Positions 1 to 64,000 of a DNA stretch of 64,000 nucleotides are shown here, piece after piece (the first letter of the stretch is position 1; each line of letters starts with the position of its first letter). The DNA is taken from positions 440,758,001-440,822,000 of the forward strand of contig CM097883.1 in assembly GCA_044892505.1 (NCBI GenBank), in the 5' to 3' direction. Source of the stretch: Schmidtea nova (taxonomy: Eukaryota). The notes under the pieces are model-generated. The model searched no databases, was not told where the DNA came from, and saw only the letters and a list, made by a program, of their open reading frames with translations. Made by a program: the position numbers and the translations under genes.

Positions 1-35
1 TAAGTGAGAAAATTTTCGATTAAAAATAATCCTCA

Positions 36-72
36 AGATTGACGAGGATTATTTTATAATCGAAAATTTTCT
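36..72 (+). ncRNA. Minimal type I hammerhead-like motif (Penelope pLTR type, family B)
   Basis: aga-TTGACGA-g-GATTAT ttt ATAATC-GAAA-att-t-tct: 3-bp stem I, core, 6-bp stem II, palindromic stem III; part of an approximately 80-bp fold-back at 1-80. Confidence 0.55.
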
Positions 73-130
73 CTCACTTAATAAAATTTTTTTGCAGCAA
101 AGGCTTATTTTGTTACTTATTTATAAAGTA

Positions 131-520
131 ATCAATAATAATCATCTCCATACTATATCAAAATTTAATTTATTTTTTTATTACATAAAATTTTAAAAAT
201 TAATTAATAAGCAAACAACATTTTTCATAAATCAACATACATTTTTTTAAAAAATTTAAATTTTCACAAAAACAAACAAAATTATACCACAAACACAATT
301 CGCAACATACAACATTCAGTTACTTAAACACATTCAAAATATCCGTGGAATGGGCAACTTGATCATTTATTTTTAGATTTATATATCTAATCAACAATGC
401 CTCACCAGTTACTCGTTCCCAATAAATACTTAAACCTTTTGAAATAATTTTAAAATCAGAGATACCTATATTATTACTGATATATTTCCTAAAATGATCA
501 CTAATATTAGTCAGCCCTTT
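131..520 (-). mobile_element. Penelope-like element 3' fragment (GIY-YIG C-terminus plus 3' UTR)
   Basis: Highly similar to 57471-57940; the stop codon at 322-320 corresponds to 57743-57741; same terminus AATCAATAATAATCATCTCC. Confidence 0.85.
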
Positions 521-539
521 ATGTTCTTGAGCATTGCCA

Positions 540-2330
540 ACAAAATTACTGCAGAAACAAAAGCTTGATGACCGAAAACCAAGACCGAAAAACTCAGGGA
601 ATTCAAGCGTAATTATAAATTAATGGAACCGAATGGAAACCCACAAACAAGCCAGATCCTGAGATTTCAATTTATAAATTGCATGCCAGTTCACAGACAA
701 CACTTATTAGTGTCAAAGGAAGCAGAAATTGATGAGCTGGCAAATATCGCAAAAGTATATGAGCATCGAACATCATGACATATCTCAGATTGAAAATCGA
801 TCACCAACCGAAAGACAATATCAACAGGCAATAGAAAATCTACAAAATAAAATCAATGCCATAAAATCAAATAACAAATCCAATCAATACAACAAGCTGT
901 CAACAGAAAACTCAATATGCTATTTCCACAGAAGATTTGGAAAAGATATTATAAAACGCGAACAGCCTTGTCACTGGAATAAGTCATCATATTCGGGAAA
1001 AGGCCAAGGATCTCTTTGATGTCGACGACAGAGATCCGGGACAACACTCAACAGTCGACAAAATTCGAAGCCATATACTGTGTCAACTTCCCAGAGCAAC
1101 AAAACACACAATTTCCTCGTGGATTCTGGAGCGGATTTTAGCGTTGTGGTCGGAGTTTTATTTTGTTCGGCGGGCATGTCAGAGTGTGTGGGAGGATTTC
1201 AAGATGCAAAGAAGATGAAGAATTCAGTAATATTGTCCGCAAAATATCTATAAATGTCTGCTCGGTTTCCTTTCCTAATATTCTCAAATTTTCTCAAATT
1301 TCTCAAAAACATGATTTGGGTGTTGCTTAATATTAAAATAAAACGAAAAAAAGAATTTTGAGTATTGAAAAGAAAAAAATTAATTAAAACCTTATTATTT
1401 TACCTTATCATCATCGTTTAAAAATACTAAAAACGTCTTCCCAGGAAATGCATTTATGCCTGATCTTAGAGACGGAACTATAAAAATGTTTCAACTAATA
1501 ACTGCAACATCAAAACGTTCAAGGACGCTACATTTCAGGATTGCAGACATAGAGCAGAAATTTAAATGGAGCTTTGTGGTGGCAGATGTAACCCGCCTGA
1601 TTCTAGGAGCAGATTTTCTAGCTAACTACAAATTTGTAATTGACTGCAAAAATGCTAAGATCTACATCGCCGAAAACACGACAGAAGCCAGGGCAACAAC
1701 AGCTCCTGACGAAATCAACTCAATCCTTCTTGAGCACGCATTGGAGATAGAGACAGCATGCCCACAGATTGCACAATCAGCTAGATACGTAATCAGGAAG
1801 TATTTATACGTGGTGGAAAAGGAATTCAATGAGTTTATTGCAAAAGGCATTCTGCGAGAAAGTAATACGAATTGGGCATCCCCATTGGAATTGTAAGAAA
1901 GAAAGACGGATCGATTAGACCCTGTCGAGATTACAGACTTTTGAATGCAGCAACAAAGTTAGACAGATACCCATTATATAGGATAACCAATATGCTCCAT
2001 CAACTGGGAGAGTCAAATATTTTCAATCATCGACTTAGAGAAAGCGTATCATCGAATCCCAATCTCAGTAAATGAGATACCGAAAACGGCTATAATCACG
2101 CCATTTGGGTTAGATGAATATCTAAAAATGCCATTTGGCTTTAGAAATGCATCGCAGACCTTTCAACAGTTCATGGACAAACTTCTACGCCCGTACATAG
2201 AATTTTCCAGAGCATACATAGATGATATCATAATCTTCTCCAAGTCTAAAGAAGAACTTCGTAATCACTTATCAGTCATTCGGAAAGTCGTGGAAGGCGC
2301 AAATTTGTCCATCAATGAGAATACATCTTT
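540..2330 (+). mobile_element. Degenerate Ty3/gypsy LTR retrotransposon internal fragment (gag end, protease, RT)
   Basis: CYFHRRFG gag motif; FLVDSGADFSVV protease (1114-1148); ADV..ILGADFL; WASPL, KKDGS, MPFG.RNA..TF, YIDDIII RT motifs; multiple frameshifts. Confidence 0.9.
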
Positions 2331-2940
2331 AATTATTCCTTTTGGCCATTTCTTATTTTAGATCGCACCAGAAGTGTTTTCAGGATGGCAATTCTCTACT
2401 CGTCACTTAAATTTTTGTACTTTACCCCAGAACGTTGGATTTCCATGATTTAAAGTTATTTTCACTGCAAATAAAATAGCAGCGGGTGATTTTGGTACAC
2501 AGCCAAAAATTACAAATTCCAGAAATTGCTAGTTATTTACTCAACTATTATAAATTGAACGTTATAAACTGATTTTTATAAACTGATTCTATTGCTAATA
2601 CACAAAAGACATATTGTCATCTTACATCGTTAAGTTGGCAACAAGTTTCCAATGAATCATTTTTGGACAGAGGTAGTAAATTATAAAATAATCATCATTA
2701 GCGAATTATAAAAATAAGAGAGAACTACGTATGTCTGTGAACTTCGCAGAACTTAAGTTAAAATCTTTTTGGAGATAATATGCATTTTTGAAAACGAAAC
2801 ATCGACGACACGTTCATAGTCACATTACCAGCAGTTTATCGCACTCACATTCCACAAACAGTAAAAAACAATTCATTCAAGAATAACCTAACTCTGATGG
2901 TACAATCCTATTTCTAGATACGATAGAAAGGTTCCCTGTA

Positions 2941-3302
2941 GGCTATGGGGAGTCTGTGCCAATACCCCCATGTGTGTATATTACGTAACCGCTCGGGGTT
3001 TTATATATCACGCATGATCATGTGATCGTTACGTAATCATGTGTGCTTAATAAAAGCCTTTAGTTACTTTATTTCATATATTTGTTTAAATTGAGTGATT
3101 TTTTTGTTTAAATTAAGTGAATTTTAGTTTAATTTAAGTGAATTATTGTTTTAATCAAATGTAATATTTGTTTTAATTAAATGGAATATTTGTTTTAATT
3201 AGATGACTTTTTTTGTTTTACTTTAATAAAAATATGAAGTTTTATTTAAAATTTAATAAAAAATATATGAGTTCACACATGGGGGGCAGACCGCCCATAT
3301 CC
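2941..3302. mobile_element. MITE with imperfect TIRs and TA target duplication
   Basis: TA|GGCTATGGGGAGTCTG…CCCCCATGTGTG versus CACACATGGGGG…CAGACCGCCCATATCC|TA. Confidence 0.7.
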
Positions 3303-3926
3303 TAATACTACAAAACTTCAAACGCCTTTTTCAAGTTGATAAACCGGCCCGAATGAGTGTATTTTATTGTCTACAAAATGGCTTGATTAAAAATTCAAAA
3401 TGTTGTGTGTATTGTTGTGCACACGTGTTTTGTCATTAAATTTCTATATTTCACCTAAATAAAATAACTTTTTTGAGCTTTCATTGTAATATTGTATAGA
3501 TAAAATTTAATTGTCTACAAAATGGCTTGATTAACCGAAATACATAATGACTTAAGAACATCTCCTAGAGAAAGCTTTCTCGTAATATAGGGGAAAATTG
3601 CACTATTAATAGAAGAAAGAGAGTCGAGAGAAACTATTTAGGCACAAACAAAAATTAAGAAAGATTAGCAATAAATACCGAGATAAATAGGAGCACCGAT
3701 TCACTAGGAGACAAGGCCCCAAAAACACTATATATGTGTGTGTATTCTTTTCTTAAATGACATTGAGTTAAGTGAAATCAGAACGCATATCGTAAATATA
3801 AACTTCCCCGTCTATCCCTCCTTACGTTCAGCTCTTTTGCACATTTAATTTCCCAATTTCATAACTATTCAATATCAAATGAATAGTTCATGAATTTTCG
3901 ATGATAACAACTATTAAAATATTTAC

Positions 3927-4045
3927 TTGACATAATTCCGATAAATATGGAGATGCCTCTGGGACAAATGTATTGCTAACATAAACTCCATAAACATAAA
4001 CTAGACCCCAGTGATTATCAATGAGTTCTGTCAATAAGAGAGGAC
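3927..4045 (-). CDS. TMEM62: TMEM62 exon 12 ([22 protein letters not shown]…ELCQ)
   Basis: ttctag acceptor; CAA|gtaaat donor; same spacing as human GPWFFGEIIDGKFG…GILQ. Confidence 0.85.
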
Positions 4046-7000
4046 CTAGAAATGTCTGATAAGCATCATATGTATATAATGATATAATGTACATGAAACT
4101 GAATAGAGCAGATATATCAACATTGGATAGAATAAATGCGGATTGGATGCAAACCTTATTGATGCAACGATCCAAGGATTATCTTGATATGCAAACAGTC
4201 CTATTAATATCCAGAAAAGTAATTATTATTAGGATATCGTGATTTTGTTTAAAAAATTCATTTTTCTTTAAACCCGAAAGTTTATTTATAAATATTTAAT
4301 AATAATAATAATAACTTATTTAAATTATTAAATAATAAAACACTATTTATTGAAAACAACACTGTTGTATCAAGATAACACTAAGAGTATATTATATTAT
4401 ATTATATTATATTATATTATATTATATTATATTATATTATAAAATAATCATCATTAGCGAATTATAAAAATAATAAGAGAGAACTACATATGTCTGTGAA
4501 CTTCGCAGAACTTAATATAATATAATATTATATTATATTATATTATATTATATTATATTATATATATATATATATATAAATTCATTTTAAAGAAAGGAAA
4601 ATGCTTAGATTAAAAAAATGCAGCACATTGGTGCGTGCGGGTATTTTTTGAGACCAAATACAAATTATCATAATTATCTTTTTTCACCTTTGATCTTTTT
4701 TTAAAAAATTCATTTTTCTTTAAACCCGAAAGTTTATTTATAAATATTTAATAATAATAATAATAACTTATTTAAATTATTAAATAATAAAACACTATTT
4801 ATTGAAAACAACACTGTTGTATCAAGATAACACTAAGAGTATATTATATTATATTATATTATATTATATTATATTATATTATATTATATTATATTATAAA
4901 ATAATCATCATTAGCGAATTATAAAAATAATAAGAGAGAACTACATATGTCTGTGNNNNNNNNNNNNNNNNNNNNNNNNNNNNNNNNNNNNNNNNNNNNN
5001 NNNNNNNNNNNNNNNNNNNNNNNNNNNNNNNNNNNNNNNNNNNNNNNNNNNNNNNNNNNNNNNNNNNNNNNNNNNNNNNNNNNNNNNNNNNNNNNNNNNN
5101 NNNNNNNATGCTTAGATTAAAAAATTGCAGCACATTGGTGCGTGCGGGTATTTTTTGAGACCAAATACAAATTATCATAATTATCTTTTTTCACCTTTGA
5201 TCTTTTTTTATTATTATTATCAATAATTTCCATAATGACTATAGTGTGTATTTGATAAAGGCTGTGCCGAAAAATTGTGTACTTGTTAAAAGAAATTTTG
5301 ATCTATAGTCATTATGGGAACTATTGATAATAATAAAAAATACAAATTGGTTTTAGGCACTCCCAAAATGTATCTCGATTCCTGACTTATTTCCAGAACG
5401 TGTTAAAATTAATAAATAAGTTGAAAATACCGAAAATAAATTATTTTGAAATCGTTGACACTCAAATTTATTATATATGACGTCATTACATGCCAATATA
5501 ATAATTTAGGTTCATTTTATATTTACAGTTGTAAATGTGTCACGGAGATTTTGTCAAAGTACGATTTAAATTTTTCTTTCTGAGTTGCATTTTGTGATTA
5601 ATAATAATAATTATTATTATTATTATTATTATTATCATAAATAATAATTAAAAAAGTAGTAAAGTAGTATGAAGTGAAAACCCAATTAAAAATAATTTCG
5701 TATTGGAGTGATGAGGATTTTTTACAGTTCCACTTTTTATATTATACAATAATAAACATTAATAATAATATCATAATTATCTTTTGTTTCACCTTTGATC
5801 TTTTTTAATATTAATATCAATAATTCCCATAATGGATGACTAAAGATCAAAATTTCTTCAAATAAGTACACAATATTTCGGCACAGCCTTTATTAAGTGT
5901 GTATTACAATCGCTATATTAACTTAGACCTAAATACTAACCTTAATTATTTATTATATATTTTATAATGATTTTATTAGATGAAAGTAATGGTCGCGCAC
6001 GCTTTGTAAAAATATTTTAAAAATAATTAAAATAAATATTAAGTAACCGCGGGGCTTGATTGGTGTGAGAAACTGTGGGGCGAGCCTGAAAGACTGAGGC
6101 CGTTGGGCGCTCTTGTCGGAATCTGTTTAAATCTTATATGCTTAAATGTAAATTGCTTTCTGGATGTTGCAATCTTGTCGGGAGAGGTCACTTTTGCCAA
6201 GAGGTAATTTCTCATAAATCATCGCGAAATTCTCATGTGGTCATACCAGAAATACCGAGTAAATCTTCCATGATTATAGAAGAGTTCTCAAAAATGGTGG
6301 GAAATGTTTATCCATTTTCGAAATCGATACACGACTTTGAGACAGATCTGAGCATTCTAATTGATAATTTAAATGGAAGTAACAATAATATAAATTTCGA
6401 AAATTTCGAAAAAGTGGAAGAGATTATTCGCGATTGATTTGCAATCTAAATCTTTAAATTTAAATTTTGATTTTAGAATTTTAATGTTAATTTTGGGGTA
6501 AATGGTAATATTAAAAAATATGCAATTTTTAGTTTGTAAAATAATAGAAAAAATATTTAAGTAGTTGTTTTAACAATATTGACAAATGGTTGGGTGCTGC
6601 TGGGGTGTTGGTTAGATGGACAACTGAGATCATTAAGATTTTATATGTTAGGGTGATCTCGCCAACATAAAAACATTCCCCCGCTGACACCCATGATGTA
6701 TCCCTAACTACTCATCATGTTGGTGCTGTGTCAACGTTGTGAAATGACAAGGCAGGTGAGCAACCTTTCGGCTACTATTCCCTTGTTTATTCACGGGTCC
6801 ACCACTACCGATAGAAGGTGTTTGTGGATTTCTTTCGGTCCCACTTATGCTCTTTTCTATTGTCCTAGGGTAATTTAATTTTAATGTATCTGCAGCTTTA
6901 AATGAATCCGGGTTTTAGTTACATTCAATCCTCAAATGTTCCACAAACAAACAAGACAAGTCAAATCATTCGTTTACAATACATTTATTTATAATTTAAC

Positions 7001-10000
7001 AACACTGAGGGTCTAATTACATTCAGCAATTCCTGCTCGGAGAGTCCACTGAGCAGATCCACTTCTATGCCTAGGCGGTCAGCATATGCCCGTCTCTCCC
7101 TACGCTTCTTCGCTCCAAGGCGATTTCTCCGTTTCGTCCTCTTTGAACCTTCCGGGATTATTGTTGTTGCTGGGGTAGTTGGAATTGGGATTGCCTCTAT
7201 TTCAGTTTGGGTACTCGTAGTTACCGATATCGAGTCCACCCATCGGTGAAAGGTACTCGCCCTGATCACTGGGCGTAATTGCTCGGTGATAAATTCTTGG
7301 GTTGCCACTCTCAGGTAATTGGACAATTCCAATTTTAGTGCTGCAACCTCTCTAGCCTGCTCGTCGGCTACTCGTTCGGCTCTGTACCTGGCTTGTAAGA
7401 TGGCTTTGACCCTTTCGGGGTTAAACCATGTTGTCTTGATCCTTTGATGTTCGTCATTCAATTGTCGTAAACGATTTTCCAATGCTCGGGACCGTGCCTT
7501 GTGTTCCTTCACCTCCTGTTGATAATTCCGATTTTTATTCTCGTTCATCTAGGAGAAATATACCGTTAACTAGGGCAGGTGTAATTTGCTAGGTTTCTCA
7601 GTCACCTTTTCGTTACTAAACAACTATGTATCATCCTCATACACTTCTCATGCATTCAACACCAAAACAAAACCCTTTTAGAGATGAACACATTAATTTA
7701 GAAGTATTTCTTCTCTGGACGTATCTCCTTCACGATCCACTGAACGGTCGCAACTCCTGGTCGGCAGGATTCTCGTCGCGGCGAATTCCATTTGCATGAT
7801 ATAGTTCTGGTGCTGGACACCAACACAATTTATCTCGATAGATAAATATCTCCCACAGGCGAAGGTCCTTGGGCTCCGGATAGGGTTCCGTTGAGACGCT
7901 TCCTGGAGCGTTCGAGTAGACGAAGACTTCCCCAGTGTCGCCACACCGAGGCCTGTCTAGCGGCACGTATCCGAGTCGATGAAATGTTCTTCCTGACATC
8001 ATTCCGGTGCTCAACAACCAGCGAGGTTGATTTGTGTCGTCTACGAATTGGTAGAACCATTGGTCAGATTCTGGCTTGGTAGGATCCGAGGAGGACACCC
8101 AATCGGCGTCTCGTTCCCACCTCAATTTTAATGTGAATGCGCACGCTGGGATGCTGGCGGCTGCGCTCATATGATTCCTCATCCATCGGCGCAGGTGTCG
8201 GCGCGCAATTTCGCTAATTCGGCGTGGAGCTTCCGTTTCTCCCTCGATTGTAGGATTCACCTTAGGCCTGACTACGGAGCGGGTGCGCCGTTTCTTTCGG
8301 ATGATACAATCTTCTAGTTTCACGGGTAGGAATTCCACTGGCCTCCATCTACTGTTTTCTATTTTGACCATACTACTCTGAAGAAAGATGACCAGAATTA
8401 ATTGATGAACCTTACGGTTGATCATCTCTATATATACTACCTGGCCCACTCAACTGGTCGATCTATTTTCTGTAGGCCTCTGCAAATCATTCTCATTTCA
8501 CCCAGCGAGTGACGGTGATGTATTGTAGGCCGCTATCACCGATTTGTTGGCGAGCTAATCTACTCCGCATTTTTACTCCGATGATTTTTTAGTTATACCT
8601 AATTCACTTTTTGTTGTTTATGACATCAATTTTAGATTTATTATTTATCATTTCAATCACGCTCAATTTATTTTTGTTATTTATGATTATTTTATATTTA
8701 TTAGTTGTCACGCATACTCGTCTCCTCAACAAACTTTTATTAATTCACCCCACAATTGACTAACAATGATCATGCTACTATGGGAATGTCAAGAATCCCT
8801 CACTCTATCTGATTTAGTAATCCGTGTATTATCGACACCTATTATAGGTGCTTGCCTCTCATATTCCTCGGGATTTAGGTGCATACGCTGGAAGGTATAA
8901 TTGATTTATTACCACTCCCTGACGCTGGTGCTCTTGCCTAAACTAGTATGACTTATGCTTTGCCTACCCCTGTTCTCGTTCACCCTAGGTTTCTCAGCAC
9001 TGATGTTATTTGTTACACATACGTATCCCTCGTCTAGAGATATCGCCATGATGTATATCATTCATATGCGACTATCTTTCCTTTGATTGACTCTATGATC
9101 GCTCATTCACATGAGTCTATCTTTGCTTTAATTTACACTCACTAGATTTCACTCGATACCCTATGTGCATTTATTCCCCTTCCCCTTACCAAGTATTTAG
9201 TAAACCTATGGTCCCGCCGCATCAGCACCTCACATAAAAATGTGTTGCGCTGAGAGGCCCAGGAATCCGTCAGGCTGTTAGGCCTCCGGAAAACCTTATT
9301 GATTTTAGCATGATTATAATTATGAGGGTTTAAGATAATAATACAAAACTCAACTCGAAATTACCTTTTATTTTCTCTTCCAAGTTGTTTACAAGTTGCT
9401 AGTTAGTAGCTGTTACTTACACTCAGTAAAAAATGACATTCTCAATACTGATTTATCTTCAGTATTTATACTAAACCGGTGTTGTTGGTCAGCCAATCAG
9501 CATCGAGTATGTGTGTATGTTTGATCATTCTTTTGTATTGTCGGCTTTTTGCTGCCTAATTCAACTCACTGATTTATTTGTTTAATCATGCGGTAAGTTT
9601 TCTTTGTCATCAATTTATTTTATTTTGTTTTTGTTTTAGGTCTTCGGTGACGTCCGCCCACGCTCTGTCATATTCAGATTTTATCTGCTTCGCATGAGTG
9701 AGTTTTGAAGATTTATTTTGTTTTGATTAATACTTTATTTCTTTTAGATGTTGCCGCTTATTTGCTACTTTTTATGCTGGTAATTTATTTTATTGTTATT
9801 TTGTGTAGCTTTATTTTATTGATTGCATATTATTTTCAGATGCTGCTCGATTTGGCTGGCCCAACAGTGCTTAAAAATTGGATTTGTAATTTTTTAGGTA
9901 GTTTAAATGGTTTAATGAGAAGTTTTATATAGAATAAAATTTCCTTCGGTTGAAATTGATCTTGAATTTTTAAAAATGTGCGATGTTTGTGCTGTCGCTA

Positions 10001-13000
10001 ACTTTAGGTATCATTTAAAATATTCTCATATTGCTCAAAATGGTATTGATGATGAATATGATGGAATATTAAATGTGTTGAAAACTATCTTCGAAATCCA
10101 AAAGTTGGATTAGCTCAATTTTGGAGTTGTAGAATTCTTGCAAGACGAATTAAAAAATCAGACTTCGCATTCGTGAAATGGTTAGTGGTGATACACTTTA
10201 ATTCAGTCGACATTTTTGAAGAAAACGAGTTTGAAATAGGCTACTAATCTGGATAAAGATAAAACGAAATGCGTCGCAGATTATAAACGTAATACGTTTG
10301 AGCTTCTGCATAAAATGAAAAATGATTTAATATCAGCTGAGAGAACCAGATTTTATTAGATGAAAGTAAATTTATGATTTTTTGAGCGAATTGAATGTTG
10401 ATAGACGGTTTGTATTTTTTTATGTAAAAAGTCTCGGAAGCTAATCTTTTGTAATGAACATAACCAGTAATTATTACGAACACTGGGAAAAAGTACATAA
10501 AACAACTCCATCTATAGAAGAAACAAAATGCTAGATTCTACAAGAGGAATTCAAAAATTCATTACGAAGATTAGCTTCCAATACTTTTTACATTAAAAAA
10601 TACAAACCGTCCATCAACATTCAATTCGCACAAAAAAATTTTGAAAAAAAATCAAAATAAATTTATTTTCATCCAATAAAATTATTATAAAATATTTTGG
10701 GTTCTTATACGAATTCAAATTGAATCATAGCGCAGCTCAAGCTTCGAGAAACATCAATCAAGCATTCGGAAATAGATCCACTAACGAAAAAATGCACGAT
10801 ATTGGTTCCGAAATTTTCCTTCTGGCAATTTGAGTATCAACAACGAACCTCGAGAAAGATCACTGACCTGTCTTGATAACGAGGAATTAAGGACGACCGT
10901 GGAATCCAAACCACACACAACTAATCGTAAACTTGGATCTAAACTAGGATTTAGCCAAACAACTGTATTACAACATCTGCATGCCATAAATAAAGTAAAA
11001 AAATTGGACGCGTATGTGCCGAACATATTGACGCAATCACAGATGCTCAACCACAAGACCATATGCGCATCTTTATTGCTTAGCAATGAACGATTATTAT
11101 TTTTACACCAAATTATCACTTGTGATAAAAATGGATTTCATATGATAACAAAAAACGTCGAAACAAATGGGTAGATAAGATTACACCGCCAGGACACACA
11201 TCTAAGCCGAACATTCATGGAAAAGAAGTTATGGTCACGGTATGGTGGAATGCCAAAGGTGTGATCTATTATTCCTTCCTGAACCAGGCGATACCATAAC
11301 AGCGGTGTCCTTTTGCCATGATATTTGATTTCATGCATGAGAAACTTATGAAAAAAACAACCAGCATTGCTCAATCGGCACGGCGCAATATTACTGCATG
11401 ATAACGCTGGACCACATAAAGCTTCAATCACTGTTGACAAATTAGCCTCTCTGCAATATAAAGTTTTTTGGAATTTTAATATAACCAGAGCGATATATAA
11501 CCCATCTATTCTGTTTATGGAAGCGAGGTATATATTCTGCAGTATTCCAATAAAGAGATACTAGTTTGTAATTTGGTAGAAAGTGAGCTTGCAATGTAAA
11601 GATTATTTATAATGAATAAAGAATGAGTTTGTATCTCTCACAGACGAAGCCAGGTAATAAAGCTGTTTGATATTATAAATGTGACACTATAACATGGGTT
11701 CCCAACCTTTTCATAGTACCATACCTGTGCGTTGTAAACAATTTGATGGCGAACCGGTAAACCTAATTTTTTTAATGGGGTATGAAATGCAATGGAAATT
11801 TGTAATAAAGACAAGTAACTTGGGATATATATATATTTACTCCCGTAACACCTATTTACGAAATTATGTTACTATCTCAAGCAATAAACTTATATTAATT
11901 ATTAATGAGTTACAGAGCATTAATTGTATGTACGAAAATCCCTACTCTACAGAATTTAAACAAGTAAGCGCGTGCACTTCGAATTTGATTCTATGGATCT
12001 TTGATTTTAAGTGAACATTTATATAGGTGCTTCTCACTTTTATTAAAAACTTCAGCATTATTTCATAAATATTTACAATATAGTCGACAATGCATGCACA
12101 TTTGCAAAACAATACATACAATTTTCAAATTAAATTCTTAAAAATTGCGCCACAACCTTGATGAGTAGATCCTGGGATGGACAACTAAATTCAATATACT
12201 CTTTGAATTATTCGTTTTGAAGAGTATAAAAAGGAAATAAAAAACGGCTTTATTATCCAAACTCAAGCTCAAACGCAATTCGAATGAGACTGAACGCGAA
12301 CCCTGAGAATTGGCGTTTCCCCAGAGATCAGTCGTCTTCACTCTTTTGGGGTCGTAGATAATGCACTCAGGTACAGGCAGCATCATTTGAGATTAGGTAT
12401 ATCCCAATTAAGTATTACAACACCAACAATGGATAAGAAATTGTAAAATATTAAAATGTATAGGTTATTGTAGTCATGTTTTTTTCGCAAAACAGATTTT
12501 TAATAGATTTTTGCTTTATATATAGTAAAGTAATTCGCGTACCGGTAGCTGCTTGCCCGCGTACCCAAGGTTGGGAATCCCTGCTCTATAAGATGGGATT
12601 TCTATCTAATGCGAATAATTTTATATTTTACATAAATTTAAAAAATTAGTTAGATAATAAACAACATAAAACTAAAATTATAAGCTCACTGCTCTCTCGC
12701 CAACTGAAATATTTGAATATAATTAGGAAAGACATCATAGAAAACCATAAAGTGTAATAGATCACCCTTAACTAGATAAAAATAAAACAATAAAGGAATT
12801 TACTGAAATCTCAAATAATCCAATGTAAACAGAAATTAATCAAAGTTTATTTACAGATAATTTTAGTTGAGTTTTATGTCAAGCTTTTAGTAATAGTAAT
12901 ATCAGATATTAGATAACTTCAACAAGTCAAAAAAAAATAATAATATTATTAACTCGAAGAAATAGTAAACATTTCCGAGTTGAGGAAAAAATAGATATTA

Positions 13001-16000
13001 GTTAGTTTGGGAACTACGTGGTGTGCCCAATAAGCCATGAGCCTAACAAAGAAAAACAATTTTAAACTCTACAAATTTTGAATTTAAAAACTACGCAATG
13101 TATGAGTTTCTTAAATAATGTTTGTTTTATTTTACTTGAATTTTTTTAGATTTAAATTGTAATATTTCGAAAATGTCCCTAGAAATCGTACAATATCGGA
13201 GCGTAATTAGGTTTTTGTTCCTCCAAGGAAAAAGTAGAGAAGATATATTCAACGAAATGAAAGCTGTGTATTTTGAAGACTGTCCATCCATAGCTACAAT
13301 AAAACGTTGGTATAATGAATTCCAAAAAGGTAGGAAGTCTGTAATGGATGATGAAAGATCTGGAAAGCCTTCTGAAATCAGCTCGGAAATAACTCAAAAG
13401 CTGAAAGAAATAGTGCAAAATGAACGCAGAATAACTACCAGAGAAATGACAACACGGTTAAATGTTAGTAAAGGTACTTTTACTACTTTACTAAATGAAT
13501 GTGGCATACGAAAGTTGTGTTCTCGTTTCGTGCAACAATTCTTAACAGCAGAAATGCAAAGTCGACGTTTGTATTGCTTTCAGGAGAACATTGAGCTTTT
13601 TAAACGAGTTGGAGCGATTTTATTGTCTAATATTGTAACAACGGATGAAACTCCATTAGCACTTTATGTACCTGATTCAAAACGTGAGTCTTAAAACAGT
13701 GAGTATTATTCAGATCTTGTACAACAAGTAAGGAAGTTGAGAAGAAAGAGCAGAGTGTGTGATTTGTATTATTTGTACGACAATGCACCAATGCACAATA
13801 GTGCACTTTCAACAGCAGTAATTCAGGAGTGTGGGTTTAAAGTGATGCAGCATCCTCCGTACAGTCAAGATTTGGCTCCGTCGGATTTCTACCTCTTCAA
13901 CCATCTCAAAAAGAAGTCTGAGGGGTAGACAGTTAGGAACGAAAGAGAATTTGAAAGAGGCAGTGACTGATTTCTTTGCCGATAAAACAACCGATTTCTT
14001 TGAAAAAGCCTTATTTGAGTTAACAGTTCGCTGGGGAAAATGTATCGGGGCTAAAGGAAATTACATTGAGAAATAATAAGCTATTTATATTTTATTTTTA
14101 ATAAAAAATTAATTTTTCGACATTGCACTTGTTTTACTTTGTTACGCTTATGACTTATTGGGCACACGAACGTATGATAAAAAAGCCATTTAATCCTTAA
14201 GAATTTAAATTATTTAATCGCTTTATTTGTGATAATATTTTGATTATTAATCACTGAAATACATTGGACGTTTGAAATAAGGTTAATATTGAAAAATTAC
14301 ATTCAAATTTTGATCACTCATTAAAATGATACTTGACCACTTCTTGAAATTCCAATGAGGTGTTCCTTCAACATTGAAAAAATGAGAAACTGATTTCTCA
14401 TATCCACCATTTTCCTAGCAAAATTTATTTTATAATTTAAAGAATAAATAAAATAAAATTATAATGAAAAAAATGAAAAAAACAATAATAATAGTAGAAT
14501 GAGCTTATTTTGGAACACTTTTAATAAAAATATTAACTTATGCAATTAACACTTACGTTATCTATCATTCTAAGAGGAAATATTTTTTGGATATTTTTTG
14601 AATATTTTTTGAATATTTTTTGGATATTTTTTGGGTAATATAAATAGAAGATCTTACAACAGGTTGAGAATTATTTTTACCTTACGAACAAATTCATATT
14701 CAAGCCATAAATTAAAATTAATTAGTAATTTATAGCAATTGAGGTATTAGATTTAGTTATGAGTACATTTCACGAGGAACGATGAAAAAGGGAAAATCTG
14801 TAAGTATAGTTTGATGTATTTTTCTTAAAAAGTTTTTCTGTGTTTTCAATCTTTATCTATATGAAAAAGTGCTTTCTTTCATGAAATCATTTCTTGAATT
14901 ATGTGAGAATTATTATATAAGTGCCTAATTGGAAATAATTAAAAATTTGAGTGAAATTGACGCGTGAGTAAAGATCAAGTTATTTGGGAGTTGGACAAGA
15001 TGGAAAAGCATGTCATGGAATTTATTTAGGCCATAGATCGAATTGTTTATAGAGAAAATGTAATCGTTATAATCTACCAAATATGAAATGGAGTTAATTT
15101 CATCCAGTCGAAGCATTATTTAACGGAAAAAAAATTATTTGATGGCCGATCTTAGTAATCGAATACGTAATGATATTATCAGTCGGCCTTTCATCATTCA
15201 TGTAGTGATATAAATTGAAAAAAATAAAACGGTCATAGACAAATATTCCATGTATTACCAACTATCCTATGTAATACCAAATAACCGATGTATGTATTAC
15301 AAAACTCAGGCAGTTTACAAAGCACGTAATATTGTGTCATTATTAAGTAATATTTTCCAGGTCAATTCAAGGTATACGGTTAGTTATTATTACAACGCAA
15401 AAAACAACAACGCCAACCAATTAACAAAAATTGAAGAAAACATCTTAACTCAAAATTATCCTATACCAAAAATATTTTACACATTCTCACATTTATAAGA
15501 ATCAATATGATTGAAAAAAGCACTCATTAAAATTTTTGATTCTTTCATTATATTTTGTTGTTTTGAATATAAATTTATTTTAAAATGTTGATTGAATCAT
15601 TTTGATTAACGCATTAGCACGAATATTAAACGAGATTTTTTCCCATCGAAATATCATTAGAAATGGCAATCTTCTTATAACTGGGGTCGTCTTAAATTGG
15701 GCTAATATGTTATTATACATTTTGTTATATTATATAAATAAATAAATCCATTTCTGGTTATCAGATATTGAGGTGTTGTACTGAAAACTTGAAAATGAGA
15801 TTTGTATTTTCGAAATTTATTTTAAAATATAAATTGGATTTTTTTTTCATACGTTAAACTAAAAATCCTCAAAAAATAGCTGCCAATCAAATCATAATAA
15901 AAAAATTTAGGGGGATAGGTGAAGAAATATTGAAAAAATTGACAAAGGTTTAAGTAAAAATTGAATGAAGAATTAGCAACAGACAATTAGTCATGCATTT

Positions 16001-19000
16001 AATGAGAGTAAAGTGATTTCTAGAAAACTTTGATAGACAGGAACCACGATTTTTAACGACTGAAATGTCAGCTTTACAATCAAAAGTAAATGTTAGAAAT
16101 TTGCCATTGATCGAACCATTTAGAGGAATTATTTACACAAAGCTGTTGAGCGGTTAGTTAAATGTATATGGATTGTATCTGTATATAATTATTCATATTT
16201 TAAATAAATTTTTGCAGTGAATAATATATGTTTCACTTTGTAATACACAAAGTGGATGGGATTTTTTAATCAAATTAAAGACTCAAAAAATAAATAAATT
16301 TTTATATTTAAAATGGCGACTATAAAGTAAATATATTATCACCTTTAACATTTCTTATTTTCACCTTAAATCATTTCTTTTTTATTTCAGCAATTTTCAT
16401 TTTTTATTATAATTAGATCAAATTTTTTAATAAAAAATGATGACATTTATATTGTTAAATAAATAATAATTAATTGATAAGGATTATTTTACTATCGAAA
16501 ATTTTCACTTAATAAAAATTTCTGCAGCAAAGACTTATTTTGTTATTTATTAATTATTTAATGCTTAATTAATGCTGCTACCAANNNNNNNNNNNNNNNN
16601 NNNNNNNNNNNNNNNNNNNNNNNNNNNNNNNNNNNNNNNNNNNNNNNNNNNNNNNNNNNNNNNNNNNNNNNNNNNNNNNNNNNNNNNNNNNNNNNNNNNN
16701 NNNNNNNNNNNNNNNNNNNNNNNNNNNNNNNNNNNNNNNNNNNNNNNNNNNNNNNNNNNNNNNNNNNNNNNNNNNNNNNNNNNNNNNNNNNNNNNNNNNN
16801 NNNNNNNNNNNNNNNNNNNNNNNNNNNNNNNNNNNNNNNNNNNNNNNNNNNNNNNNNNNNNNNNNNNNNNNNNNNNNNNNNNNNNNNNNNNNNNNNNNNN
16901 NNNNNNNNNNNNNNNNNNNNNNNNNNNNNNNNNNNNNNNNNNNNNNNNNNNNNNNNNNNNNNNNNNNNNNNNNNNNNNNNNNNNNNNNNNNNNNNNNNNN
17001 NNNNNNNNNNNNNNNNNNNNNNNNNNNNNNNNNNNNNNNNNNNNNNNNNNNNNNNNNNNNNNNNNNNNNNNNNNNNNNNNNNNNNNNNNNNNNNNNNNNN
17101 NNNNNNNNNNNNNNNNNNNNNNNNNNNNNNNNNNNNNNNNNNNNNNNNNNNNNNNNNNNNNNNNNNNNNNNNNNNNNNNNNNNNNNNNNNNNNNNNNNNN
17201 NNNNNNNNNNNNNNNNNNNNNNNNNNNNNNNNNNNNNNNNNNNNNNNNNNNNNNNNNNNNNNNNNNNNNNNNNNNNNNNNNNNNNNNNNNNNNNNNNNNN
17301 NNNNNNNNNNNNNNNNNNNNNNNNNNNNNNNNNNNNNNNNNNNNNNNNNNNNNNNNNNNNNNNNNNNNNNNNNNNNNNNNNNNNNNNNNNNNNNNNNNNN
17401 NNNNNNNNNNNNNNNNNNNNNNNNNNNNNNNNNNNNNNNNNNNNNNNNNNNAATAAGCCTTTGCTGCAAAATTTTTTATTTAGTGAAATTTTTCGATTAT
17501 AAAATAATTCTTGTCAATCTCTAATTCAAAATATAACTGGAGTCTTCTTCGTGTATTGCTGTTTTTCTGTGAATTATCTCATTTTTTGTAAATCTGGATG
17601 TAAAATAGTGCGTAAAACTGGATGTAAAACTGATATATAAATTTAAAAACTTTTTAGTTAAAAATTAAAAATTAAACTTTTTAGAATAAATAAAAAATTT
17701 CTATTTTTTTGTTGAAAAAAATCTTCTCAATTTCATAGCCATAAAATTATCTCCGAAATTTTAAAATTTTACCTAAGTTTGTATTTTATATTTTAATTTT
17801 TTAAACTTTTATATATAAATTTTAAAATTAATTATAAATGAAAATTTTATCTCTATGAAATACCCATATATTATATGTATAATTTTTGTTGATAAAAAAT
17901 GTTTTTTAACAAGGTAGTAGGTGGGCGATTTTGCTAACTTCATCTTTAAAGTTAATTTTTGAGCGTTTGTTTTAAAATGAAAATAGCTTCTTTAAACCTG
18001 AGATTTTTTTCATAGTTTTCACTTTTTAATATTCTCACTGTTATTAAATTTTCTTTGTTATCTATCTGACATTGGTAAAGATGGCTATATACCGATGACT
18101 TTCCTTCATGATCAAGATGATCTTTAATTCTCTGGTGCTTCCTATGTAAATTTCTACGAATTTATCACACATGATGCTATAGACTATGTTCTTGCGAAAT
18201 CATATTTTCTTTGGTGTTTGGCAGTTTTTTCTTGTGTTGGTAGTCAGGGCCTGCCTCAATGTCTTAGATCTATGTACCAAAGAAATTGGAAGATCAGTAA
18301 AATTAAGTTGTTTGATGACCATAAAATTGATCCGGTCAATAATGAAAGGAATTCGTAGATTTGATTTTCTAAATCTTTCTGCATTTTTGGTTTGAATTTC
18401 ATTTTGTTAATGTCGTTACTATCATGGCATCCGTTACGATGCAGGACTTCAGCAAATATGGTTTGTTGTATTGAATTGTTCTCTTTTGCTATTTTTGTGC
18501 ATTGATTAGCTATTTTTTGTCTCTCATTTTTAATGAAGTTTACTTTCCGTAGACGAGGAAGTGCTGGTCTTTGGTGCATAAATATTTTCTTGAGGGCTGA
18601 TTTTTTGTAGGTTCAATTGTATATTTAGTAAATTGTATATTAATAAATTATGATAATTACTTCAACATCAACTCGTAACAAATGAGATATGTTTCCATAA
18701 TTAGATGGATTCCATTTTAATACATGAAGTGGGTGGTCTTTTTTAACCTGATTAGCAACTCCAATAAATTCATTGTCAATATAGATTTTAACTTTAAATG
18801 ACACCGCAAAAGACCAAACAAATACCCTAAATACGAATAAATTCTTAAAATCAAAACAAAATCCCGTTCTGTATTTTACCTGATAAATGTAGAACTTTTC
18901 ACTTTTGCTGAAGCTTCTTTATGAGGCATTAGAAAAGCTGAATCTTTGGGATTGGTAACTACAATAATAGGCCAATCGTCAATATGAGAATCCACAAATG

Positions 19001-22000
19001 AAAATATGTCATGATCTATCACACCGATTCGGAAACTAAATAAACTGTTTTTAGATCTTGAAGGGTATTTCGTAACTTACTATCTACTATCTCTCCAATC
19101 TGCTAATTCTAATTCTAGGAAACCTTCTGGTTGGATAGTATACATCTTGAAAACGGTTTTTAGTAAAGTATGCAAATGACCACAAAGATAAGCAATTGCA
19201 CTTTGACTATTAGAAAAGACATATTTATTAACTCTAAATTTTTACTGATATATAAAATATAAAAGATTTAAATATGCTGTGTTCTGTAAAGCTCGCATTT
19301 GAAGCAATGTTTCTTAATCTCTAAGCTTAATGATTATGTACTTTGAAAACCAAAGCACTTACTTATCAAAGAAAACTTTGTATTGAAGAAATGTGCATGA
19401 TATTTATTCATTGTATAGTATTATTAAATTACACTCATTATATTAGATAAAAACAATGTGAAAATGATAACCCCCCTCCGAACCCTTCAAAAGATTCCTA
19501 ACCGTTTATCTGTATCAGAGTAAGAGGAACAGTTAAAACAGGAATTATTGAATAATGCTACAAAAGGAAATGGTATGAGTTTGCTAGAAAAGAATATATT
19601 GCGATTTCATGACTTATTTTACTAATTGTGCATTAAGGAACCTTGAGAATTTGGAAAACGATGTAACATATTTCAAAATGGATTTAGTTAGCCAATTACC
19701 AATGCTTATTGTTATATTATAATGGATATATTGTTTAACAATTAATTTTTTTAATATTCTTCATTTTTAATATGTTTATAAACGAATTAAATTATATTCA
19801 TGTTTTCAATTACAATGTTTTCAATTACATACATTTTCGGCACTGCCTTTTACAAGACTTATATGGAAAGATGCAGAACTGAACAATTGAGTTAAATAGA
19901 AAACAATTTGATATGTAGTCTGAATGAATGAAAATTAAATAAATATTTATCTCGCATATTATTATTATTCAGTAGATGAAATTTTTTGGCATTTTTATTA
20001 TAATTAAATAAAGTAAAGTAATTTTGAATCAAAAATGAAAAAAATAATCATAATTTATGCAAAAATTAATTTAAAAATGTATTTGAATATTTGATTGAAA
20101 CTAGATTTTCAAATTTATATATATATAGCAATTACCCCATCAATGATTTAATATCTAATCCAGGGGATATAATAGTTGACGTTGGATAATGGCCAAACCA
20201 AATAGTCATATTGTCTTTAACCAGTTCCTTTGTGAAATACTGAAGTAACTGAGCAGTTGACTAAAACAAAAGTAAAGGTAATAAATGTAATATGACGTTC
20301 TTTTTCATTTTATTTATTTTCACTGTCTATTCTACCGTCCCATCAAACATAATCTAAAGAGAGAGGAATTGCATAAAGCAGACCTCAGTAGTAAATATAT
20401 TATTAGGTTGGGATTTATTTCAATTGTTATTAACACTTTGTAAAATCTGACTCCTCGTGTTCTCGATCAATAAATGATTAACTTTCAACAATAAACTTTA
20501 TTAAATATCTCAAAACACAATCGAATTTCTTGAACACTAATATAGTTCATTAGGCTTTCACGGGTGAAATTGTTAAGTAGATTATAAATAATAAATCGGT
20601 TTATGCTTGAAATTTATTGAGCTGTTAAGTGTACAAGTAATTCAATAGAGGCGATGTTTTCATTGTGGATAGAAACTATACATTCTCAATTAAAAACAGA
20701 ATATCAATCTCAAATACGACGAATAGAATTAAACATCAAAATTATGTTGAGGATACCTAAATAATAAATAATTTTATAGTTAAATGAAATAACTTTTGGG
20801 AAAACTGATAGGGTGATTGAGATATCATTCTGGAACTTGGAGAAGAAAACTGAAAAGCAAAACATTGAAAAATGAGGAAAGGGTAACAAAAGAAAAGAAA
20901 TAAAACAATAAAACAGAGTAAGGTCACTTATAATTAATAAGTGTAAGAAAACAAAATGGAATTCTAAAATGAAAAACAAAAAACGATAACAAACCCGGTA
21001 TCTCGACAGAGAAAACACGGACACTGGGAAAAAACATTTGGGAAATGCCAGAGAGAAAAAGAGAAAAAGCAAATTATCCCGAGTGCCGAACTGCCATGTT
21101 TAACACGGGAGCTAAAAATGAAAACGGGAAATGTCAGCGGCAGGAATGTGAAAAAAGCAAATCATCACAAGTGCCGGAAAATGGCAAACTATAAAAAGGA
21201 AAGACACCAGTTTTAGACAGAAGTTATATGGCAAGTTTTATGACGAATTTATTAAGAAATTTATTGAGAAACTTGTCGAGAAAAACTTATTAAGAAATTG
21301 TCTGAGGGAAATTTTTGCGAAATTGTTAATTGCAAAATTTACTGAGAAAGGCTTGTTGAGTCGAATTTCAAGTCAAAGTAAAGAAAGCAATTAATTCATT
21401 ACCCATTGGTAAATCTAAATCAGTAATTGGTGATCGTTAGTCAGAGATTATACACGAGTGCTATTCTTCACATAAATGTCGTAATAAGCACTGTATAATT
21501 GTGTCATATTATTGATTAGTTGTACCAGAGTAATTGTGAAACCAGTTGTGATCTTGAGGTTCCAAATATTTGCTATTTGCAATCTCAACTTGTTATTGGG
21601 GTGATTCGTATATAAATATCAAAAACAAAGTTTGTTTTCAAAATTTTATTAATACAATAAAATTACTTTTTATTCCGTTTACAATTATCTAAGAATAACT
21701 CAAATTCTTTATTACACAATTTTTTTAAAAAGAAAAAGTCGTGTCAAATCAATTCTTGTAATTGAACCTATTGGGTGACTGCTATGTAGTGCGTGCTATA
21801 TTTTATTGTGGATCCAATGTTTCTGATCCGGGTTTTAATAAGTTTTTCAAGATTTCCTTGAAAACTCGATTTGCGCAGATTTTATTTCTGGATTTTAAAA
21901 TTAGAGTTTAAAGCTTTAATTTTTTGGGCGTTTCTACTGATTTTTCCATCAGCTTATATAGTAATTTTTTATCTTGTTCGATAATCATATAATTATATTT

Positions 22001-25000
22001 ATTAAAATATTTATATTTTAATCGGTCTTTTTTTTAACCGGATTTTGATTATTCCATTTTATCTGGCTCAATATCTAGAATTATTTACAATATCTAGAAT
22101 TATTGTTTACATCTTGCCGTTTGATAAATATTACAATTTGCCGTTATCTAAAATTATTATTTTTTATTAAATAAATATCTAAAATTTATTATCTACAATT
22201 TGCCCTTTTTAATATATTATTATCTAAAATTATTATTTTTTTTATTAAATAAATATCTAAAATTTATTATCTACAATTTGCCCTTTTTAATATATTATTA
22301 TTTCATATTTTATGTATTGTCATATTTTTTATTTATACAGATATATTACCTTATAGATTTTTACACAAATATATATATATATATAAAATTCAAATGATAA
22401 TATACGGAACAATTATGAAATTCAAGTACAGAATAATTATATACACTTCAAATACAGAATAATGACACTCATATACAAAATTTAAAAGTATATTAAATAA
22501 TAAAGTTGTGATCACATAAACATAGTCATATAGTGATTATTTGAGGCTTTGTTGGCTTTGATTGAAGAAGGGTGATTATTTGAGGCTTTGTTAGCTTTGA
22601 TTGAAGAAGGGTGATTATTTGAGGCGATTGAAGATGGAGTCTGCATTATTTTCGGACTGGGTTTCTGCGCATATATTAACCCTGTATCTATTAGGCCCTG
22701 TCCTGTAATATTTGTTCAGGGTAAATGCTTGGATGGGCTTCCCTCGATCATCCAACAGTGATATCAATAAAAATTCCTGTTGTAATTATTATTCTATTGA
22801 TTTTGATTGGTAATTTTTAAACTTCACAAACCACATAATAACCCACCAGTTATAATAAATCCAATCATGGCCCCATCACGTGAAATTTACTTATTCTGGT
22901 TTCCAACGTTTTGATTTACAATTTCAGGAATTATGTATATCAATTCCATTTTACAAAATATTAATTGGATTCATTATTCGACAATACCTATAACATTATT
23001 TATTGTTCACAGATGTAACATAAAAATATAAAAGAAAATGAAATATAAGAAAAAGTGACAGATATAGAAAAAGAAATAAAANNNNNNNNNNNNNNNNNNN
23101 NNNNNNNNNNNNNNNNNNNNNNNNNNNNNNNNNNNNNNNNNNNNNNNNNNNNNNNNNNNNNNNNNNNNNNNNNNNNNNNNNNNNNNNNNNNNNNNNNNNN
23201 NNNNNNNNNNNNNNNNNNNNNNNNNNNNNNNNNNNNNNNNNNNNNNNNNNNNNNNNNNNNNNNNNNNNNNNNNNNNNNNNNNNNNNNNNNNNNNNNNNTG
23301 TTACAGATATCTCTTAAAATCTTTGGCATTTTGAATTTTTTAAGATATTTTATTTCACGGATATGAATATATAAAAACGTACAATTCAAAAAATTAGGTC
23401 AGTGCTATTTTCTGTTTATTATTCAATTTCTAACATTTTATAAATGAAACGAAGATTAGTGACATTTTATTGCTACTGATTTTGGAATTAATAATATTTA
23501 ACAATACAATATTACTGTTGATAGAATTCCAAAGAAATTGTATGGTCTTTTCAAACCAGGATTTGGACAAGCATCTAATCCTACAAAGGAATAGCTTCCA
23601 AAAGATGTTCGATGTATATATCTATATGATTGCAAGTTTTGTTCTCCTTGAACTGAATAATGTCTAAAATAAAATATTAAGGTCAGTTTAAATTTATATT
23701 AATATAATAAAATTAATTATCCATCTTTGGTAATACAATATATTTGGTTTGAAATCAAGAAAAAAAATCAAATTAGTTCAAAACAAAAATGATTTCAGAC
23801 CGGTTCAAATGTTTCACGATTATCAAATGTTTTTCTTGGTAAATAAAATCAGATTCAAGTTCTCATATCCAGTAAAGTTGTGGACTTCGTAATATTCCAA
23901 CTTCATCGGTCAGTTTTTTTAAAGAATATGTTGTTGCAATCAATAAAGTGTTAATGAAAATCAACAAGATATTATCATGCAATGAAACAATATTTATCAA
24001 CAGGAAAATTTATTTTCATGGCACATTTCAATCATTTGAATTTATGGGAAATATTGGTTTATTGATATATCGATCCCAGATTATAAAATAAATCCAAAAA
24101 ATCAGTGTCTCGAATTTGGAAAATCAACAGTGCTAGAATTTCTTAATGTGTTTATTAATAAATGTTAATAATATCAGTTTTGACTTATAATTTTTAGTTT
24201 TGAAATTTTTTAAGTTTTTAAAAATTTTTAAAAATTTTTTAAAAATATTTTAACCTTAAATGACTGACTTTAAAATAAAATTGAAGTATTGCGTAATTGA
24301 TTATGACAAAAAATATGATTATATCATCAATGGCATTATAATAAATAAAAATTAAGAGGGGTCTCAAAAAATTGGGGAGTCTTGTTCGATTTTCATTTGA
24401 TATAACTCATCGATGACGACATATGCTTGGAGTGCACACATTTCTTTACTTTAAAAGTCAGCAACAGTATTTGCTTATTATTATTATGGTTTACTCTTTC
24501 AATTTTAAAGGTGACTCTAAATAAAACTGTGATCAATTGAATGTTATAACCGTAAAAGAAAATTTGCAACAAATGATAATCAAAGGACCTTAAAATGAAA
24601 TTTTAAATATCATGTCAACAATTACATAATAAAAATATTCAAAGAAATTGAATGGGATGTCTCAAAAAATTAAGGGAGTCTTTCTCAATTTTCGCTGGCT
24701 ATGACTTATCGATNNNNNNNNNNNNNNNNNNNNNNNNNNNNNNNNNNNNNNNNNNNNNNNNNNNNNNNNNNNNNNNNNNNNNNNNNNNNNNNNNNNNNNN
24801 NNNNNNNNNNNNNNNNNNNNNNNNNNNNNNNNNNNNNNNNNNNNNNNNNNNNNNNNNNNNNNNNNNGATATAACTAATATAATACATCATTTTTAAATTC
24901 AATCTGTTATAAGAAGAAAATTTATTAAACACTTTCACCTTAATTTAATCTAACAATAGTTTCAGATAAGTAACTAATTTCAGTAAGATAATTTTCTCAA

Positions 25001-28000
25001 GGAATTTTGGAACTTTTGACGAACACAATTCGCTAAAATTATTTCAAACACTGAAATTTATTTAATTGGGCGATTATTTAATAAAATTTTTAAATGAAGA
25101 CAGATAAATAACAATAAAAGGCATTCCAATTTCTGTATTTTTGATAAATGGTTTCCTAGTGTAATTTTTGGTCGCCCGAGCGAGATCATTTTTGATCAGT
25201 TTTTTGATCTAATTAATTTTCAACAAGGATTTTAGTTATTCCAAGATTTTTATTGGTCTAGTAAATGGCGGCTAAACACAAATTCAGTTAAAAATTTATG
25301 GAAATGCAATTTTTCAAAAATACCGAAAATTATCCAATTCCCCGGTTTTGTGTGTATTGTAATAAATCCGAACCTTTCAAAAAAAACTAAAAATAACACA
25401 TTTTAGTTCGAAATTTATTTGATTGGATGATTATTTGATTCAAAAATATTTTTAAAAAAAAGAAAAAGACAAAAAAGAATTTTATCAAGGAATTTTGGAA
25501 CTTTTGACGGAACAGAATTCGCGAATATTATTTCAACCCCGGTGTCACGTATAATGTTTACTCAGCTGTAGAATTTTTACATTCGCCATTTGGAAGTAGT
25601 TTTTTCGTGAGAAATTACATGTATACAATTTAGATTATAACAAACATCGTTGTCATTTTTTGAACATTTGTGTTTGATTAAAAAAGTACAAAATGTATAT
25701 AAAAGTTCATTCACTTACTAATTAGAAAGAAAGAAAAGACAAAAAAGAATTTTCTCAAGAAATTTTGGAACTTTTGACGGAACAGAATTCGTGAATATTA
25801 TTTCAACCCCGGTGTCACGTATAATGTTTACTCAGCTGTAGAATTTTTACATTCGCGATTTGGAAGTAGTTTTTTCGTGAGAAATTACATGTATACAAAT
25901 TAGATTATAACAAACATCGTTGTCATTTTTTGAACATTTGTGTTTGATTAAAAAAGTACAAAATTTATATAAAAGTTCATTCACTTACTAATTAGAAAGG
26001 TAACATTTTTTATCTTTTTTGAATTGACTTGATATAGAGCATGACGGACCAAATGCTTTTAACACATGTGCAGTTGAAATTTCCGCCCATATAAGCATCT
26101 CTTTTACGGGTGTAAAATTTCTACGGAGTAGTAAAAATCCTATAGTAGAATTTTTACACCCATATAAAAATTTAATTTACAGATTATTTAAAAATTACAG
26201 AAAATTATACATTTCCTGGGTATTTTTCAGAAAAACCAAAAATAACACATTTAAATTCGAAATTTATTTGATTGGATGATTATTTCATTTTATATAATTT
26301 TAAAATAAAAACAGAAAAAAGGAAATTTATTCAAAGAATTTTGGAACTTTTCATGGAAGAGTTCGATAACATTATTCCAGGTTTGGTTAACACACATTAT
26401 GACGCTTCTTGATCAAATCAATTTCCGACTTGGTTTTTTGTGATTTGACTTCTTTTTTAATTTGTATATCTCCATATGAATGTTAATTATTCCGAGAATT
26501 TTACACAATTTCATTAAACAAATATTTATCAATGTAAAATAAATTTCTGAATAGATATATCCAAAAAAAATACTTAAATTTACAGATTCTTTAAAAAATA
26601 CGGAAAATTATGCATTTCATGGTCTATTAGAACCTTTACAAGGGCTTCTTGTATTATTATCAATTCAAACCTTTCAAAAACTTTTAAAAATACCACTTAA
26701 TATAACTGAAATAAAGACAGATAAAAAGCAATAAAAGGCATTTTGATTTCTGTTTTTTGAGGGAAATTTTGTTACTTTTGTGCAATATATTATCTCATGT
26801 CAGAACGAGATCAAGTTTGACGTATTTTGATCAAATTAATTTCCAACAATGATATCTCCATATGAATGTTAATTATTCCGAGAATTTTATTGTTCTAGTA
26901 AATGGGTGCTAAACACAGAAAATGTATGGAAACTTTAAAACTTTAATTCATCAAAATTTTATGGTAAGACAAGTTTATATTGGGAAAAATTCCAAGACGA
27001 AATATCAAGAAATCTATAAAGATTAGACAAAAATAGAACTCAACAACAGATTTGTTACAAAAATCATACCACAGGAAGCTCCTGTACAGTCTAGAAATGA
27101 TTTTAAAATATCAATTTCAAGTGATGAAAGTGAAATTATTCCATTTGGAAAGAGAAATCAGAATATTGAGGATCCTGATGATTAAAATTCAGTAATACAC
27201 TATGTTTTATAAAATGAATTATACTTTTTTTTATTTTATGTTTAAATAAATATGAATTTGTTTTTGCTTTATTATATATTTTGCAATTCCCATTGATTTT
27301 TAGGTCCTGATTTTCGAATTTATTACTATGTTGGAATCAATCCCTTGCAAATCTACTGTCTTTGTACTCATTTACACGAAATACTATGAAAATATGGGGT
27401 TAGGTGAAATATTTTCAATGATTGGGAAAATAACATTTTATGACTTTAAAATTGAAGCCTCGCATATTAGTAGAGCAATATATTATTATTGAAATATATA
27501 TTATTATATTATACATTATCATTCATGAAATTTTGTGATTCTTTTTTCAGTGAATTATTTTTTAGTAATTTGTATCAGGTGCGCACCCAGTATTTTCGCT
27601 GGGGGGCTCAACTTCAAAAGAAAAGAATTTTAAGGATCGAGATCATTTTAAATATTTTTAATATATAATATTTGATTAAAATAAAATATTAAATACTTTT
27701 AAAATATTAAATCATTTTGGATGAGGTTTGGAAAATTTTGACTATTTTAATTAATTTTAATATGCGATAGAGTATACAAATAATAAAATTAAGATTAAAT
27801 ATTTATATTCAATTTTCGTTTATATTTTGTCAATTCATTTAGTATATCCTCTACATTTATATACTTCTTAGTGGATATTCAACAAATCCAAACCATTAAA
27901 TCGATTTTCATCCATTGTGGAGCACAATTTTAATCGTTTTTAGTTAAAAATTTAGTTAATTTCGCTAATTAAAATTTGGTAAACGTCACAATAATTTTAT

Positions 28001-31000
28001 GGTCTTAGAAGGACTCAAACCTTTGAGTCCTTATGTGCGCGCATTATTTGGATTATTATTTTATTCATTTAAGCATTTTATAAGATTGAATAAAAATGAT
28101 ATGCCGTTTAATAGTATTAAATCTAAAGGACATATACTAAACCAAGAAATTTACATCGCCTAAATTGAAAAACAAATTTTAGTAAATTTAATGCATTTAA
28201 ATAACATTAAAATTACATAAATTAGTGAAATGTCTACAAAATGTAATACATAACATTAAGAAAAATAATAATTAGTATTTATTGTACTCATAAACACGCT
28301 AAATGTTACAAAATTTATTCTGTTATATGCAGAAAAATGTGTAACGCATTTGAGTGATGCATACACACACATATGCAGCCAAACTCATGGGACGACTAGA
28401 GAAATGGATAATAAATACATTCGAATGTACGCATGAACACACGATGTTAAGTCAGCCCTGGCTCTCTACGATAACTAGTATACCAAAATCTATCATATTG
28501 TGTCTCTTACAATAAAAATAAATTACTTGGTGAATCGGTGTTATAAAAAATGCATTCAAAAGAAAACGTGAGTATATGACCCAGGCGTAGAAGAAGCACT
28601 AGATCAAATTATTTTTATAGTTACAGGATAAGGTGTGACTATTAGTGATCCAGTATTGAAAGAGAAATCAGAAGAGTTAGATGAAACTGGAAAACATAGA
28701 TTTTAAAACAACCTATAGTTGGCTGTCTAGATAGAAAGACACAGTATCATATTTACACTGGAACGGTATAAAAATGAAAAAGTTATATTTTTAAGAATTT
28801 TTGTGCTTTTCGCATTTACAATGTTGATGAAATCGGCCTCTATTATCATCTTAATTTAAACTTTCCTTGTCTTTATTAAAAAATTGCACGAAAAAAGACG
28901 ATAAAAAAGACGATACATCGCATTACTGTTATGCTATACAAATTTTCTAGGTATGGATAAAAGAAAGCTGCTGATTATAGGAAATAGTGCTAGACCTCGA
29001 TCCTTTAAGTGGATAAGAATAGTATTTATCAGTGGAGTGCCGTGCTAACAAAGATTTGCGATGACATCTGAATTTTTTCGGAATTGGCTTAAGAGCTGCG
29101 GTTTAAAATTACAGCTTAAACAAAGGAAGGTGTTGCTGTTTGTTGGCTATCGTGCGGAACATTCTCGTTTAGATAATCTAGAACATATAAAATTGGAAAA
29201 TTGTCCTACTAATACCATATCATAAAAATTTGAAGACATTTAATAGACAAAAATTGCTTTAATTACAGAATCGATTGATGAAAAATTATTAATAATTTAC
29301 TCAGCAGTCAGAGAGATTAGTGAAAAAACTTCTGGCGAGCTCTAAAAAACAACACAATTCAGAATTGCTTTGTTCTTCGCGGCATGAAAATCAAAATTTT
29401 GAGCAATGTGATAAATGAGGATGTTAAAAATATCTATTCTTAAGTATTTTCGACATTAGATAACAATTTATAATGTTACGATAAAAAGAAGACTGTAACA
29501 ATGCAATTGTTGAAGTAATTAAATACAAACTTCAAAAATTAGACGAAGATGGCGATGATAATGATGATCAACCTTTACCAGTGACTAACGAGGCTAAAAG
29601 TATATTCGATGTGTTGTATTTAATGCTAATTTTGAAGCTGTATATAATAATTTATGTATGTTGTTTGGTATGTGAGTTATAATTTAAATTTATTTAATTG
29701 TTATGTTATAATTATAAAAATTATAAATATATTATAATTATATTATAATTATAAAATTTAACCCACCAAAGATTTAAGGATTCACTGTATAATTATAATA
29801 TAATTTATATAGTTAATATATAATATACTATATAATATAATTTATATAGTTTAGGGATAAATGGCTTGTACCAGATCGCTCACTTCCCTCTACTATGCTA
29901 TTCTAAACCAATAAACTGTTAAAAGCTTCAGAAACTATAAGTATTATCCAATTATATCATTAGAAATTTTAAAAATTTATAAATAATTTGATTTTCATCC
30001 TATATGAGTATCTGGTAAATATGAATTTTAGGTTTGAAGTGACCTTTTCCCAAAACTAAATAAAATTAATTTTTGTCATTACTTATGAACAAAAGTGAAT
30101 CTTTCTATGATAATGGACCATGGGGTAACAAAAAAGTCACTTTAACGAACTTTTCCGCCCTGAATAGAACAGGTTTTGGCACGCCTAGGATATTTAATGC
30201 TTGTAGTTTTAAAAAGACATTTTACTACTAAATTAAATTAAATTCTTTAGTTTTATTTTTCTAATCAGACGAAATATTTATTAATACAACAATAAAATCT
30301 TCACAAAGGATGAAGTAAACAATTGCTGGATGACCAGACAACTAGCGACTTATTGATTCTGGTATGCCCTTTTATAGATGGTGACATAATTATCTCTGAC
30401 CCCGGTTCTTTAGGAGAAGAAGCCTTGGCAACTAGCTGATTTCCAAATCCGCTTTTTAGGTATATAATTCTGCATTTTTAGCCTGCGGCTATTCTATCGC
30501 ACTTTAGTGGGAAAAATTCTCTCTGATGTCTGTGAACGTAATCAATGCACGAAAATTGTTAGTTATGAACCATCATTATGTGTCAAATCATGTTGTGCAT
30601 AACCTTTATGTGCACAATACCTATGGGCAAAATTCACCTCTGTGTAACATGTCTATGAACAACAATTGTTATGTGGAACACAAAAATTTATTCATGCAAC
30701 AATATCACTATGTGGAAAACAAAATGGCTCATGACCCCAAACCGCTATGTGCAGAAATGCCCACCAAAATCGACGTGCGAAAAAAATAACTCATGACCCT
30801 GAATCGTTATGTGCAACCTCGTCTAATATAATAAAAACCTATATAATAAATCTAATTTTAACACTCGAACTCACCATCTCGTGAAGCTAAAAAGTCCCAC
30901 GTAGACGGCTTGGGCCCTCGCAGCGTGAGCTACTGATGAAGCTTTATCTATATTTAAAAATGCAATAATGAAAATCAAAAATATAAATGATACTAAAATC

Positions 31001-34000
31001 TATTGACGAAAAGAAATCATAAGGCATAAAACACAAAATAATAATAACAATTACTTCCCGATTTTCTGATTCAGTCCGTTCTACACGAGTATTTATTAAA
31101 TTCTAGTGATTGCGTTAGAAACAGTTAAATCGCTCTACGCTCTCAAAAATTAAGTTCTGTTTTTATGATTTTTGGGTCGGTATTTATACTGATCGTGTTG
31201 GTGGGATTGGCCAATCAGGATCAGGCCGCCCTTCAAAGTCGGTTTCATTATTTTTAATTAGCTTTAACCGATTTTATTTCAGTTTCGGATTTTCATGCCT
31301 GGTGGTCCTACTTTTTAGGGTAATTATTCAATAAAATGCATTTTTATTTATTAATTTTTATGTAATTTTTGAAGTTTTATTCTAGATCTCCTGATTTGGC
31401 GGTTCTCTGCCAATTCAGACTTATTTTACTTCCATGGGTACTTTATTATTTTCCTAACTATTATTATCTTTTTCTTTAGGCATTTTATGTTCAAATGGGT
31501 TATTTTATAATTATTTTGTTTTTAATTACCACTTCTATATTTCATATTTTTGGATATTTGGCTGGCCCAACAGAAATATATAATCAAATTTATTAAATAA
31601 TTTTACGCTGTGAATTTTATTTCTGGAAACAATGACTAAAATTCACAGCCTGTATTTATATACCCAGATCGGATCTATTGATTTAAAAATTACGTTCATT
31701 GTAAATGAATCTACTTCTAAATAAATTATTTTCCATTGATATTCCAGAGATCATTAGATAAAAGAAACAATACATGATTGATATCTAAAAGGTGATGGAT
31801 ATTTTCTTTAATAGAAAGACAGTCAAATCATATAAGATATCAAATATATTGATTGGGCGATGGCGAATCAGTGGTTGATGCTGTAATCAGACATTATGAA
31901 ACTCCCAACAATAATTCAAATTCTATTTATTTAATTGTTAATTTATTTAATTTTATGTTTATCTCGGACTGCATGCTCCACCAAAGATAGAAATAAATTT
32001 AGTTTGGAATCAATTTATGTGCAATTGCGTTTAGAAATAAAAATTTCAATTGTTGAATCTTTTTGTAATATTTCTATCGAAACATTTATAGACACAACAT
32101 ATATTCCTGAGTCGATGTAATTCGATAAAGTAGAAAAATAAAAGTATTAGAAAAGTGGTTAATAGTAATTTTATTAAATTAAAATCGAAATCGAAATTTA
32201 TATAGGTAACTGCTTTGATAGTGGTCATAACACTGTTATTTCTAGGTTAAAACAATTCGCAAATCTTAAAATCGAAATCGAAATTTATATAGGAAACTGC
32301 TTTGACAGTGGTCATAACACTGTTATTTCTAGGATAAAACAATTCGCAAATCTTAAAATGATAACTACTCGTTGGTTTATGTATTGGAAACATTTAGGTG
32401 TTAAATAAATGTGTTCAAAGGTGCATAAAGTAATGATAGTCTCAGTGAGATTTATAAATTTTATACAGGGTTATTCATAATTATATGCAAAATTATTATT
32501 ATTTATATTCAAAATTATTATAATTATATGCAAAATTATTCAAAGTTATATTCACAAATATTAAAAATTATATGCAAAAAATCACAAGATAAAATATAAA
32601 AAGATACAACATCATATGATAATTTTGTTTGTTTTTTTATTCAGATATATATAATGGTTGTTTTTATTATTCTTACATATAATTAAATTATGTTCTACTC
32701 TATGGATGACCAACAAGAATCTCATAACGATGAAAACAATGATGACACTCGACGAAAAAGAACTATTATAACACAAGAGACATTACGAAATATAAAGAAT
32801 ATGATGTTAATTGGCAAAACTGCTGCTTAAATCGAGTTAAATCTGGACTTATCGAAGAGAACAGTTTATAATTGGCTTGAAAAGCTGAGTGATTTCATGA
32901 ATGATAATGAAGATCTGAGTTCATTATTACACCAACCAGGGCCAAAACCAACGGAGATCACAGAAAAAGAAGTGACAATAGCTGAAGCAGTTCAAAATGA
33001 CCCAAGTTTGACGCAGAAAGGAATGGTCAACATTTTGGAGGGCAGATGCATGGTTATAATCCAACCAACCATTTCTCGAACTTTAAGAAAACTTGAACTG
33101 ACTAGGAAAAGGCTCGTTAGGATAGTCGACAGAAAGAATTCTAGTCCGGTAATTAATACTAGGAAAAATTTTGCCATTAGGTATCAGCTCAAATCTGATA
33201 GTAATTTAATCTATCTTGACGAAACAGGATTGAATCTACACTCAACAAGAAACTATGGGTATAGTCCGAAAAATACACCGGCGAGAGTGACAGTACCTAC
33301 ATTGAGAGGGAGGAATGTTTCGACATTGGCAATCATTTCTAATACCGGGATTTTACACTGGAAATCTATACAAGGACCTTATAATTCGGCGCTATTGGTC
33401 GAATTTCTAACAGAATGTTTAACGAAACAAATTTTTAGAAAAAATATTATTGTTTTGATGGACAATGTGAGGTTCCATAAAACGGATATCGTAAGCACCT
33501 TTTTTCGGAAAATAGCATTTTGTTAGATTTTTTACCACCTTACAGCCCAGAGTTGAACCCTATTGAGGAGGTTTTCGGCTCAATGAAAGCAAGATTTTAT
33601 GAAAAACGACCAAGGATGGAGAATGCGACGACCCTCAAGCAGTATGTGGAAGATGTTTTTATCGATATGAATTCAAATATTAACTTTGGTGAATTTTATG
33701 CGCATATACGCGCTTACTTGATGAAGGCGTTTAATGGTATACCGTTTTAAATAAAAAATTGAATTTGCTTGTCGCTAGAGTAAATATATAAACCGAAAAA
33801 ATAAACTAAAATTTTTCTGTATTGAGTTTTTTCACTATACTTCTATAATATATAAATCGTCGTATATATTAAAATCCAATTTAATAACGGTGAATATAAT
33901 TTTTAATATTTGTGAATATAACTTTGAATAATTTTGCATATAATTATAATAATTTTGAATATAAATAATAATAATTTTGCATATAATTATGAATAACCCT

Positions 34001-37000
34001 GTAAAAGCTAAGGCTTTTAACTCGAGATTATTTTGTACTGTGCAAAGAAGTTGAGGCCGATAAAATATCACTCTTACTTCATATTGTAATTAGATGGCTG
34101 AAGAATGTTCGCTCGTTTGTTGGAATTAAACAGATGTGTATAAAATGATCAAAAATCACATTTGTCTATTTATTTCGACTACACAAATTAGATCGCAAAA
34201 TTTTCATACTTGAGATATCTTATCTAGATTTTTTAAACCAATTAAATTTATCTATGCAAGAAAACTAATGCAAACCAAAATAAAACTTCATAGATGGATC
34301 CAAAAAAAGGTTGAATATTTTTTGAAATTTTTCCAAATTATTCTCAAATGATTACAGATGATTGTGAATTAAATAAATAACACGTAAATTTGTTAATATA
34401 ATATCATTTTCAAAATTTAATAAAAAAATTCCAAACAATGAACTTTATATTACAGGAAATTATCGATTCGAGGTTCCAATAATAACAGGCATAATACAAA
34501 TTTATCCACAATTATGCACACCTGTGTGAAAAGGTATTTTCTACAATGGTCAATAATAAGCCAAAACGTAATCGGCTAGGAACAGACTCTTTTATTCATA
34601 TAGCATTATGTAACGAAATTGAATTTTGAATGAATAAATTAGTGAAGTATGTTCAACAACAGAAGTCACATTAAAAAAACAGATTTAATTGTGTTAATTT
34701 TTGTTATTTTGATTTTATGATTATTTCTATATTAATGTTGCAATTTCAGTTTTGCGAAATTAATTCGCTATGTTAAATAAAATATCATATTAAGTTTTGC
34801 CTTTTAAGTTATTTAAGAATTATAACCCGTCATAATTCTCTGATGCCTTTAAAATCAATTTTTCTTCTTTTATTGTTCTAATTCATATTCAACAACTCCT
34901 AATCATAATAATAATTTCGGGTACGAGTACGTATGAAATGTTTTTACTCCGAGCATTAGAAGCACCATAGGATTTTTTAATTCAAATTTATTTAAATATT
35001 TTTTATTATAATTAAAAATTATTTTAATAAAATTTATATTTTACTTATAATAATCCATTGATAACCATACAGCGTTGTAGAGTCACTCACATACCTAATG
35101 AAATATATAAATAATATTATTCGACATTTATGAGTTTTTGTCACCATTCTACTCAATCGAAATTTCCGTAGTTACAACGGCTAAAACCAAAAGTGATACA
35201 AGTCTGCTTTCAAATAATTTTTTATTGCTAACTCATTTTTTTAAAATAATTTGGGACACTGATTTAGAGAAACATCGAGTAAAGTAACCCCGAAACTAAT
35301 AGTGAATAAGAATTAATTTTCAATCACTCATCAAACTATTCACAATGTTTTACAATCATTAGAATACCAATACTCAAATATTCAGAAAGAGAAAAACATT
35401 CAAAAGATTAACATAGAAACTGAAAAAAATTAGATTTGATGATCATTAAAATAATAAATTCTTCCGTATTAAGAAAAAAAATCTTTATAGACTAGATCAT
35501 GGGTGGTCAACCTGCAAACCCGCGCCGCTATTTAAGTATTTAACAAATTACGTTTATTTTGTTTTTAGTGTAATATATTGTAACACAAACAACATCAAAA
35601 TTAAAATTAAGACAGAAACCTCACATCTTTCTACTTCCAATGTGTGTTTTCAGTTTATAACGGGTTGTATGTTCATTTTTTTCACATTTACACAAATGTA
35701 ACATGTTCAACTGCATTTAAATTAATTACTTACAAAAAAATTACAAAAAAATCAATAAGTATGAAATTAGCAGTAAAACAAAGTTCGAAAATTTGGAATA
35801 AAAGCAATTATCCTTTTCAGTGCGCCCATTGAAGCAATTCTGTTTGGTTATATCTTTGTTTACTAATAACATATAAGAAAAATATATATTTCTCAGAACC
35901 ATCATGTGTTGGTGATGGTTTATTATAAGAAAATATTGATGGTCTTATTTAATGAAAAATTAAAGCATCAATGTTTTAAGATTCGTTCGAAAAAAATATT
36001 TTATACTTTTGATGAATGAAATTATTAATAAAAATTTCAGATGATTGCAAGAGCAAACGACTCACCTAAACTTAGTCCGTAAACCACACTTTGAGAACCT
36101 TGGTCTAGTTATTCTAATGATCAGATTTTAAAAAACAAAAATTAAATGTAATTATTATATTTTAAAATATTGTATGTGAACGTTTAAGAGCAAACTCATT
36201 ATTGCGGGAGCGGCAAATTTTCGATTGTGAAAAACATAATTTTAAAGTGTCCAAACAACGTCTCCAAACAGTTTGTCAAATATAATGATTACTGTTAAAT
36301 TAATAGTGAGAATGACACTCTAAAACTAATTTTACAAATATTTTTATATCATCATGTTTTGAAAATTTCAGGCATTGATTTTGTCTGAATGTGAACTGAT
36401 AATATTATCTATTTAGAAATTGTAAAATTAAATTGATAACCAATTCCATTGCAGAATTCCATTATTTTCATAATTTTTTTATTTGATTTTATTAACTTTT
36501 TATATGTTACGGTTTCAACATTGATGATTGCGAGCATTATTACTATATTCAAATAAATTGACTTTCATTAATTTTGAATCGATAAGGACTCTTTTAAAAA
36601 TTTCAGCATTGAACTACTAATCAGTACAACATTATTTAACTTCTGTCAGGAATTATGTTATTTTCATAATTTAAAATATGGTTTTTTTCTCGACGTTCCT
36701 TGCTATATTTTGATACTAATTATGTCATGAAGGATAGACTTCAACTGCAAAATTAAGTAATTTAGTGAACCCATTCAAACAGCAATCTTATACTACACAA
36801 TATTGACATAACAAAAAATAGAAATTCAAGAAATTCAAGAATAATTGCAATTTAATGTACCAAAAACTAGTTTAAAATAATCCGATTTAAAGTATTATAC
36901 GGTTCCATTTAACGGAATACATCTGGAAGCATATATCTCAAGTGATAATAGGTTACTCGATCATAATGGTTACGGATTATTAGAGAAAAATGAAATGCGT

Positions 37001-40000
37001 TAATAAAGAACTTTAACAGAACGACAAAAAACAAGGAAGATCATTTGAATCATTATTTATTTATCAATATACAATTTAAATAAAGTATTAAATAAAAATG
37101 GCAATTTATTCATATAAATAAGAGAACACCTTTTTTTTAAATATATTATTGCAATATATTTCAACAGCTTAGCTGTCATCATCAGGCTTTCCACAATCTC
37201 AATAAAATAAAAATTGATCTTAATTATACGCTTAATAGTGATTACATAATTACATGTGCATAATCCAATAAAACTTTTATTTACCCTAATAATTTTATTA
37301 GGGTAAATAAAAGTTTTATTGGATTATGCACATGTAATTATGTAATCACTATTAAGCGTATAATTAAGATCAATTTTTATTTTATTGAGATTGTGGAAAA
37401 CCTGATGATGACAGCTAAGCTGTTGAAATATATTGCAATAATATATTTAAAAAATGGTGTTCTCTTATTTATATGAATAAATTGCCATACAATTTGGCAT
37501 TTTTATGTTCCTGAAAGATAATATACAAAGCTTAATAGACTTAAAAGCGTATGAGATAAACAGCAGGTCTACGAAATTTTGGATCAATTTTATAGATAAT
37601 TAATGATTGTATCATTAAATGTGTTAAATATTTTTGAATTTTGAATAACTCTTAAAGAAACTAATTAAAGTGTTCTCGACCTGAGGTCTTAGCCATATAG
37701 AAGTCGAGCAAGGTCTATTTTTAATATTTGTAGAGAACGTAATTTCATTCATTTTAATCGCATGAAAATGATCAAAATACCATTACGCTGATTTATAGCA
37801 AAAGTGTATTCGTAGTGTCAAAAATGTGTACGTAGTGATCTAAAACGTTTTATTAAAATGCAGAGAAATATTATTAACAAATATTATAATTATTATTTTT
37901 TATAATTAAGTAATAGACAATGTTGAAAAATTAGGTTGGTAGTTAAGTTATATTAATAGAAATTTCTAATTTGGCCATTATTTGTGGATTCTTAAAACTG
38001 AGTTTATATAATGGTCAAGCGTAAAAGATTTTATCTGTATGTAATACGTCATTCTCTTCACTTTTAAAAATATAGTTTAGTTTGGATGTTATGAATAAAT
38101 TATATCGTTGGCATGAATGTAGTAAAAATTAATAGATAAGGTATACACTTTCAGGTCGCAAGGTTTAGATATCGCTATTAAAATTGATTTATGTACAATA
38201 TTCCTAAATCGAAAATATAGTACATAGGAAATAAAAGTATTCAATAAAAATCTAATTTTTATGAATAGAATTTCACAATACAGCAGTTATGCTGATTATT
38301 TAAATAATTAGTTGTTTAAATATTCGACATTGTTTGCTGTTGATTTAAATAATAGAAATTATGATGGATACTAAGAGTTCTGATATCAATGTTATTAAAT
38401 CCGATGTAACTGGCAACTCCGCCGAATAAAATAAAGTTAAAGAAAATATGTAAAAATATGAACAAAATGTTAATGCATTTTGTATACAGAAAATATAATT
38501 ATTCTTGTGTATTTTTTCATTCAAAAAATAAAAATGATATGTTGATAAAAATGTACCTCCTTAAAATATAAGATATTTTTATGAAATACAAAATTACCGT
38601 AGGCTTTAGATACGATAAACAACACATGCTATTACTCATAATTTCCTTATTTATTGGCTTTTCTTGGTAGAGACTAATATTCGGAGAGCGATCACCAAGA
38701 AAATGACTCAGGAAAATTGTTAGCTGCCTCATAACCTACAAATGAGCGTTCAACATATATATGTTTTGGTGGTCCTGATATTGAATTGGGTTTCGGACCG
38801 CTTTGAGAGCAAATATTCGATGCAGATGGATTGAGACTATATTCCACATTAGTTGAAAGTAAAGGAGGTTTAGACGAGGACAACCACAGTGGCGAGCACG
38901 ACTGCATAAAACATGTAGAGGTAGAAGATGATTTATTTGAGTTTATTGTGACATTATTAATGGTTGGATAACTTGTTGGAAGTGGCGAAGACACTAATGA
39001 ATCGGTGGCGGAAGACATTAAAACAGTAGATGAAATTTCTGACGATTTCATTAAGGATTCTGAGAGAGGAAGCTCACATGTTTGTCGTTCGCAATCGTTA
39101 CTATTTTCAGTAATATCAATACAGTTTGAGTATTTTTGAAGGAGGCAATTGAATGATGATATTGCAGTTGACTTAGAGTCTATCGATGATAAATTATCCA
39201 GACAACAACAGGCCTGATTAACCGGCGTAGTCGGCTCTATAGGTTTGATTGACCGAGATTGTGTAGTGATTTTCGAACGTTGACCAATTAGATATAGACA
39301 AATTGATAAGGCAAGCTTAACAGCTTCATTGTGTAATCCATTACTGCGTAACGCTAAAAGTCTGAGACATGATAATGGCAATTGCTCTGGCCAAACATGT
39401 TGACATCATCTTTGTCATTGAAAATTTACTGTAAATGCGGAAAATCCCAGCTCATATCAGCTGCGATCAAAGCTAATCCGTTACAAAGTAATGATAGTGA
39501 TGACCTCATTTGCACTCCATTAAACCGAGAAGGATTTAAACAATCACGAATGTAGTAATATTCAGACATATAGACGTACCAGCAGCCTTTATACATTTTG
39601 GAAACAATCTTCTGGATGTATATAATTATCGAAACAAGCTACCCATAAACCTAGTCTAACAAATTGGCTAGGATATTCTAGTGTGGTGAAACGAATGCGA
39701 CTAAGTTGAAAAGAAATGCACCAGCAGCTAGATATAGAGCTAGTTTCAAATTGACACTCTTTTTTATCTCTTTGTCCATTTTTCGTAAATTAATTCGTAT
39801 ATTTAAAATTGTATTTCAAAAGATTTAATTTGAGAATAAGTAACAATGGAATATTCAAACAACATTAATTTTTTTAGTAATTAATAAACACAAGTTATTT
39901 AATAATTTACATAAAAAATAAAGTTACTCTATTTAATAGAGTCTATTACATAAAACTAAAAATAAATAAAGCTTTTGGAAATATTTTACAAAATTAAGTT

Positions 40001-43000
40001 ATTAAGTTACAAAAAACAAAATAATTATAACAAAATAATGATTTATCTGGGTTCAAATTGGATACGAGTTTTAACCATGGGTTTTTCCTGAGAGATCACC
40101 AAACTTGATGCGCTGAAATCGTCTGAAGCCAAAGCACAAAAGTCATTGTTTGTTGGCTTTGTATTTTTATTATGTCGTGAGGTACAAGCGCTTCACAGAT
40201 AATCATCAATTTTTAGACCACTACATATTTTAATAAAATTTGAATGATAATAATTCACTACTGGTATGGGTGATAGTCACGAGTGAGTGCTAGAATAAAT
40301 CGATGTCTATCATATTAATTAGCGTAAAAAAACAGTCCAACAGATGATCAAATAAATAGAGAAAATAGATCCTATTTTACTTTCCCTTTAAATTACAGGT
40401 ATGCTATTGTTTTCATTTTGTGTCAATCACAAGTCTGGTATATTTTTGAAATATAGTTGGAAAGTTGTACATGGATCATAAAATATAATTTTAATAATAT
40501 TTATTTTGAGCGGCTATTTTGAACTCTTGCTCAAAATCGTTCTTCTAGAATTTAAATAACGACTTTTATTATTGATTATATACAGATTCATTCATTTGTC
40601 AATATTGTGGGATTTTAATTTAAGTCACAAAACAATTAAATGTGCTTTACAGAAAACCATGTTTTAAGATTTTATTTGAAAACATTTTATTAAATATGCT
40701 GGTTTCAGTGAAAATTCGATTATTTATCAATTTTAAACAACAATCATTAAAATCAAATTTTATTGGTTGCTAAAAGATATCGGCAACATTTAAGCAATTC
40801 AACCGAATATAGAACGACATAACAGAATTTATTCCCAGTAGTAAGTAAAAAAATTTACTGTTGAATTTGATAGAAAACTTTGAAATTTTTTAAGATCATT
40901 ATTGGATTACAGTGAGACTAAATACGTGGTGCGCCCATTAAGTTCTTAGACTCGACAAGAAATAATTACTTTATAAAATATTCGTTGAAGGCGAATATAC
41001 TTATCTATGTATATGCAATGAAGTGTTTTTGTTTTTCTAAGCTGTTTTTTTAGAAAAAGAAATAGCGTTGTTTTGTTTTGTGTCAGAAAATTTCAGATAA
41101 TTTTGAATTTTGAAGCGTTATAAAGAAAACTAGCTTTTGAAGAAAACTAGTAGCCTAGAAATTATTGAACAATTGCAGGATGTTTACAAAAGTGAGTGCC
41201 CTGTAAAGCAACCATTTACAACTGGATTCGTGATTTTAAAAGTGGAGGCACTGGTACTTATGATTTGAAAAGCCTGACAGGATAGTGGAAGTTTGAAATA
41301 TCCCAAAACTTTCTATGAAAAGGACATTTTGGACTTGGTATCACAATGCCGAAAATGCTTGGAAGTTGGCAAAGTTTACATTGAGAAATAAACCTTTACA
41401 TAATGATTGTTTGTTGCTGAAAGTTTGAATAAAAACGACTGCTTAGTGGTTGTCGAATACTTATTTGGTACACCACTTAGATCGAGCATTTTTAATGAAA
41501 ATAATATAAACCGTATATACTTACATATTAGTTGAAAAATTTAATATAGTATCAAACCCTAAAATCAACATTTGACTTTTTTTCCGACCAAAAAAGCATC
41601 ATGTCTTCTAACTGGCAAAATATTACAAACTTTATAGTTATTATTAATATTATAAAGATTTTTAACTTAAATATTTTAACTCGTGTTTATTTTTATCCAA
41701 GATGAAAATCAAAACAAAGACGGATATAAAAGTTTTCGTACTATGTGATTTTTTATTGGATTTATCGTCAAAGTGGTATAGATATCAAAGTAAAAGATAT
41801 CATGCTTAAGGAAAAACAATTCATGTAAAGCTGGATTTAACACGTTAGCCGCCACAATACATAAGTCTTTTTGCCTCCTAGGCCACGTCGCTAAATCGAC
41901 ATTTTATATTATTTGAGTTGTTATTTCACTTACTCATCCCATTAAATCGAGTTTTTTCTTATAAAAAATGTTTTTTTTCTATGTGAAATGCATATGCTTC
42001 ACGCAGCCTTCCAGATCAAATACAATTATGCAACTAAGGTGCATCACATGGATGCATGACGAATTAGCACTACTAAGTGAGAGCTTATTTACTGTGTTGT
42101 TTATATAAAAAGTAAAAGTTGTGAAAAGAGGTACGTGCTGTTTTCACATGGTAAGTCTCATACAAATATTTAGTATTTTGAAATGTTTTGAGAACGTAAT
42201 TATTTCAGTAAAATGGATGACTGTGAAAGACAACAAGAAAAATTACAGAAAATTAGGACTTTTGGGTTGTTAGAGGTAAGAAATACCTAAAATATGGAAA
42301 AATAATTGGTAAATAATATAGAAAAATAAATAGAAAGGAATTAAAATAAAGAATATAAGGCAAAATATGAAAATGAGCCAGAAATTAAATGAAATTAAAA
42401 TAATAAAATACGAAAAAGAGTCAATCTAATCCCGAAGGATAACAAAGAAATTATAAAAAAAATTAATTAAAAACTAATTAAGAAATTTAGGAATTTAGGA
42501 ATTAATTTAGAAAAATATTAGCTATTTATTTGGTCAATAAAAAAGAATAAAAGTTACTAAATTGAGGCGGCGTATTCACTCTGATTTAGTATAAAAATAG
42601 CTAGCCAAATCAGTACCTTAACTATATAGCTCTACAATCTCAAAATATTTTCAAAGACTCAACTCAACCTTTTTGTCAATATTACTATTAGAAATGTTTT
42701 AACTATTATCGATTGTGAAAACACCAAACCATTACAGCAGCCGTTATTAGTTTAACCATCGACAGCATTTGTGAACTGTAAACAGAAAAGAAATGCTGAG
42801 ATACTGAACTGAAATAAACAAGTTCATCAAAAGATATGACAACCAAAGTAGTGAGATGTGAGCCCGCGGGAACAAAGACATTTACCATACAAATGTTTTA
42901 TTAATATTTAACATAGAAGAATTTTTTTAATTAAGTTTACAACATTGGGTTTTTGAATAAAATTTTATTCTCTACAAAACTGTCGGATTAGAATTTCAAA

Positions 43001-45574
43001 TTTACGCAAATAACATACGTAAAAACGCAAGCAAAAATTAACGCAGTAATTTTAAGACTTTAATATTTCTCGGATCAAAACAACACCTATATCAGTCTTG
43101 TAAAGAATTTAATTCTCTACAAGATGGTTGTTTTGAAAGTTCTATTTGCTGCATTAGTCATCCATGAAAACACAAATTAAGTTTTATATAGGTGTTTTCG
43201 TTGTGACACCATTATTTAATTGAAATATTATAAACGGCAAAGTTGTAGAGAAATTTATTCTCTACAAAGTAGCAAATAAATAAAGTTTAATATTAAAAAA
43301 GTATTCTTTGTTTTAATTTCTTTGTTCTATTTTGGCATGGTGCCAATTTCTTTATTTAACGGACTTGGAAAATTTTTTGACGATGACTCATATTGTCTTT
43401 GTCTAGTAGGGGGGTATGTCTATGTTCTCAAATCTGTTTATGGTGATTTATTCTCAATGAATATACTAATTTTTAAAAGGACTTACATATGACTTACAGA
43501 TTTAATATAACTTTTAAATTAAATTTAAAAATATATATTAATGGGAAAAGATTCGGATCAAGTATTTCATACCCCCCGCCGGGGGGTAAAAAATATTTGA
43601 TATTAACCCTTTAACTTTATATAATGCATATATGCATTATGGCTAAAAATAATATATAAATAATTTTTCAAATTTCAAATTATACTAATCTATACTATTA
43701 TCTTATACTATTGACACTTGTTTAAGGGTTAATTATAACAAATTTAATTTAAATTATAAATTTCAAAAAACCCATGCATTTAGATACTTTACAGACGATG
43801 TTGATTCGAATGACGGAAGAACAACTATTACACTGGATGTTTTCAAAAGGACTGTATCATTCTGCCTGCATTTGCGACAGTTGTGGACAGGCTATGCAAT
43901 TGAAACATTGCAAGGATTACATTGATTGTTATCAGTGGCGGTGTATGGTAACCACATGCCTCAAATACCAAAACACCAAAGGTGTGCGGCAGGGAAGCTT
44001 TTTCGAGAATAACCACCTGCCAAGTCTTACTAACTTGAAAGCTCTGATTCAATGGTCAATAGGAAACACGCAGGTGACTGTATTGAAAAACGTTAAAATT
44101 TCCAAAACCGCGTATTCTACAATGAGGAAAAAGATTACGCGATTGATTGAACACGAATTTCTTACGCATCCAATCAAGCTTGGTGGACCCTTTTCAGTAG
44201 TTCACATCGACGAAACTAAACTTGACTAAAATGTCAAAAATCATAGCGGGAGAGGTCCAGGTACCCCTTGCTGGTGTATTTGCATCGTGGACACTTCTTT
44301 TACCCCCTCACTGGGATATAATTTAATTGTTAAAGATCGTTCTGCCAACACATTGATTCCAATAATCAATGACGTAGTACTACCCGGATCTACGATTTTT
44401 ACTGATGAATGGGCTGCTTACAGGTCTTTGGCAAAAGATCCTAACTTTGATTTTGGTACAGTTTGTCACAAATACCATTTTGTGTGTCCAATTACTGGTG
44501 TACACACACAAAATGTCGATTTTTGGTTGATTTTATGTGGAGAGAACGGCATACTGAAAATTGTTTTGATGATTTGCTTACGTTAATTAAAGTATGACGA
44601 GTTGTTAACATAAATATAATTATTTTTATCTCTTTAATTGCATGCCTTTAATCATTACATTTAATTTGTGTTTATTAATTACAATTTAATCAGGGGGTAT
44701 AAAATACTTGATCCTTAATTGGGGGTATAAAATACTTGATCCGAAACTTTTGACAAATTCTGATTTATTCTCAATGAATATACTAACTTTTAAAATGACC
44801 TTGAACTTGCTAATTTATATTAATTTTTTTATTTTTCTTTCTAATTTATGGATGTATTAATAAAATAGTTTGTTTTATACTTTCAATTTTATTATTTAAA
44901 AATTTATTTTAATGCTTTTTTATTACTTAACTATATAAAATTTTAATTAATTTCTTTTCTTTTTAACTTAATTTTAAAATGTTTATATTAATTTCTAAAT
45001 TAAATTCGAAATGGTATAAACTAAAAAAAATTATTTTCTTACTTCTTCAGCCATCTTTTCTGAGTTTGATATTTTTTAACATGTATAATTTTTTACAAGT
45101 CTAATAATATGTTAAAAAATCTAAATTTAAAAAATTAATTAAAATTAATCAATTAATTAATTAAAATTGTCATGTTAATAAATTATACTTTAATAAATTA
45201 ATTAATTAATTAATTAAAATAGTCATGTTAATTTTTATTAGTATTTTTGAAAAAGTAGAAAAGAATAACTTACAGATTTAATATAACTTTTAAATTAAAT
45301 TAAAAAATATTTATTAATGGGAAAAAATTCGATAATTTTTAGTAATATTAATTTCGAAACAGATAGAAACTTCTGACAAATTCTGATTTATTCTCAATGA
45401 ATATACTAACTTTTAAAATGACCTAAATTTTAAAAATTATTTAAATTTTAAATTTTAAAAATTATTTAAATTTTAAATTTTAAAAATTAATTAATTAAAA
45501 TGGTCATGTTAATTTTTATTAGTATTTTTGAAAAAGTAGAAGAATAACTTACAGATTTAATATAACTTTTAAAT

Positions 45575-45668
<94 letters not shown>

Positions 45669-48600
45669 TGGGAAAAGATTCGATAATTTTTAGTAATATT
45701 TATTTCGACACAGATTGAAACTTTTGACAAATTCTGATTTATTCTTAATGAATATACTAACTTTTAAAATGACCTTGAACTTGCTTATTTATATTAAATT
45801 TTTTTATTTTTCTTTCTAATTTATGGATGTATTAATAAAATAGTTTGTTTTATACTTTCAATTTTATTTTTTAAAAATTTATTTTAATGATTTTTTTATT
45901 ACTAATCTATATAAAATTTTAATTAAATTCTTTTCTTTTTATTTTTAAATTAATTTTAAAATGTTTATATTTATATTTTGAATGATTATATTTTTTAAAT
46001 CTTTTGTTAATAATAATTCAAAGTTTTTTTTTAAATTTAAATTTTAAAATTTGCATAAATTTTTAACTACTTCTAGAATATATTTTTTTAAACTCCCATT
46101 ATAAATGATTTTAAATTGTTTCAAAAAGTCAAAATTAAATCATATTCATCATTTTTAACTTGTTATTATTAAAGCCAGTATCAAAATGAATATATTATTT
46201 ATTGTTATTTTTCTATCAAACTTTTTGCTCCTCCCAACTAAGGATTAAATTAATGGAATAATTTCAAATAATTTGGCCAAAATTCAAGAGAACATGAATA
46301 AATTGCCAAAAGAATTTATGAAAATTGGAAATTCAAAAGATGAGTTGACTTCAGATTCAAAAAATGAAAACTTTAAACATTCAAGGGTTTTGTGGTACCA
46401 ACAACATCTAGGTATTTATTATGATAATATAAAAATCGACCTGATTTCAACAACAAAAAAGAACATGAATTCAAAATTGTCTTCTCAGGCAAAATCCGAA
46501 ATGATATGGAGGAATTTGTAAAAACTCAAGATCCAAAACTAATACCAAAGATTAATTTCTATTTTTCTGACTTTCTGAAATATGAAGAAAAATACAAATT
46601 AAATCCAAAGATTCCCATTCCAGACGAACCGAAATGGTATGAAAAGGAAGTTTTCATCATTATAATCTTGATGAGTTTGGTTATTATTTCATTTGTGATA
46701 TCTTTCAAAAAAAATCTGTTAATGTTGACTGGGGTCAGCCTGGTTCAGATAACGGTAAACAATTACCTCACTCTCGAGTCCAGAAAATTGTACGTAATCA
46801 ACGAATTTATCCCCAAAAATTGTTGAATTAATCAGAGCTCATTTTGGAATAATGTCAAAACTGTTTTCGGATTCGATTATTCTTATCCAAAAGAGTGTTT
46901 AAAATATGAGAAATTAATGGCGAAAAATTCATTTTTCAAAATTAATCTTTTCACTGTAATTGGAGCATTCGTATCGGATATATAGGGTAAAATTAAGGAA
47001 GTGATTACAGAATCGTTTGGTTCGTTTTATGAAAGCATGAATAGTATTTTAACTTGGTATGAGGCATCTTTAGTTCTTTTGATGCTCATTTTTATATTCA
47101 TAGGATTTATTTTCATTTTATTGTGGAAATTTGATAAGATTTGGTTTTATTTTAAAAGATTTAGAAATTTCCGATTGAAGCAAAAACAAATGTTCTCAGG
47201 GAAAAGGTTTATAAGGAAAGGAAGAATGCGAAATCACTGATACAAATGGCTGCAGTTTTAAAATAAATAAATTATAATTTTTTTATTATTTATTTATTTA
47301 TTTTTATTTAAACAATAGAATATGAACTGTTCATATAAATAATTATTTCTATCAATCTGGTATCAATCCAGAATTTGTCAAAGATGGTGAGATGAAGACT
47401 GCAAGAATTTCCAATAGAGCCACAAAGTTGAATGAACGCATCAAAAGTTTAGACGAGAAAATTGCTATTAGATTGGAGAGCAGTTGGAATCTTAACAGAA
47501 TACTTGAAAAAACATACATTTTGAATAAAAATAATGGATAATTTATTGTAGTATACTGTAAGTCGATAAAACGAGAAATAAAGGGAAAACAGATCAGCGC
47601 GTGTAAATCCTCACGTCAAAAAGAGGTGTGGAATCGAGAAGCAGAGGGCGCCCTAAAACGGAGGATACTTGACTTAGAAAGAACTTACTTCTCTCCAGTA
47701 CAGCAGAAGTTGGCAAGATCAAACCAGGCCGTTTGAGAACTGTAACTAGAATTAATAGCGACAAAGATTGAAATGAAACAGCGTCGAAAAGCTCTAACCA
47801 AAGTTTTCGTCGAAAAGGAACTAAAAAGGAAAATAAGACCCTTGACTTATGACGCCTGGTACCCAGAGAAATTCACTCAACCGGCTTCGAACGAGACCAC
47901 CAAGGATCAACCCATACCGTCAAAAAAATCGAAAACGAGCTCGACCTAGTACTAAACAAAGGCGGAAGTTGAAGAAGAAAAGAGAAAGGGAATTCGATTT
48001 TCAACTAACTCGGCAGTTGAAATACCAAGCTCGAACTGCTAGAAAATATCGTACCTTTGTGAATATCGTGTTGTGTATAGTAAATAAATGTATTAGTGTA
48101 TATTTTTGTTGTTCTGATTTTGACTTGTAAATAAAAGGTGTTGATGGGTTTATGGAGCAGTCGCAATAATGCAGCTGTGAGGATTGGTACACTTAAGACT
48201 TTCAATTTTTTGTGGAAAAGAAAAATATGCCAACTGTTGGGTTAAGACAACCACTCAAAAAAAGATTAAATATAAAAACAATTAAAAGAGTAAAAGAGTA
48301 ATTAAAAATGAAGAGAATTACAATAAATTATATAAGAGAAATATCAAATAGAAAATGAAAGAATAGAAATATCAAATAAATGTAAATAAACAGTAATTGA
48401 AAACAATTACTGACAAAAAACCCCCGAATTAGAAATTAAATAGAAAATAAAAATAAATTGAAAACAATCCCAAATAAATTGGACGAATAGGAAAATGAAA
48501 GAAAATAATTGGTTTAAAACAATCCAATTTAATTAGATAAGTTATTTAATATTCCCAACCAATTATAGGGGTAGCTGAACGCTGATTGGCTAGCAGCAGT

Positions 48601-50879
48601 CGCAAAATAGTATATAAGGGCTAGCCAATTTTAGTATTCTAGCGTTTACACTTTTCTACAACGATTTTCTATTAACTTTAATTGTGAAAATAATTTGCAA
48701 CAAGCGTTTTACTATTAACTGTAAACCTTTGACTACTTCTATTAGCCGTGGTAACTCAGAAAACTTTGTAGTAGAACATCTATGTATTTATCGTTAAAAT
48801 AGAACTTGAATCAAGTACTTTTATTGTTTGTTTTATTTATATAAATTTTTTGGGATTGTTTTTTTTTGTTCTTAAAGTATTGATAATGTAATAAAGTCAT
48901 GATGGCGCCCTGTGTGGTTATCTTAGGTGGCTCGAATCATCGGTTCCGCACAGGTGGGACGAGCGGTTTAAGCTATCGGGAAAGTAATGTAAATGCAAAA
49001 ATGCTAAGTAGATGAAGCCAAAGATTTTTTGAGTTCGGCAGTAGTAACAGATTTGTTTCGTTGTGTCTAACAGGTATAGGTTTTTCAGTCAACGAAATAG
49101 GAGTTATCTTATTTTTTAACTGCTGCTAACGAGTCCATTTGTAGAATTGGTAGATGAATGGAGGTACGATTGTAAAATAGTACATAAAATAGAAAGAGTA
49201 AATCCCACCGATTTGAATTTGAATAGTAGTTATCAAAATCTCAATAGTTATCAAAATCTCAATAGTTAGGAAATCATCAACGTAGCAAGACGAATACATT
49301 TTTAACCTGCAAAAGCGATCATTATACTCAGAGTATAAGACGGGTGAAAAGTGTCATTTAATACAGTAAAATCTGTAATTATAACCAACCCTCAATACAA
49401 AACGATGAATTAAATGAAAACAATGGGACTTTCGTAAGATACAAGACTTAATAAAATTGAACAATAGGAGTAGTAAAACTTCTAACAAAATAGCCAACGA
49501 GACCCATTGTTAGAGAAAACTCAGCATAGGATATCGAAATTCTGCAATAACAATAAGATTTCCGATCGCATAGATTCCATCCCATTCATTAATATTCTAA
49601 CAATAAAACGATAAGTGCTACCAACAATTGGGACGGAAACCAATATTCCCAACTTTTACTCAACAATAACATCAAAGCAGTATCCGACATTCACAGTAAC
49701 TTATAGAAATAAACAATTTAAGCGATCACTCCTAATATTAAACCATTCATAAATTATTACCGAAAAGTTTCAGTTTAAATCTAGTTAAGTAATTAAATTT
49801 TAATGATTTGGTAATATGCATAATTTCCTTTTGTAGCATATTTTAACCATGTTTAGTTTCGAAACTGCCAATACAACGGGAACTGAGGGTAGAGAGAACG
49901 GCAGAGCAAACAGGACAAATGACAGGCATCGAGGACCCGTCTGGGACAACCATTTAGTGATAACCATGTCGTTGAAGGCGATTCCTACAGATTTAGTCCG
50001 CGAGATATTCGTGGAGCATCAACGAGACTACTTACAGGAAGGTCTCTTCTCGTAAATTAGTCTCCATCGAGACAGCCCAGACAAGGTTGTTTGGCACGAA
50101 AGTGCTGAATGGCCAATTCGTGTCGACAATACCTACCCGGAAAAATTTTACCAGTATTTTGTCGAAACGCCCAGTGGACCAGGGACCAATTTTAAATGTT
50201 ATTCTAACTGAGAAATGAATGTTGCTTGATAGTTGAGTTATAATTAATCCAATAAAAATAGGTGAACAAGTAACGATAACTAATGACTTGAGTGCTGAAA
50301 AATGAGAGAAATCGAGTACGTTAAGCGTCGGAAAGTGATAGGGAAATATGGAAATACCCAATACGAGAAAAATGTGAAAGTCGCTAAGAAAAATCGGATA
50401 TATTAAAATATTTATGCTTGTGGACTCTTATATCATGTCTAATTCGAAAAAATCGACCGAAGACGAGTTCAAAGGCGAGAGATCTACAGCGTACAAATCC
50501 CCAGGAAACACTCTAACAAAACTAAAATGCGGATCATACAATAAGAAATTAGTTATTTTACACCCCAAGAAATGAAAATGACACAAGACAAGTTATATCA
50601 ATCAGCCCAGGCACTAAAACACTTTAAATTAGAAAACGACGCCTTAAAAATTGAACTGTGTAACTATCGAAAATATCTGACTCAAACGTTCGTTGAGAGT
50701 TATTTGAGAGATAAGACCAGTCCAGTTACGTTAGAGTTCCGAAATTTCAGATACAATGAGACAACAAGTCTAGACGTAAACGAGTCAGTGCACAGAAAAG
50801 ACGGCGTTTGAAGAAGAGATGGAATTTGAGACAAATTATTTCAACAGACGGATATTAATGCTATTTAACTAACTATCAA

Positions 50880-50923
<44 letters not shown>

Positions 50924-51900
50924 CTTTTACGTGGGACAAAGGAAACAAAATTGATTCTAGCCATTCTTTTCGCTCCTTTTGTGATCTTTGGAAATCTTAT
51001 TTGTCTTTTATTTTTTAATTTATATGCTGATGAGTATCAATCACTATTTGAATTTATCTACACTCTCAATATCGGTTTATTTCCAATTTATAATTCAGCT
51101 CGATATATGCCTTTATTGCAATACTCGGTAGCTCGATTTTATATTCTTAAATAATTTAATTATACAATTCAACCAAAAAATAGTAATAAATTACAACAAA
51201 TTTGTCAGTCTAGTAATCAAAATTTTCAATATTTATCACTTGTAATTCAAATTAATAAATAATTTTTAATTTTTAATTTTCAAATTATCTATCATCAAAA
51301 TAATCTTACCTAAATAAATTCTCTGAGTGATAAAGATTTGGAACATTGAAAGAATCTGAATTGAAAAAATAAAAAAAATTATCCCTGGCAAATTGATCAA
51401 ACACATACCATGATTGCCACGAATGTCAAGCCATTTTGTTATCTTCAATACATTGCTCTGTTCTATTATGCGTCGGTATTTCTGCCATTCTTCAATGTGT
51501 TGTTTGGAATTCAAAGCAGATTCGGTTTTAGAATCCGCTAAATCTCCCGAAACAACAACAAGAGATGGTAATAATTTATGGATATGCTTCGTACAGAAAT
51601 TCAGTAAATCTTCCGATCTTCCTTTGTCACCGAATTTACTTAAATGCAAATCTGATAACTTAAATGTTTTTGCGTAAAAATTTAGCTAAAAATTTAATGT
51701 AATTTTACTTGCACAAACCAAAAGTTATTATTCAAGCTATCCGTTAGAAGTGGCTTAGAATTGTATTTGTAATGACTAGGAATATTGGAATTTTTCAATT
51801 TAGCATTTTCTCTCGTGTCGAGAATGTAGATGAATATGGTAATGAAAATATAGATAAGTAAAGAAATTACTAATATAAAATTAATATATGAAAATCGCAT
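3927..51900 (-). CDS. TMEM62: TMEM62 orthologue (calcineurin-like metallophosphoesterase plus multi-pass membrane domain); 12 exons found, terminal exon(s) not located
   Basis: Exons 51900-51709, 51658-51409, 51355-51310, 23663-23516, 20260-20136, 19233-19081, 19035-18880, 18826-18661, 14414-14301, 12771-12690, 4200-4093 and 4045-3927 all have GT-AG boundaries and matching phases. They give one open frame with [55 protein letters not shown] and P...ELID..WG, colinear with human TMEM62 as recalled. Confidence 0.95.
4093..4200 (-). CDS. TMEM62: TMEM62 exon 11 (…[21 protein letters not shown])
   Basis: taatag acceptor; T|gtacat donor; 47-bp intron follows. Confidence 0.8.
4250..5215. repeat. 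About 455-bp tandem duplication with (ATATT)n microsatellites, spanning a gap
   Basis: 4250-4515 matches 4705-4955; 4600-4705 matches 5108-5215; may be an assembly duplication. Confidence 0.8.
4956..5107. other. Assembly gap
   Basis: Run of N. Confidence 1.
5246..5282 (+). ncRNA. Minimal hammerhead-like motif (family A) inside a fold-back repeat
   Basis: TTGATAA-A-GGC tgt GCC-GAAA; flanked by inverted arms cataatgactatag/ctatagtcattatg. Confidence 0.5.
5867..5903 (-). ncRNA. Minimal hammerhead-like motif (family A), probably inactivated at G5
   Basis: acac-TTAATAA-A-GGC tgt GCC-GAAA-TA-T-T-gtgt; 4-bp stem I. Confidence 0.5.
6099..6140 (+). other. Spliced-leader-like 42-mer
   Basis: GCCGTTGGGCGCTCTTGTCGGAATCTGTTTAAATCTTATATG; 35/42 identical to the Schmidtea SL as recalled; not followed by the GT donor of an SL RNA gene. 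Confidence 0.65.
6138..6437 (+). CDS. 99-aa ORF of unknown function starting at the ATG of the SL-like sequence
   Basis: Open, intronless; no recognisable domain. Confidence 0.3.
   Translation: MLKCKLLSGCCNLVGRGHFCQEVISHKSSRNSHVVIPEIPSKSSMIIEEFSKMVGNVYPFSKSIHDFETDLSILIDNLNGSNNNINFENFEKVEEIIRD
6985..7548 (-). CDS. ORF-B of the LTR-like element, 187 aa, coiled coil plus Arg/Lys-rich motif
   Basis: Acceptor tttctcctag directly before the ATG; AATAAA just after the stop; homologues at about 47600-48130 and 50435-50811. Confidence 0.75.
   Translation of the reverse strand: MNENKNRNYQQEVKEHKARSRALENRLRQLNDEHQRIKTTWFNPERVKAILQARYRAERVADEQAREVAALKLELSNYLRVATQEFITEQLRPVIRASTFHRWVDSISVTTSTQTEIEAIPIPTTPATTIIPEGSKRTKRRNRLGAKKRRERRAYADRLGIEVDLLSGLSEQELLNVIRPSVLLNYK
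7730..8449 (-). CDS. ORF-A of the LTR-like element, 239 aa, unknown function
   Basis: Intact ORF in GC-richer DNA; the FYQ(x)FV motif recurs in a homologue at 49849-50250; the true start may be a downstream ATG. Confidence 0.65.
   Translation of the reverse strand: MGQVVYIEMINRKVHQLILVIFLQSSMVKIENSRWRPVEFLPVKLEDCIIRKKRRTRSVVRPKVNPTIEGETEAPRRISEIARRHLRRWMRNHMSAAASIPACAFTLKLRWERDADWVSSSDPTKPESDQWFYQFVDDTNQPRWLLSTGMMSGRTFHRLGYVPLDRPRCGDTGEVFVYSNAPGSVSTEPYPEPKDLRLWEIFIYRDKLCWCPAPELYHANGIRRDENPADQELRPFSGS
10377..10640. mobile_element. Small fold-back element/MITE (about 80-bp inverted arms)
   Basis: 10377-10458 is the near reverse complement of 10558-10640. Confidence 0.7.
10700..11460 (+). mobile_element. 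Truncated, frameshifted mariner transposase (Hsmar1/SETMAR-like)
   Basis: [24 protein letters not shown]; IITCDK; VWWNAKG; [10 protein letters not shown]. Confidence 0.88.
11693..12583 (+). mobile_element. Non-autonomous hAT (Charlie/Buster-like) element
   Basis: TIRs CATGGGTTCCCAACCTT and AAGGTTGGGAATCCCTG; 8-bp TSD cactataa/ctctataa; weak C-terminal transposase remnant at about 12250-12390. Confidence 0.8.
12690..12771 (-). CDS. TMEM62: TMEM62 exon 10 (transmembrane [21 protein letters not shown])
   Basis: tatctag acceptor; A|gtgagc donor; phase 1 joins exon 11. Confidence 0.85.
13017..14172 (+). mobile_element. Mariner element with an internal deletion
   Basis: TA TSD; TIR CGTGGTGTGCCCAATAAG; HTH; TTDET, YDNAP and [10 protein letters not shown] (DD34D). 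Confidence 0.95.
14301..14414 (-). CDS. TMEM62: TMEM62 exon 9 ([15 protein letters not shown]...[10 protein letters not shown])
   Basis: tgctag acceptor and gtaatt donor; 38 codons; aligns to the KSVHHIFSV region of the human protein. Confidence 0.85.
16471..16510 (+). ncRNA. Hammerhead-like motif family B (U3-A8)
   Basis: TTGATAA-g-GATTAT ttt ACTATC-GAAA-att-tt; inverted partner of 17483-17522 across the gap. Confidence 0.45.
16585..17451. other. Assembly gap
   Basis: Run of N, flanked by inverted repeats. Confidence 1.
17483..17522 (-). ncRNA. Hammerhead-like motif family B (U3-A8), downstream of a Penelope remnant
   Basis: gaga-TTGACAA-g-AATTAT ttt ATAATC-GAAA-aatt; same strand as the Penelope remnant at 18050-18600. 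Confidence 0.5.
18050..18600 (-). mobile_element. Degenerate Penelope-like fragment (linker plus GIY-YIG)
   Basis: LRIPFI…TLRQAL…C and NIVYSIMCD…IYIGSTREL…[10 protein letters not shown], with frameshifts. Confidence 0.75.
18661..18826 (-). CDS. TMEM62: TMEM62 exon 8 (VFVWSF...LKWNPSNY...RVDVE)
   Basis: tttag acceptor; GAA|gtaatt donor. Confidence 0.9.
18880..19035 (-). CDS. TMEM62: TMEM62 exon 7 ([15 protein letters not shown]...[10 protein letters not shown])
   Basis: tttag acceptor; AG|gtaaaa donor; 53-bp intron follows. Confidence 0.95.
19081..19233 (-). CDS. TMEM62: TMEM62 exon 6 ([10 protein letters not shown]...LELELADW)
   Basis: Phase-consistent; TA|gtaag donor; 45-bp intron follows. 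Confidence 0.95.
20136..20260 (-). CDS. TMEM62: TMEM62 exon 5 (…[16 protein letters not shown]…)
   Basis: ttttag acceptor; GG|gtaatt donor; conserved WFGHYP. Confidence 0.95.
22530..22630. repeat. 38-bp tandem repeat, about 2.5 copies
   Basis: gtgattatttgaggctttgtt(g/a)gctttgattgaagaagg repeated. Confidence 0.85.
23082..23298. other. Assembly gap
   Basis: Run of N. Confidence 1.
23516..23663 (-). CDS. TMEM62: TMEM62 exon 4 (HYSVQG...[29 protein letters not shown])
   Basis: ttttag acceptor and gtaata donor; phase 2 in, phase 0 out; conserved [11 protein letters not shown]. Confidence 0.95.
24714..24866. other. Assembly gap
   Basis: Run of N. Confidence 1.
24980..26920. repeat. Composite degenerate tandem repeat, including a near-exact 270-bp duplication
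   Basis: aaggaattttggaacttttgac motif at about 25000, 25490, 25760 and 26335; 25460-25730 matches 25730-26000. Confidence 0.8.
28500..29600 (+). mobile_element. Highly degenerate pogo/Tigger (CENP-B HTH plus DDE_1) transposase
   Basis: VEEAL…[13 protein letters not shown]; [11 protein letters not shown]; RITALLC; KLLIIGNS; [11 protein letters not shown]; KVLLFV. Confidence 0.75.
30850..31572 (-). mobile_element. Partial LTR of the TGTTGGG family
   Basis: Terminus TGTTGGGCCAGCCAAAT shared with the 9866 end; CCAAT and TATAAATA at the same spacing; other end not found. Confidence 0.6.
32466..34001 (+). mobile_element. Full-length IS630/Tc1-type DD34E transposon with about 110-bp TIRs
   Basis: TA|CAGGGTTATTCATAATT…AATAACCCTG|TA; TIRs contain internal direct repeats. 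Confidence 0.95.
32702..33750 (+). pseudogene. DD34E transposase with one nonsense codon and one frameshift
   Basis: In-frame TAA near 32828; YLDETG; MDNVRFH; 1-bp deletion near 33510; [13 protein letters not shown]. Confidence 0.9.
37098..37488. repeat. 391-bp near-perfect palindrome
   Basis: About 195-bp arms, 2-nt loop near 37293, two visible arm mismatches. Confidence 0.95.
38600..39465 (-). pseudogene. ZSWIM4/5/6-like internal fragment
   Basis: [13 protein letters not shown]…[33 protein letters not shown] resembles ZSWIM5/6 DLHW.DSHLQHII…LW.EHVPTACARVDALRSHGYP.EALRLA; stops and frameshifts. Confidence 0.65.
39465..39779 (-). pseudogene. Invertebrate claudin-like (PMP22/claudin) N-terminal half
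   Basis: ATG at 39779; TM1 [21 protein letters not shown]; [14 protein letters not shown]; [21 protein letters not shown]; two frameshifts. Confidence 0.8.
40925..41477 (+). mobile_element. Internally deleted mariner, TIR related to 13017-14172
   Basis: TA|CGTGGTGCGCCCATTAAG…CTTATTTGGTACACCACT|TA; HTH remnant and C-terminal [12 protein letters not shown]. Confidence 0.8.
42260..42890 (+). mobile_element. Possible degenerate fragment of the TGTTGGG LTR family
   Basis: tttggg start, A-rich U3-like tract, and tagTATAAAAAtagctagccaa resembling tagTATATAAgggctagccaa at 48608. Confidence 0.35.
43555..44742 (+). mobile_element. Merlin (IS1016/ISXO2-like) DNA transposon
   Basis: TIR GGATCAAGTATT(T/C)ATACCCCC; right TIR duplicated in tandem. 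Confidence 0.9.
43774..44586 (+). pseudogene. Merlin transposase with a premature stop and a truncated C-terminus
   Basis: Zn-ribbon C-x2-C; VHIDETKL*; DRSANTL; IFTDEWAAY; VCHKYHFV; GVHTQNV; 43774 and 44287 are in the same frame. Confidence 0.9.
46186..47240 (+). pseudogene. Intronless degenerate membrane-protein gene, weakly CLCC1/MCLC-like
   Basis: Signal peptide and about three hydrophobic segments; SSFW…ECLKYEKL…F.IN; 3 in-frame stops and 1 frameshift. Confidence 0.45.
47320..48234 (+). mobile_element. 3' part of an ORF-carrying LTR-like element (ORF-A tail, degenerate ORF-B, polyA region)
   Basis: QKEV…ALKRRI…TYFSP…EL*LEL…[11 protein letters not shown] plus a basic [13 protein letters not shown] motif; 3' UTR aataaatgtatt…gatt(t)tgacttgt shared with 6980-6950. 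Confidence 0.7.
48235..50860 (+). mobile_element. 3'-truncated ORF-carrying LTR-like element
   Basis: TGTTGGG start; ctgattgg and TATATAA at about 48610; degenerate ORF-A (FYQYFV) at 49849-50250; ORF-B (YFTP…[19 protein letters not shown]) at about 50435-50811; ends at (TA)n. Confidence 0.7.
50882..50922. repeat. (TA)n microsatellite
   Basis: Directly visible. Confidence 0.95.
51310..51355 (-). CDS. TMEM62: TMEM62 exon 3 ([16 protein letters not shown])
   Basis: ttcag|AT completes GNHD; AG|gtaag donor; followed by a 27,646-bp intron. Confidence 0.9.
51409..51658 (-). CDS. TMEM62: TMEM62 exon 2 (LSDLHLSKF...SGDL...DIRGNH)
   Basis: ttaag|TTA acceptor; G|gtatg donor; metallophosphoesterase motifs. 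Confidence 0.95.
51709..51900 (-). CDS. TMEM62: TMEM62 exon 1 (N-terminal hydrophobic anchor to WFVQ)
   Basis: ATG at 51900; ends CAA|gtaaaa; 50-bp intron follows. Confidence 0.9.
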
Positions 51901-54900
51901 AATTTTAGTATTAACATATAACTGTTATATTATTTTAACAAAAAATGCTTTGTTTAATTTATAATATTAGAGCTAATTAATTTCTTAAATTATAAATTAT
52001 AATAAAAAATAAATTATTGTATTTACTAAATTATATTAAAGTCACGTAAGGAAATTTCTTGAATTAACTTTGTAAATTTTAAATATTATTGAAATTATTT
52101 TTATGTAAATAAATACATTGTGCTAGAGGTGGGTAACCTCGTCAAGAGTCTAGCCAAAAAATATGTCATTGAGGTACATGAGGTCACTTTTAATTATTTT
52201 CCCTAATTTTATCAAAATTGTGTAGTAAAAGAAAGTTCCAGAAACAGTTTATGTATTTCATTGCTCTTTTATGTTAGACTGGTGTTAATGTATAATGGAT
52301 GAAGAGGTCACCAATAAAAATTTTTTGAAAAGTTACGAGTCCTCGTGAGCTGACAAAACTTTTAGTCTGCATATAGAAATATAAGTCTTTTTAGGGGGTG
52401 GAGTCTTACCCCCAAATTAAAATTTTTAAAAATGGTGGGTTTTTGATAGTCAATATAACTTTAACTATTACTGTGGTTCAAAACATCAACAACTCAACAC
52501 ATAAAACATTAATTAACCATCTTTTTACCCGTTACAGTGTAACGTTGATACTGCAACAAATGGGTGGAAATTCGCAAAAATTGAGAGTTGAATAAATTGA
52601 AACTATTTTTGACCGAATGACGCGGGAGTTCAAGGCGACCCATTTTCGTCCCATACTCAATTTATATCGTTATTCTCAACATGTTAGTATGAAAATTCGA
52701 CAAGATGTTCGATGTCTGGTCTATTACTTACACTACCACGGGTTCAAGCTATTAATCAGGTGTAACTACTCGCGGAAAACCTTCATTACGTTATTTTGAA
52801 ATCGGACCATTGATATATGGATTTATCCAGCTATTTTAGCTCTTAAATAACCTTATAAAGCTTATACTGGTTTTTCTCACATTTATTTTTAAGAAATTGG
52901 TAGTTTGAATTGTCCACGGTACGTCACTTAACCCAATTATAAACCACGGACGTTAACAACTAAATTATAATTGTGATTAAAACTATCACACATATGAGAC
53001 AAATTATCGGTTGTCAAAATTCCCTTTGTTGCGCAAAAACTAGAAATTGTTTAAATGAAGTTGTAACACCAACAAGTAGAGAGCGCGCGAGATTCTAATT
53101 TAACCAAAACATCAATTAAAACCGAAGTAGTTAAATGAAAACACGCGTAAACATTAAAGTGGACAAAAGCGCATTAGCAGGTAGAGAGCGCGCAAGGTTC
53201 AAATTTGTAATTCCTTGATCCAAAACATCAAGTAAAACCAAGGTGGTTAAAAGAAGCACGTATAAAAAACTAGAATAGACAAAAAACACATTGAATGTGC
53301 ACGTGGAGAACGCATTCATGACATAAAACCTCAGTTGTGGAAATTTAGATTATTTCCGGAGGGAAGATTTCGATTTTGTCTAAAAATTCGTAAAAATATG
53401 AAAGAAAACAATTTTGGTCAAAATGTTACAAAATTAAACTAAATTGGAATAAACTTTCATTCAAAAAAATTTTATCGATTAAAAATAAATTATTTTAAGT
53501 TTAATTAAAATTTTATGCAAAATTATTAATTTGGTTTTGCGTAGAATTGTTGAAATTAATTCTGAGAAAATTAAAAACTCCTTCCAGATCAATTTGTTTT
53601 AATACCTCAATGGAAATAACATGCAGAAAATTATATAAATACCTCCATCAAAATGGAGAGAATTTAGAATTTGCAGAGAATTTGTTGCAGAATTTTGTTG
53701 CTAAATTTTTTTGAGGTTTCTAGCAAGGAAATTTTAACAAGGAATCTCTTACTGCCAGCTGGTGTACTAGTATAACTCAATAAAGCTATACCCAAAATAC
53801 TACGAGAAGAAGATTACTTGCAGCCGTTGATTAAATCATTTCTTAAGAAACTTGATTTTGTTTCCCAATTTTAAAGGCCCGCGAGATCATGCGTTCACTA
53901 CCCGGCCTTAGGTATTTTGATCTATTTTAACCTCGGTCTATGCATTATTATATGACATGTTAAGTATTCTTTTATGAAAATTATAATTTTGTAGTCAAGT
54001 TTACATCGTACCTTTGTCAGGTTTTCTCATAAACTAATATCATTTTATTATTATTTATCATATATACATCTATATTTTTGTATTTCATTAAAACCACTTC
54101 CATACATTTTGACATCAATCTGGCCTCAAACTGTACTGATGAAAGTAGCCTGGATGAATAGCTGTTCAATTTGTAATTGACGAGCTTATTTTTCCGCCTC
54201 AGGTGAAGCCCATACATTCATCTTCACTTCATCCCAACTAGGGAACAGTCGTTTGGCCAAGGGCAAGGTTTTCATATTAATGATAGTCAATTTATAGTAT
54301 TGTATTTTTATCGGAACTATATTTTACAACATACAATGAAAATACGAATTTATATTTCGAAGAAAACCAACGTTAATTCGTCCATCAATGTCCTTACTAC
54401 AATAAAATTTATCAGCACAAAACTATCCATCTCGTTATTCGTCTTTGCTCTCATAAACAACATTTTCATCTCATCAGATCTTACAAGCCAAATGAACATC
54501 GAAGCTATGAAAATCGTTAAAAGTAAATGCTCACCAATCGATAGAATTATTTAGATCATGTCAGAATATGTGAACAATCATTGATCTATTTGAATTGAGC
54601 CTCATTTAATTCGAAAATTGTTTAACAATTTACTCAAGTTGAACCTTAATTAAGAGAACCTGAAATTTTCTGGTGAAGTGTCTTGAAAAATTCGTGCGCA
54701 CTTTGCTCGGAAAATTCACGTTTGATCGAAATTAAAATTCATCAAATCTGACATCGAAAACACTATGATACAAAGAGTCGATTGTGAATGATAATCGAAG
54801 GAAAATCCTAAATCTAAAACTTCTAAAATTTTGTAAAGATTTTAGTCCAATAGATCCGAAATCTTGTGCAGAAATTACAATTTCAAAATTTTGTTATAAA

Positions 54901-56524
54901 TTTTATATAATTTGGATTTATTTAATTTATTTTTATTTAATTTAGAAAATTTGATTTAGGTTAATTATTATATATAAAATGTTATTAATTAATGAATCAT
55001 ATAAGAATTCAAAATATAAAAGGATTTGATCGTCGTATAATCCATATCAAAATTTTATCCTGGTACATATTTGAAAAAAATTCACATCCATCATATTTTT
55101 TTAGTCATAAGCAACACTAGATGGAGTTAGATTATATCATGGAGAAGGTGGATAAATTAGAATTTATTTCACTGTCAAAATCATATCTTCTAAAAAAAAA
55201 TTTTATGTTGATCCGGAGTCGCCTCCATACAAAATAAAATTATACTAGGGCATAGTGCTGAAAATTCAAGTCACCGTACATCATCCTACTGTTAGATTTG
55301 AATGGAATATAGCTTATTCTATACTAGTCAGAAATCTTCGCATCACTCAGTATATTAGAAAATCTTAATCGAAAAGAGTAAAACGAATTTCACATTAACT
55401 AACAAAGTAAAAATTTCCCTGTACCGGAAGTTCAACCACTGGATCAATCAAACCTGGAGATTTATATAATTCACCTTTGTTTACAAAACTATCGATTTCC
55501 CATAGTTACGCTACCAAAGGAGAAAAGTTTTCCCCTGGCCAACATTAAATTAAAACTTGCTAAAAATACGAGACAACAAAACGATTTTTTATTTGCAAAT
55601 CAGAGTCCAGATGAAGTGGAGTGCGAGTGTTGAACTCAGGTCTCCACGATCGGTGAGAAATCTTTCAGATTAATGAGCGAATTTTCTTGCATTGTCGGAT
55701 TTCCAAATAATAAAATTCCAGAATCGATAGATAGTAAATCACAAAAAGAAAAGTCTCCAACGCGAATCCATGAGATTGATAAACCCAGGAGTCTTCATGG
55801 TAGGGAGGTTGGAGACGAATGATGGTATAGATGTTCACTGGGAGAGATAGAGACATGAAAGAAAAAATGGAATAATTAAGTAACTTACTATCAATGATAA
55901 ATCTTAAAAGGCATTAGTAGTTGAGCCTGATACAAAATTTAACTAATCTTAATTTATATTATTTTTTTATATATTTTATAAGTTTTTTAGACAAAAATCG
56001 AAAATTTCTAGAAAATATGTAAATATTTTCCTAAATAAAAACATAACTAATAATAAACAATAGAAAGTTAAAGTATTACTGTGAAAGACAGCACACATCT
56101 TCCATCGATAGCTCTTGAGCCCATTGAATTTACTCGATCAATTATCGTTTTGGTAACATCGCTCAGTTTTTGAGTATTTCGCCCAATAATTACATTATCA
56201 AAGTTGATTGAGACGGGTAACTACTAGTTAAAACAAAAATTATTTGGTTACCATAGAATTAGATCCTACTATGGTACCAGCAAAAGGAAGTGTCATAAAA
56301 AATAAAATACTCTAATAACGGCAGTGGATAGATACTCAATATGATCCGGCATTTTCACATAAATTATCAAATTTTATTTTTCAATTGTATTTATATCGTA
56401 AAATTAGCCTCATTTTTTTAATAATTAAAATATAAAGATAATAATAAAAATTTATTTTTATTTCAGTAAATGATAAAAAGTATTTTCATTCAGAATTTAC
56501 TTTTATATATTTTTAAATAGTTTA

Positions 56525-56658
56525 TCAGACTCTAACTCTACAAAATGGAACATAACTGTCAGTATATGTTGTAGAGAAATCAGGTCTATTTCTTTGGTAT
56601 TCTTTTCTTAATCGAGAAGCTTCGACTTCTTGCAGTAATCCCCAATTTGTCGGTTCTC
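56525..56658 (-). CDS. CFAP107: CFAP107/C1orf158 orthologue, terminal exon
   Basis: ttaag|GA completes Gly; EPTNWGLL…STTYTDSY…* matches PTNYGL…STYTSSY; AATAAA downstream; 6,668-bp TE-filled intron upstream. Confidence 0.85.
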
Positions 56659-57470
56659 CTTAAATTTAAAATATTATATATATAAACATTGCGAAATAAT
56701 TGCTGTAGTGTTTGGTTGTACGTCGGATGGAAACCAGGGGGCAAAGAGGACTGTTATTGCATCACAATAATCAGCTTGATTGCATCCTGATTTTACTAAA
56801 TCATTACGTTGCGGTATTTTGTGCTCTATCAAACGACGAACGTAAAATAAATATTGGGTTGAATAGTCTTCTCTTTTTAATATTTAGCTTAGATCATAGA
56901 GTTACACTGTCTGATGACCATGATTTCTGGTATTAATTTTCTAACACCAATTTTACGAAGATCATGTTTATTCAAGCTTCGGTATTCCTAGTCCAATTGA
57001 TGTGTGTATATGTTAACTTTAATTAGTTTTGTTGCGATATGATAATATAGTTTGTATTCTTATGTCCTACACCAACAGTCTGTAATTAAGGGCCACAAAG
57101 ACACTTAATACAGGCAGTAGGGAATTTATTACCATACTTATTTTTTACTTATTTTTTTAAAATTTAATTTTTTAGCTATGTATTTAAGCTATTTTAGCAT
57201 ATTTTAAATTTATTTAATATTTTAAGTTAAATACCAATTTATTCTATCTAGGTATTTTTTAGATATTTGTGAATGACAGAAAAAAGTCTATAATTTTCAC
57301 AGCTTATCTATTAAATTATTTAAAATATTATTTAAAATTAATTATAGAAAAACGCCAACTCAGTAAATTCAACATAAACGCGATATATTTCGATTGTATA
57401 ACAATCTTCGTCAGGCGGCAATCAGGACAATCAATAATAAAATAGAAAATATGCTAAATTTAAACAAATT

Positions 57471-58482
57471 AATCAATAATAATCATCTCCATACCATATC
57501 AAAATTTTAATTTAAAAACTTATTTTATTTTATTACATAAAAATTTTTTAAAATTTAATTTAAAACAAACATTATACATAGAACAACATACGTATTATTT
57601 TAAAAATAAAATAAAATTTAATAAAATTTTAACACAACATAAAATTTACAAATTTTAAAATTTAAAAAAAATTAAAATTTTTACAAAAAAAAACAAACAT
57701 AATTATACCACAAACATAATTCGCAACAATCAACCTTCAGTTACTTAAACACATTCAAAATATCAGTGGAACGGGCAACTTGATCATTTATTTTTGGATT
57801 AAAATATCTAATCAACAATGCCTCACAAGTTACTCGTTCCCAATAATTACTTAAACCCTTTGAAATAATTTTAAAATCAGAGATACCTATTTTTTTACTG
57901 ACACATTTCCTAAAATGATCACTAATATTAGTCAAACCTTTTGGTCGGCAATGCTCAAGAACTCGGGTGCAGAGATGACGGGCAGTCTCTCCAATGTATG
58001 TGGCCTTACACCCATTACATGAAAATTGATACACGAGCTCAGAACACAAACCAATTGGCGTTGGACATTTACTAGCGAACATACTGCTAACTTTGCAAGA
58101 CGTGGAAACAATCCTAAATTGATCCTTGTCTACATGTTTGAGAATCTTATGCTTAAATTCTCTGAAGCCCTCAGAATAAGGCAATACCAACACATATTTC
58201 GGCTCCGTGCGATTAGATCGATTTTTGTCACTTTCCGAAATTAACACAGTACTTTCATCAGGATCAATAGGTACCTCAGATTCAGACATACGCATACCAA
58301 CATCATCAGATTTCAACATTAACTTATCCATGGTCACTATCTTCTACGTTTGTGAATTCAGTAAAAAGTATTGATGTATTGGTTGAGTTGTTACTTAAAA
58401 ACGGTTACTCTAAATCTTTTCTTGAGAAAATGACAAAAGTGATGATTATGGATGATGATTAAGGAGATGATTATTATTGATT
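57471..58482 (-). mobile_element. Penelope-like element retaining only the GIY-YIG ORF, with 20-bp inverted termini
   Basis: AATCAATAATAATCATCTCC at 57471-57490 and its reverse complement at 58463-58482. Confidence 0.8.
57741..58337 (-). CDS. Penelope-type GIY-YIG endonuclease ORF, 198 aa, no RT
   Basis: VLPY; LVYQFSCNGCKATYIGETARHLCTRVLEH; H..KC; EALLI…NPKIN. Confidence 0.9.
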   Translation of the reverse strand: MTMDKLMLKSDDVGMRMSESEVPIDPDESTVLISESDKNRSNRTEPKYVLVLPYSEGFREFKHKILKHVDKDQFRIVSTSCKVSSMFASKCPTPIGLCSELVYQFSCNGCKATYIGETARHLCTRVLEHCRPKGLTNISDHFRKCVSKKIGISDFKIISKGLSNYWERVTCEALLIRYFNPKINDQVARSTDILNVFK

Positions 58483-58483
58483 C

Positions 58484-58519
58484 CACACAATTGATAAAGG
58501 CTGTGCCGAAATATTGTGT
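58484..58519 (+). ncRNA. Minimal hammerhead-like motif (family A) abutting the Penelope element
   Basis: cacac-aa-TTGATAA-A-GGC tgt GCC-GAAA-TA-T-T-gtg. Confidence 0.55.
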
Positions 58520-58520
58520 T

Positions 58521-58730
58521 ATTGTTTATAAAAAAAAATTTGATCTATAGTCATTATGAGAATTATTGATAATAATAATAATAATTATTATTATTATTAT
58601 TATTATCAATAATTCTCATAATGACTATAGATCAAATTTTTTTTTATAAACAATATTGTTTATAAAAAAAAATTTGATCTATAGTCATTATGAGAATTAT
58701 TGATAATAATAATAAAAAAAGATCAAAGGT
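58521..58730. repeat. A-A'-A zig-zag inverted repeat next to a gap
   Basis: About 65-bp unit, then its exact reverse complement, then the unit again. Confidence 0.85.
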
Positions 58731-59052
58731 NNNNNNNNNNNNNNNNNNNNNNNNNNNNNNNNNNNNNNNNNNNNNNNNNNNNNNNNNNNNNNNNNNNNNN
58801 NNNNNNNNNNNNNNNNNNNNNNNNNNNNNNNNNNNNNNNNNNNNNNNNNNNNNNNNNNNNNNNNNNNNNNNNNNNNNNNNNNNNNNNNNNNNNNNNNNNN
58901 NNNNNNNNNNNNNNNNNNNNNNNNNNNNNNNNNNNNNNNNNNNNNNNNNNNNNNNNNNNNNNNNNNNNNNNNNNNNNNNNNNNNNNNNNNNNNNNNNNNN
59001 NNNNNNNNNNNNNNNNNNNNNNNNNNNNNNNNNNNNNNNNNNNNNNNNNNNN
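58731..59052. other. Assembly gap
   Basis: Run of N. Confidence 1.
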
Positions 59053-60398
59053 TCGCCGCCAATAAATTAGCATCACCTTCAATAAAACCACTATCTTGGG
59101 AAATCGAACCAGTAAGAAGAAAAATATGGGTTATTTTTAAATGCAATCCATGTCTACAAAGATGAATAATGCAACAAAGGCTTACAGTCAATACTTTCAT
59201 GGGAAACCGCAATTTTTTCAGGATATCGGCGATTCTTCTTGGCATAGAAGCCGCAAGTTGTGCACAGTACTGTGGTTTAATGTCTGTGCTCCAGACTAGT
59301 TTTATTCTCTCTTTCAGTTCAGCGGCGCTCTTGGGACGATGAACAGCAACTTTTTCCTTAATGACATTTCAACAGTTCTCAATGATGTTGAGATCTGGAG
59401 AATTGCCAGGCTATTTTTCAAGGAGAGGAATGTTGTTGTCACATAGCTACTTTTTCACAGATTTCGCAGTGTGGCACGGAGCACCATCATGCTGGAAAAC
59501 TGTGCAACCCAGAGCCGGCATGTAGACAGGCAAATGTTTCTGGAGAAAAAACCTGAGGTAAACATGGCGGTTTATCGTCGTATTCGGTGGCATAAACCGC
59601 AGGGGACCGGTGGCTGTAGCAGATATGGCACCCTAGATCATTGTAGTGGGTGCGCGCTTGACGATTGGGACGGTAAACCGGCTGTTGTACCGTTGATTGC
59701 GAGGACGTCGTACCATAAGAGTGATGGCATGGAACTGGCTGAAAGTGGACTCGTCAGAAAAGAGAACAGCATTCAATTGCTCTACTGTCCAATTCGCATG
59801 CTGCTTACAGAACCGAATTCTGTCCAGCAGATTCTTCTTGGACAGCAAGGGCTTCTTGGTTGCTTTATGACATGGCAGCCCATGATCGACTTGGAGCCTC
59901 CGTTGAATAGCTCGAATTGAAGGTACAACAGGTAGCTCGGGGACTTCTTGAATCTGGCTTGTCGAGGCAAATGGATGAAGAACAGCCACCCTCCTGATGA
60001 CACTGTCAGTTCTGGCTGTTGTGCATCGAGGACGGCCACTTCCCTCTCTCCTGTGGTGTGATTCTGTTTCAGTACACGGCTAATGCAGCTCTGCGAGAGA
60101 TGCATTCTGTCAGCAATCTGGCGTTGAGAGTAACCTTCCTGGACGAGAATCTTTACTTGGGCGGAGGTTTCTAATGAGCAATCTAATGAGCAATCCTTCT
60201 TCTGTGACAGAAAAGAAACACGTGCTTCCCCAGTGTGACAACGAAATAATGATAAGTCAATGCTCCAACACTGTCAAGAATGCTGCAACCAATTAAAACA
60301 CTTTTCATTCATGTCTGGACTTCTCAAAGTCAATTTTTAGAACATAATTGCATCTATGCGAAATTAACAGAGTGATGCTAATTTATTGGTGGCGATGG
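59053..60398 (-). mobile_element. Tc1-type transposon (DD34E) with frameshifted transposase
   Basis: TIR (cca)tcgccaccaataaattagcatcac at both ends; TA at 60399; VLFSDES; PGNSPDLNIIE; left end clipped by the gap. Confidence 0.93.
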
Positions 60399-60647
60399 TA
60401 AGAATAAAAGTAAAAACAATAATAATAACTCATTATGTTTTAATTTTTCACTCCAAAAATGTTTATAGTGTATCTAAAACTATTATTGGAATATATAATT
60501 TTATATATGGCTCGCGGAGTAATGATGCATTTCCAAAGTGGCCCTGGTGTGAATAAAACTTTATAAATATTACTTTGAATAATAAATCGGAAATGTAAAT
60601 GATATTTTATTTTTATTTTATCCTTGAAACTTTGAATAAAGATATTA

Positions 60648-61456
60648 TTAGGAGTACCGGAAAGTATGAATTATTACTTGACAATTTTTTAAACATTGAT
60701 TTTATTAGAAAAATACATATTAATCAATTTTGTAATTTACATCATTATTTATAATGATTTGTCCATCTTTCGACGCAAAAAAACCTGTAAAGCTAGAACT
60801 GACACATTCGAAATTCCTGAATGTCCTTTTTTACAAATTGTGTTTCAGCGAGCGTAATAGATGATTATCTGAAAGAACTATGTCAGATAAATATGGAGGA
60901 TGTGGTTATACTTCTTAGCTAGGCTGAATGATTTTATCCCGAGTCGTTCTTACCGTATGCGGTCTAGCGTTATCGTGTTGTAAGATTACTCTCTTTCGCT
61001 GGCCACGAAGAGGTCAAAGCCAGATTGAGCTGGTCTAATTGTCAAATACCTTGTCAAATCCCTTTTTCAATCTTCTTCAATGTTTTTGAACGGTTGACTA
61101 TGATGATTTGAGCTTATTCGACAATACCTGATTGCTTTGACGTGCGTAAAAACCAACTAATGACGTAAAAAGTCATCATCCAGCTTGTACTGTTTCCGGA
61201 ACATTCAGTACCCAAAAGTTCAAAATCATCAGATCTAAACTTTCTAAACTACAGTTGCTATTTGTTGACCTTCAATTCATCACCATAAGTTGCGCAGATG
61301 TTTTTGGCAGTCTCAGTTGCATTCGTCCCTTAGCAAAACAAAAATTGCATGCAATGTCTTAAATGAGTTTCATCAACTTTCATGTCAAGTCCTACAATTC
61401 AGATTATTTCAAATTCTAGATTTTGAAAATAATCCATTACTTTCCGGTACTCCTAA
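60648..61456 (-). mobile_element. Internally deleted mariner
   Basis: TA|TTAGGAGTACCGGAAAGT TIRs; HTH remnant; VILQHDNARPH; HPPY.SD…SD.HL. Confidence 0.88.
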
Positions 61457-61948
61457 TATAATGATAACTGCTTGTAATTACTACCTCTAAAGCCGCCAAA
61501 ATCTGTTAAGGGCCTCTGGGAAATTTCCCGCCTCACTGTGAGAAATAAGTGAAACCCAAGTTTTGATAGAAAACTAGAGATGTGAATAGCCATTAAGGAA
61601 GTAAGTAAATGATAAATTACGGAAACGTTGAATAAAACAACAATTTATCTTGATTCATAATTATTATAGGTTTTCTATATCCATGGGTCCTGGAAATGAG
61701 TTCGGTTTACTCCCCCATGGATATGACGATAAAAATAAATGAAGCTGAGGATGGACCTTAATCCTACATACACTCGCCTTCATCATTAGATATAAGGATA
61801 AAATGTTACATTTATAAATAATTATAACAAACAGGATAACTTACAGTCTAGATCTCAAGGGGCAATTAATATGCATGCCTTGTTGCTATGCAATATTTTA
61901 AAAGGAACAAGGCAAAATGGAAATATAGATAGAAAGAATACAAATATA

Positions 61949-63302
61949 TGTTGGGCTGGCAAAATCGAAAATAAATTTTGTGTGAATTTATCAAAAATAT
62001 GCAAAAGGGAACAAGTTTAAAACGCCCGATAAAGCATTACACAGTAAAATAACTAAAAGAAAATAAAAACAGTTAAATATAATAGTAATCATACGAACCG
62101 CCTTCGATAAATCGGTCGAGATAGGGCTCAAACGATAGAAAAGAAGCATCTCAAAAGAGAGCCCACAATTTGAGCGCAGGTCGCATTTACACACGAAGGA
62201 CCGCACAAGAATTGAATGGGAAAGATCATTGCTTGTATAAAAATAAAGCAAAGCATGATCAAAGAAAAAATATTGACATCAGATTAAAGAAAATAATTTA
62301 TTAAAAATTATAGGAAAAATACCCATTGAAATATTGGAAAAATAACAGAGGTAGAAATAAAAATAGAATTAAATTAAATTTGATTGTTTTAATCAATCAA
62401 TTAATATACAAAAAAAACATGGATACACACATTATTTAACGGAATTAAAAACAAATCTTGTAGAATAAATAAATTGAATTATAAAATTGAAATTACAAAA
62501 AAATAAATAAATAATCATTTATTTAAGCTAATAAAATAAGTTAATAGTTAATATAATTATTTGAATGAAAACATGCGTGGGTGTCAGTCTATTTTAGTAT
62601 AAATAGACGCAAAAAATCAGTGGAAAGATGCAGTTAGTTTGTGCTTAGCACACATTTTGATTTCGTGTTTTCGCCAGCCAGTCGCGTAGGTGAGTAGGTT
62701 TGTTTTGTTTATATTGCGAATGGTAATCTGTAATGAACATCGGATTTAATCATGTTATGTAAATGGTATTCAATAATATTTTGAATCATAACAATTTATG
62801 ATTATTCGCGGGTAAACCCTCAGAACCTCCGGGGGAAAATGTATAAAGGCACGCCCTGATGGGCAATAAATGGCCTCTCGTCCTAACTCTCTTCGGAGGG
62901 TTAGGCGATGCCGCATACTTGAACCAAATTTGGGCGAGAGAAAATGGGATTGTCAGGAGCATTCATCGTTTTGGTGAATGAATAAAGGTATATTGTTGAT
63001 GGCGGAAAGTAATAGATCGTTAGAAGGAAAATCATGCGATAGGACCGAAAAGAAAGCAGATGCGTAAGTCCTTCTATCGGCCGCAAGAACCCGAAAGAGA
63101 GAATTTAGTGAGAAGTAGTTTCGGCAAAACGGAGCTCATCTGCACACTAGATTCTCTCCACCGTGTACAGTACCAACATAGTTTTTTGGGTAATAACTAT
63201 GGGTACATGTGTGTGATGGATTGATATTTTTGTTGCGGTGTGGGTTGTATTAACCCCTAGAGATCGTTAATAGTTTTATAACAACACCGATACCACCCAA
63301 CA
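61949..63302 (+). mobile_element. 1.35-kb ORF-less solo LTR of the TGTTGGG family
   Basis: TATA|TGTTGGG…CCCAACA|TATA (4-bp TSD, perfect 7-bp terminal IR); TATAAATA at about 62596; donor ag|gtgagt at about 62690. Confidence 0.85.
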
Positions 63303-63326
63303 TATAATAGATCATCAAAATATTAC

Positions 63327-63609
63327 CCATTAATGGATGATCTGATTGTTCTGGTAACCAAGAGAGAAAAGAACTGTTCCATTTTCTCATAATTGGTGGC
63401 ATATGTGGCCGTCTGTTATAATGTTCATCGTAGGAGGATATTAAATTGTTTTCATAAATCTTTCCGTCGTTAAAAAGGTATTTACTGTCAATACCTTTAA
63501 GTTTCATTTTGCCTTCGAGTATTTGTCTTTCTCTATCTACGGATGGTAAAAGCTTCGGAGTATAATCGGTTTCATAAGTTGATTTGTGATTGTAGACGTA
63601 CTTTTTATA
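63327..63609 (-). CDS. CFAP107: CFAP107/C1orf158 orthologue, penultimate exon
   Basis: taatag acceptor; G|gtaata donor; NLISSYDEHYNR..PPIMRKWNSSFLSWLPEQSDHPL matches LISTYDDHYNR..LPPLRTWNG..LWLPEKSDFPL. The first exon is presumably beyond 64000. Confidence 0.88.
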
Positions 63610-64000
63610 CTATTAAATTTCAATATGAAATTTCAGTATATACGAAGAGAATAAAAATTGATAAATTTTAGTTAAATTTATAATAAAATTTCAAATGCAG
63701 TAACCACGGTTTTCCTCCACCCATCTTTCATATCTACTTCATTTTCGCCAACATAATTGGAAAAACATTTGGCCCAACATTTATCTGAGTGATTATCTAT
63801 TGTCTCTTATATCCCTCTATTCGCTATTCATTATACCCTCATCTTACCCCTGACAATTAATCTAAGTGACTCAAAATGCAACGCTGTCTGCTTGTTAAAT
63901 GTTTTTACACACGCACAGACGAATACAACATTGTATAGTCAGTATTGAAGGAACCTTTATCCAATGAATCATCACATACACACTGTATTTCAGTCAGTAG

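Follow-up and report, generated by a model that had tools for sequence, protein, structure and literature searches.

Known LTR genes and giant planarian elements

Solo LTRs are usually treated as non-coding relics. Export regulators of the Rev/Rem/Rex type are small proteins with an Arg-rich stretch and oligomerising helices that are made from spliced message. The LTR-borne ORFs described so far lie in U3, as far as the relevant passages of PMC12789967 go. Among retrotransposons, the planarian Gypsy elements Burro and GYPSM1 reach ~29-30 kb and carry multi-kb LTRs (PMC6431247), and in rice the LTR of Retrosat2 exceeds 3.2 kb, for which the section of PMC3485330 devoted to it gives a U3 of 244 bp, a motif-predicted 2-kb R and 1-kb U5, and several AATAAA.

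Here we describe an LTR from a window of 64,000 nucleotides of Schmidtea nova, in which two genes lie downstream of the LTR promoter (Table 1). Our main reading, to which we give a probability of about 0.65, is that the unit is a solo LTR with two selected genes that would be spliced from the LTR promoter, ORF-B likely being an LC8-stabilised RNA-binding dimer. This layout was not reported in the literature covered on LTR-encoded retrotransposon ORFs and Burro, a set that leaves aside the primary Burro description (Grohme et al. 2018), where the LTRs are drawn; in the passages covered, the main text of PMC13524379 mentions neither Burro nor planarians.

Table 1. Features of the LTR, in positions of the window
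Feature	Position	Strand	Evidence
TSD GCAC (GTGC on the plus strand), upstream copy	9867..9870	-	read directly at the flank
Solo LTR, TG...CA, Burro-type giant env-carrying Gypsy	6598..9866	-	paired copies around gag-env-pol
Main promoter: inverted CCAAT (ATTGG) 9497-9493 and TATA box TATAAATA 9470-9463	9463..9497	-	ATTGG 56/57, TATA 57/57 copies
Candidate donor GTAAGT of the sequence-only reading, weaker candidate	9415..9420	-	GTRAG 17/57; GT[AG] in register 93%
Proximal polyA hexamer AATAAA	9367..9372	-	AATAAA 48/57, AATACA 9/57
Better-conserved candidate splice donor AG/GTAATT	9359..9364	-	GTA-type 56/57, one GC
RNA hairpin in highly conserved block (~9300-9160)	9222..9253	-	3/37 predicted pairs compensatory, 34 distinct sequences
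Second TATA-like box before ORF-A, possible internal promoter	8429..8436	-	45/57 copies
Candidate splice acceptor for ORF-A (TTCTTCAG), 6 nt before conserved ATG	8378..8390	-	55/57 copies
ORF-A, 213 aa from conserved ATG; basic N-terminal patch, alpha/beta core; orphan	7730..8371	-	dN/dS median 0.22
ORF-A 3' end region, GU-rich tract kept	7650..7705	-	TTTTGG 53/57
Candidate splice acceptor tttctcctag for ORF-B, abuts ATG (7548)	7549..7560	-	55/57 copies
ORF-B, 187 aa; orphan	6985..7548	-	dN/dS median 0.08; homologues in 37/60 other PBS loci
ORF-B polyA signal AATAAA, overlaps stop; GU-rich tract next	6984..6989	-	57/57 copies
Structured RNA near LTR 3' end, two long stem-loops	6695..6818	-	22/29 pairs compensatory, 28 LTRs across families
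TSD GCAC (GTGC on the plus strand), downstream copy	6594..6597	-	read directly at the flank

A solo LTR of a Burro-type element

The unit of 3,269 bp, which begins with TGTTGGGCC at 9866 and ends with CCCCAGCA at 6598, is the lone end-repeat (solo LTR) of a giant virus-like retrotransposon. Its TG...CA bounds and GTGC flanks are as a sequence-only reading had given them, and they are no chance pattern: 44 of 59 distinct whole LTR copies (duplicates merged) have their own, different 4-bp TSD, and of the remaining 15, 9 precede a tRNA-Pro PBS and 6 follow a PPT-like tract. Four further GTGC-flanked copies are duplications of the window insertion and not independent insertions, because their flanks are identical and their LTRs show 0-9 differences. 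The genome contains 830 exact LTR ends of this family, and no PBS, PPT or internal region adjoins the LTR of the window copy.

Elsewhere in the genome, LTR pairs in direct repeat flank a gag-env-protease-RT-integrase-ankyrin plus TRAF/MATH region (one element scanned, its reading frames interrupted), which, together with the PBS and PPT at paired copies, upholds the proposed identity as a solo LTR. Specifically, the domain order of the parent is gag zf-CCHC, Monjiviricetes-type fusion protein, protease, RT, RNase H, integrase, ankyrin and TRAF RING/MATH; one TSD surrounds the whole LTR pair, the PBS after upstream copies is complementary to tRNA-Pro(TGG) of the same genome, and a purine-rich tract lies just before downstream copies. 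The PBS comes after base 6598 and not at about 9330, so that the whole 3.27 kb is LTR, as had been claimed. Many LTR pairs are ~26.2 kb apart, which with a 3.3-kb LTR fits an element of ~30 kb, and the paired LTRs are 99.0-100% identical in 7/7 pairs compared. By domain order, size and LTR length the parent is a Burro-type giant Gypsy element. In 12 frames scanned with Pfam at E 0.01, no BIR, BCL2-like, ubiquitin-like or dUTPase-like module was among the matches; some of the published assignments had required HHpred.

Ginger-like DNA transposons have TGT...ACA terminal inverted repeats and no RT-coding parent. A non-autonomous element of this kind, or a retroelement that has lost internal sequence and whose ORFs belong to the internal region, would agree with the TGT start, the 4-bp TSD and the complementarity of 6/7 terminal bases, but both identities are ruled out, with practically no probability left to them, by the direct-repeat pairs around gag-env-pol, the single TSD around each pair, the tRNA-Pro PBS after upstream copies and the purine-rich tract before downstream ones. 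Moreover, against a Ginger-like origin, the unit ends in GCA and not ACA, the terminal match is imperfect and only 7 bp long, and the parent encodes RT.

Selection and orphan status of the two ORFs

The dN/dS medians of both ORFs (Table 1), taken over 57 copies in pairs that are not independent and among which recombination is pervasive, stand against 1.06-1.93 in the other sense frames; judged by these substitution patterns, both are real genes under purifying selection, as the sequence-only reading implied. Four distant sister families have homologues of both in LTRs of 2.6-3.4 kb, with the same promoter, ORF order and flanking signals at 15-29% protein identity. Those of ORF-A occur in 26 of 60 other PBS loci and are weak for distant families (hhalign probability 25%, E 8e-4, against the most distant, a weak match). 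The L161 ORF, although placed in alignment A5, is not a demonstrable homologue. At 19 of the 60 loci, one of them a deleted member of the window family, the LTRs are short (1.05-1.74 kb) and carry neither gene, so the LTR genes are not needed in cis.

Two intact ORFs of 239 and 187 aa had been claimed; the length of ORF-B stands, whereas that of ORF-A was a stop-to-stop figure. Nearly all copies, 55 of 57, retain the ATG at 8371, which gives 213 aa, while the first ATG at 8425 (231 aa) is in place in only 26 of 57, and the true length, on this conservation, is likely 213 aa.

A word-seeded search of near-length proteins found no relatives of either ORF, Pfam, Atlas and viral contigs gave nothing significant, PDB sequences returned designed helices only, and Foldseek of both models, which were made before the deeper alignments, matched nothing among viral structures at E 0.001. 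For ORF-A the model has a low quality (pLDDT 47), the best VIA Z for its fold was 3.8, and the full representative library, searched with a shallow ORF-A profile, yielded a repeat-protein artefact as its sole match. ORF-B is modelled as long helices/coiled coil (residues 3-112), STQTE (112-116), a disordered Thr-rich linker, an Arg-rich stretch (136-154) and short C-terminal helices.

Predicted transcription, splicing and polyadenylation

The CCAAT, the TATA box TATAAATA, the GTAAGT at 9420 and the AATAAA at 9372-9367 are present as previously described. Among the 32 ORF-B loci whose LTR start can be recognised, 30 have the same TATA motif, in 29 of them 375-401 bp in, and from the sequence we infer a start site near 9440 and a U3 of ~420 bp. 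As a donor, the GTAAGT at 9420 has to yield to the GT at 9364, which is kept in far more copies (Table 1); because this conserved GT comes after the proximal hexamer, the hexamer would be exonic and not intronic as had been supposed. In sister families a GT with U-rich sequence behind it stands at a comparable position (read by eye). Three of the four sister families lack the proximal AATAAA, which counts against the main reading.

We consider it quite probable, on these motifs, that transcription would start near 9440, that the donor at 9364 would be joined to 8377 (ORF-A) or 7548 (ORF-B), and that cleavage would follow each gene. Specifically, the promoter ~400 bp inside the LTR would drive both accessory genes, and one short non-coding leader would be spliced onto alternative terminal exons, A or B. 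Each ORF looks like such an exon in its order of acceptor, ATG, stop and polyA signal, and the alternative splicing proposed earlier, a prediction, is backed by the conservation of acceptors and polyA signals both in this family and in its sisters. Among the joints listed for four runs, contigs of unrecorded kind that extend over the flanks too, none fell on a predicted donor or acceptor, which weighs neither for nor against splicing. The acceptor noted directly 5' of the ORF-B ATG was found and is conserved; the distal AATAAA is likewise present, but it overlaps the ORF-B stop and does not follow it. YAG/ATG stands at the ORF-A acceptor in two sister families, and the internal accessory ORFs would share a YAG-near-ATG layout, YAG lying 1-7 nt before the first ATG in five small internal ORFs examined. 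The hexamer after ORF-A is AATATA in 22, AATAAA in 18, ATTAAA in 14 and none in 3 copies (n=57), and in the window copy a short deletion leaves no canonical one. Searched for in polyA-tailed form, as a retrocopy would have it, the ORF-B end gave 0 matches.

The second TATA-like box before ORF-A, which is not general among sister families, would allow unspliced expression from an internal promoter and in this respect speaks against the spliced reading.

Placement of the genes and conserved RNA structures

A long R enclosing both genes has a nearly even chance, and a short R with the genes in U5 is a tentative option; R plus U5 would measure about 2.8 kb under either placement. By standard reverse transcription, the genes would be copied within ~2.8-kb minus-strand strong-stop DNA, whichever polyA site ends the genome. 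A linkage analysis to place R found recombination everywhere, the least-linked blocks being 9480-9340 and 6990-6900.

The genes could instead lie in a very long U3, the genomic RNA starting within 400 bp of the LTR 3' end and the CCAAT/TATA at 9470 being an internal promoter only. Such an arrangement has a published precedent of ORFs and extra promoters in U3 (in the pertinent part of PMC12789967) and would require no 2.8-kb strong-stop DNA; TATAAATA also overlaps the ORF-B stop in 36/57 copies, TATAAAA is found at 6645 in 47/57, and the block just after the ORF-B polyA signal shows weak linkage to other parts of the LTR. However, the sole promoter motif common to all gene-bearing families is the one 375-401 bp into the LTR. 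Sister families do not retain the TATA at the ORF-B end, whose sequence is in part fixed by the codons and the polyA signal it overlaps, and a start as late as 6625 is disfavoured by the conserved structure at 6818-6695. With a U3 gene lying upstream of the cap site, which is a predicted one here, and a conserved promoter upstream of both ORFs, we give a U3 location little chance.

The compensatory count of this 3' structure was reached in 0/500 shuffles, and an AATAAA at 6791-6786, present in 57/57 copies, sits at the base of its first stem. The conserved stem-loops carry purine-rich internal loops. Rfam held no match for the hairpin at 9222..9253 or for the structure at 6695..6818, and likenesses to pistol, twister and HCV-type IRES motifs, drawn by eye only, were dropped. 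Two protein families and one structured RNA from this locus are without database match.

Possible functions of the encoded proteins

The LC8 consensus has a [T/V/I]-Q-[T/V]-[D/E] anchor, which VTTSTQTE of ORF-B fits at V-5, T-1, Q0, T+1 and E+2 (PMC3078936). STQTE is constant in 55/57 copies inside a variable linker, and its column reads TNT, CGT, IGT and VST in sister families. Residues 110-138 are modelled at pLDDT <50 beside the helices 3-112, so that ORF-B, in sequence and model, shows the arrangement that marks LC8 clients, an anchor motif within disordered sequence close to a coiled coil; going by this motif, it probably binds LC8. The Arg-rich motif of Rev/Rem/Rex has its counterpart at residues 136-154, in a stretch kept in all families. 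No leucine-rich export signal of canonical spacing was seen by eye in ORF-B; a hydrophobic C-terminal helix is present.

As an LC8-stabilised dimer, ORF-B would bind element RNA and shift output from short spliced messages to full-length RNA, the stem-loops with purine-rich internal loops being candidate targets. By analogy, ORF-B may, with less than even odds, be a Rev/Rem-like switch, which the element would need because its full-length RNA passes four polyA signals and two acceptors in the 5' LTR. The Arg-rich stretch could also be only a nuclear localisation signal.

Within the same layout, ORF-B might alternatively serve as an LC8/dynein adaptor (for transport of the particle or pre-integration complex, or nuclear import) or as a host-modulating factor, its basic stretch being a nuclear localisation signal. 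In favour of such roles are the LC8-type motif next to the coiled coil, the signalling and ubiquitin-type accessory domains of the parent (TRAF and RING), and the finding that searches of Atlas, PDB, viral structures and Pfam showed no similarity of ORF-B to any Rev, Rex or Tat protein. Yet these roles leave the passage of full-length RNA through the polyA signals and acceptors of the 5' LTR unexplained, and the conserved stem-loops offer candidate RNA targets; we regard them as possible, though short of an even chance. For ORF-A, the likeliest role, at a low probability, is that of a second nuclear regulator, its basis being only the basic patch and the possible own TATA box.

Fate of the solo copies

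Because both genes lie within the LTR, downstream of its promoter, recombination to a solo leaves them in place, and hundreds of leftover copies would hold a possibly expressible gene pair. Selection would act during element replication, solos then decaying near neutrally after insertion. It is only just short of an even bet that the genes are expressed from intact elements alone and that the solos are silent, decaying relics and not working transcription units: copy-private changes are near neutral (pN/pS 0.73 for ORF-A, 0.81 for ORF-B), the window copy has lost the canonical hexamer after ORF-A, and PIWI silencing of LTR elements, including BURRO1, is described in a planarian in a part of PMC8532177. 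Conversely, both frames are open in at least 30 of 44 solos, the TATA box is kept in every copy, and the predicted transcripts need nothing outside the LTR. Silence of the solos is compatible with the account of the genes in the main reading.

If the solos are expressed, their products could control other elements, complement them and affect the host. In the widest form of the proposal, unlikely as a whole, the transcribed part of the LTR in a clade of giant planarian-type retroelements would have taken in a regulatory module of two genes from new protein families, 2.8-kb strong-stop DNA would start reverse transcription, and every solo, several hundred per genome, would be a self-contained spliced unit from which intact elements and those without the genes could receive, in trans, a Rev-like regulator bound to LC8.

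Comparison with known systems

Burro/GYPSM1 and the parent share gag CCHC knuckles, a mononegavirus-type fusion protein, protease, RT, RNase H and integrase, as well as the ankyrin, RING and TRAF/MATH extras, although TRAF/MATH in the parent is a separate downstream ORF, unlike in Burro/GYPSM1 (PMC6431247); the Burro description in the relevant portion of PMC6431247 mentions no ORFs inside LTRs. Retrosat2 and plant Ogre resemble the window element in a long LTR with a short U3 and in extra ORFs of unknown function, but no ORF is described in their LTRs, and the R of Retrosat2 is a prediction, not mapped (sections of PMC3485330 and PMC6431247 on these elements).

Foamy virus has, like the window LTR, a splice donor and a polyA signal inside the LTR, with possible U1 suppression (excerpts of PMC3694450), and a possible internal promoter for a regulator (passages of PMC12789967). 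In the same excerpts, however, its donor precedes the polyA signal, whereas the best-conserved donor here lies 2 nt after the signal and the upstream one is weak in most copies, and foamy virus regulators are not encoded in R or U5.

ORF-B is like Rev/Rem/Rex in its small size, Arg-rich stretch, helices and predicted spliced message (compared with the pertinent passages of PMC12789967), but shows no homology or fold match to them and differs in having a long coiled coil as well as an LC8-type motif. MMTV sag, rem exon 2 and HIV-1 nef share with the window LTR protein-coding sequence in the LTR, there with an accessory or regulatory role and spliced expression, here with splicing predicted; these viral genes lie in U3, upstream of the cap site, and R measures 15-250 nt (the same source, in its part on LTR genes). 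MMTV sag/rem and HIV-1 nef have no sequence similarity to the window ORFs. Unlike them, the window LTR would carry in R or U5, downstream of a conserved promoter, two complete genes with a separate acceptor and polyA signal apiece, a layout that implies strong-stop DNA ~10x the retroviral norm and read-through of four polyA signals.

A Solo LTR of a Giant Planarian Element

The LTR extends on the minus strand from TGTTGGGCC at 9866 to CCCCAGCA at 6598 (3,269 bp) with GCAC on either side, and its length, termini and flanks are all as the sequence-only reading had placed them. In a DNA search of the Schmidtea nova genome with the LTR, 40 of 2,598 candidates were scored; the whole unit is present in 73 of 100 examined loci, or 59 distinct copies once repeats of one insertion are merged. 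All 59 fall into one of three classes, with none outside: 44 are flanked by their own 4-bp TSD, 9 have a tRNA primer-binding site (PBS) starting 6 nt beyond their end, and 6 have a purine-rich tract on their upstream side. The proposed solo LTR is thus confirmed, since this copy has a TSD and other copies adjoin a PBS or a purine-rich tract. The PBS complements the 3' terminus of a tRNA-Pro(TGG) gene in the same genome.

Paired copies in direct repeat, which had been suggested as a check, flank a gag-to-integrase region, and many pairs lie about 26.2 kb apart. A single TSD encloses the whole element in two pairs, and the LTRs are 99.0-100% identical in all seven pairs compared, indicating a young family. 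Between the LTRs of the one element scanned, the coding order is a RING ORF, a CCHC-knuckle gag, a fusion glycoprotein of Monjiviricetes type, protease, RT, RNase H, integrase and ankyrin repeats, with a TRAF-like RING/zinc-finger/MATH ORF downstream. This agrees with the description of Burro/GYPSM1 (PMC6431247, section 7), and the parent element belongs, by architecture, to this known kind. A Ginger-like DNA element is ruled out by the LTR pairs, the shared TSD, the PBS and the RT-encoding parent; likewise, a deleted derivative of a conventional element is ruled out by LTR pairs and by the PBS or purine-rich tract adjoining the full unit.

The exact 16-mer of the LTR end occurs 830 times in the genome (control 0), and a PBS stands behind 19 of the first 100 matches (counted by eye), which suggests several hundred solos genome-wide. 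Four other copies sharing the flanks of this one are duplications of one insertion. Compared over loci L001-L005, L225 and L226, the region around the solo LTR (window 775-13787, 13 kb or more) is duplicated at >99% identity, occurring twice on contig C2, 52 kb apart (including G000:C2:440.70-440.72 Mb of the S. nova genome), and three times on contig C22, 68-69 kb apart; C22 is possibly a tandem array, or else a haplotype of the assembly.

The spacer between LTR end and PBS is 6 nt in all 5' LTRs (e.g., loci L008 and L022), longer than the usual 0-4 nt; genome-wide, the PBS has a 6-nt spacer at 658 sites and a 5-nt spacer at 2. The tRNA-Pro(TGG) genes form a tandem array with a 308-bp period at G000:C1:459.6 Mb (locus L228), and their motif has 1,106 matches genome-wide.

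Two Genes under Purifying Selection

The LTR had been read as carrying two intact ORFs of 239 and 187 aa. The latter length holds for ORF-B, while 239 codons is the stop-to-stop length of ORF-A, which gives 231 aa from the first ATG (kept in 26 of 57 aligned LTRs of the family) and 213 aa from the conserved ATG at 8371 (55/57). A dN/dS analysis across copies, as had been proposed, reveals purifying selection on both: across the 57 LTRs, the median pairwise value is 0.22 for ORF-A (IQR 0.19-0.26) and 0.08 for ORF-B (IQR 0.06-0.11), from Nei-Gojobori counts on a nucleotide alignment with non-independent pairs. The control values are 1.06-1.93 in the remaining sense frames and, in the antisense frame sharing third positions, 0.34 (ORF-A) and 0.20 (ORF-B). 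ORF-A and ORF-B are genes. Changes private to single copies are near neutral (pN/pS 0.73 for ORF-A and 0.81 for ORF-B, with 2 and 3 stops, respectively); therefore, selection acts during replication and not on inserted solos. Both frames are open in at least 30 of the 44 solos.

Age and Spread of the Layout

The same PBS occurs 658 times in the genome, mostly next to other LTR ends. Among 60 such loci fetched, three of them divergent members of the subject family, an ORF-B homologue is present in 37, ending about 370-650 bp upstream of the PBS with a single exception, and an ORF-A homologue in 26, mostly 1,150-1,490 bp upstream. Four distant sister families have LTRs of 2.6-3.4 kb that start with TGTTGG, and their proteins are 15-29% identical to those studied here. 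Sequence homology is clear for ORF-B (E values of 1e-15 to 1e-21 prior to iteration). For ORF-A it is weak toward the most distant families, where position is part of the argument. Judged by these comparisons, the two-gene layout is old. At 19 of the 60 loci the LTR is short (1.05-1.74 kb) and lacks both genes, which counts against the pair being indispensable.

PBS-bearing LTRs of 1.4-1.7 kb without either gene (loci L144, L145, L149, L150, L171, L172, L175 and others) form a group that keeps the common LTR start and a terminal RNA structure and possibly represents non-autonomous partners or the ancestral gene-less state. Locus L162 holds a 1,568-bp 5' LTR of the subject family that has lost both ORFs and keeps intact the promoter, the PBS and both the leader and the terminal structures; its deletion junction does not coincide with predicted splice sites. 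At another locus (L156:5122-5604), a sister-family ORF-A homologue occupies the last position, 448 bp upstream of the PBS, with no ORF-B match.

Predicted Promoter and Splicing, and the Extent of R

An inverted CCAAT (56/57 copies) and a TATA box (57/57) would form the LTR promoter, which would place both genes downstream of the cap. Where an ORF-B locus has a recognisable LTR start (32 loci), this TATA motif recurs in 30 cases, in 29 of these at 375-401 bp from that start. The TATA box (window 9476-9445) lies in or beside an inverted repeat, TACTGA...TCAGTA, and sister families have a palindrome around it; a dimeric factor might bind there.

The donor previously placed at 9420 fares poorly, with GTRAG in only 17 of 57 copies; a GTA-type donor at 9364, after the proximal hexamer, is better kept (56/57), and in sister families inspection by eye shows a GT with U-rich sequence after it at about that distance. 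The acceptor proposed ahead of the ORF-B ATG is retained as an acceptor-like YAG in 55/57 copies, as is one before ORF-A (55/57), which adjoins the ATG in two sister families. Moreover, a polyA hexamer and GU-rich tract follow each ORF, invariant for ORF-B and variable for ORF-A, whose hexamer is degraded in this copy. In the five small internal ORFs, too, most of the copies examined place a YAG 1-7 nt ahead of the first ATG. Given this pattern of donor, YAG near ATG and polyA signals, one leader would be spliced onto alternative terminal exons for ORF-A and ORF-B, and both genes are likely expressed in this way. A second TATA box before ORF-A (45/57) may add an internal promoter.

The proximal hexamer (AATAAA in 48/57, AATACA in 9/57) lies about 70 nt after the predicted cap and, as polyA signal, would leave an R of about 100 nt and put the genes in U5. 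AATAAA is absent there from three of the four sister families, whereas the hexamer at 6791 is present in 57/57 copies, and most sister LTRs have CATAAA, GATAAA or AATAAA in its place. Because this hexamer is the more widely kept, a long R appears about as likely as a short one; a linkage analysis across the LTR gave no decision. Under the standard model, the stretch of about 2.84 kb from cap to PBS would be the length of minus-strand strong-stop DNA for either R.

Conserved RNA Structures

A hairpin at 9253-9222 has compensatory changes within the subject family. The last 230-260 nt of the LTR contain two long predicted stem-loops, in which 22 of 29 pairs are compensatory across 28 LTRs, above 500 of 500 shuffles and all slid controls, in a test favoured by deriving the structure from the alignment used to score it. 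Because gene-less LTRs keep this structure as well, its likely role is in packaging or priming. An Rfam search with the LTR structures gave no match. A possible pseudoknot was noticed by eye near the LTR end (window ~6725-6645, minus strand, alignment A7): in most families, a CCCTA-type stretch lies about 50 nt downstream of the second terminal hairpin's TAGGG-type loop and complements it.

Predicted Roles of the Proteins

In the predicted structure of ORF-B, long helices span 3-112, and a disordered linker leads on to short helices at the C-terminus. Its VTTSTQTE agrees with the LC8 consensus given in PMC3078936, and the valine at -5 is part of that agreement. STQTE is kept in 55/57 copies, most of the following linker columns being 30-80% conserved, and ORF-B probably binds LC8. 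At this column, the sister families have TNT, CGT, IGT or VST, which we take to be LC8-type anchors. Clusters of LC8 dynein light chain genes, some 20 in number and all full-length and intronless, occur at G000:C2:5-45 Mb (loci L204-L217). An Arg-rich stretch of ORF-B is kept in all families. A Rev-like role is possible, though somewhat less likely than not; it is raised because the 5' LTR confronts full-length RNA with four polyA signals and two acceptors, all of which have to be bypassed. ORF-A combines a basic N-terminal patch with an alpha/beta core in an unreliable structure model. The searches run detected no relatives of either protein outside the S. nova genome.

Other Features in the Window

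Coordinates of the two LTR genes and of further features in the window
Feature	Window position	Description
ORF-A (minus strand)	7730-8371	LTR gene
ORF-B (minus strand)	6985-7548	LTR gene
DNA-transposon-like unit	13021-14167	inverted ends 57 nt; transposase-like ORF 13173-13694; presumably Tc1/mariner-type
DNA-transposon-like unit	32461-34006	inverted ends 116 nt; transposase-like ORF 32897-33526; presumably Tc1/mariner-type
ORF	1456-1896	presumed Gypsy protease fragment
ORF	43774-44229	presumed IS1595/Merlin-type fragment
ORF	57741-58331	presumed GIY-YIG endonuclease
Near-perfect palindrome	37133-37454	160-nt arms
Near-perfect palindromes, tandem	58520-58718	64-66-nt arms

Comparison with Known Systems

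In the literature searched, whose scope excluded the primary Burro paper, no report was found of genes in Burro LTRs or of an LTR promoter with two complete genes downstream. The two-gene LTR is a well-supported, real oddity, with expression and function at the level of prediction. Foamy viruses combine a splice donor and a polyA signal in R, according to the accessible portion of PMC3694450. Rice Retrosat2 resembles the LTR in its motif-predicted 2-kb R and differs in that no LTR ORF is described in the available part of its report (PMC3485330). Lastly, in the passages of PMC12789967 consulted, retroviral R spans 15-250 nt and retroviral coding LTRs carry their genes in U3, whereas the two genes described here lie downstream of the putative LTR promoter.

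What the first reader, a model, noticed from the sequence alone, without database searches (positions are those of the whole stretch)
6050..6437. Genome-encoded spliced-leader look-alike fused to an orphan ORF
Seen: GCCGTTGGGCGCTCTTGTCGGAATCTGTTTAAATCTTATATG (6099-6140) is 42 nt and ends in ATG, and that ATG opens a 99-aa intronless ORF. An ATTGG (CCAAT) and a GC-rich box lie just upstream. Established (from memory, needs checking): the Schmidtea SL is GCCGTTAGACGGTCTTATCGAAATCTATATAAATCTTATATG, and flatworm SLs end in AUG. The match is 35/42, and five of the seven differences are A>G. There is no GT or Sm site after the ATG, so this is not an SL RNA gene. Inference: a retroposed copy of a trans-spliced mRNA (relict SL), or a gene or element that hard-wires an SL mimic for translation. 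The A>G skew could reflect A-to-I editing before reverse transcription, or simply a different species' SL.
Basis: partly seen in the sequence, partly recalled or inferred. Interest (0 to 1): 0.72.

Follow-up and report, generated by a model that had tools for sequence, protein, structure and literature searches.

The report
Relic spliced leader inside solo LTR
The spliced-leader look-alike is real, but it is a decayed leader built into the long terminal repeat of an old planarian retrotransposon family, one branch of a large group of elements that carry the host's leader and pieces of host mRNAs, and the 99-codon reading frame behind it is an accident of this one copy.

Summary
Observation confirmed. 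Window 6099-6140 matches this genome's own SL1 exon at 35/42, and five of the seven differences are A>G. I read the true exon from three real SL RNA genes on the same chromosome.

The 42-mer is neither an SL RNA gene nor a lone retrocopy. It lies 109 nt inside a 1.1-kb TG...CA unit (5990-6597 plus 9871-10348), which is split by a nested 3.3-kb repeat. At least 134 copies exist, mostly with 5-bp target duplications. One copy abuts the same tRNA primer-binding site as a complete sister element.

The true SL exon occurs about 1,741 times in the genome. In 19 of 20 sampled sites it directly follows the same ~110-nt LTR head and is followed by different host-mRNA 5' ends (WD40, UFL1, TAF1). For two of these cargoes, an SL-less genomic copy has a splice acceptor at the junction (exact; within 1 nt).

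The 99-aa ORF is intact in 2 of 26 distinct copies and has no homologues.

The family founder's leader differs from SL1 by five changes, all A>G (P about 1e-5). This is unexplained.

The scan has noted the same head+SL+cargo pattern elsewhere in this genome. I found no paper describing it.

The parts
5969..5989 (+). Left copy of a 21-bp flank duplication (GATTTTATTAGATGAAAGTAA) around this LTR copy
   Evidence: The same 21 bases stand at 10349-10369. Other family copies have 5-bp duplications, so this copy is atypical.
5990..6098 (+). LTR 'head' (presumed U3): starts TGGTCGCGC, has an AT-rich middle, and ends ...GTGGGGCGAGCCTGAAAGACTGAG
   Evidence: The 5' boundary is sharp at 5990 in 25 copies. 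The same head precedes the SL in 19 of 20 random SL sites and in L031, L034, L050 and L089. In L089, L107 and L108 it directly follows a polypurine tract.
6099..6140 (+). Relic spliced leader (SL1 exon), 35/42 identical to the true exon
   Evidence: The family consensus equals true SL1 with five A>G changes (positions 7, 9, 17, 27, 29). This copy adds G12C and A21G and has T at position 29.
6138..6437 (+). 99-codon ORF opened by the SL's ATG; copy-specific and not conserved
   Evidence: Intact only here and in L006 among 26 distinct copies. No Pfam family beyond ORC4_C at E 0.05. phmmer against 1.84e9 representatives gave only a spurious tandem-repeat hit.
6141..6597 (+). First cargo segment of the LTR (origin unknown), cut at 6597 by a nested insertion
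   Evidence: Aligns to family consensus positions 3-617 at 88.8%. Its first 23 nt occur 134 times in the genome, and in every listed case they follow an SL 3' end.
6598..9866 (.). Nested insertion of another high-copy TG...CA unit, with 4-bp target duplication GTGC (6594-6597 and 9867-9870)
   Evidence: Its first 800 nt give 1,676 first-look candidates in the genome at 87-92% identity. Its two ORFs have no Pfam match.
9871..10348 (+). Remainder of the LTR, ending GAGAGAACCA
   Evidence: Aligns to consensus positions 659-1186. In L054 the same end is followed by T plus the PBS TGGTAGCAGAGCGAGG.
9976..10113 (+). Decayed start of a second, family-wide ORF (142 codons in intact copies, open to the LTR end) that resembles one TBP repeat
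   Evidence: For the intact copy in L060, Pfam PF00352 gives E 1.7e-4. In the Atlas, 91 of 100 feature hits are TBP clusters. A PDB profile search puts TBPs on top at E 0.06-0.9.
10349..10369 (+). Right copy of the 21-bp flank duplication

Best explanation
Window 5990-10348 is an old solo LTR (about 1.09 kb of its own sequence, 89% identical to the family consensus), interrupted by a later 3.3-kb insertion. It belongs to a non-autonomous LTR-retrotransposon family of a planarian lineage. In this lineage each LTR is built as: conserved ~110-nt head, then the complete 42-nt SL1 exon, then variable 'cargo' copied from host mRNAs. The 42-mer at 6099-6140 is that built-in leader. It was inherited by every copy as ordinary LTR sequence and has been decaying neutrally. 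Shown: the LTR anatomy, the copy number, the shared head, the diversity of cargo, and the coincidence of the SL-cargo junction with host splice acceptors in two sister families. Inferred: the leader first entered the LTR when reverse transcriptase copied a trans-spliced RNA to its 5' end. Since then the leader in the 3' LTR region of the element's RNA has served as the homology onto which cDNAs ending in an SL complement can jump. This would explain why new host mRNA 5' ends are repeatedly placed exactly behind head+SL. The 99-codon ORF has no function. It exists in this copy because a small indel joins the SL-ATG frame to another frame.
For: (1) Unit and ends. There is a sharp 5' edge at 5990 and a 3' edge at ...GAGAGAACCA, with TG...CA termini. 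5-bp target duplications occur in L061, L066 and L068, and 4/5 matches in L059, L072 and L076. (2) It is a true LTR. In L054 the family's 3' end is followed by T plus TGGTAGCAGAGCGAGG and a leader 72% identical to that of L089. L089 is a complete element with 1,750-bp LTRs at 99.9% identity, the same PBS, and a polypurine tract before the 3' LTR. (3) Superfamily. The last 32 nt of true SL1 (2 mismatches or fewer) occur 1,741 times against 0 in the control, often as same-strand pairs 4-6 kb apart. Only three loci plus one SL2-like gene continue into SL-RNA intron sequence. 19 of 20 sampled sites have the head directly before a complete SL and nearly all-different sequence after it. (4) Cargo is host mRNA 5' ends. 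These are the WD40 N-terminus, UFL1 from profile position 1 (E 5e-25), and the TAF1 N-terminal TBP-binding domain. SL-less genomic copies read ...AAATATAG|cargo (exact junction) and ...TTTTTTAG|cargo (within 1 nt). (5) Window family. There are 134 copies of the SL-cargo junction region and 87 copies of the family-specific SL variant. SL columns are as conserved as their neighbours. The ORF is intact in 2 of 26 copies.
Against: This copy has a 21-bp rather than a 5-bp flank duplication. No gag-pol-bearing autonomous element was found; the internal region of L089 is a mosaic of FHA, HSP90 and ubiquitin fragments, and L054's interior is decayed. No RNA data were found, so the transcription start relative to the SL is unknown; the SL's TATATAAA could instead act as a TATA box within U3. 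The origin of the window family's first cargo segment is unknown. LTR 3' ends are not conserved between families beyond CCA. The strand-transfer model is inference only.
Confidence: 0.85

Rival explanations
1. It is a lone processed pseudogene: one trans-spliced host mRNA was reverse-transcribed and inserted here, with its relict SL marking the 5' end.
For: The SL exon is present without intron sequence, and an intronless ORF follows it.
Against: The 109 nt upstream belong to the same repeat unit and are shared with other families. There are at least 134 copies with TG...CA ends and 5-bp duplications. There is no poly(A) tail at the 3' end. No SL-less parent was found.
Confidence: 0.03
2. It is a functional hard-wired SL mimic: the element keeps an SL-like 5' leader so that its transcripts, including the ORF starting at the SL's ATG, are translated like trans-spliced mRNAs.
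For: The SL is retained complete, with its ATG, in about 1,700 places just downstream of a conserved promoter-like head. Many are exact, which suggests that young active families keep it intact.
Against: In the window family the ORF from the SL ATG is broken in 24 of 26 copies. The SL has five fixed changes plus ordinary decay. A DNA-encoded leader would lack the trimethylguanosine cap that the SL RNA supplies (established knowledge, not tested). There are no RNA data.
Confidence: 0.07
3. The SL in the LTR acts, or once acted, as a cis-splice donor. Read-through transcripts from an LTR carrying SL|GT would splice to the trans-splice acceptors of downstream host genes. The chimeric RNAs would then be reverse-transcribed, which would also place host mRNA exactly behind the SL.
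For: Three head+SL copies are followed by GTA (L031, L034, L050). LTR-to-trans-splice-acceptor cis-splicing is documented in Echinococcus (PMC4558846). The junctions coincide with acceptors.
Against: GTA after the SL is not enriched. Of the 21 genome hits to the SL 3' end followed by GTA, only three are head+SL copies, against roughly 30 expected by chance among the ~1,700 SL sites (my estimate from base composition). The window copy has no GT after the ATG. The model does not by itself put the cargo inside both LTRs.
Confidence: 0.12
4. It is a divergent SL RNA gene or pseudogene of a second leader type.
For: 35/42 identity to SL1, and the ATG end typical of flatworm leaders.
Against: There is no GT donor and no Sm site, and no similarity to the intron part shared by the SL1 and SL2-like genes. 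There is no Rfam hit. The head is unrelated to SL gene upstream regions. The variant SL is found only in this repeat context.
Confidence: 0.01

Closest known systems
Relict spliced leaders in dinoflagellate retrogenes (DinoSL-tagged retrocopies; e.g. PMC5585692, PMC6050394)
   Same: The DNA-encoded leader proves passage through a mature trans-spliced RNA and reverse transcription. It marks the former 5' end of host mRNA sequence.
   Different: There the SL is the 5' end of a dispersed retrocopy. Here it is internal to an LTR, behind a conserved 110-nt head, and is propagated by an LTR element with PBS, PPT and 5-bp target duplications. The cargo is mostly short 5' fragments, often stacked.
Host-sequence transduction by LTR retroelements (acutely transforming retroviruses; maize Bs1 and other gene-carrying LTR retrotransposons; reviewed in PMC13317346)
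   Same: A non-autonomous LTR element carries intron-free host gene fragments acquired by template switching during reverse transcription, and sometimes forms long chimeric ORFs (L089).
   Different: The cargo lies inside the LTR itself. It begins at a fixed landmark, the host's spliced leader, in many independent families. This implies a repeated, homology-guided capture rather than rare read-through events.
Solo LTRs and TRIM/LARD-type non-autonomous LTR retrotransposons of flatworms (e.g. ta-TRIM of Echinococcus, PMC4558846)
   Same: TG...CA unit, short target duplication, many solo copies, no coding capacity for RT or integrase, and interplay with trans-splice acceptors.
   Different: ta-TRIM LTRs do not contain the SL. 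There the LTR donor competes with the SL for an acceptor, whereas here the SL exon is part of the LTR DNA.
Genuine flatworm SL RNA genes (this genome's SL1 cluster at C2:409.01 Mb, L047-L049)
   Same: The same 42-nt exon sequence ending in ATG.
   Different: No splice donor, Sm site or 3' hairpin, and a different upstream sequence.

Membership tests
SL RNA gene | SL exon followed immediately by a GT splice donor | tested here: not met
   ATG is followed by CTTAAATG. True genes read ATG|GTACGG.
SL RNA gene | Sm-binding site and 3' stem-loop downstream, with similarity to the intron half of known genes | tested here: not met
   The alignment with the SL1 and SL2-like genes shows no similarity after the exon. 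No Rfam match.
LTR of an LTR retrotransposon (here as solo LTR) | Defined unit with 5'-TG...CA-3' termini | tested here: met
   TGGTCGCG...GAGAGAACCA in the window and in the family.
LTR of an LTR retrotransposon (here as solo LTR) | 4-6 bp target-site duplication | tested here: inconclusive
   Met in family copies: exact 5-bp duplications in L061, L066 and L068, and 4/5 matches in three more. The window copy itself has a 21-bp duplication.
LTR of an LTR retrotransposon (here as solo LTR) | tRNA primer-binding site next to the 3' end of a 5' LTR | tested here: met
   L054: family LTR end + T + TGGTAGCAGAGCGAGG. The same PBS and leader occur in the complete sister element L089.
LTR of an LTR retrotransposon (here as solo LTR) | Polypurine tract before a 3' LTR, and two near-identical LTRs flanking an internal region | tested here: inconclusive
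   Met for sister families: L089 has paired 1,750-bp LTRs at 99.9% identity, and L089, L107 and L108 have a PPT. No complete pair of the window family could be fetched. The candidate at C3:97748513/97751281 was seen only as coordinates.
LTR of an LTR retrotransposon (here as solo LTR) | Autonomous relative encoding gag, RT and integrase | not tested
The interiors of L089 and L054 hold no RT or integrase domain.
Processed pseudogene with relict SL | SL at the extreme 5' end of the inserted copy | tested here: not met
   A 109-nt conserved head precedes it inside the same unit.
Processed pseudogene with relict SL | Parent gene with a trans-splice acceptor at the SL-body junction | tested here: not met
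   All 100 listed of the 134 matches to the cargo start are preceded by SL 3' sequence or a close variant of it, none by an acceptor-like sequence. By contrast, parents were found for the sister cargoes WD40 and UFL1.
Protein-coding gene (ORF 6138-6437) | Reading frame kept among copies, and detectable homologues | tested here: not met
   Intact in 2 of 26 distinct copies. No Pfam family. No true hit in 1.84e9 representatives.

The most novel reading that the evidence does not exclude
A planarian LTR-retrotransposon lineage has made the host's spliced leader part of its LTR and uses it as strand-transfer homology. Any cDNA that reaches the SL end of a trans-spliced host mRNA can then jump onto head+SL of the element's RNA. 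In this way 5' ends of host mRNAs are serially captured into LTRs and mobilised, about 1,700 SL sites in one genome. The window family would be an old branch whose leader also carries an A-to-I editing scar (five A>G changes, no others).
Probability: 0.4. Interest if true: 0.85.

Novelty: new variant of a known kind. Interest (0 to 1): 0.66.

Why it matters
Taken alone, this locus is a dead solo LTR with an accidental ORF. What matters is the class it belongs to. A retrotransposon lineage carrying the host's trans-spliced leader in its LTR would be a new route of gene-fragment capture and shuffling. The leader gives a built-in landmark: every capture event is stamped at the exact 5' end of a host mRNA. 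That makes trans-splice acceptor usage, the timing of retroposition and the template-switching behaviour of reverse transcriptase readable from genome sequence. It also matters in practice. About 1,700 genomic SL copies will confound SL-based transcript-end calling and gene models in planarian genomes. My full-text searches found no description of this. Other windows of this scan have noted the same pattern independently.

Tried and rejected
- Rfam, whole window at gathering threshold and 5800-6700 at E up to 10: nothing relevant.
- The same-strand pair C2:303584675/303593400 was taken for an LTR pair. It is a 4.1-kb segmental duplication with an 8.6-kb period.
- RNA evidence: the only four holder runs are of unknown kind, are kept as contigs, and carry Nextera adaptor remnants. 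They say nothing about transcript starts.
- phmmer of the 99-aa ORF against 1.84e9 representatives: one hit, P0001. It is a translated tandem repeat matched in 11 stretches at 26% identity, which I judge spurious.
- PDB phmmer with the second ORF: no hit. Only the profile search gave weak TBP hits.
- Head versus upstream regions of the SL1 and SL2-like genes: only AT-rich words, no relationship.
- Intramolecular dsRNA partner for the SL (editing hypothesis): no long inverted repeat, and the fold is not better than shuffles, z 0.42.
- Full-text searches for the published SL sequence as a string: no paper holds it. So the true SL rests on the genome's own SL RNA genes, not on a citation.
- Complex prediction, structure prediction and the search for homologous proteins were not used, because no claim here needs them.
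Full report
**1. The observation**

The 42-mer is at window 6099-6140 as quoted. Its terminal ATG opens a 99-codon ORF (6138-6437), and no second copy lies in the window.

I could not find the published planarian SL as text in any held paper, so I looked for the leader in the genome itself. A pattern for the SL 3' end plus GTA found a cluster of three loci at C2:409.01 Mb (L047-L049).
- GTACGGACCG,
- an Sm-like AAUUUUUAA,
- a perfect terminal hairpin.

A BLAST of that whole gene against the genome shows only these three loci, plus one 75%-identical SL2-like gene (L090), extend beyond the exon. All other hits stop at the exon's last base. So the species' SL1 is known from its own genes.

The window 42-mer matches SL1 at 35/42. 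The next best 42-mer in the window scores 25, and 50 shuffles reach at most 27. Five of the seven differences are A>G. There is no GT after the ATG, no Sm site and no Rfam match.

**2. What the 42-mer sits in**

Window 6040-6240 is a dispersed repeat. All 40 scored genome matches cover it at 84-100% identity, out of 1,104 first-look candidates.

Aligning 25 copies gives a sharp 5' edge at window 5990 (TGGTCGCGC...). Longer copies define a roughly 1.2-kb consensus ending ...GAGAGAACCA. The window copy is consensus positions 3-617 (5990-6595) and 659-1186 (9874-10348), at 89% and 82% identity. By eye the LTR runs 5990-6597 and resumes at 9871. Between them lies a nested TG...CA unit (6598-9866) with a 4-bp target duplication, GTGC. 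That unit is itself a high-copy repeat.

Family copies have TG...CA ends. L061, L066 and L068 have exact 5-bp target duplications, and three further copies match at 4 of 5 positions. Many copies sit in (AAT)n microsatellites.

In L054 the family's 3' end is followed by T, the primer-binding site TGGTAGCAGAGCGAGG, and a leader. The same PBS and leader occur in L089. L089 is a complete element with:
- two 1,750-bp LTRs at 99.9% identity,
- a polypurine tract before the 3' LTR,
- (ATT)n flanks.

The window unit is therefore a solo LTR of that lineage.

One oddity remains. This copy is flanked by a 21-bp duplication (5969-5989 and 10349-10369), not a 5-bp one.

**3. The leader is a standing part of these LTRs**

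The last 32 nt of true SL1 (2 mismatches or fewer) occur 1,741 times in the genome, against 0 for the reversed control. They often occur as same-strand pairs 4-6 kb apart.

I took the first ten plus-strand and first ten minus-strand sites listed that were not already held as loci. In 19 of these 20 sites:
- the complete SL is directly preceded by the same 105-112-nt head (TGGTCGCGCCCGC, an AT-rich stretch, then GCTTGATTGCTGTGAGAGATTGTGGGGCGAGCCTGGAA);
- it is followed by a different sequence in nearly every case;
- two sites are preceded by a polypurine tract, as expected for 3' LTRs.

The window's head is the same module. Its closest relative in hand, L034, has the same head subtype with a perfect SL. 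The head is unrelated to the upstream regions of the real SL genes.

The GGGGCGAGCC box is conserved.

**4. What follows the leader in sister families is host mRNA, starting at its 5' end**

- L089/L093: a WD40 protein starts 22 nt after the SL (Pfam WD40, 1.8e-19). FHA, HSP90 and ubiquitin fragments are fused further on into one 1,387-codon frame that runs across the PBS.
- L101: UFL1 from profile position 1 (4.8e-25), with the ATG 5 nt after the SL.
- L100: the N-terminal TBP-binding domain of TAF1 (4.7e-5).

I then searched the genome for the first 23 nt of two of these cargoes, with 12 free positions in front:
- WD40 cargo: six SL-preceded copies and one SL-less copy reading ...TTGTAAATATAG|cargo. 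This is an AG acceptor exactly at the junction.
- UFL1 cargo: four SL-preceded copies and one SL-less copy reading ...ATTAATTTTTTAG|, within one T of the junction.

This is the signature of trans-spliced mRNAs copied into DNA.

**5. The window family's own content**

The same test on the window family's cargo start found 134 copies. All 100 listed are preceded by SL 3' sequence or a close variant of it. That sequence is either the window type or a subfamily with an 8-nt duplication. None is preceded by an acceptor-like sequence, so no parent gene was found.

The ORF from the SL's ATG is intact only in the window copy (with its segmental duplicates) and in L006. It is broken in 24 of the 26 distinct copies. 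In several copies it runs 71 codons in a different downstream frame, so the 99 codons here arise from a private indel. It has no Pfam family and no real hit among 1.84 billion representative proteins. Conservation of the SL columns (0.95-0.97) equals that of the flanks.

A second ORF of 142 codons runs open to the very end of the LTR. It is intact in 3 of 17 copies and ancestral for the family. Its first 80 residues resemble one TBP repeat:
- Pfam PF00352 at E 1.7e-4, just under the cutoff;
- 91 of 100 Atlas feature hits are TBP clusters;
- TBPs lead a PDB profile search at E 0.06-0.9.

So this LTR also carries host-like coding debris. Window 9976-10113 is its decayed copy.

**6. The A>G skew**

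The family consensus leader differs from SL1 at five positions (7, 9, 17, 27, 29), and all five are A>G. The window copy adds G12C and A21G and has T at position 29.

Within the family, later decay is dominated by G>A and C>T, and A>G makes up 10% of changes. Given that spectrum and the SL's base composition, five out of five A>G has P of about 7e-6. Simple transition/transversion models give 1e-5 to 4e-4.

The L034-type head differs from the family consensus head by only four changes of mixed kinds. The cluster is therefore confined to the leader.

SL variants with one or two of the same A>G changes occur at eight other loci. None of these appears among the listed family junctions.

A-to-I editing of the RNA intermediate would fit the direction and the clustering, and four of the five sites have a 5' U. 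But I found no intramolecular duplex partner and no unusual fold. I rate editing at about 0.25. The skew stays unexplained.

Note that two of the changes destroy the TATATAAA inside the leader.

**7. Mechanism**

Shown:
- the LTR anatomy;
- the shared head+SL with swappable host 5' cargo;
- acceptor-exact junctions.

Inferred: a cDNA that reaches the 5' end of any trans-spliced host mRNA ends in the complement of the SL. It can therefore anneal to the SL that follows the head near the 3' end of the element's RNA, continue through the head and PPT, and give a new LTR of the form head+SL+host 5' fragment.

Two observations support inheritance of head+SL with replacement of what lies behind it:
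- The head-SL junction has subtype-specific variants (GGAA|, GGAAGCCGAAA|, GGAGGCCTGAG|).
- The same subtype occurs with different cargoes, as in L093 versus L095.

A cis-splicing route from an LTR-borne SL donor, compare PMC4558846, is a weaker alternative. GTA after the SL is not enriched.

Whether the SL is the first base of R or part of U3 cannot be told without 5'-end data. The only sequencing runs holding this stretch are contig-only, of unknown kind, and carry Nextera remnants.

**8. Comparison and novelty**

Relict leaders in retrocopies are known from dinoflagellates (PMC5585692, PMC6050394). Host-gene capture by LTR elements is known from retroviruses and plants (PMC13317346). A leader built into an LTR and marking serial capture of host mRNA 5' ends is not in the literature I could search.

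Other windows of this scan have reported the same head+SL+cargo pattern in this genome. I treated those notes as leads and re-derived the points above myself.

Verdict: this locus is an ordinary dead copy, and the class it belongs to is an unusual variant of a known kind.

**9. Limits**

- The family size is a range: 87 copies (family-specific SL variant) and 134 copies (cargo start) by strict patterns, up to about 1,100 loose candidates.

Noticed in passing
window 5969-5989 and 10349-10369: This LTR copy is flanked by a perfect 21-bp duplication instead of the family's usual 5 bp. Contigs from other copies of the flanking repeat join 5985 to 10378 across a short diverged stretch. This suggests the empty site held one copy of the 21-mer, so the duplication arose at insertion, perhaps by aberrant, non-concerted integration.
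   Followed up: partly
window 6598-9866: A nested 3.27-kb TG...CA unit with 4-bp target duplication GTGC carries two minus-strand ORFs (187 and 239 aa) with no Pfam match. It is a high-copy family: 1,676 first-look candidates at 87-92% identity. The scan has a separate note on it.
   Followed up: partly
window 5671-5989 and 10288-10600: The DNA flanking the LTR is an extremely abundant repeat, with summed contig word depth around 1e5-1e6 in four runs. An earlier first-reader note calls the 5170-5903 repeat a hammerhead-ribozyme fold-back family. I did not test that.
   Followed up: no
L089:1946-6109 (G000 C1:94635445-94639608): A 1,387-codon open frame runs from inside the 5' LTR, across the primer-binding site, through FHA, HSP90, ubiquitin and coiled-coil fragments to the PPT. 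That is far longer than chance allows for stitched fragments, which hints at selection or a mechanism favouring in-frame joins.
   Followed up: no
window 1-64000 / G000 C22 and C2:440.71 Mb: The whole neighbourhood of the finding (at least window 5108-7740) is present in five 99.8-100% identical copies: three on C22 about 68 kb apart and two on C2 52 kb apart. This is a recent large segmental duplication or an assembly redundancy.
   Followed up: no
L090 (G000 C2:408589450-408589800, minus strand): A second SL RNA gene type lies 0.42 Mb from the SL1 cluster. Its exon shares the first 20 nt with SL1, then diverges (..TCAATAACTCTATAATTAATTTATG). It has a GTAAGC donor and a canonical AAUUUUUGG Sm site.
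   Followed up: partly
window 6141-6156 and family copies: Directly after the SL, the family carries one or two 8-nt units (CTTAAATG, ATTAAATG) that echo the SL's own last 8 nt (CTTATATG). The larger subfamily has two units. This could be slippage at the SL-cargo junction.
   Followed up: no
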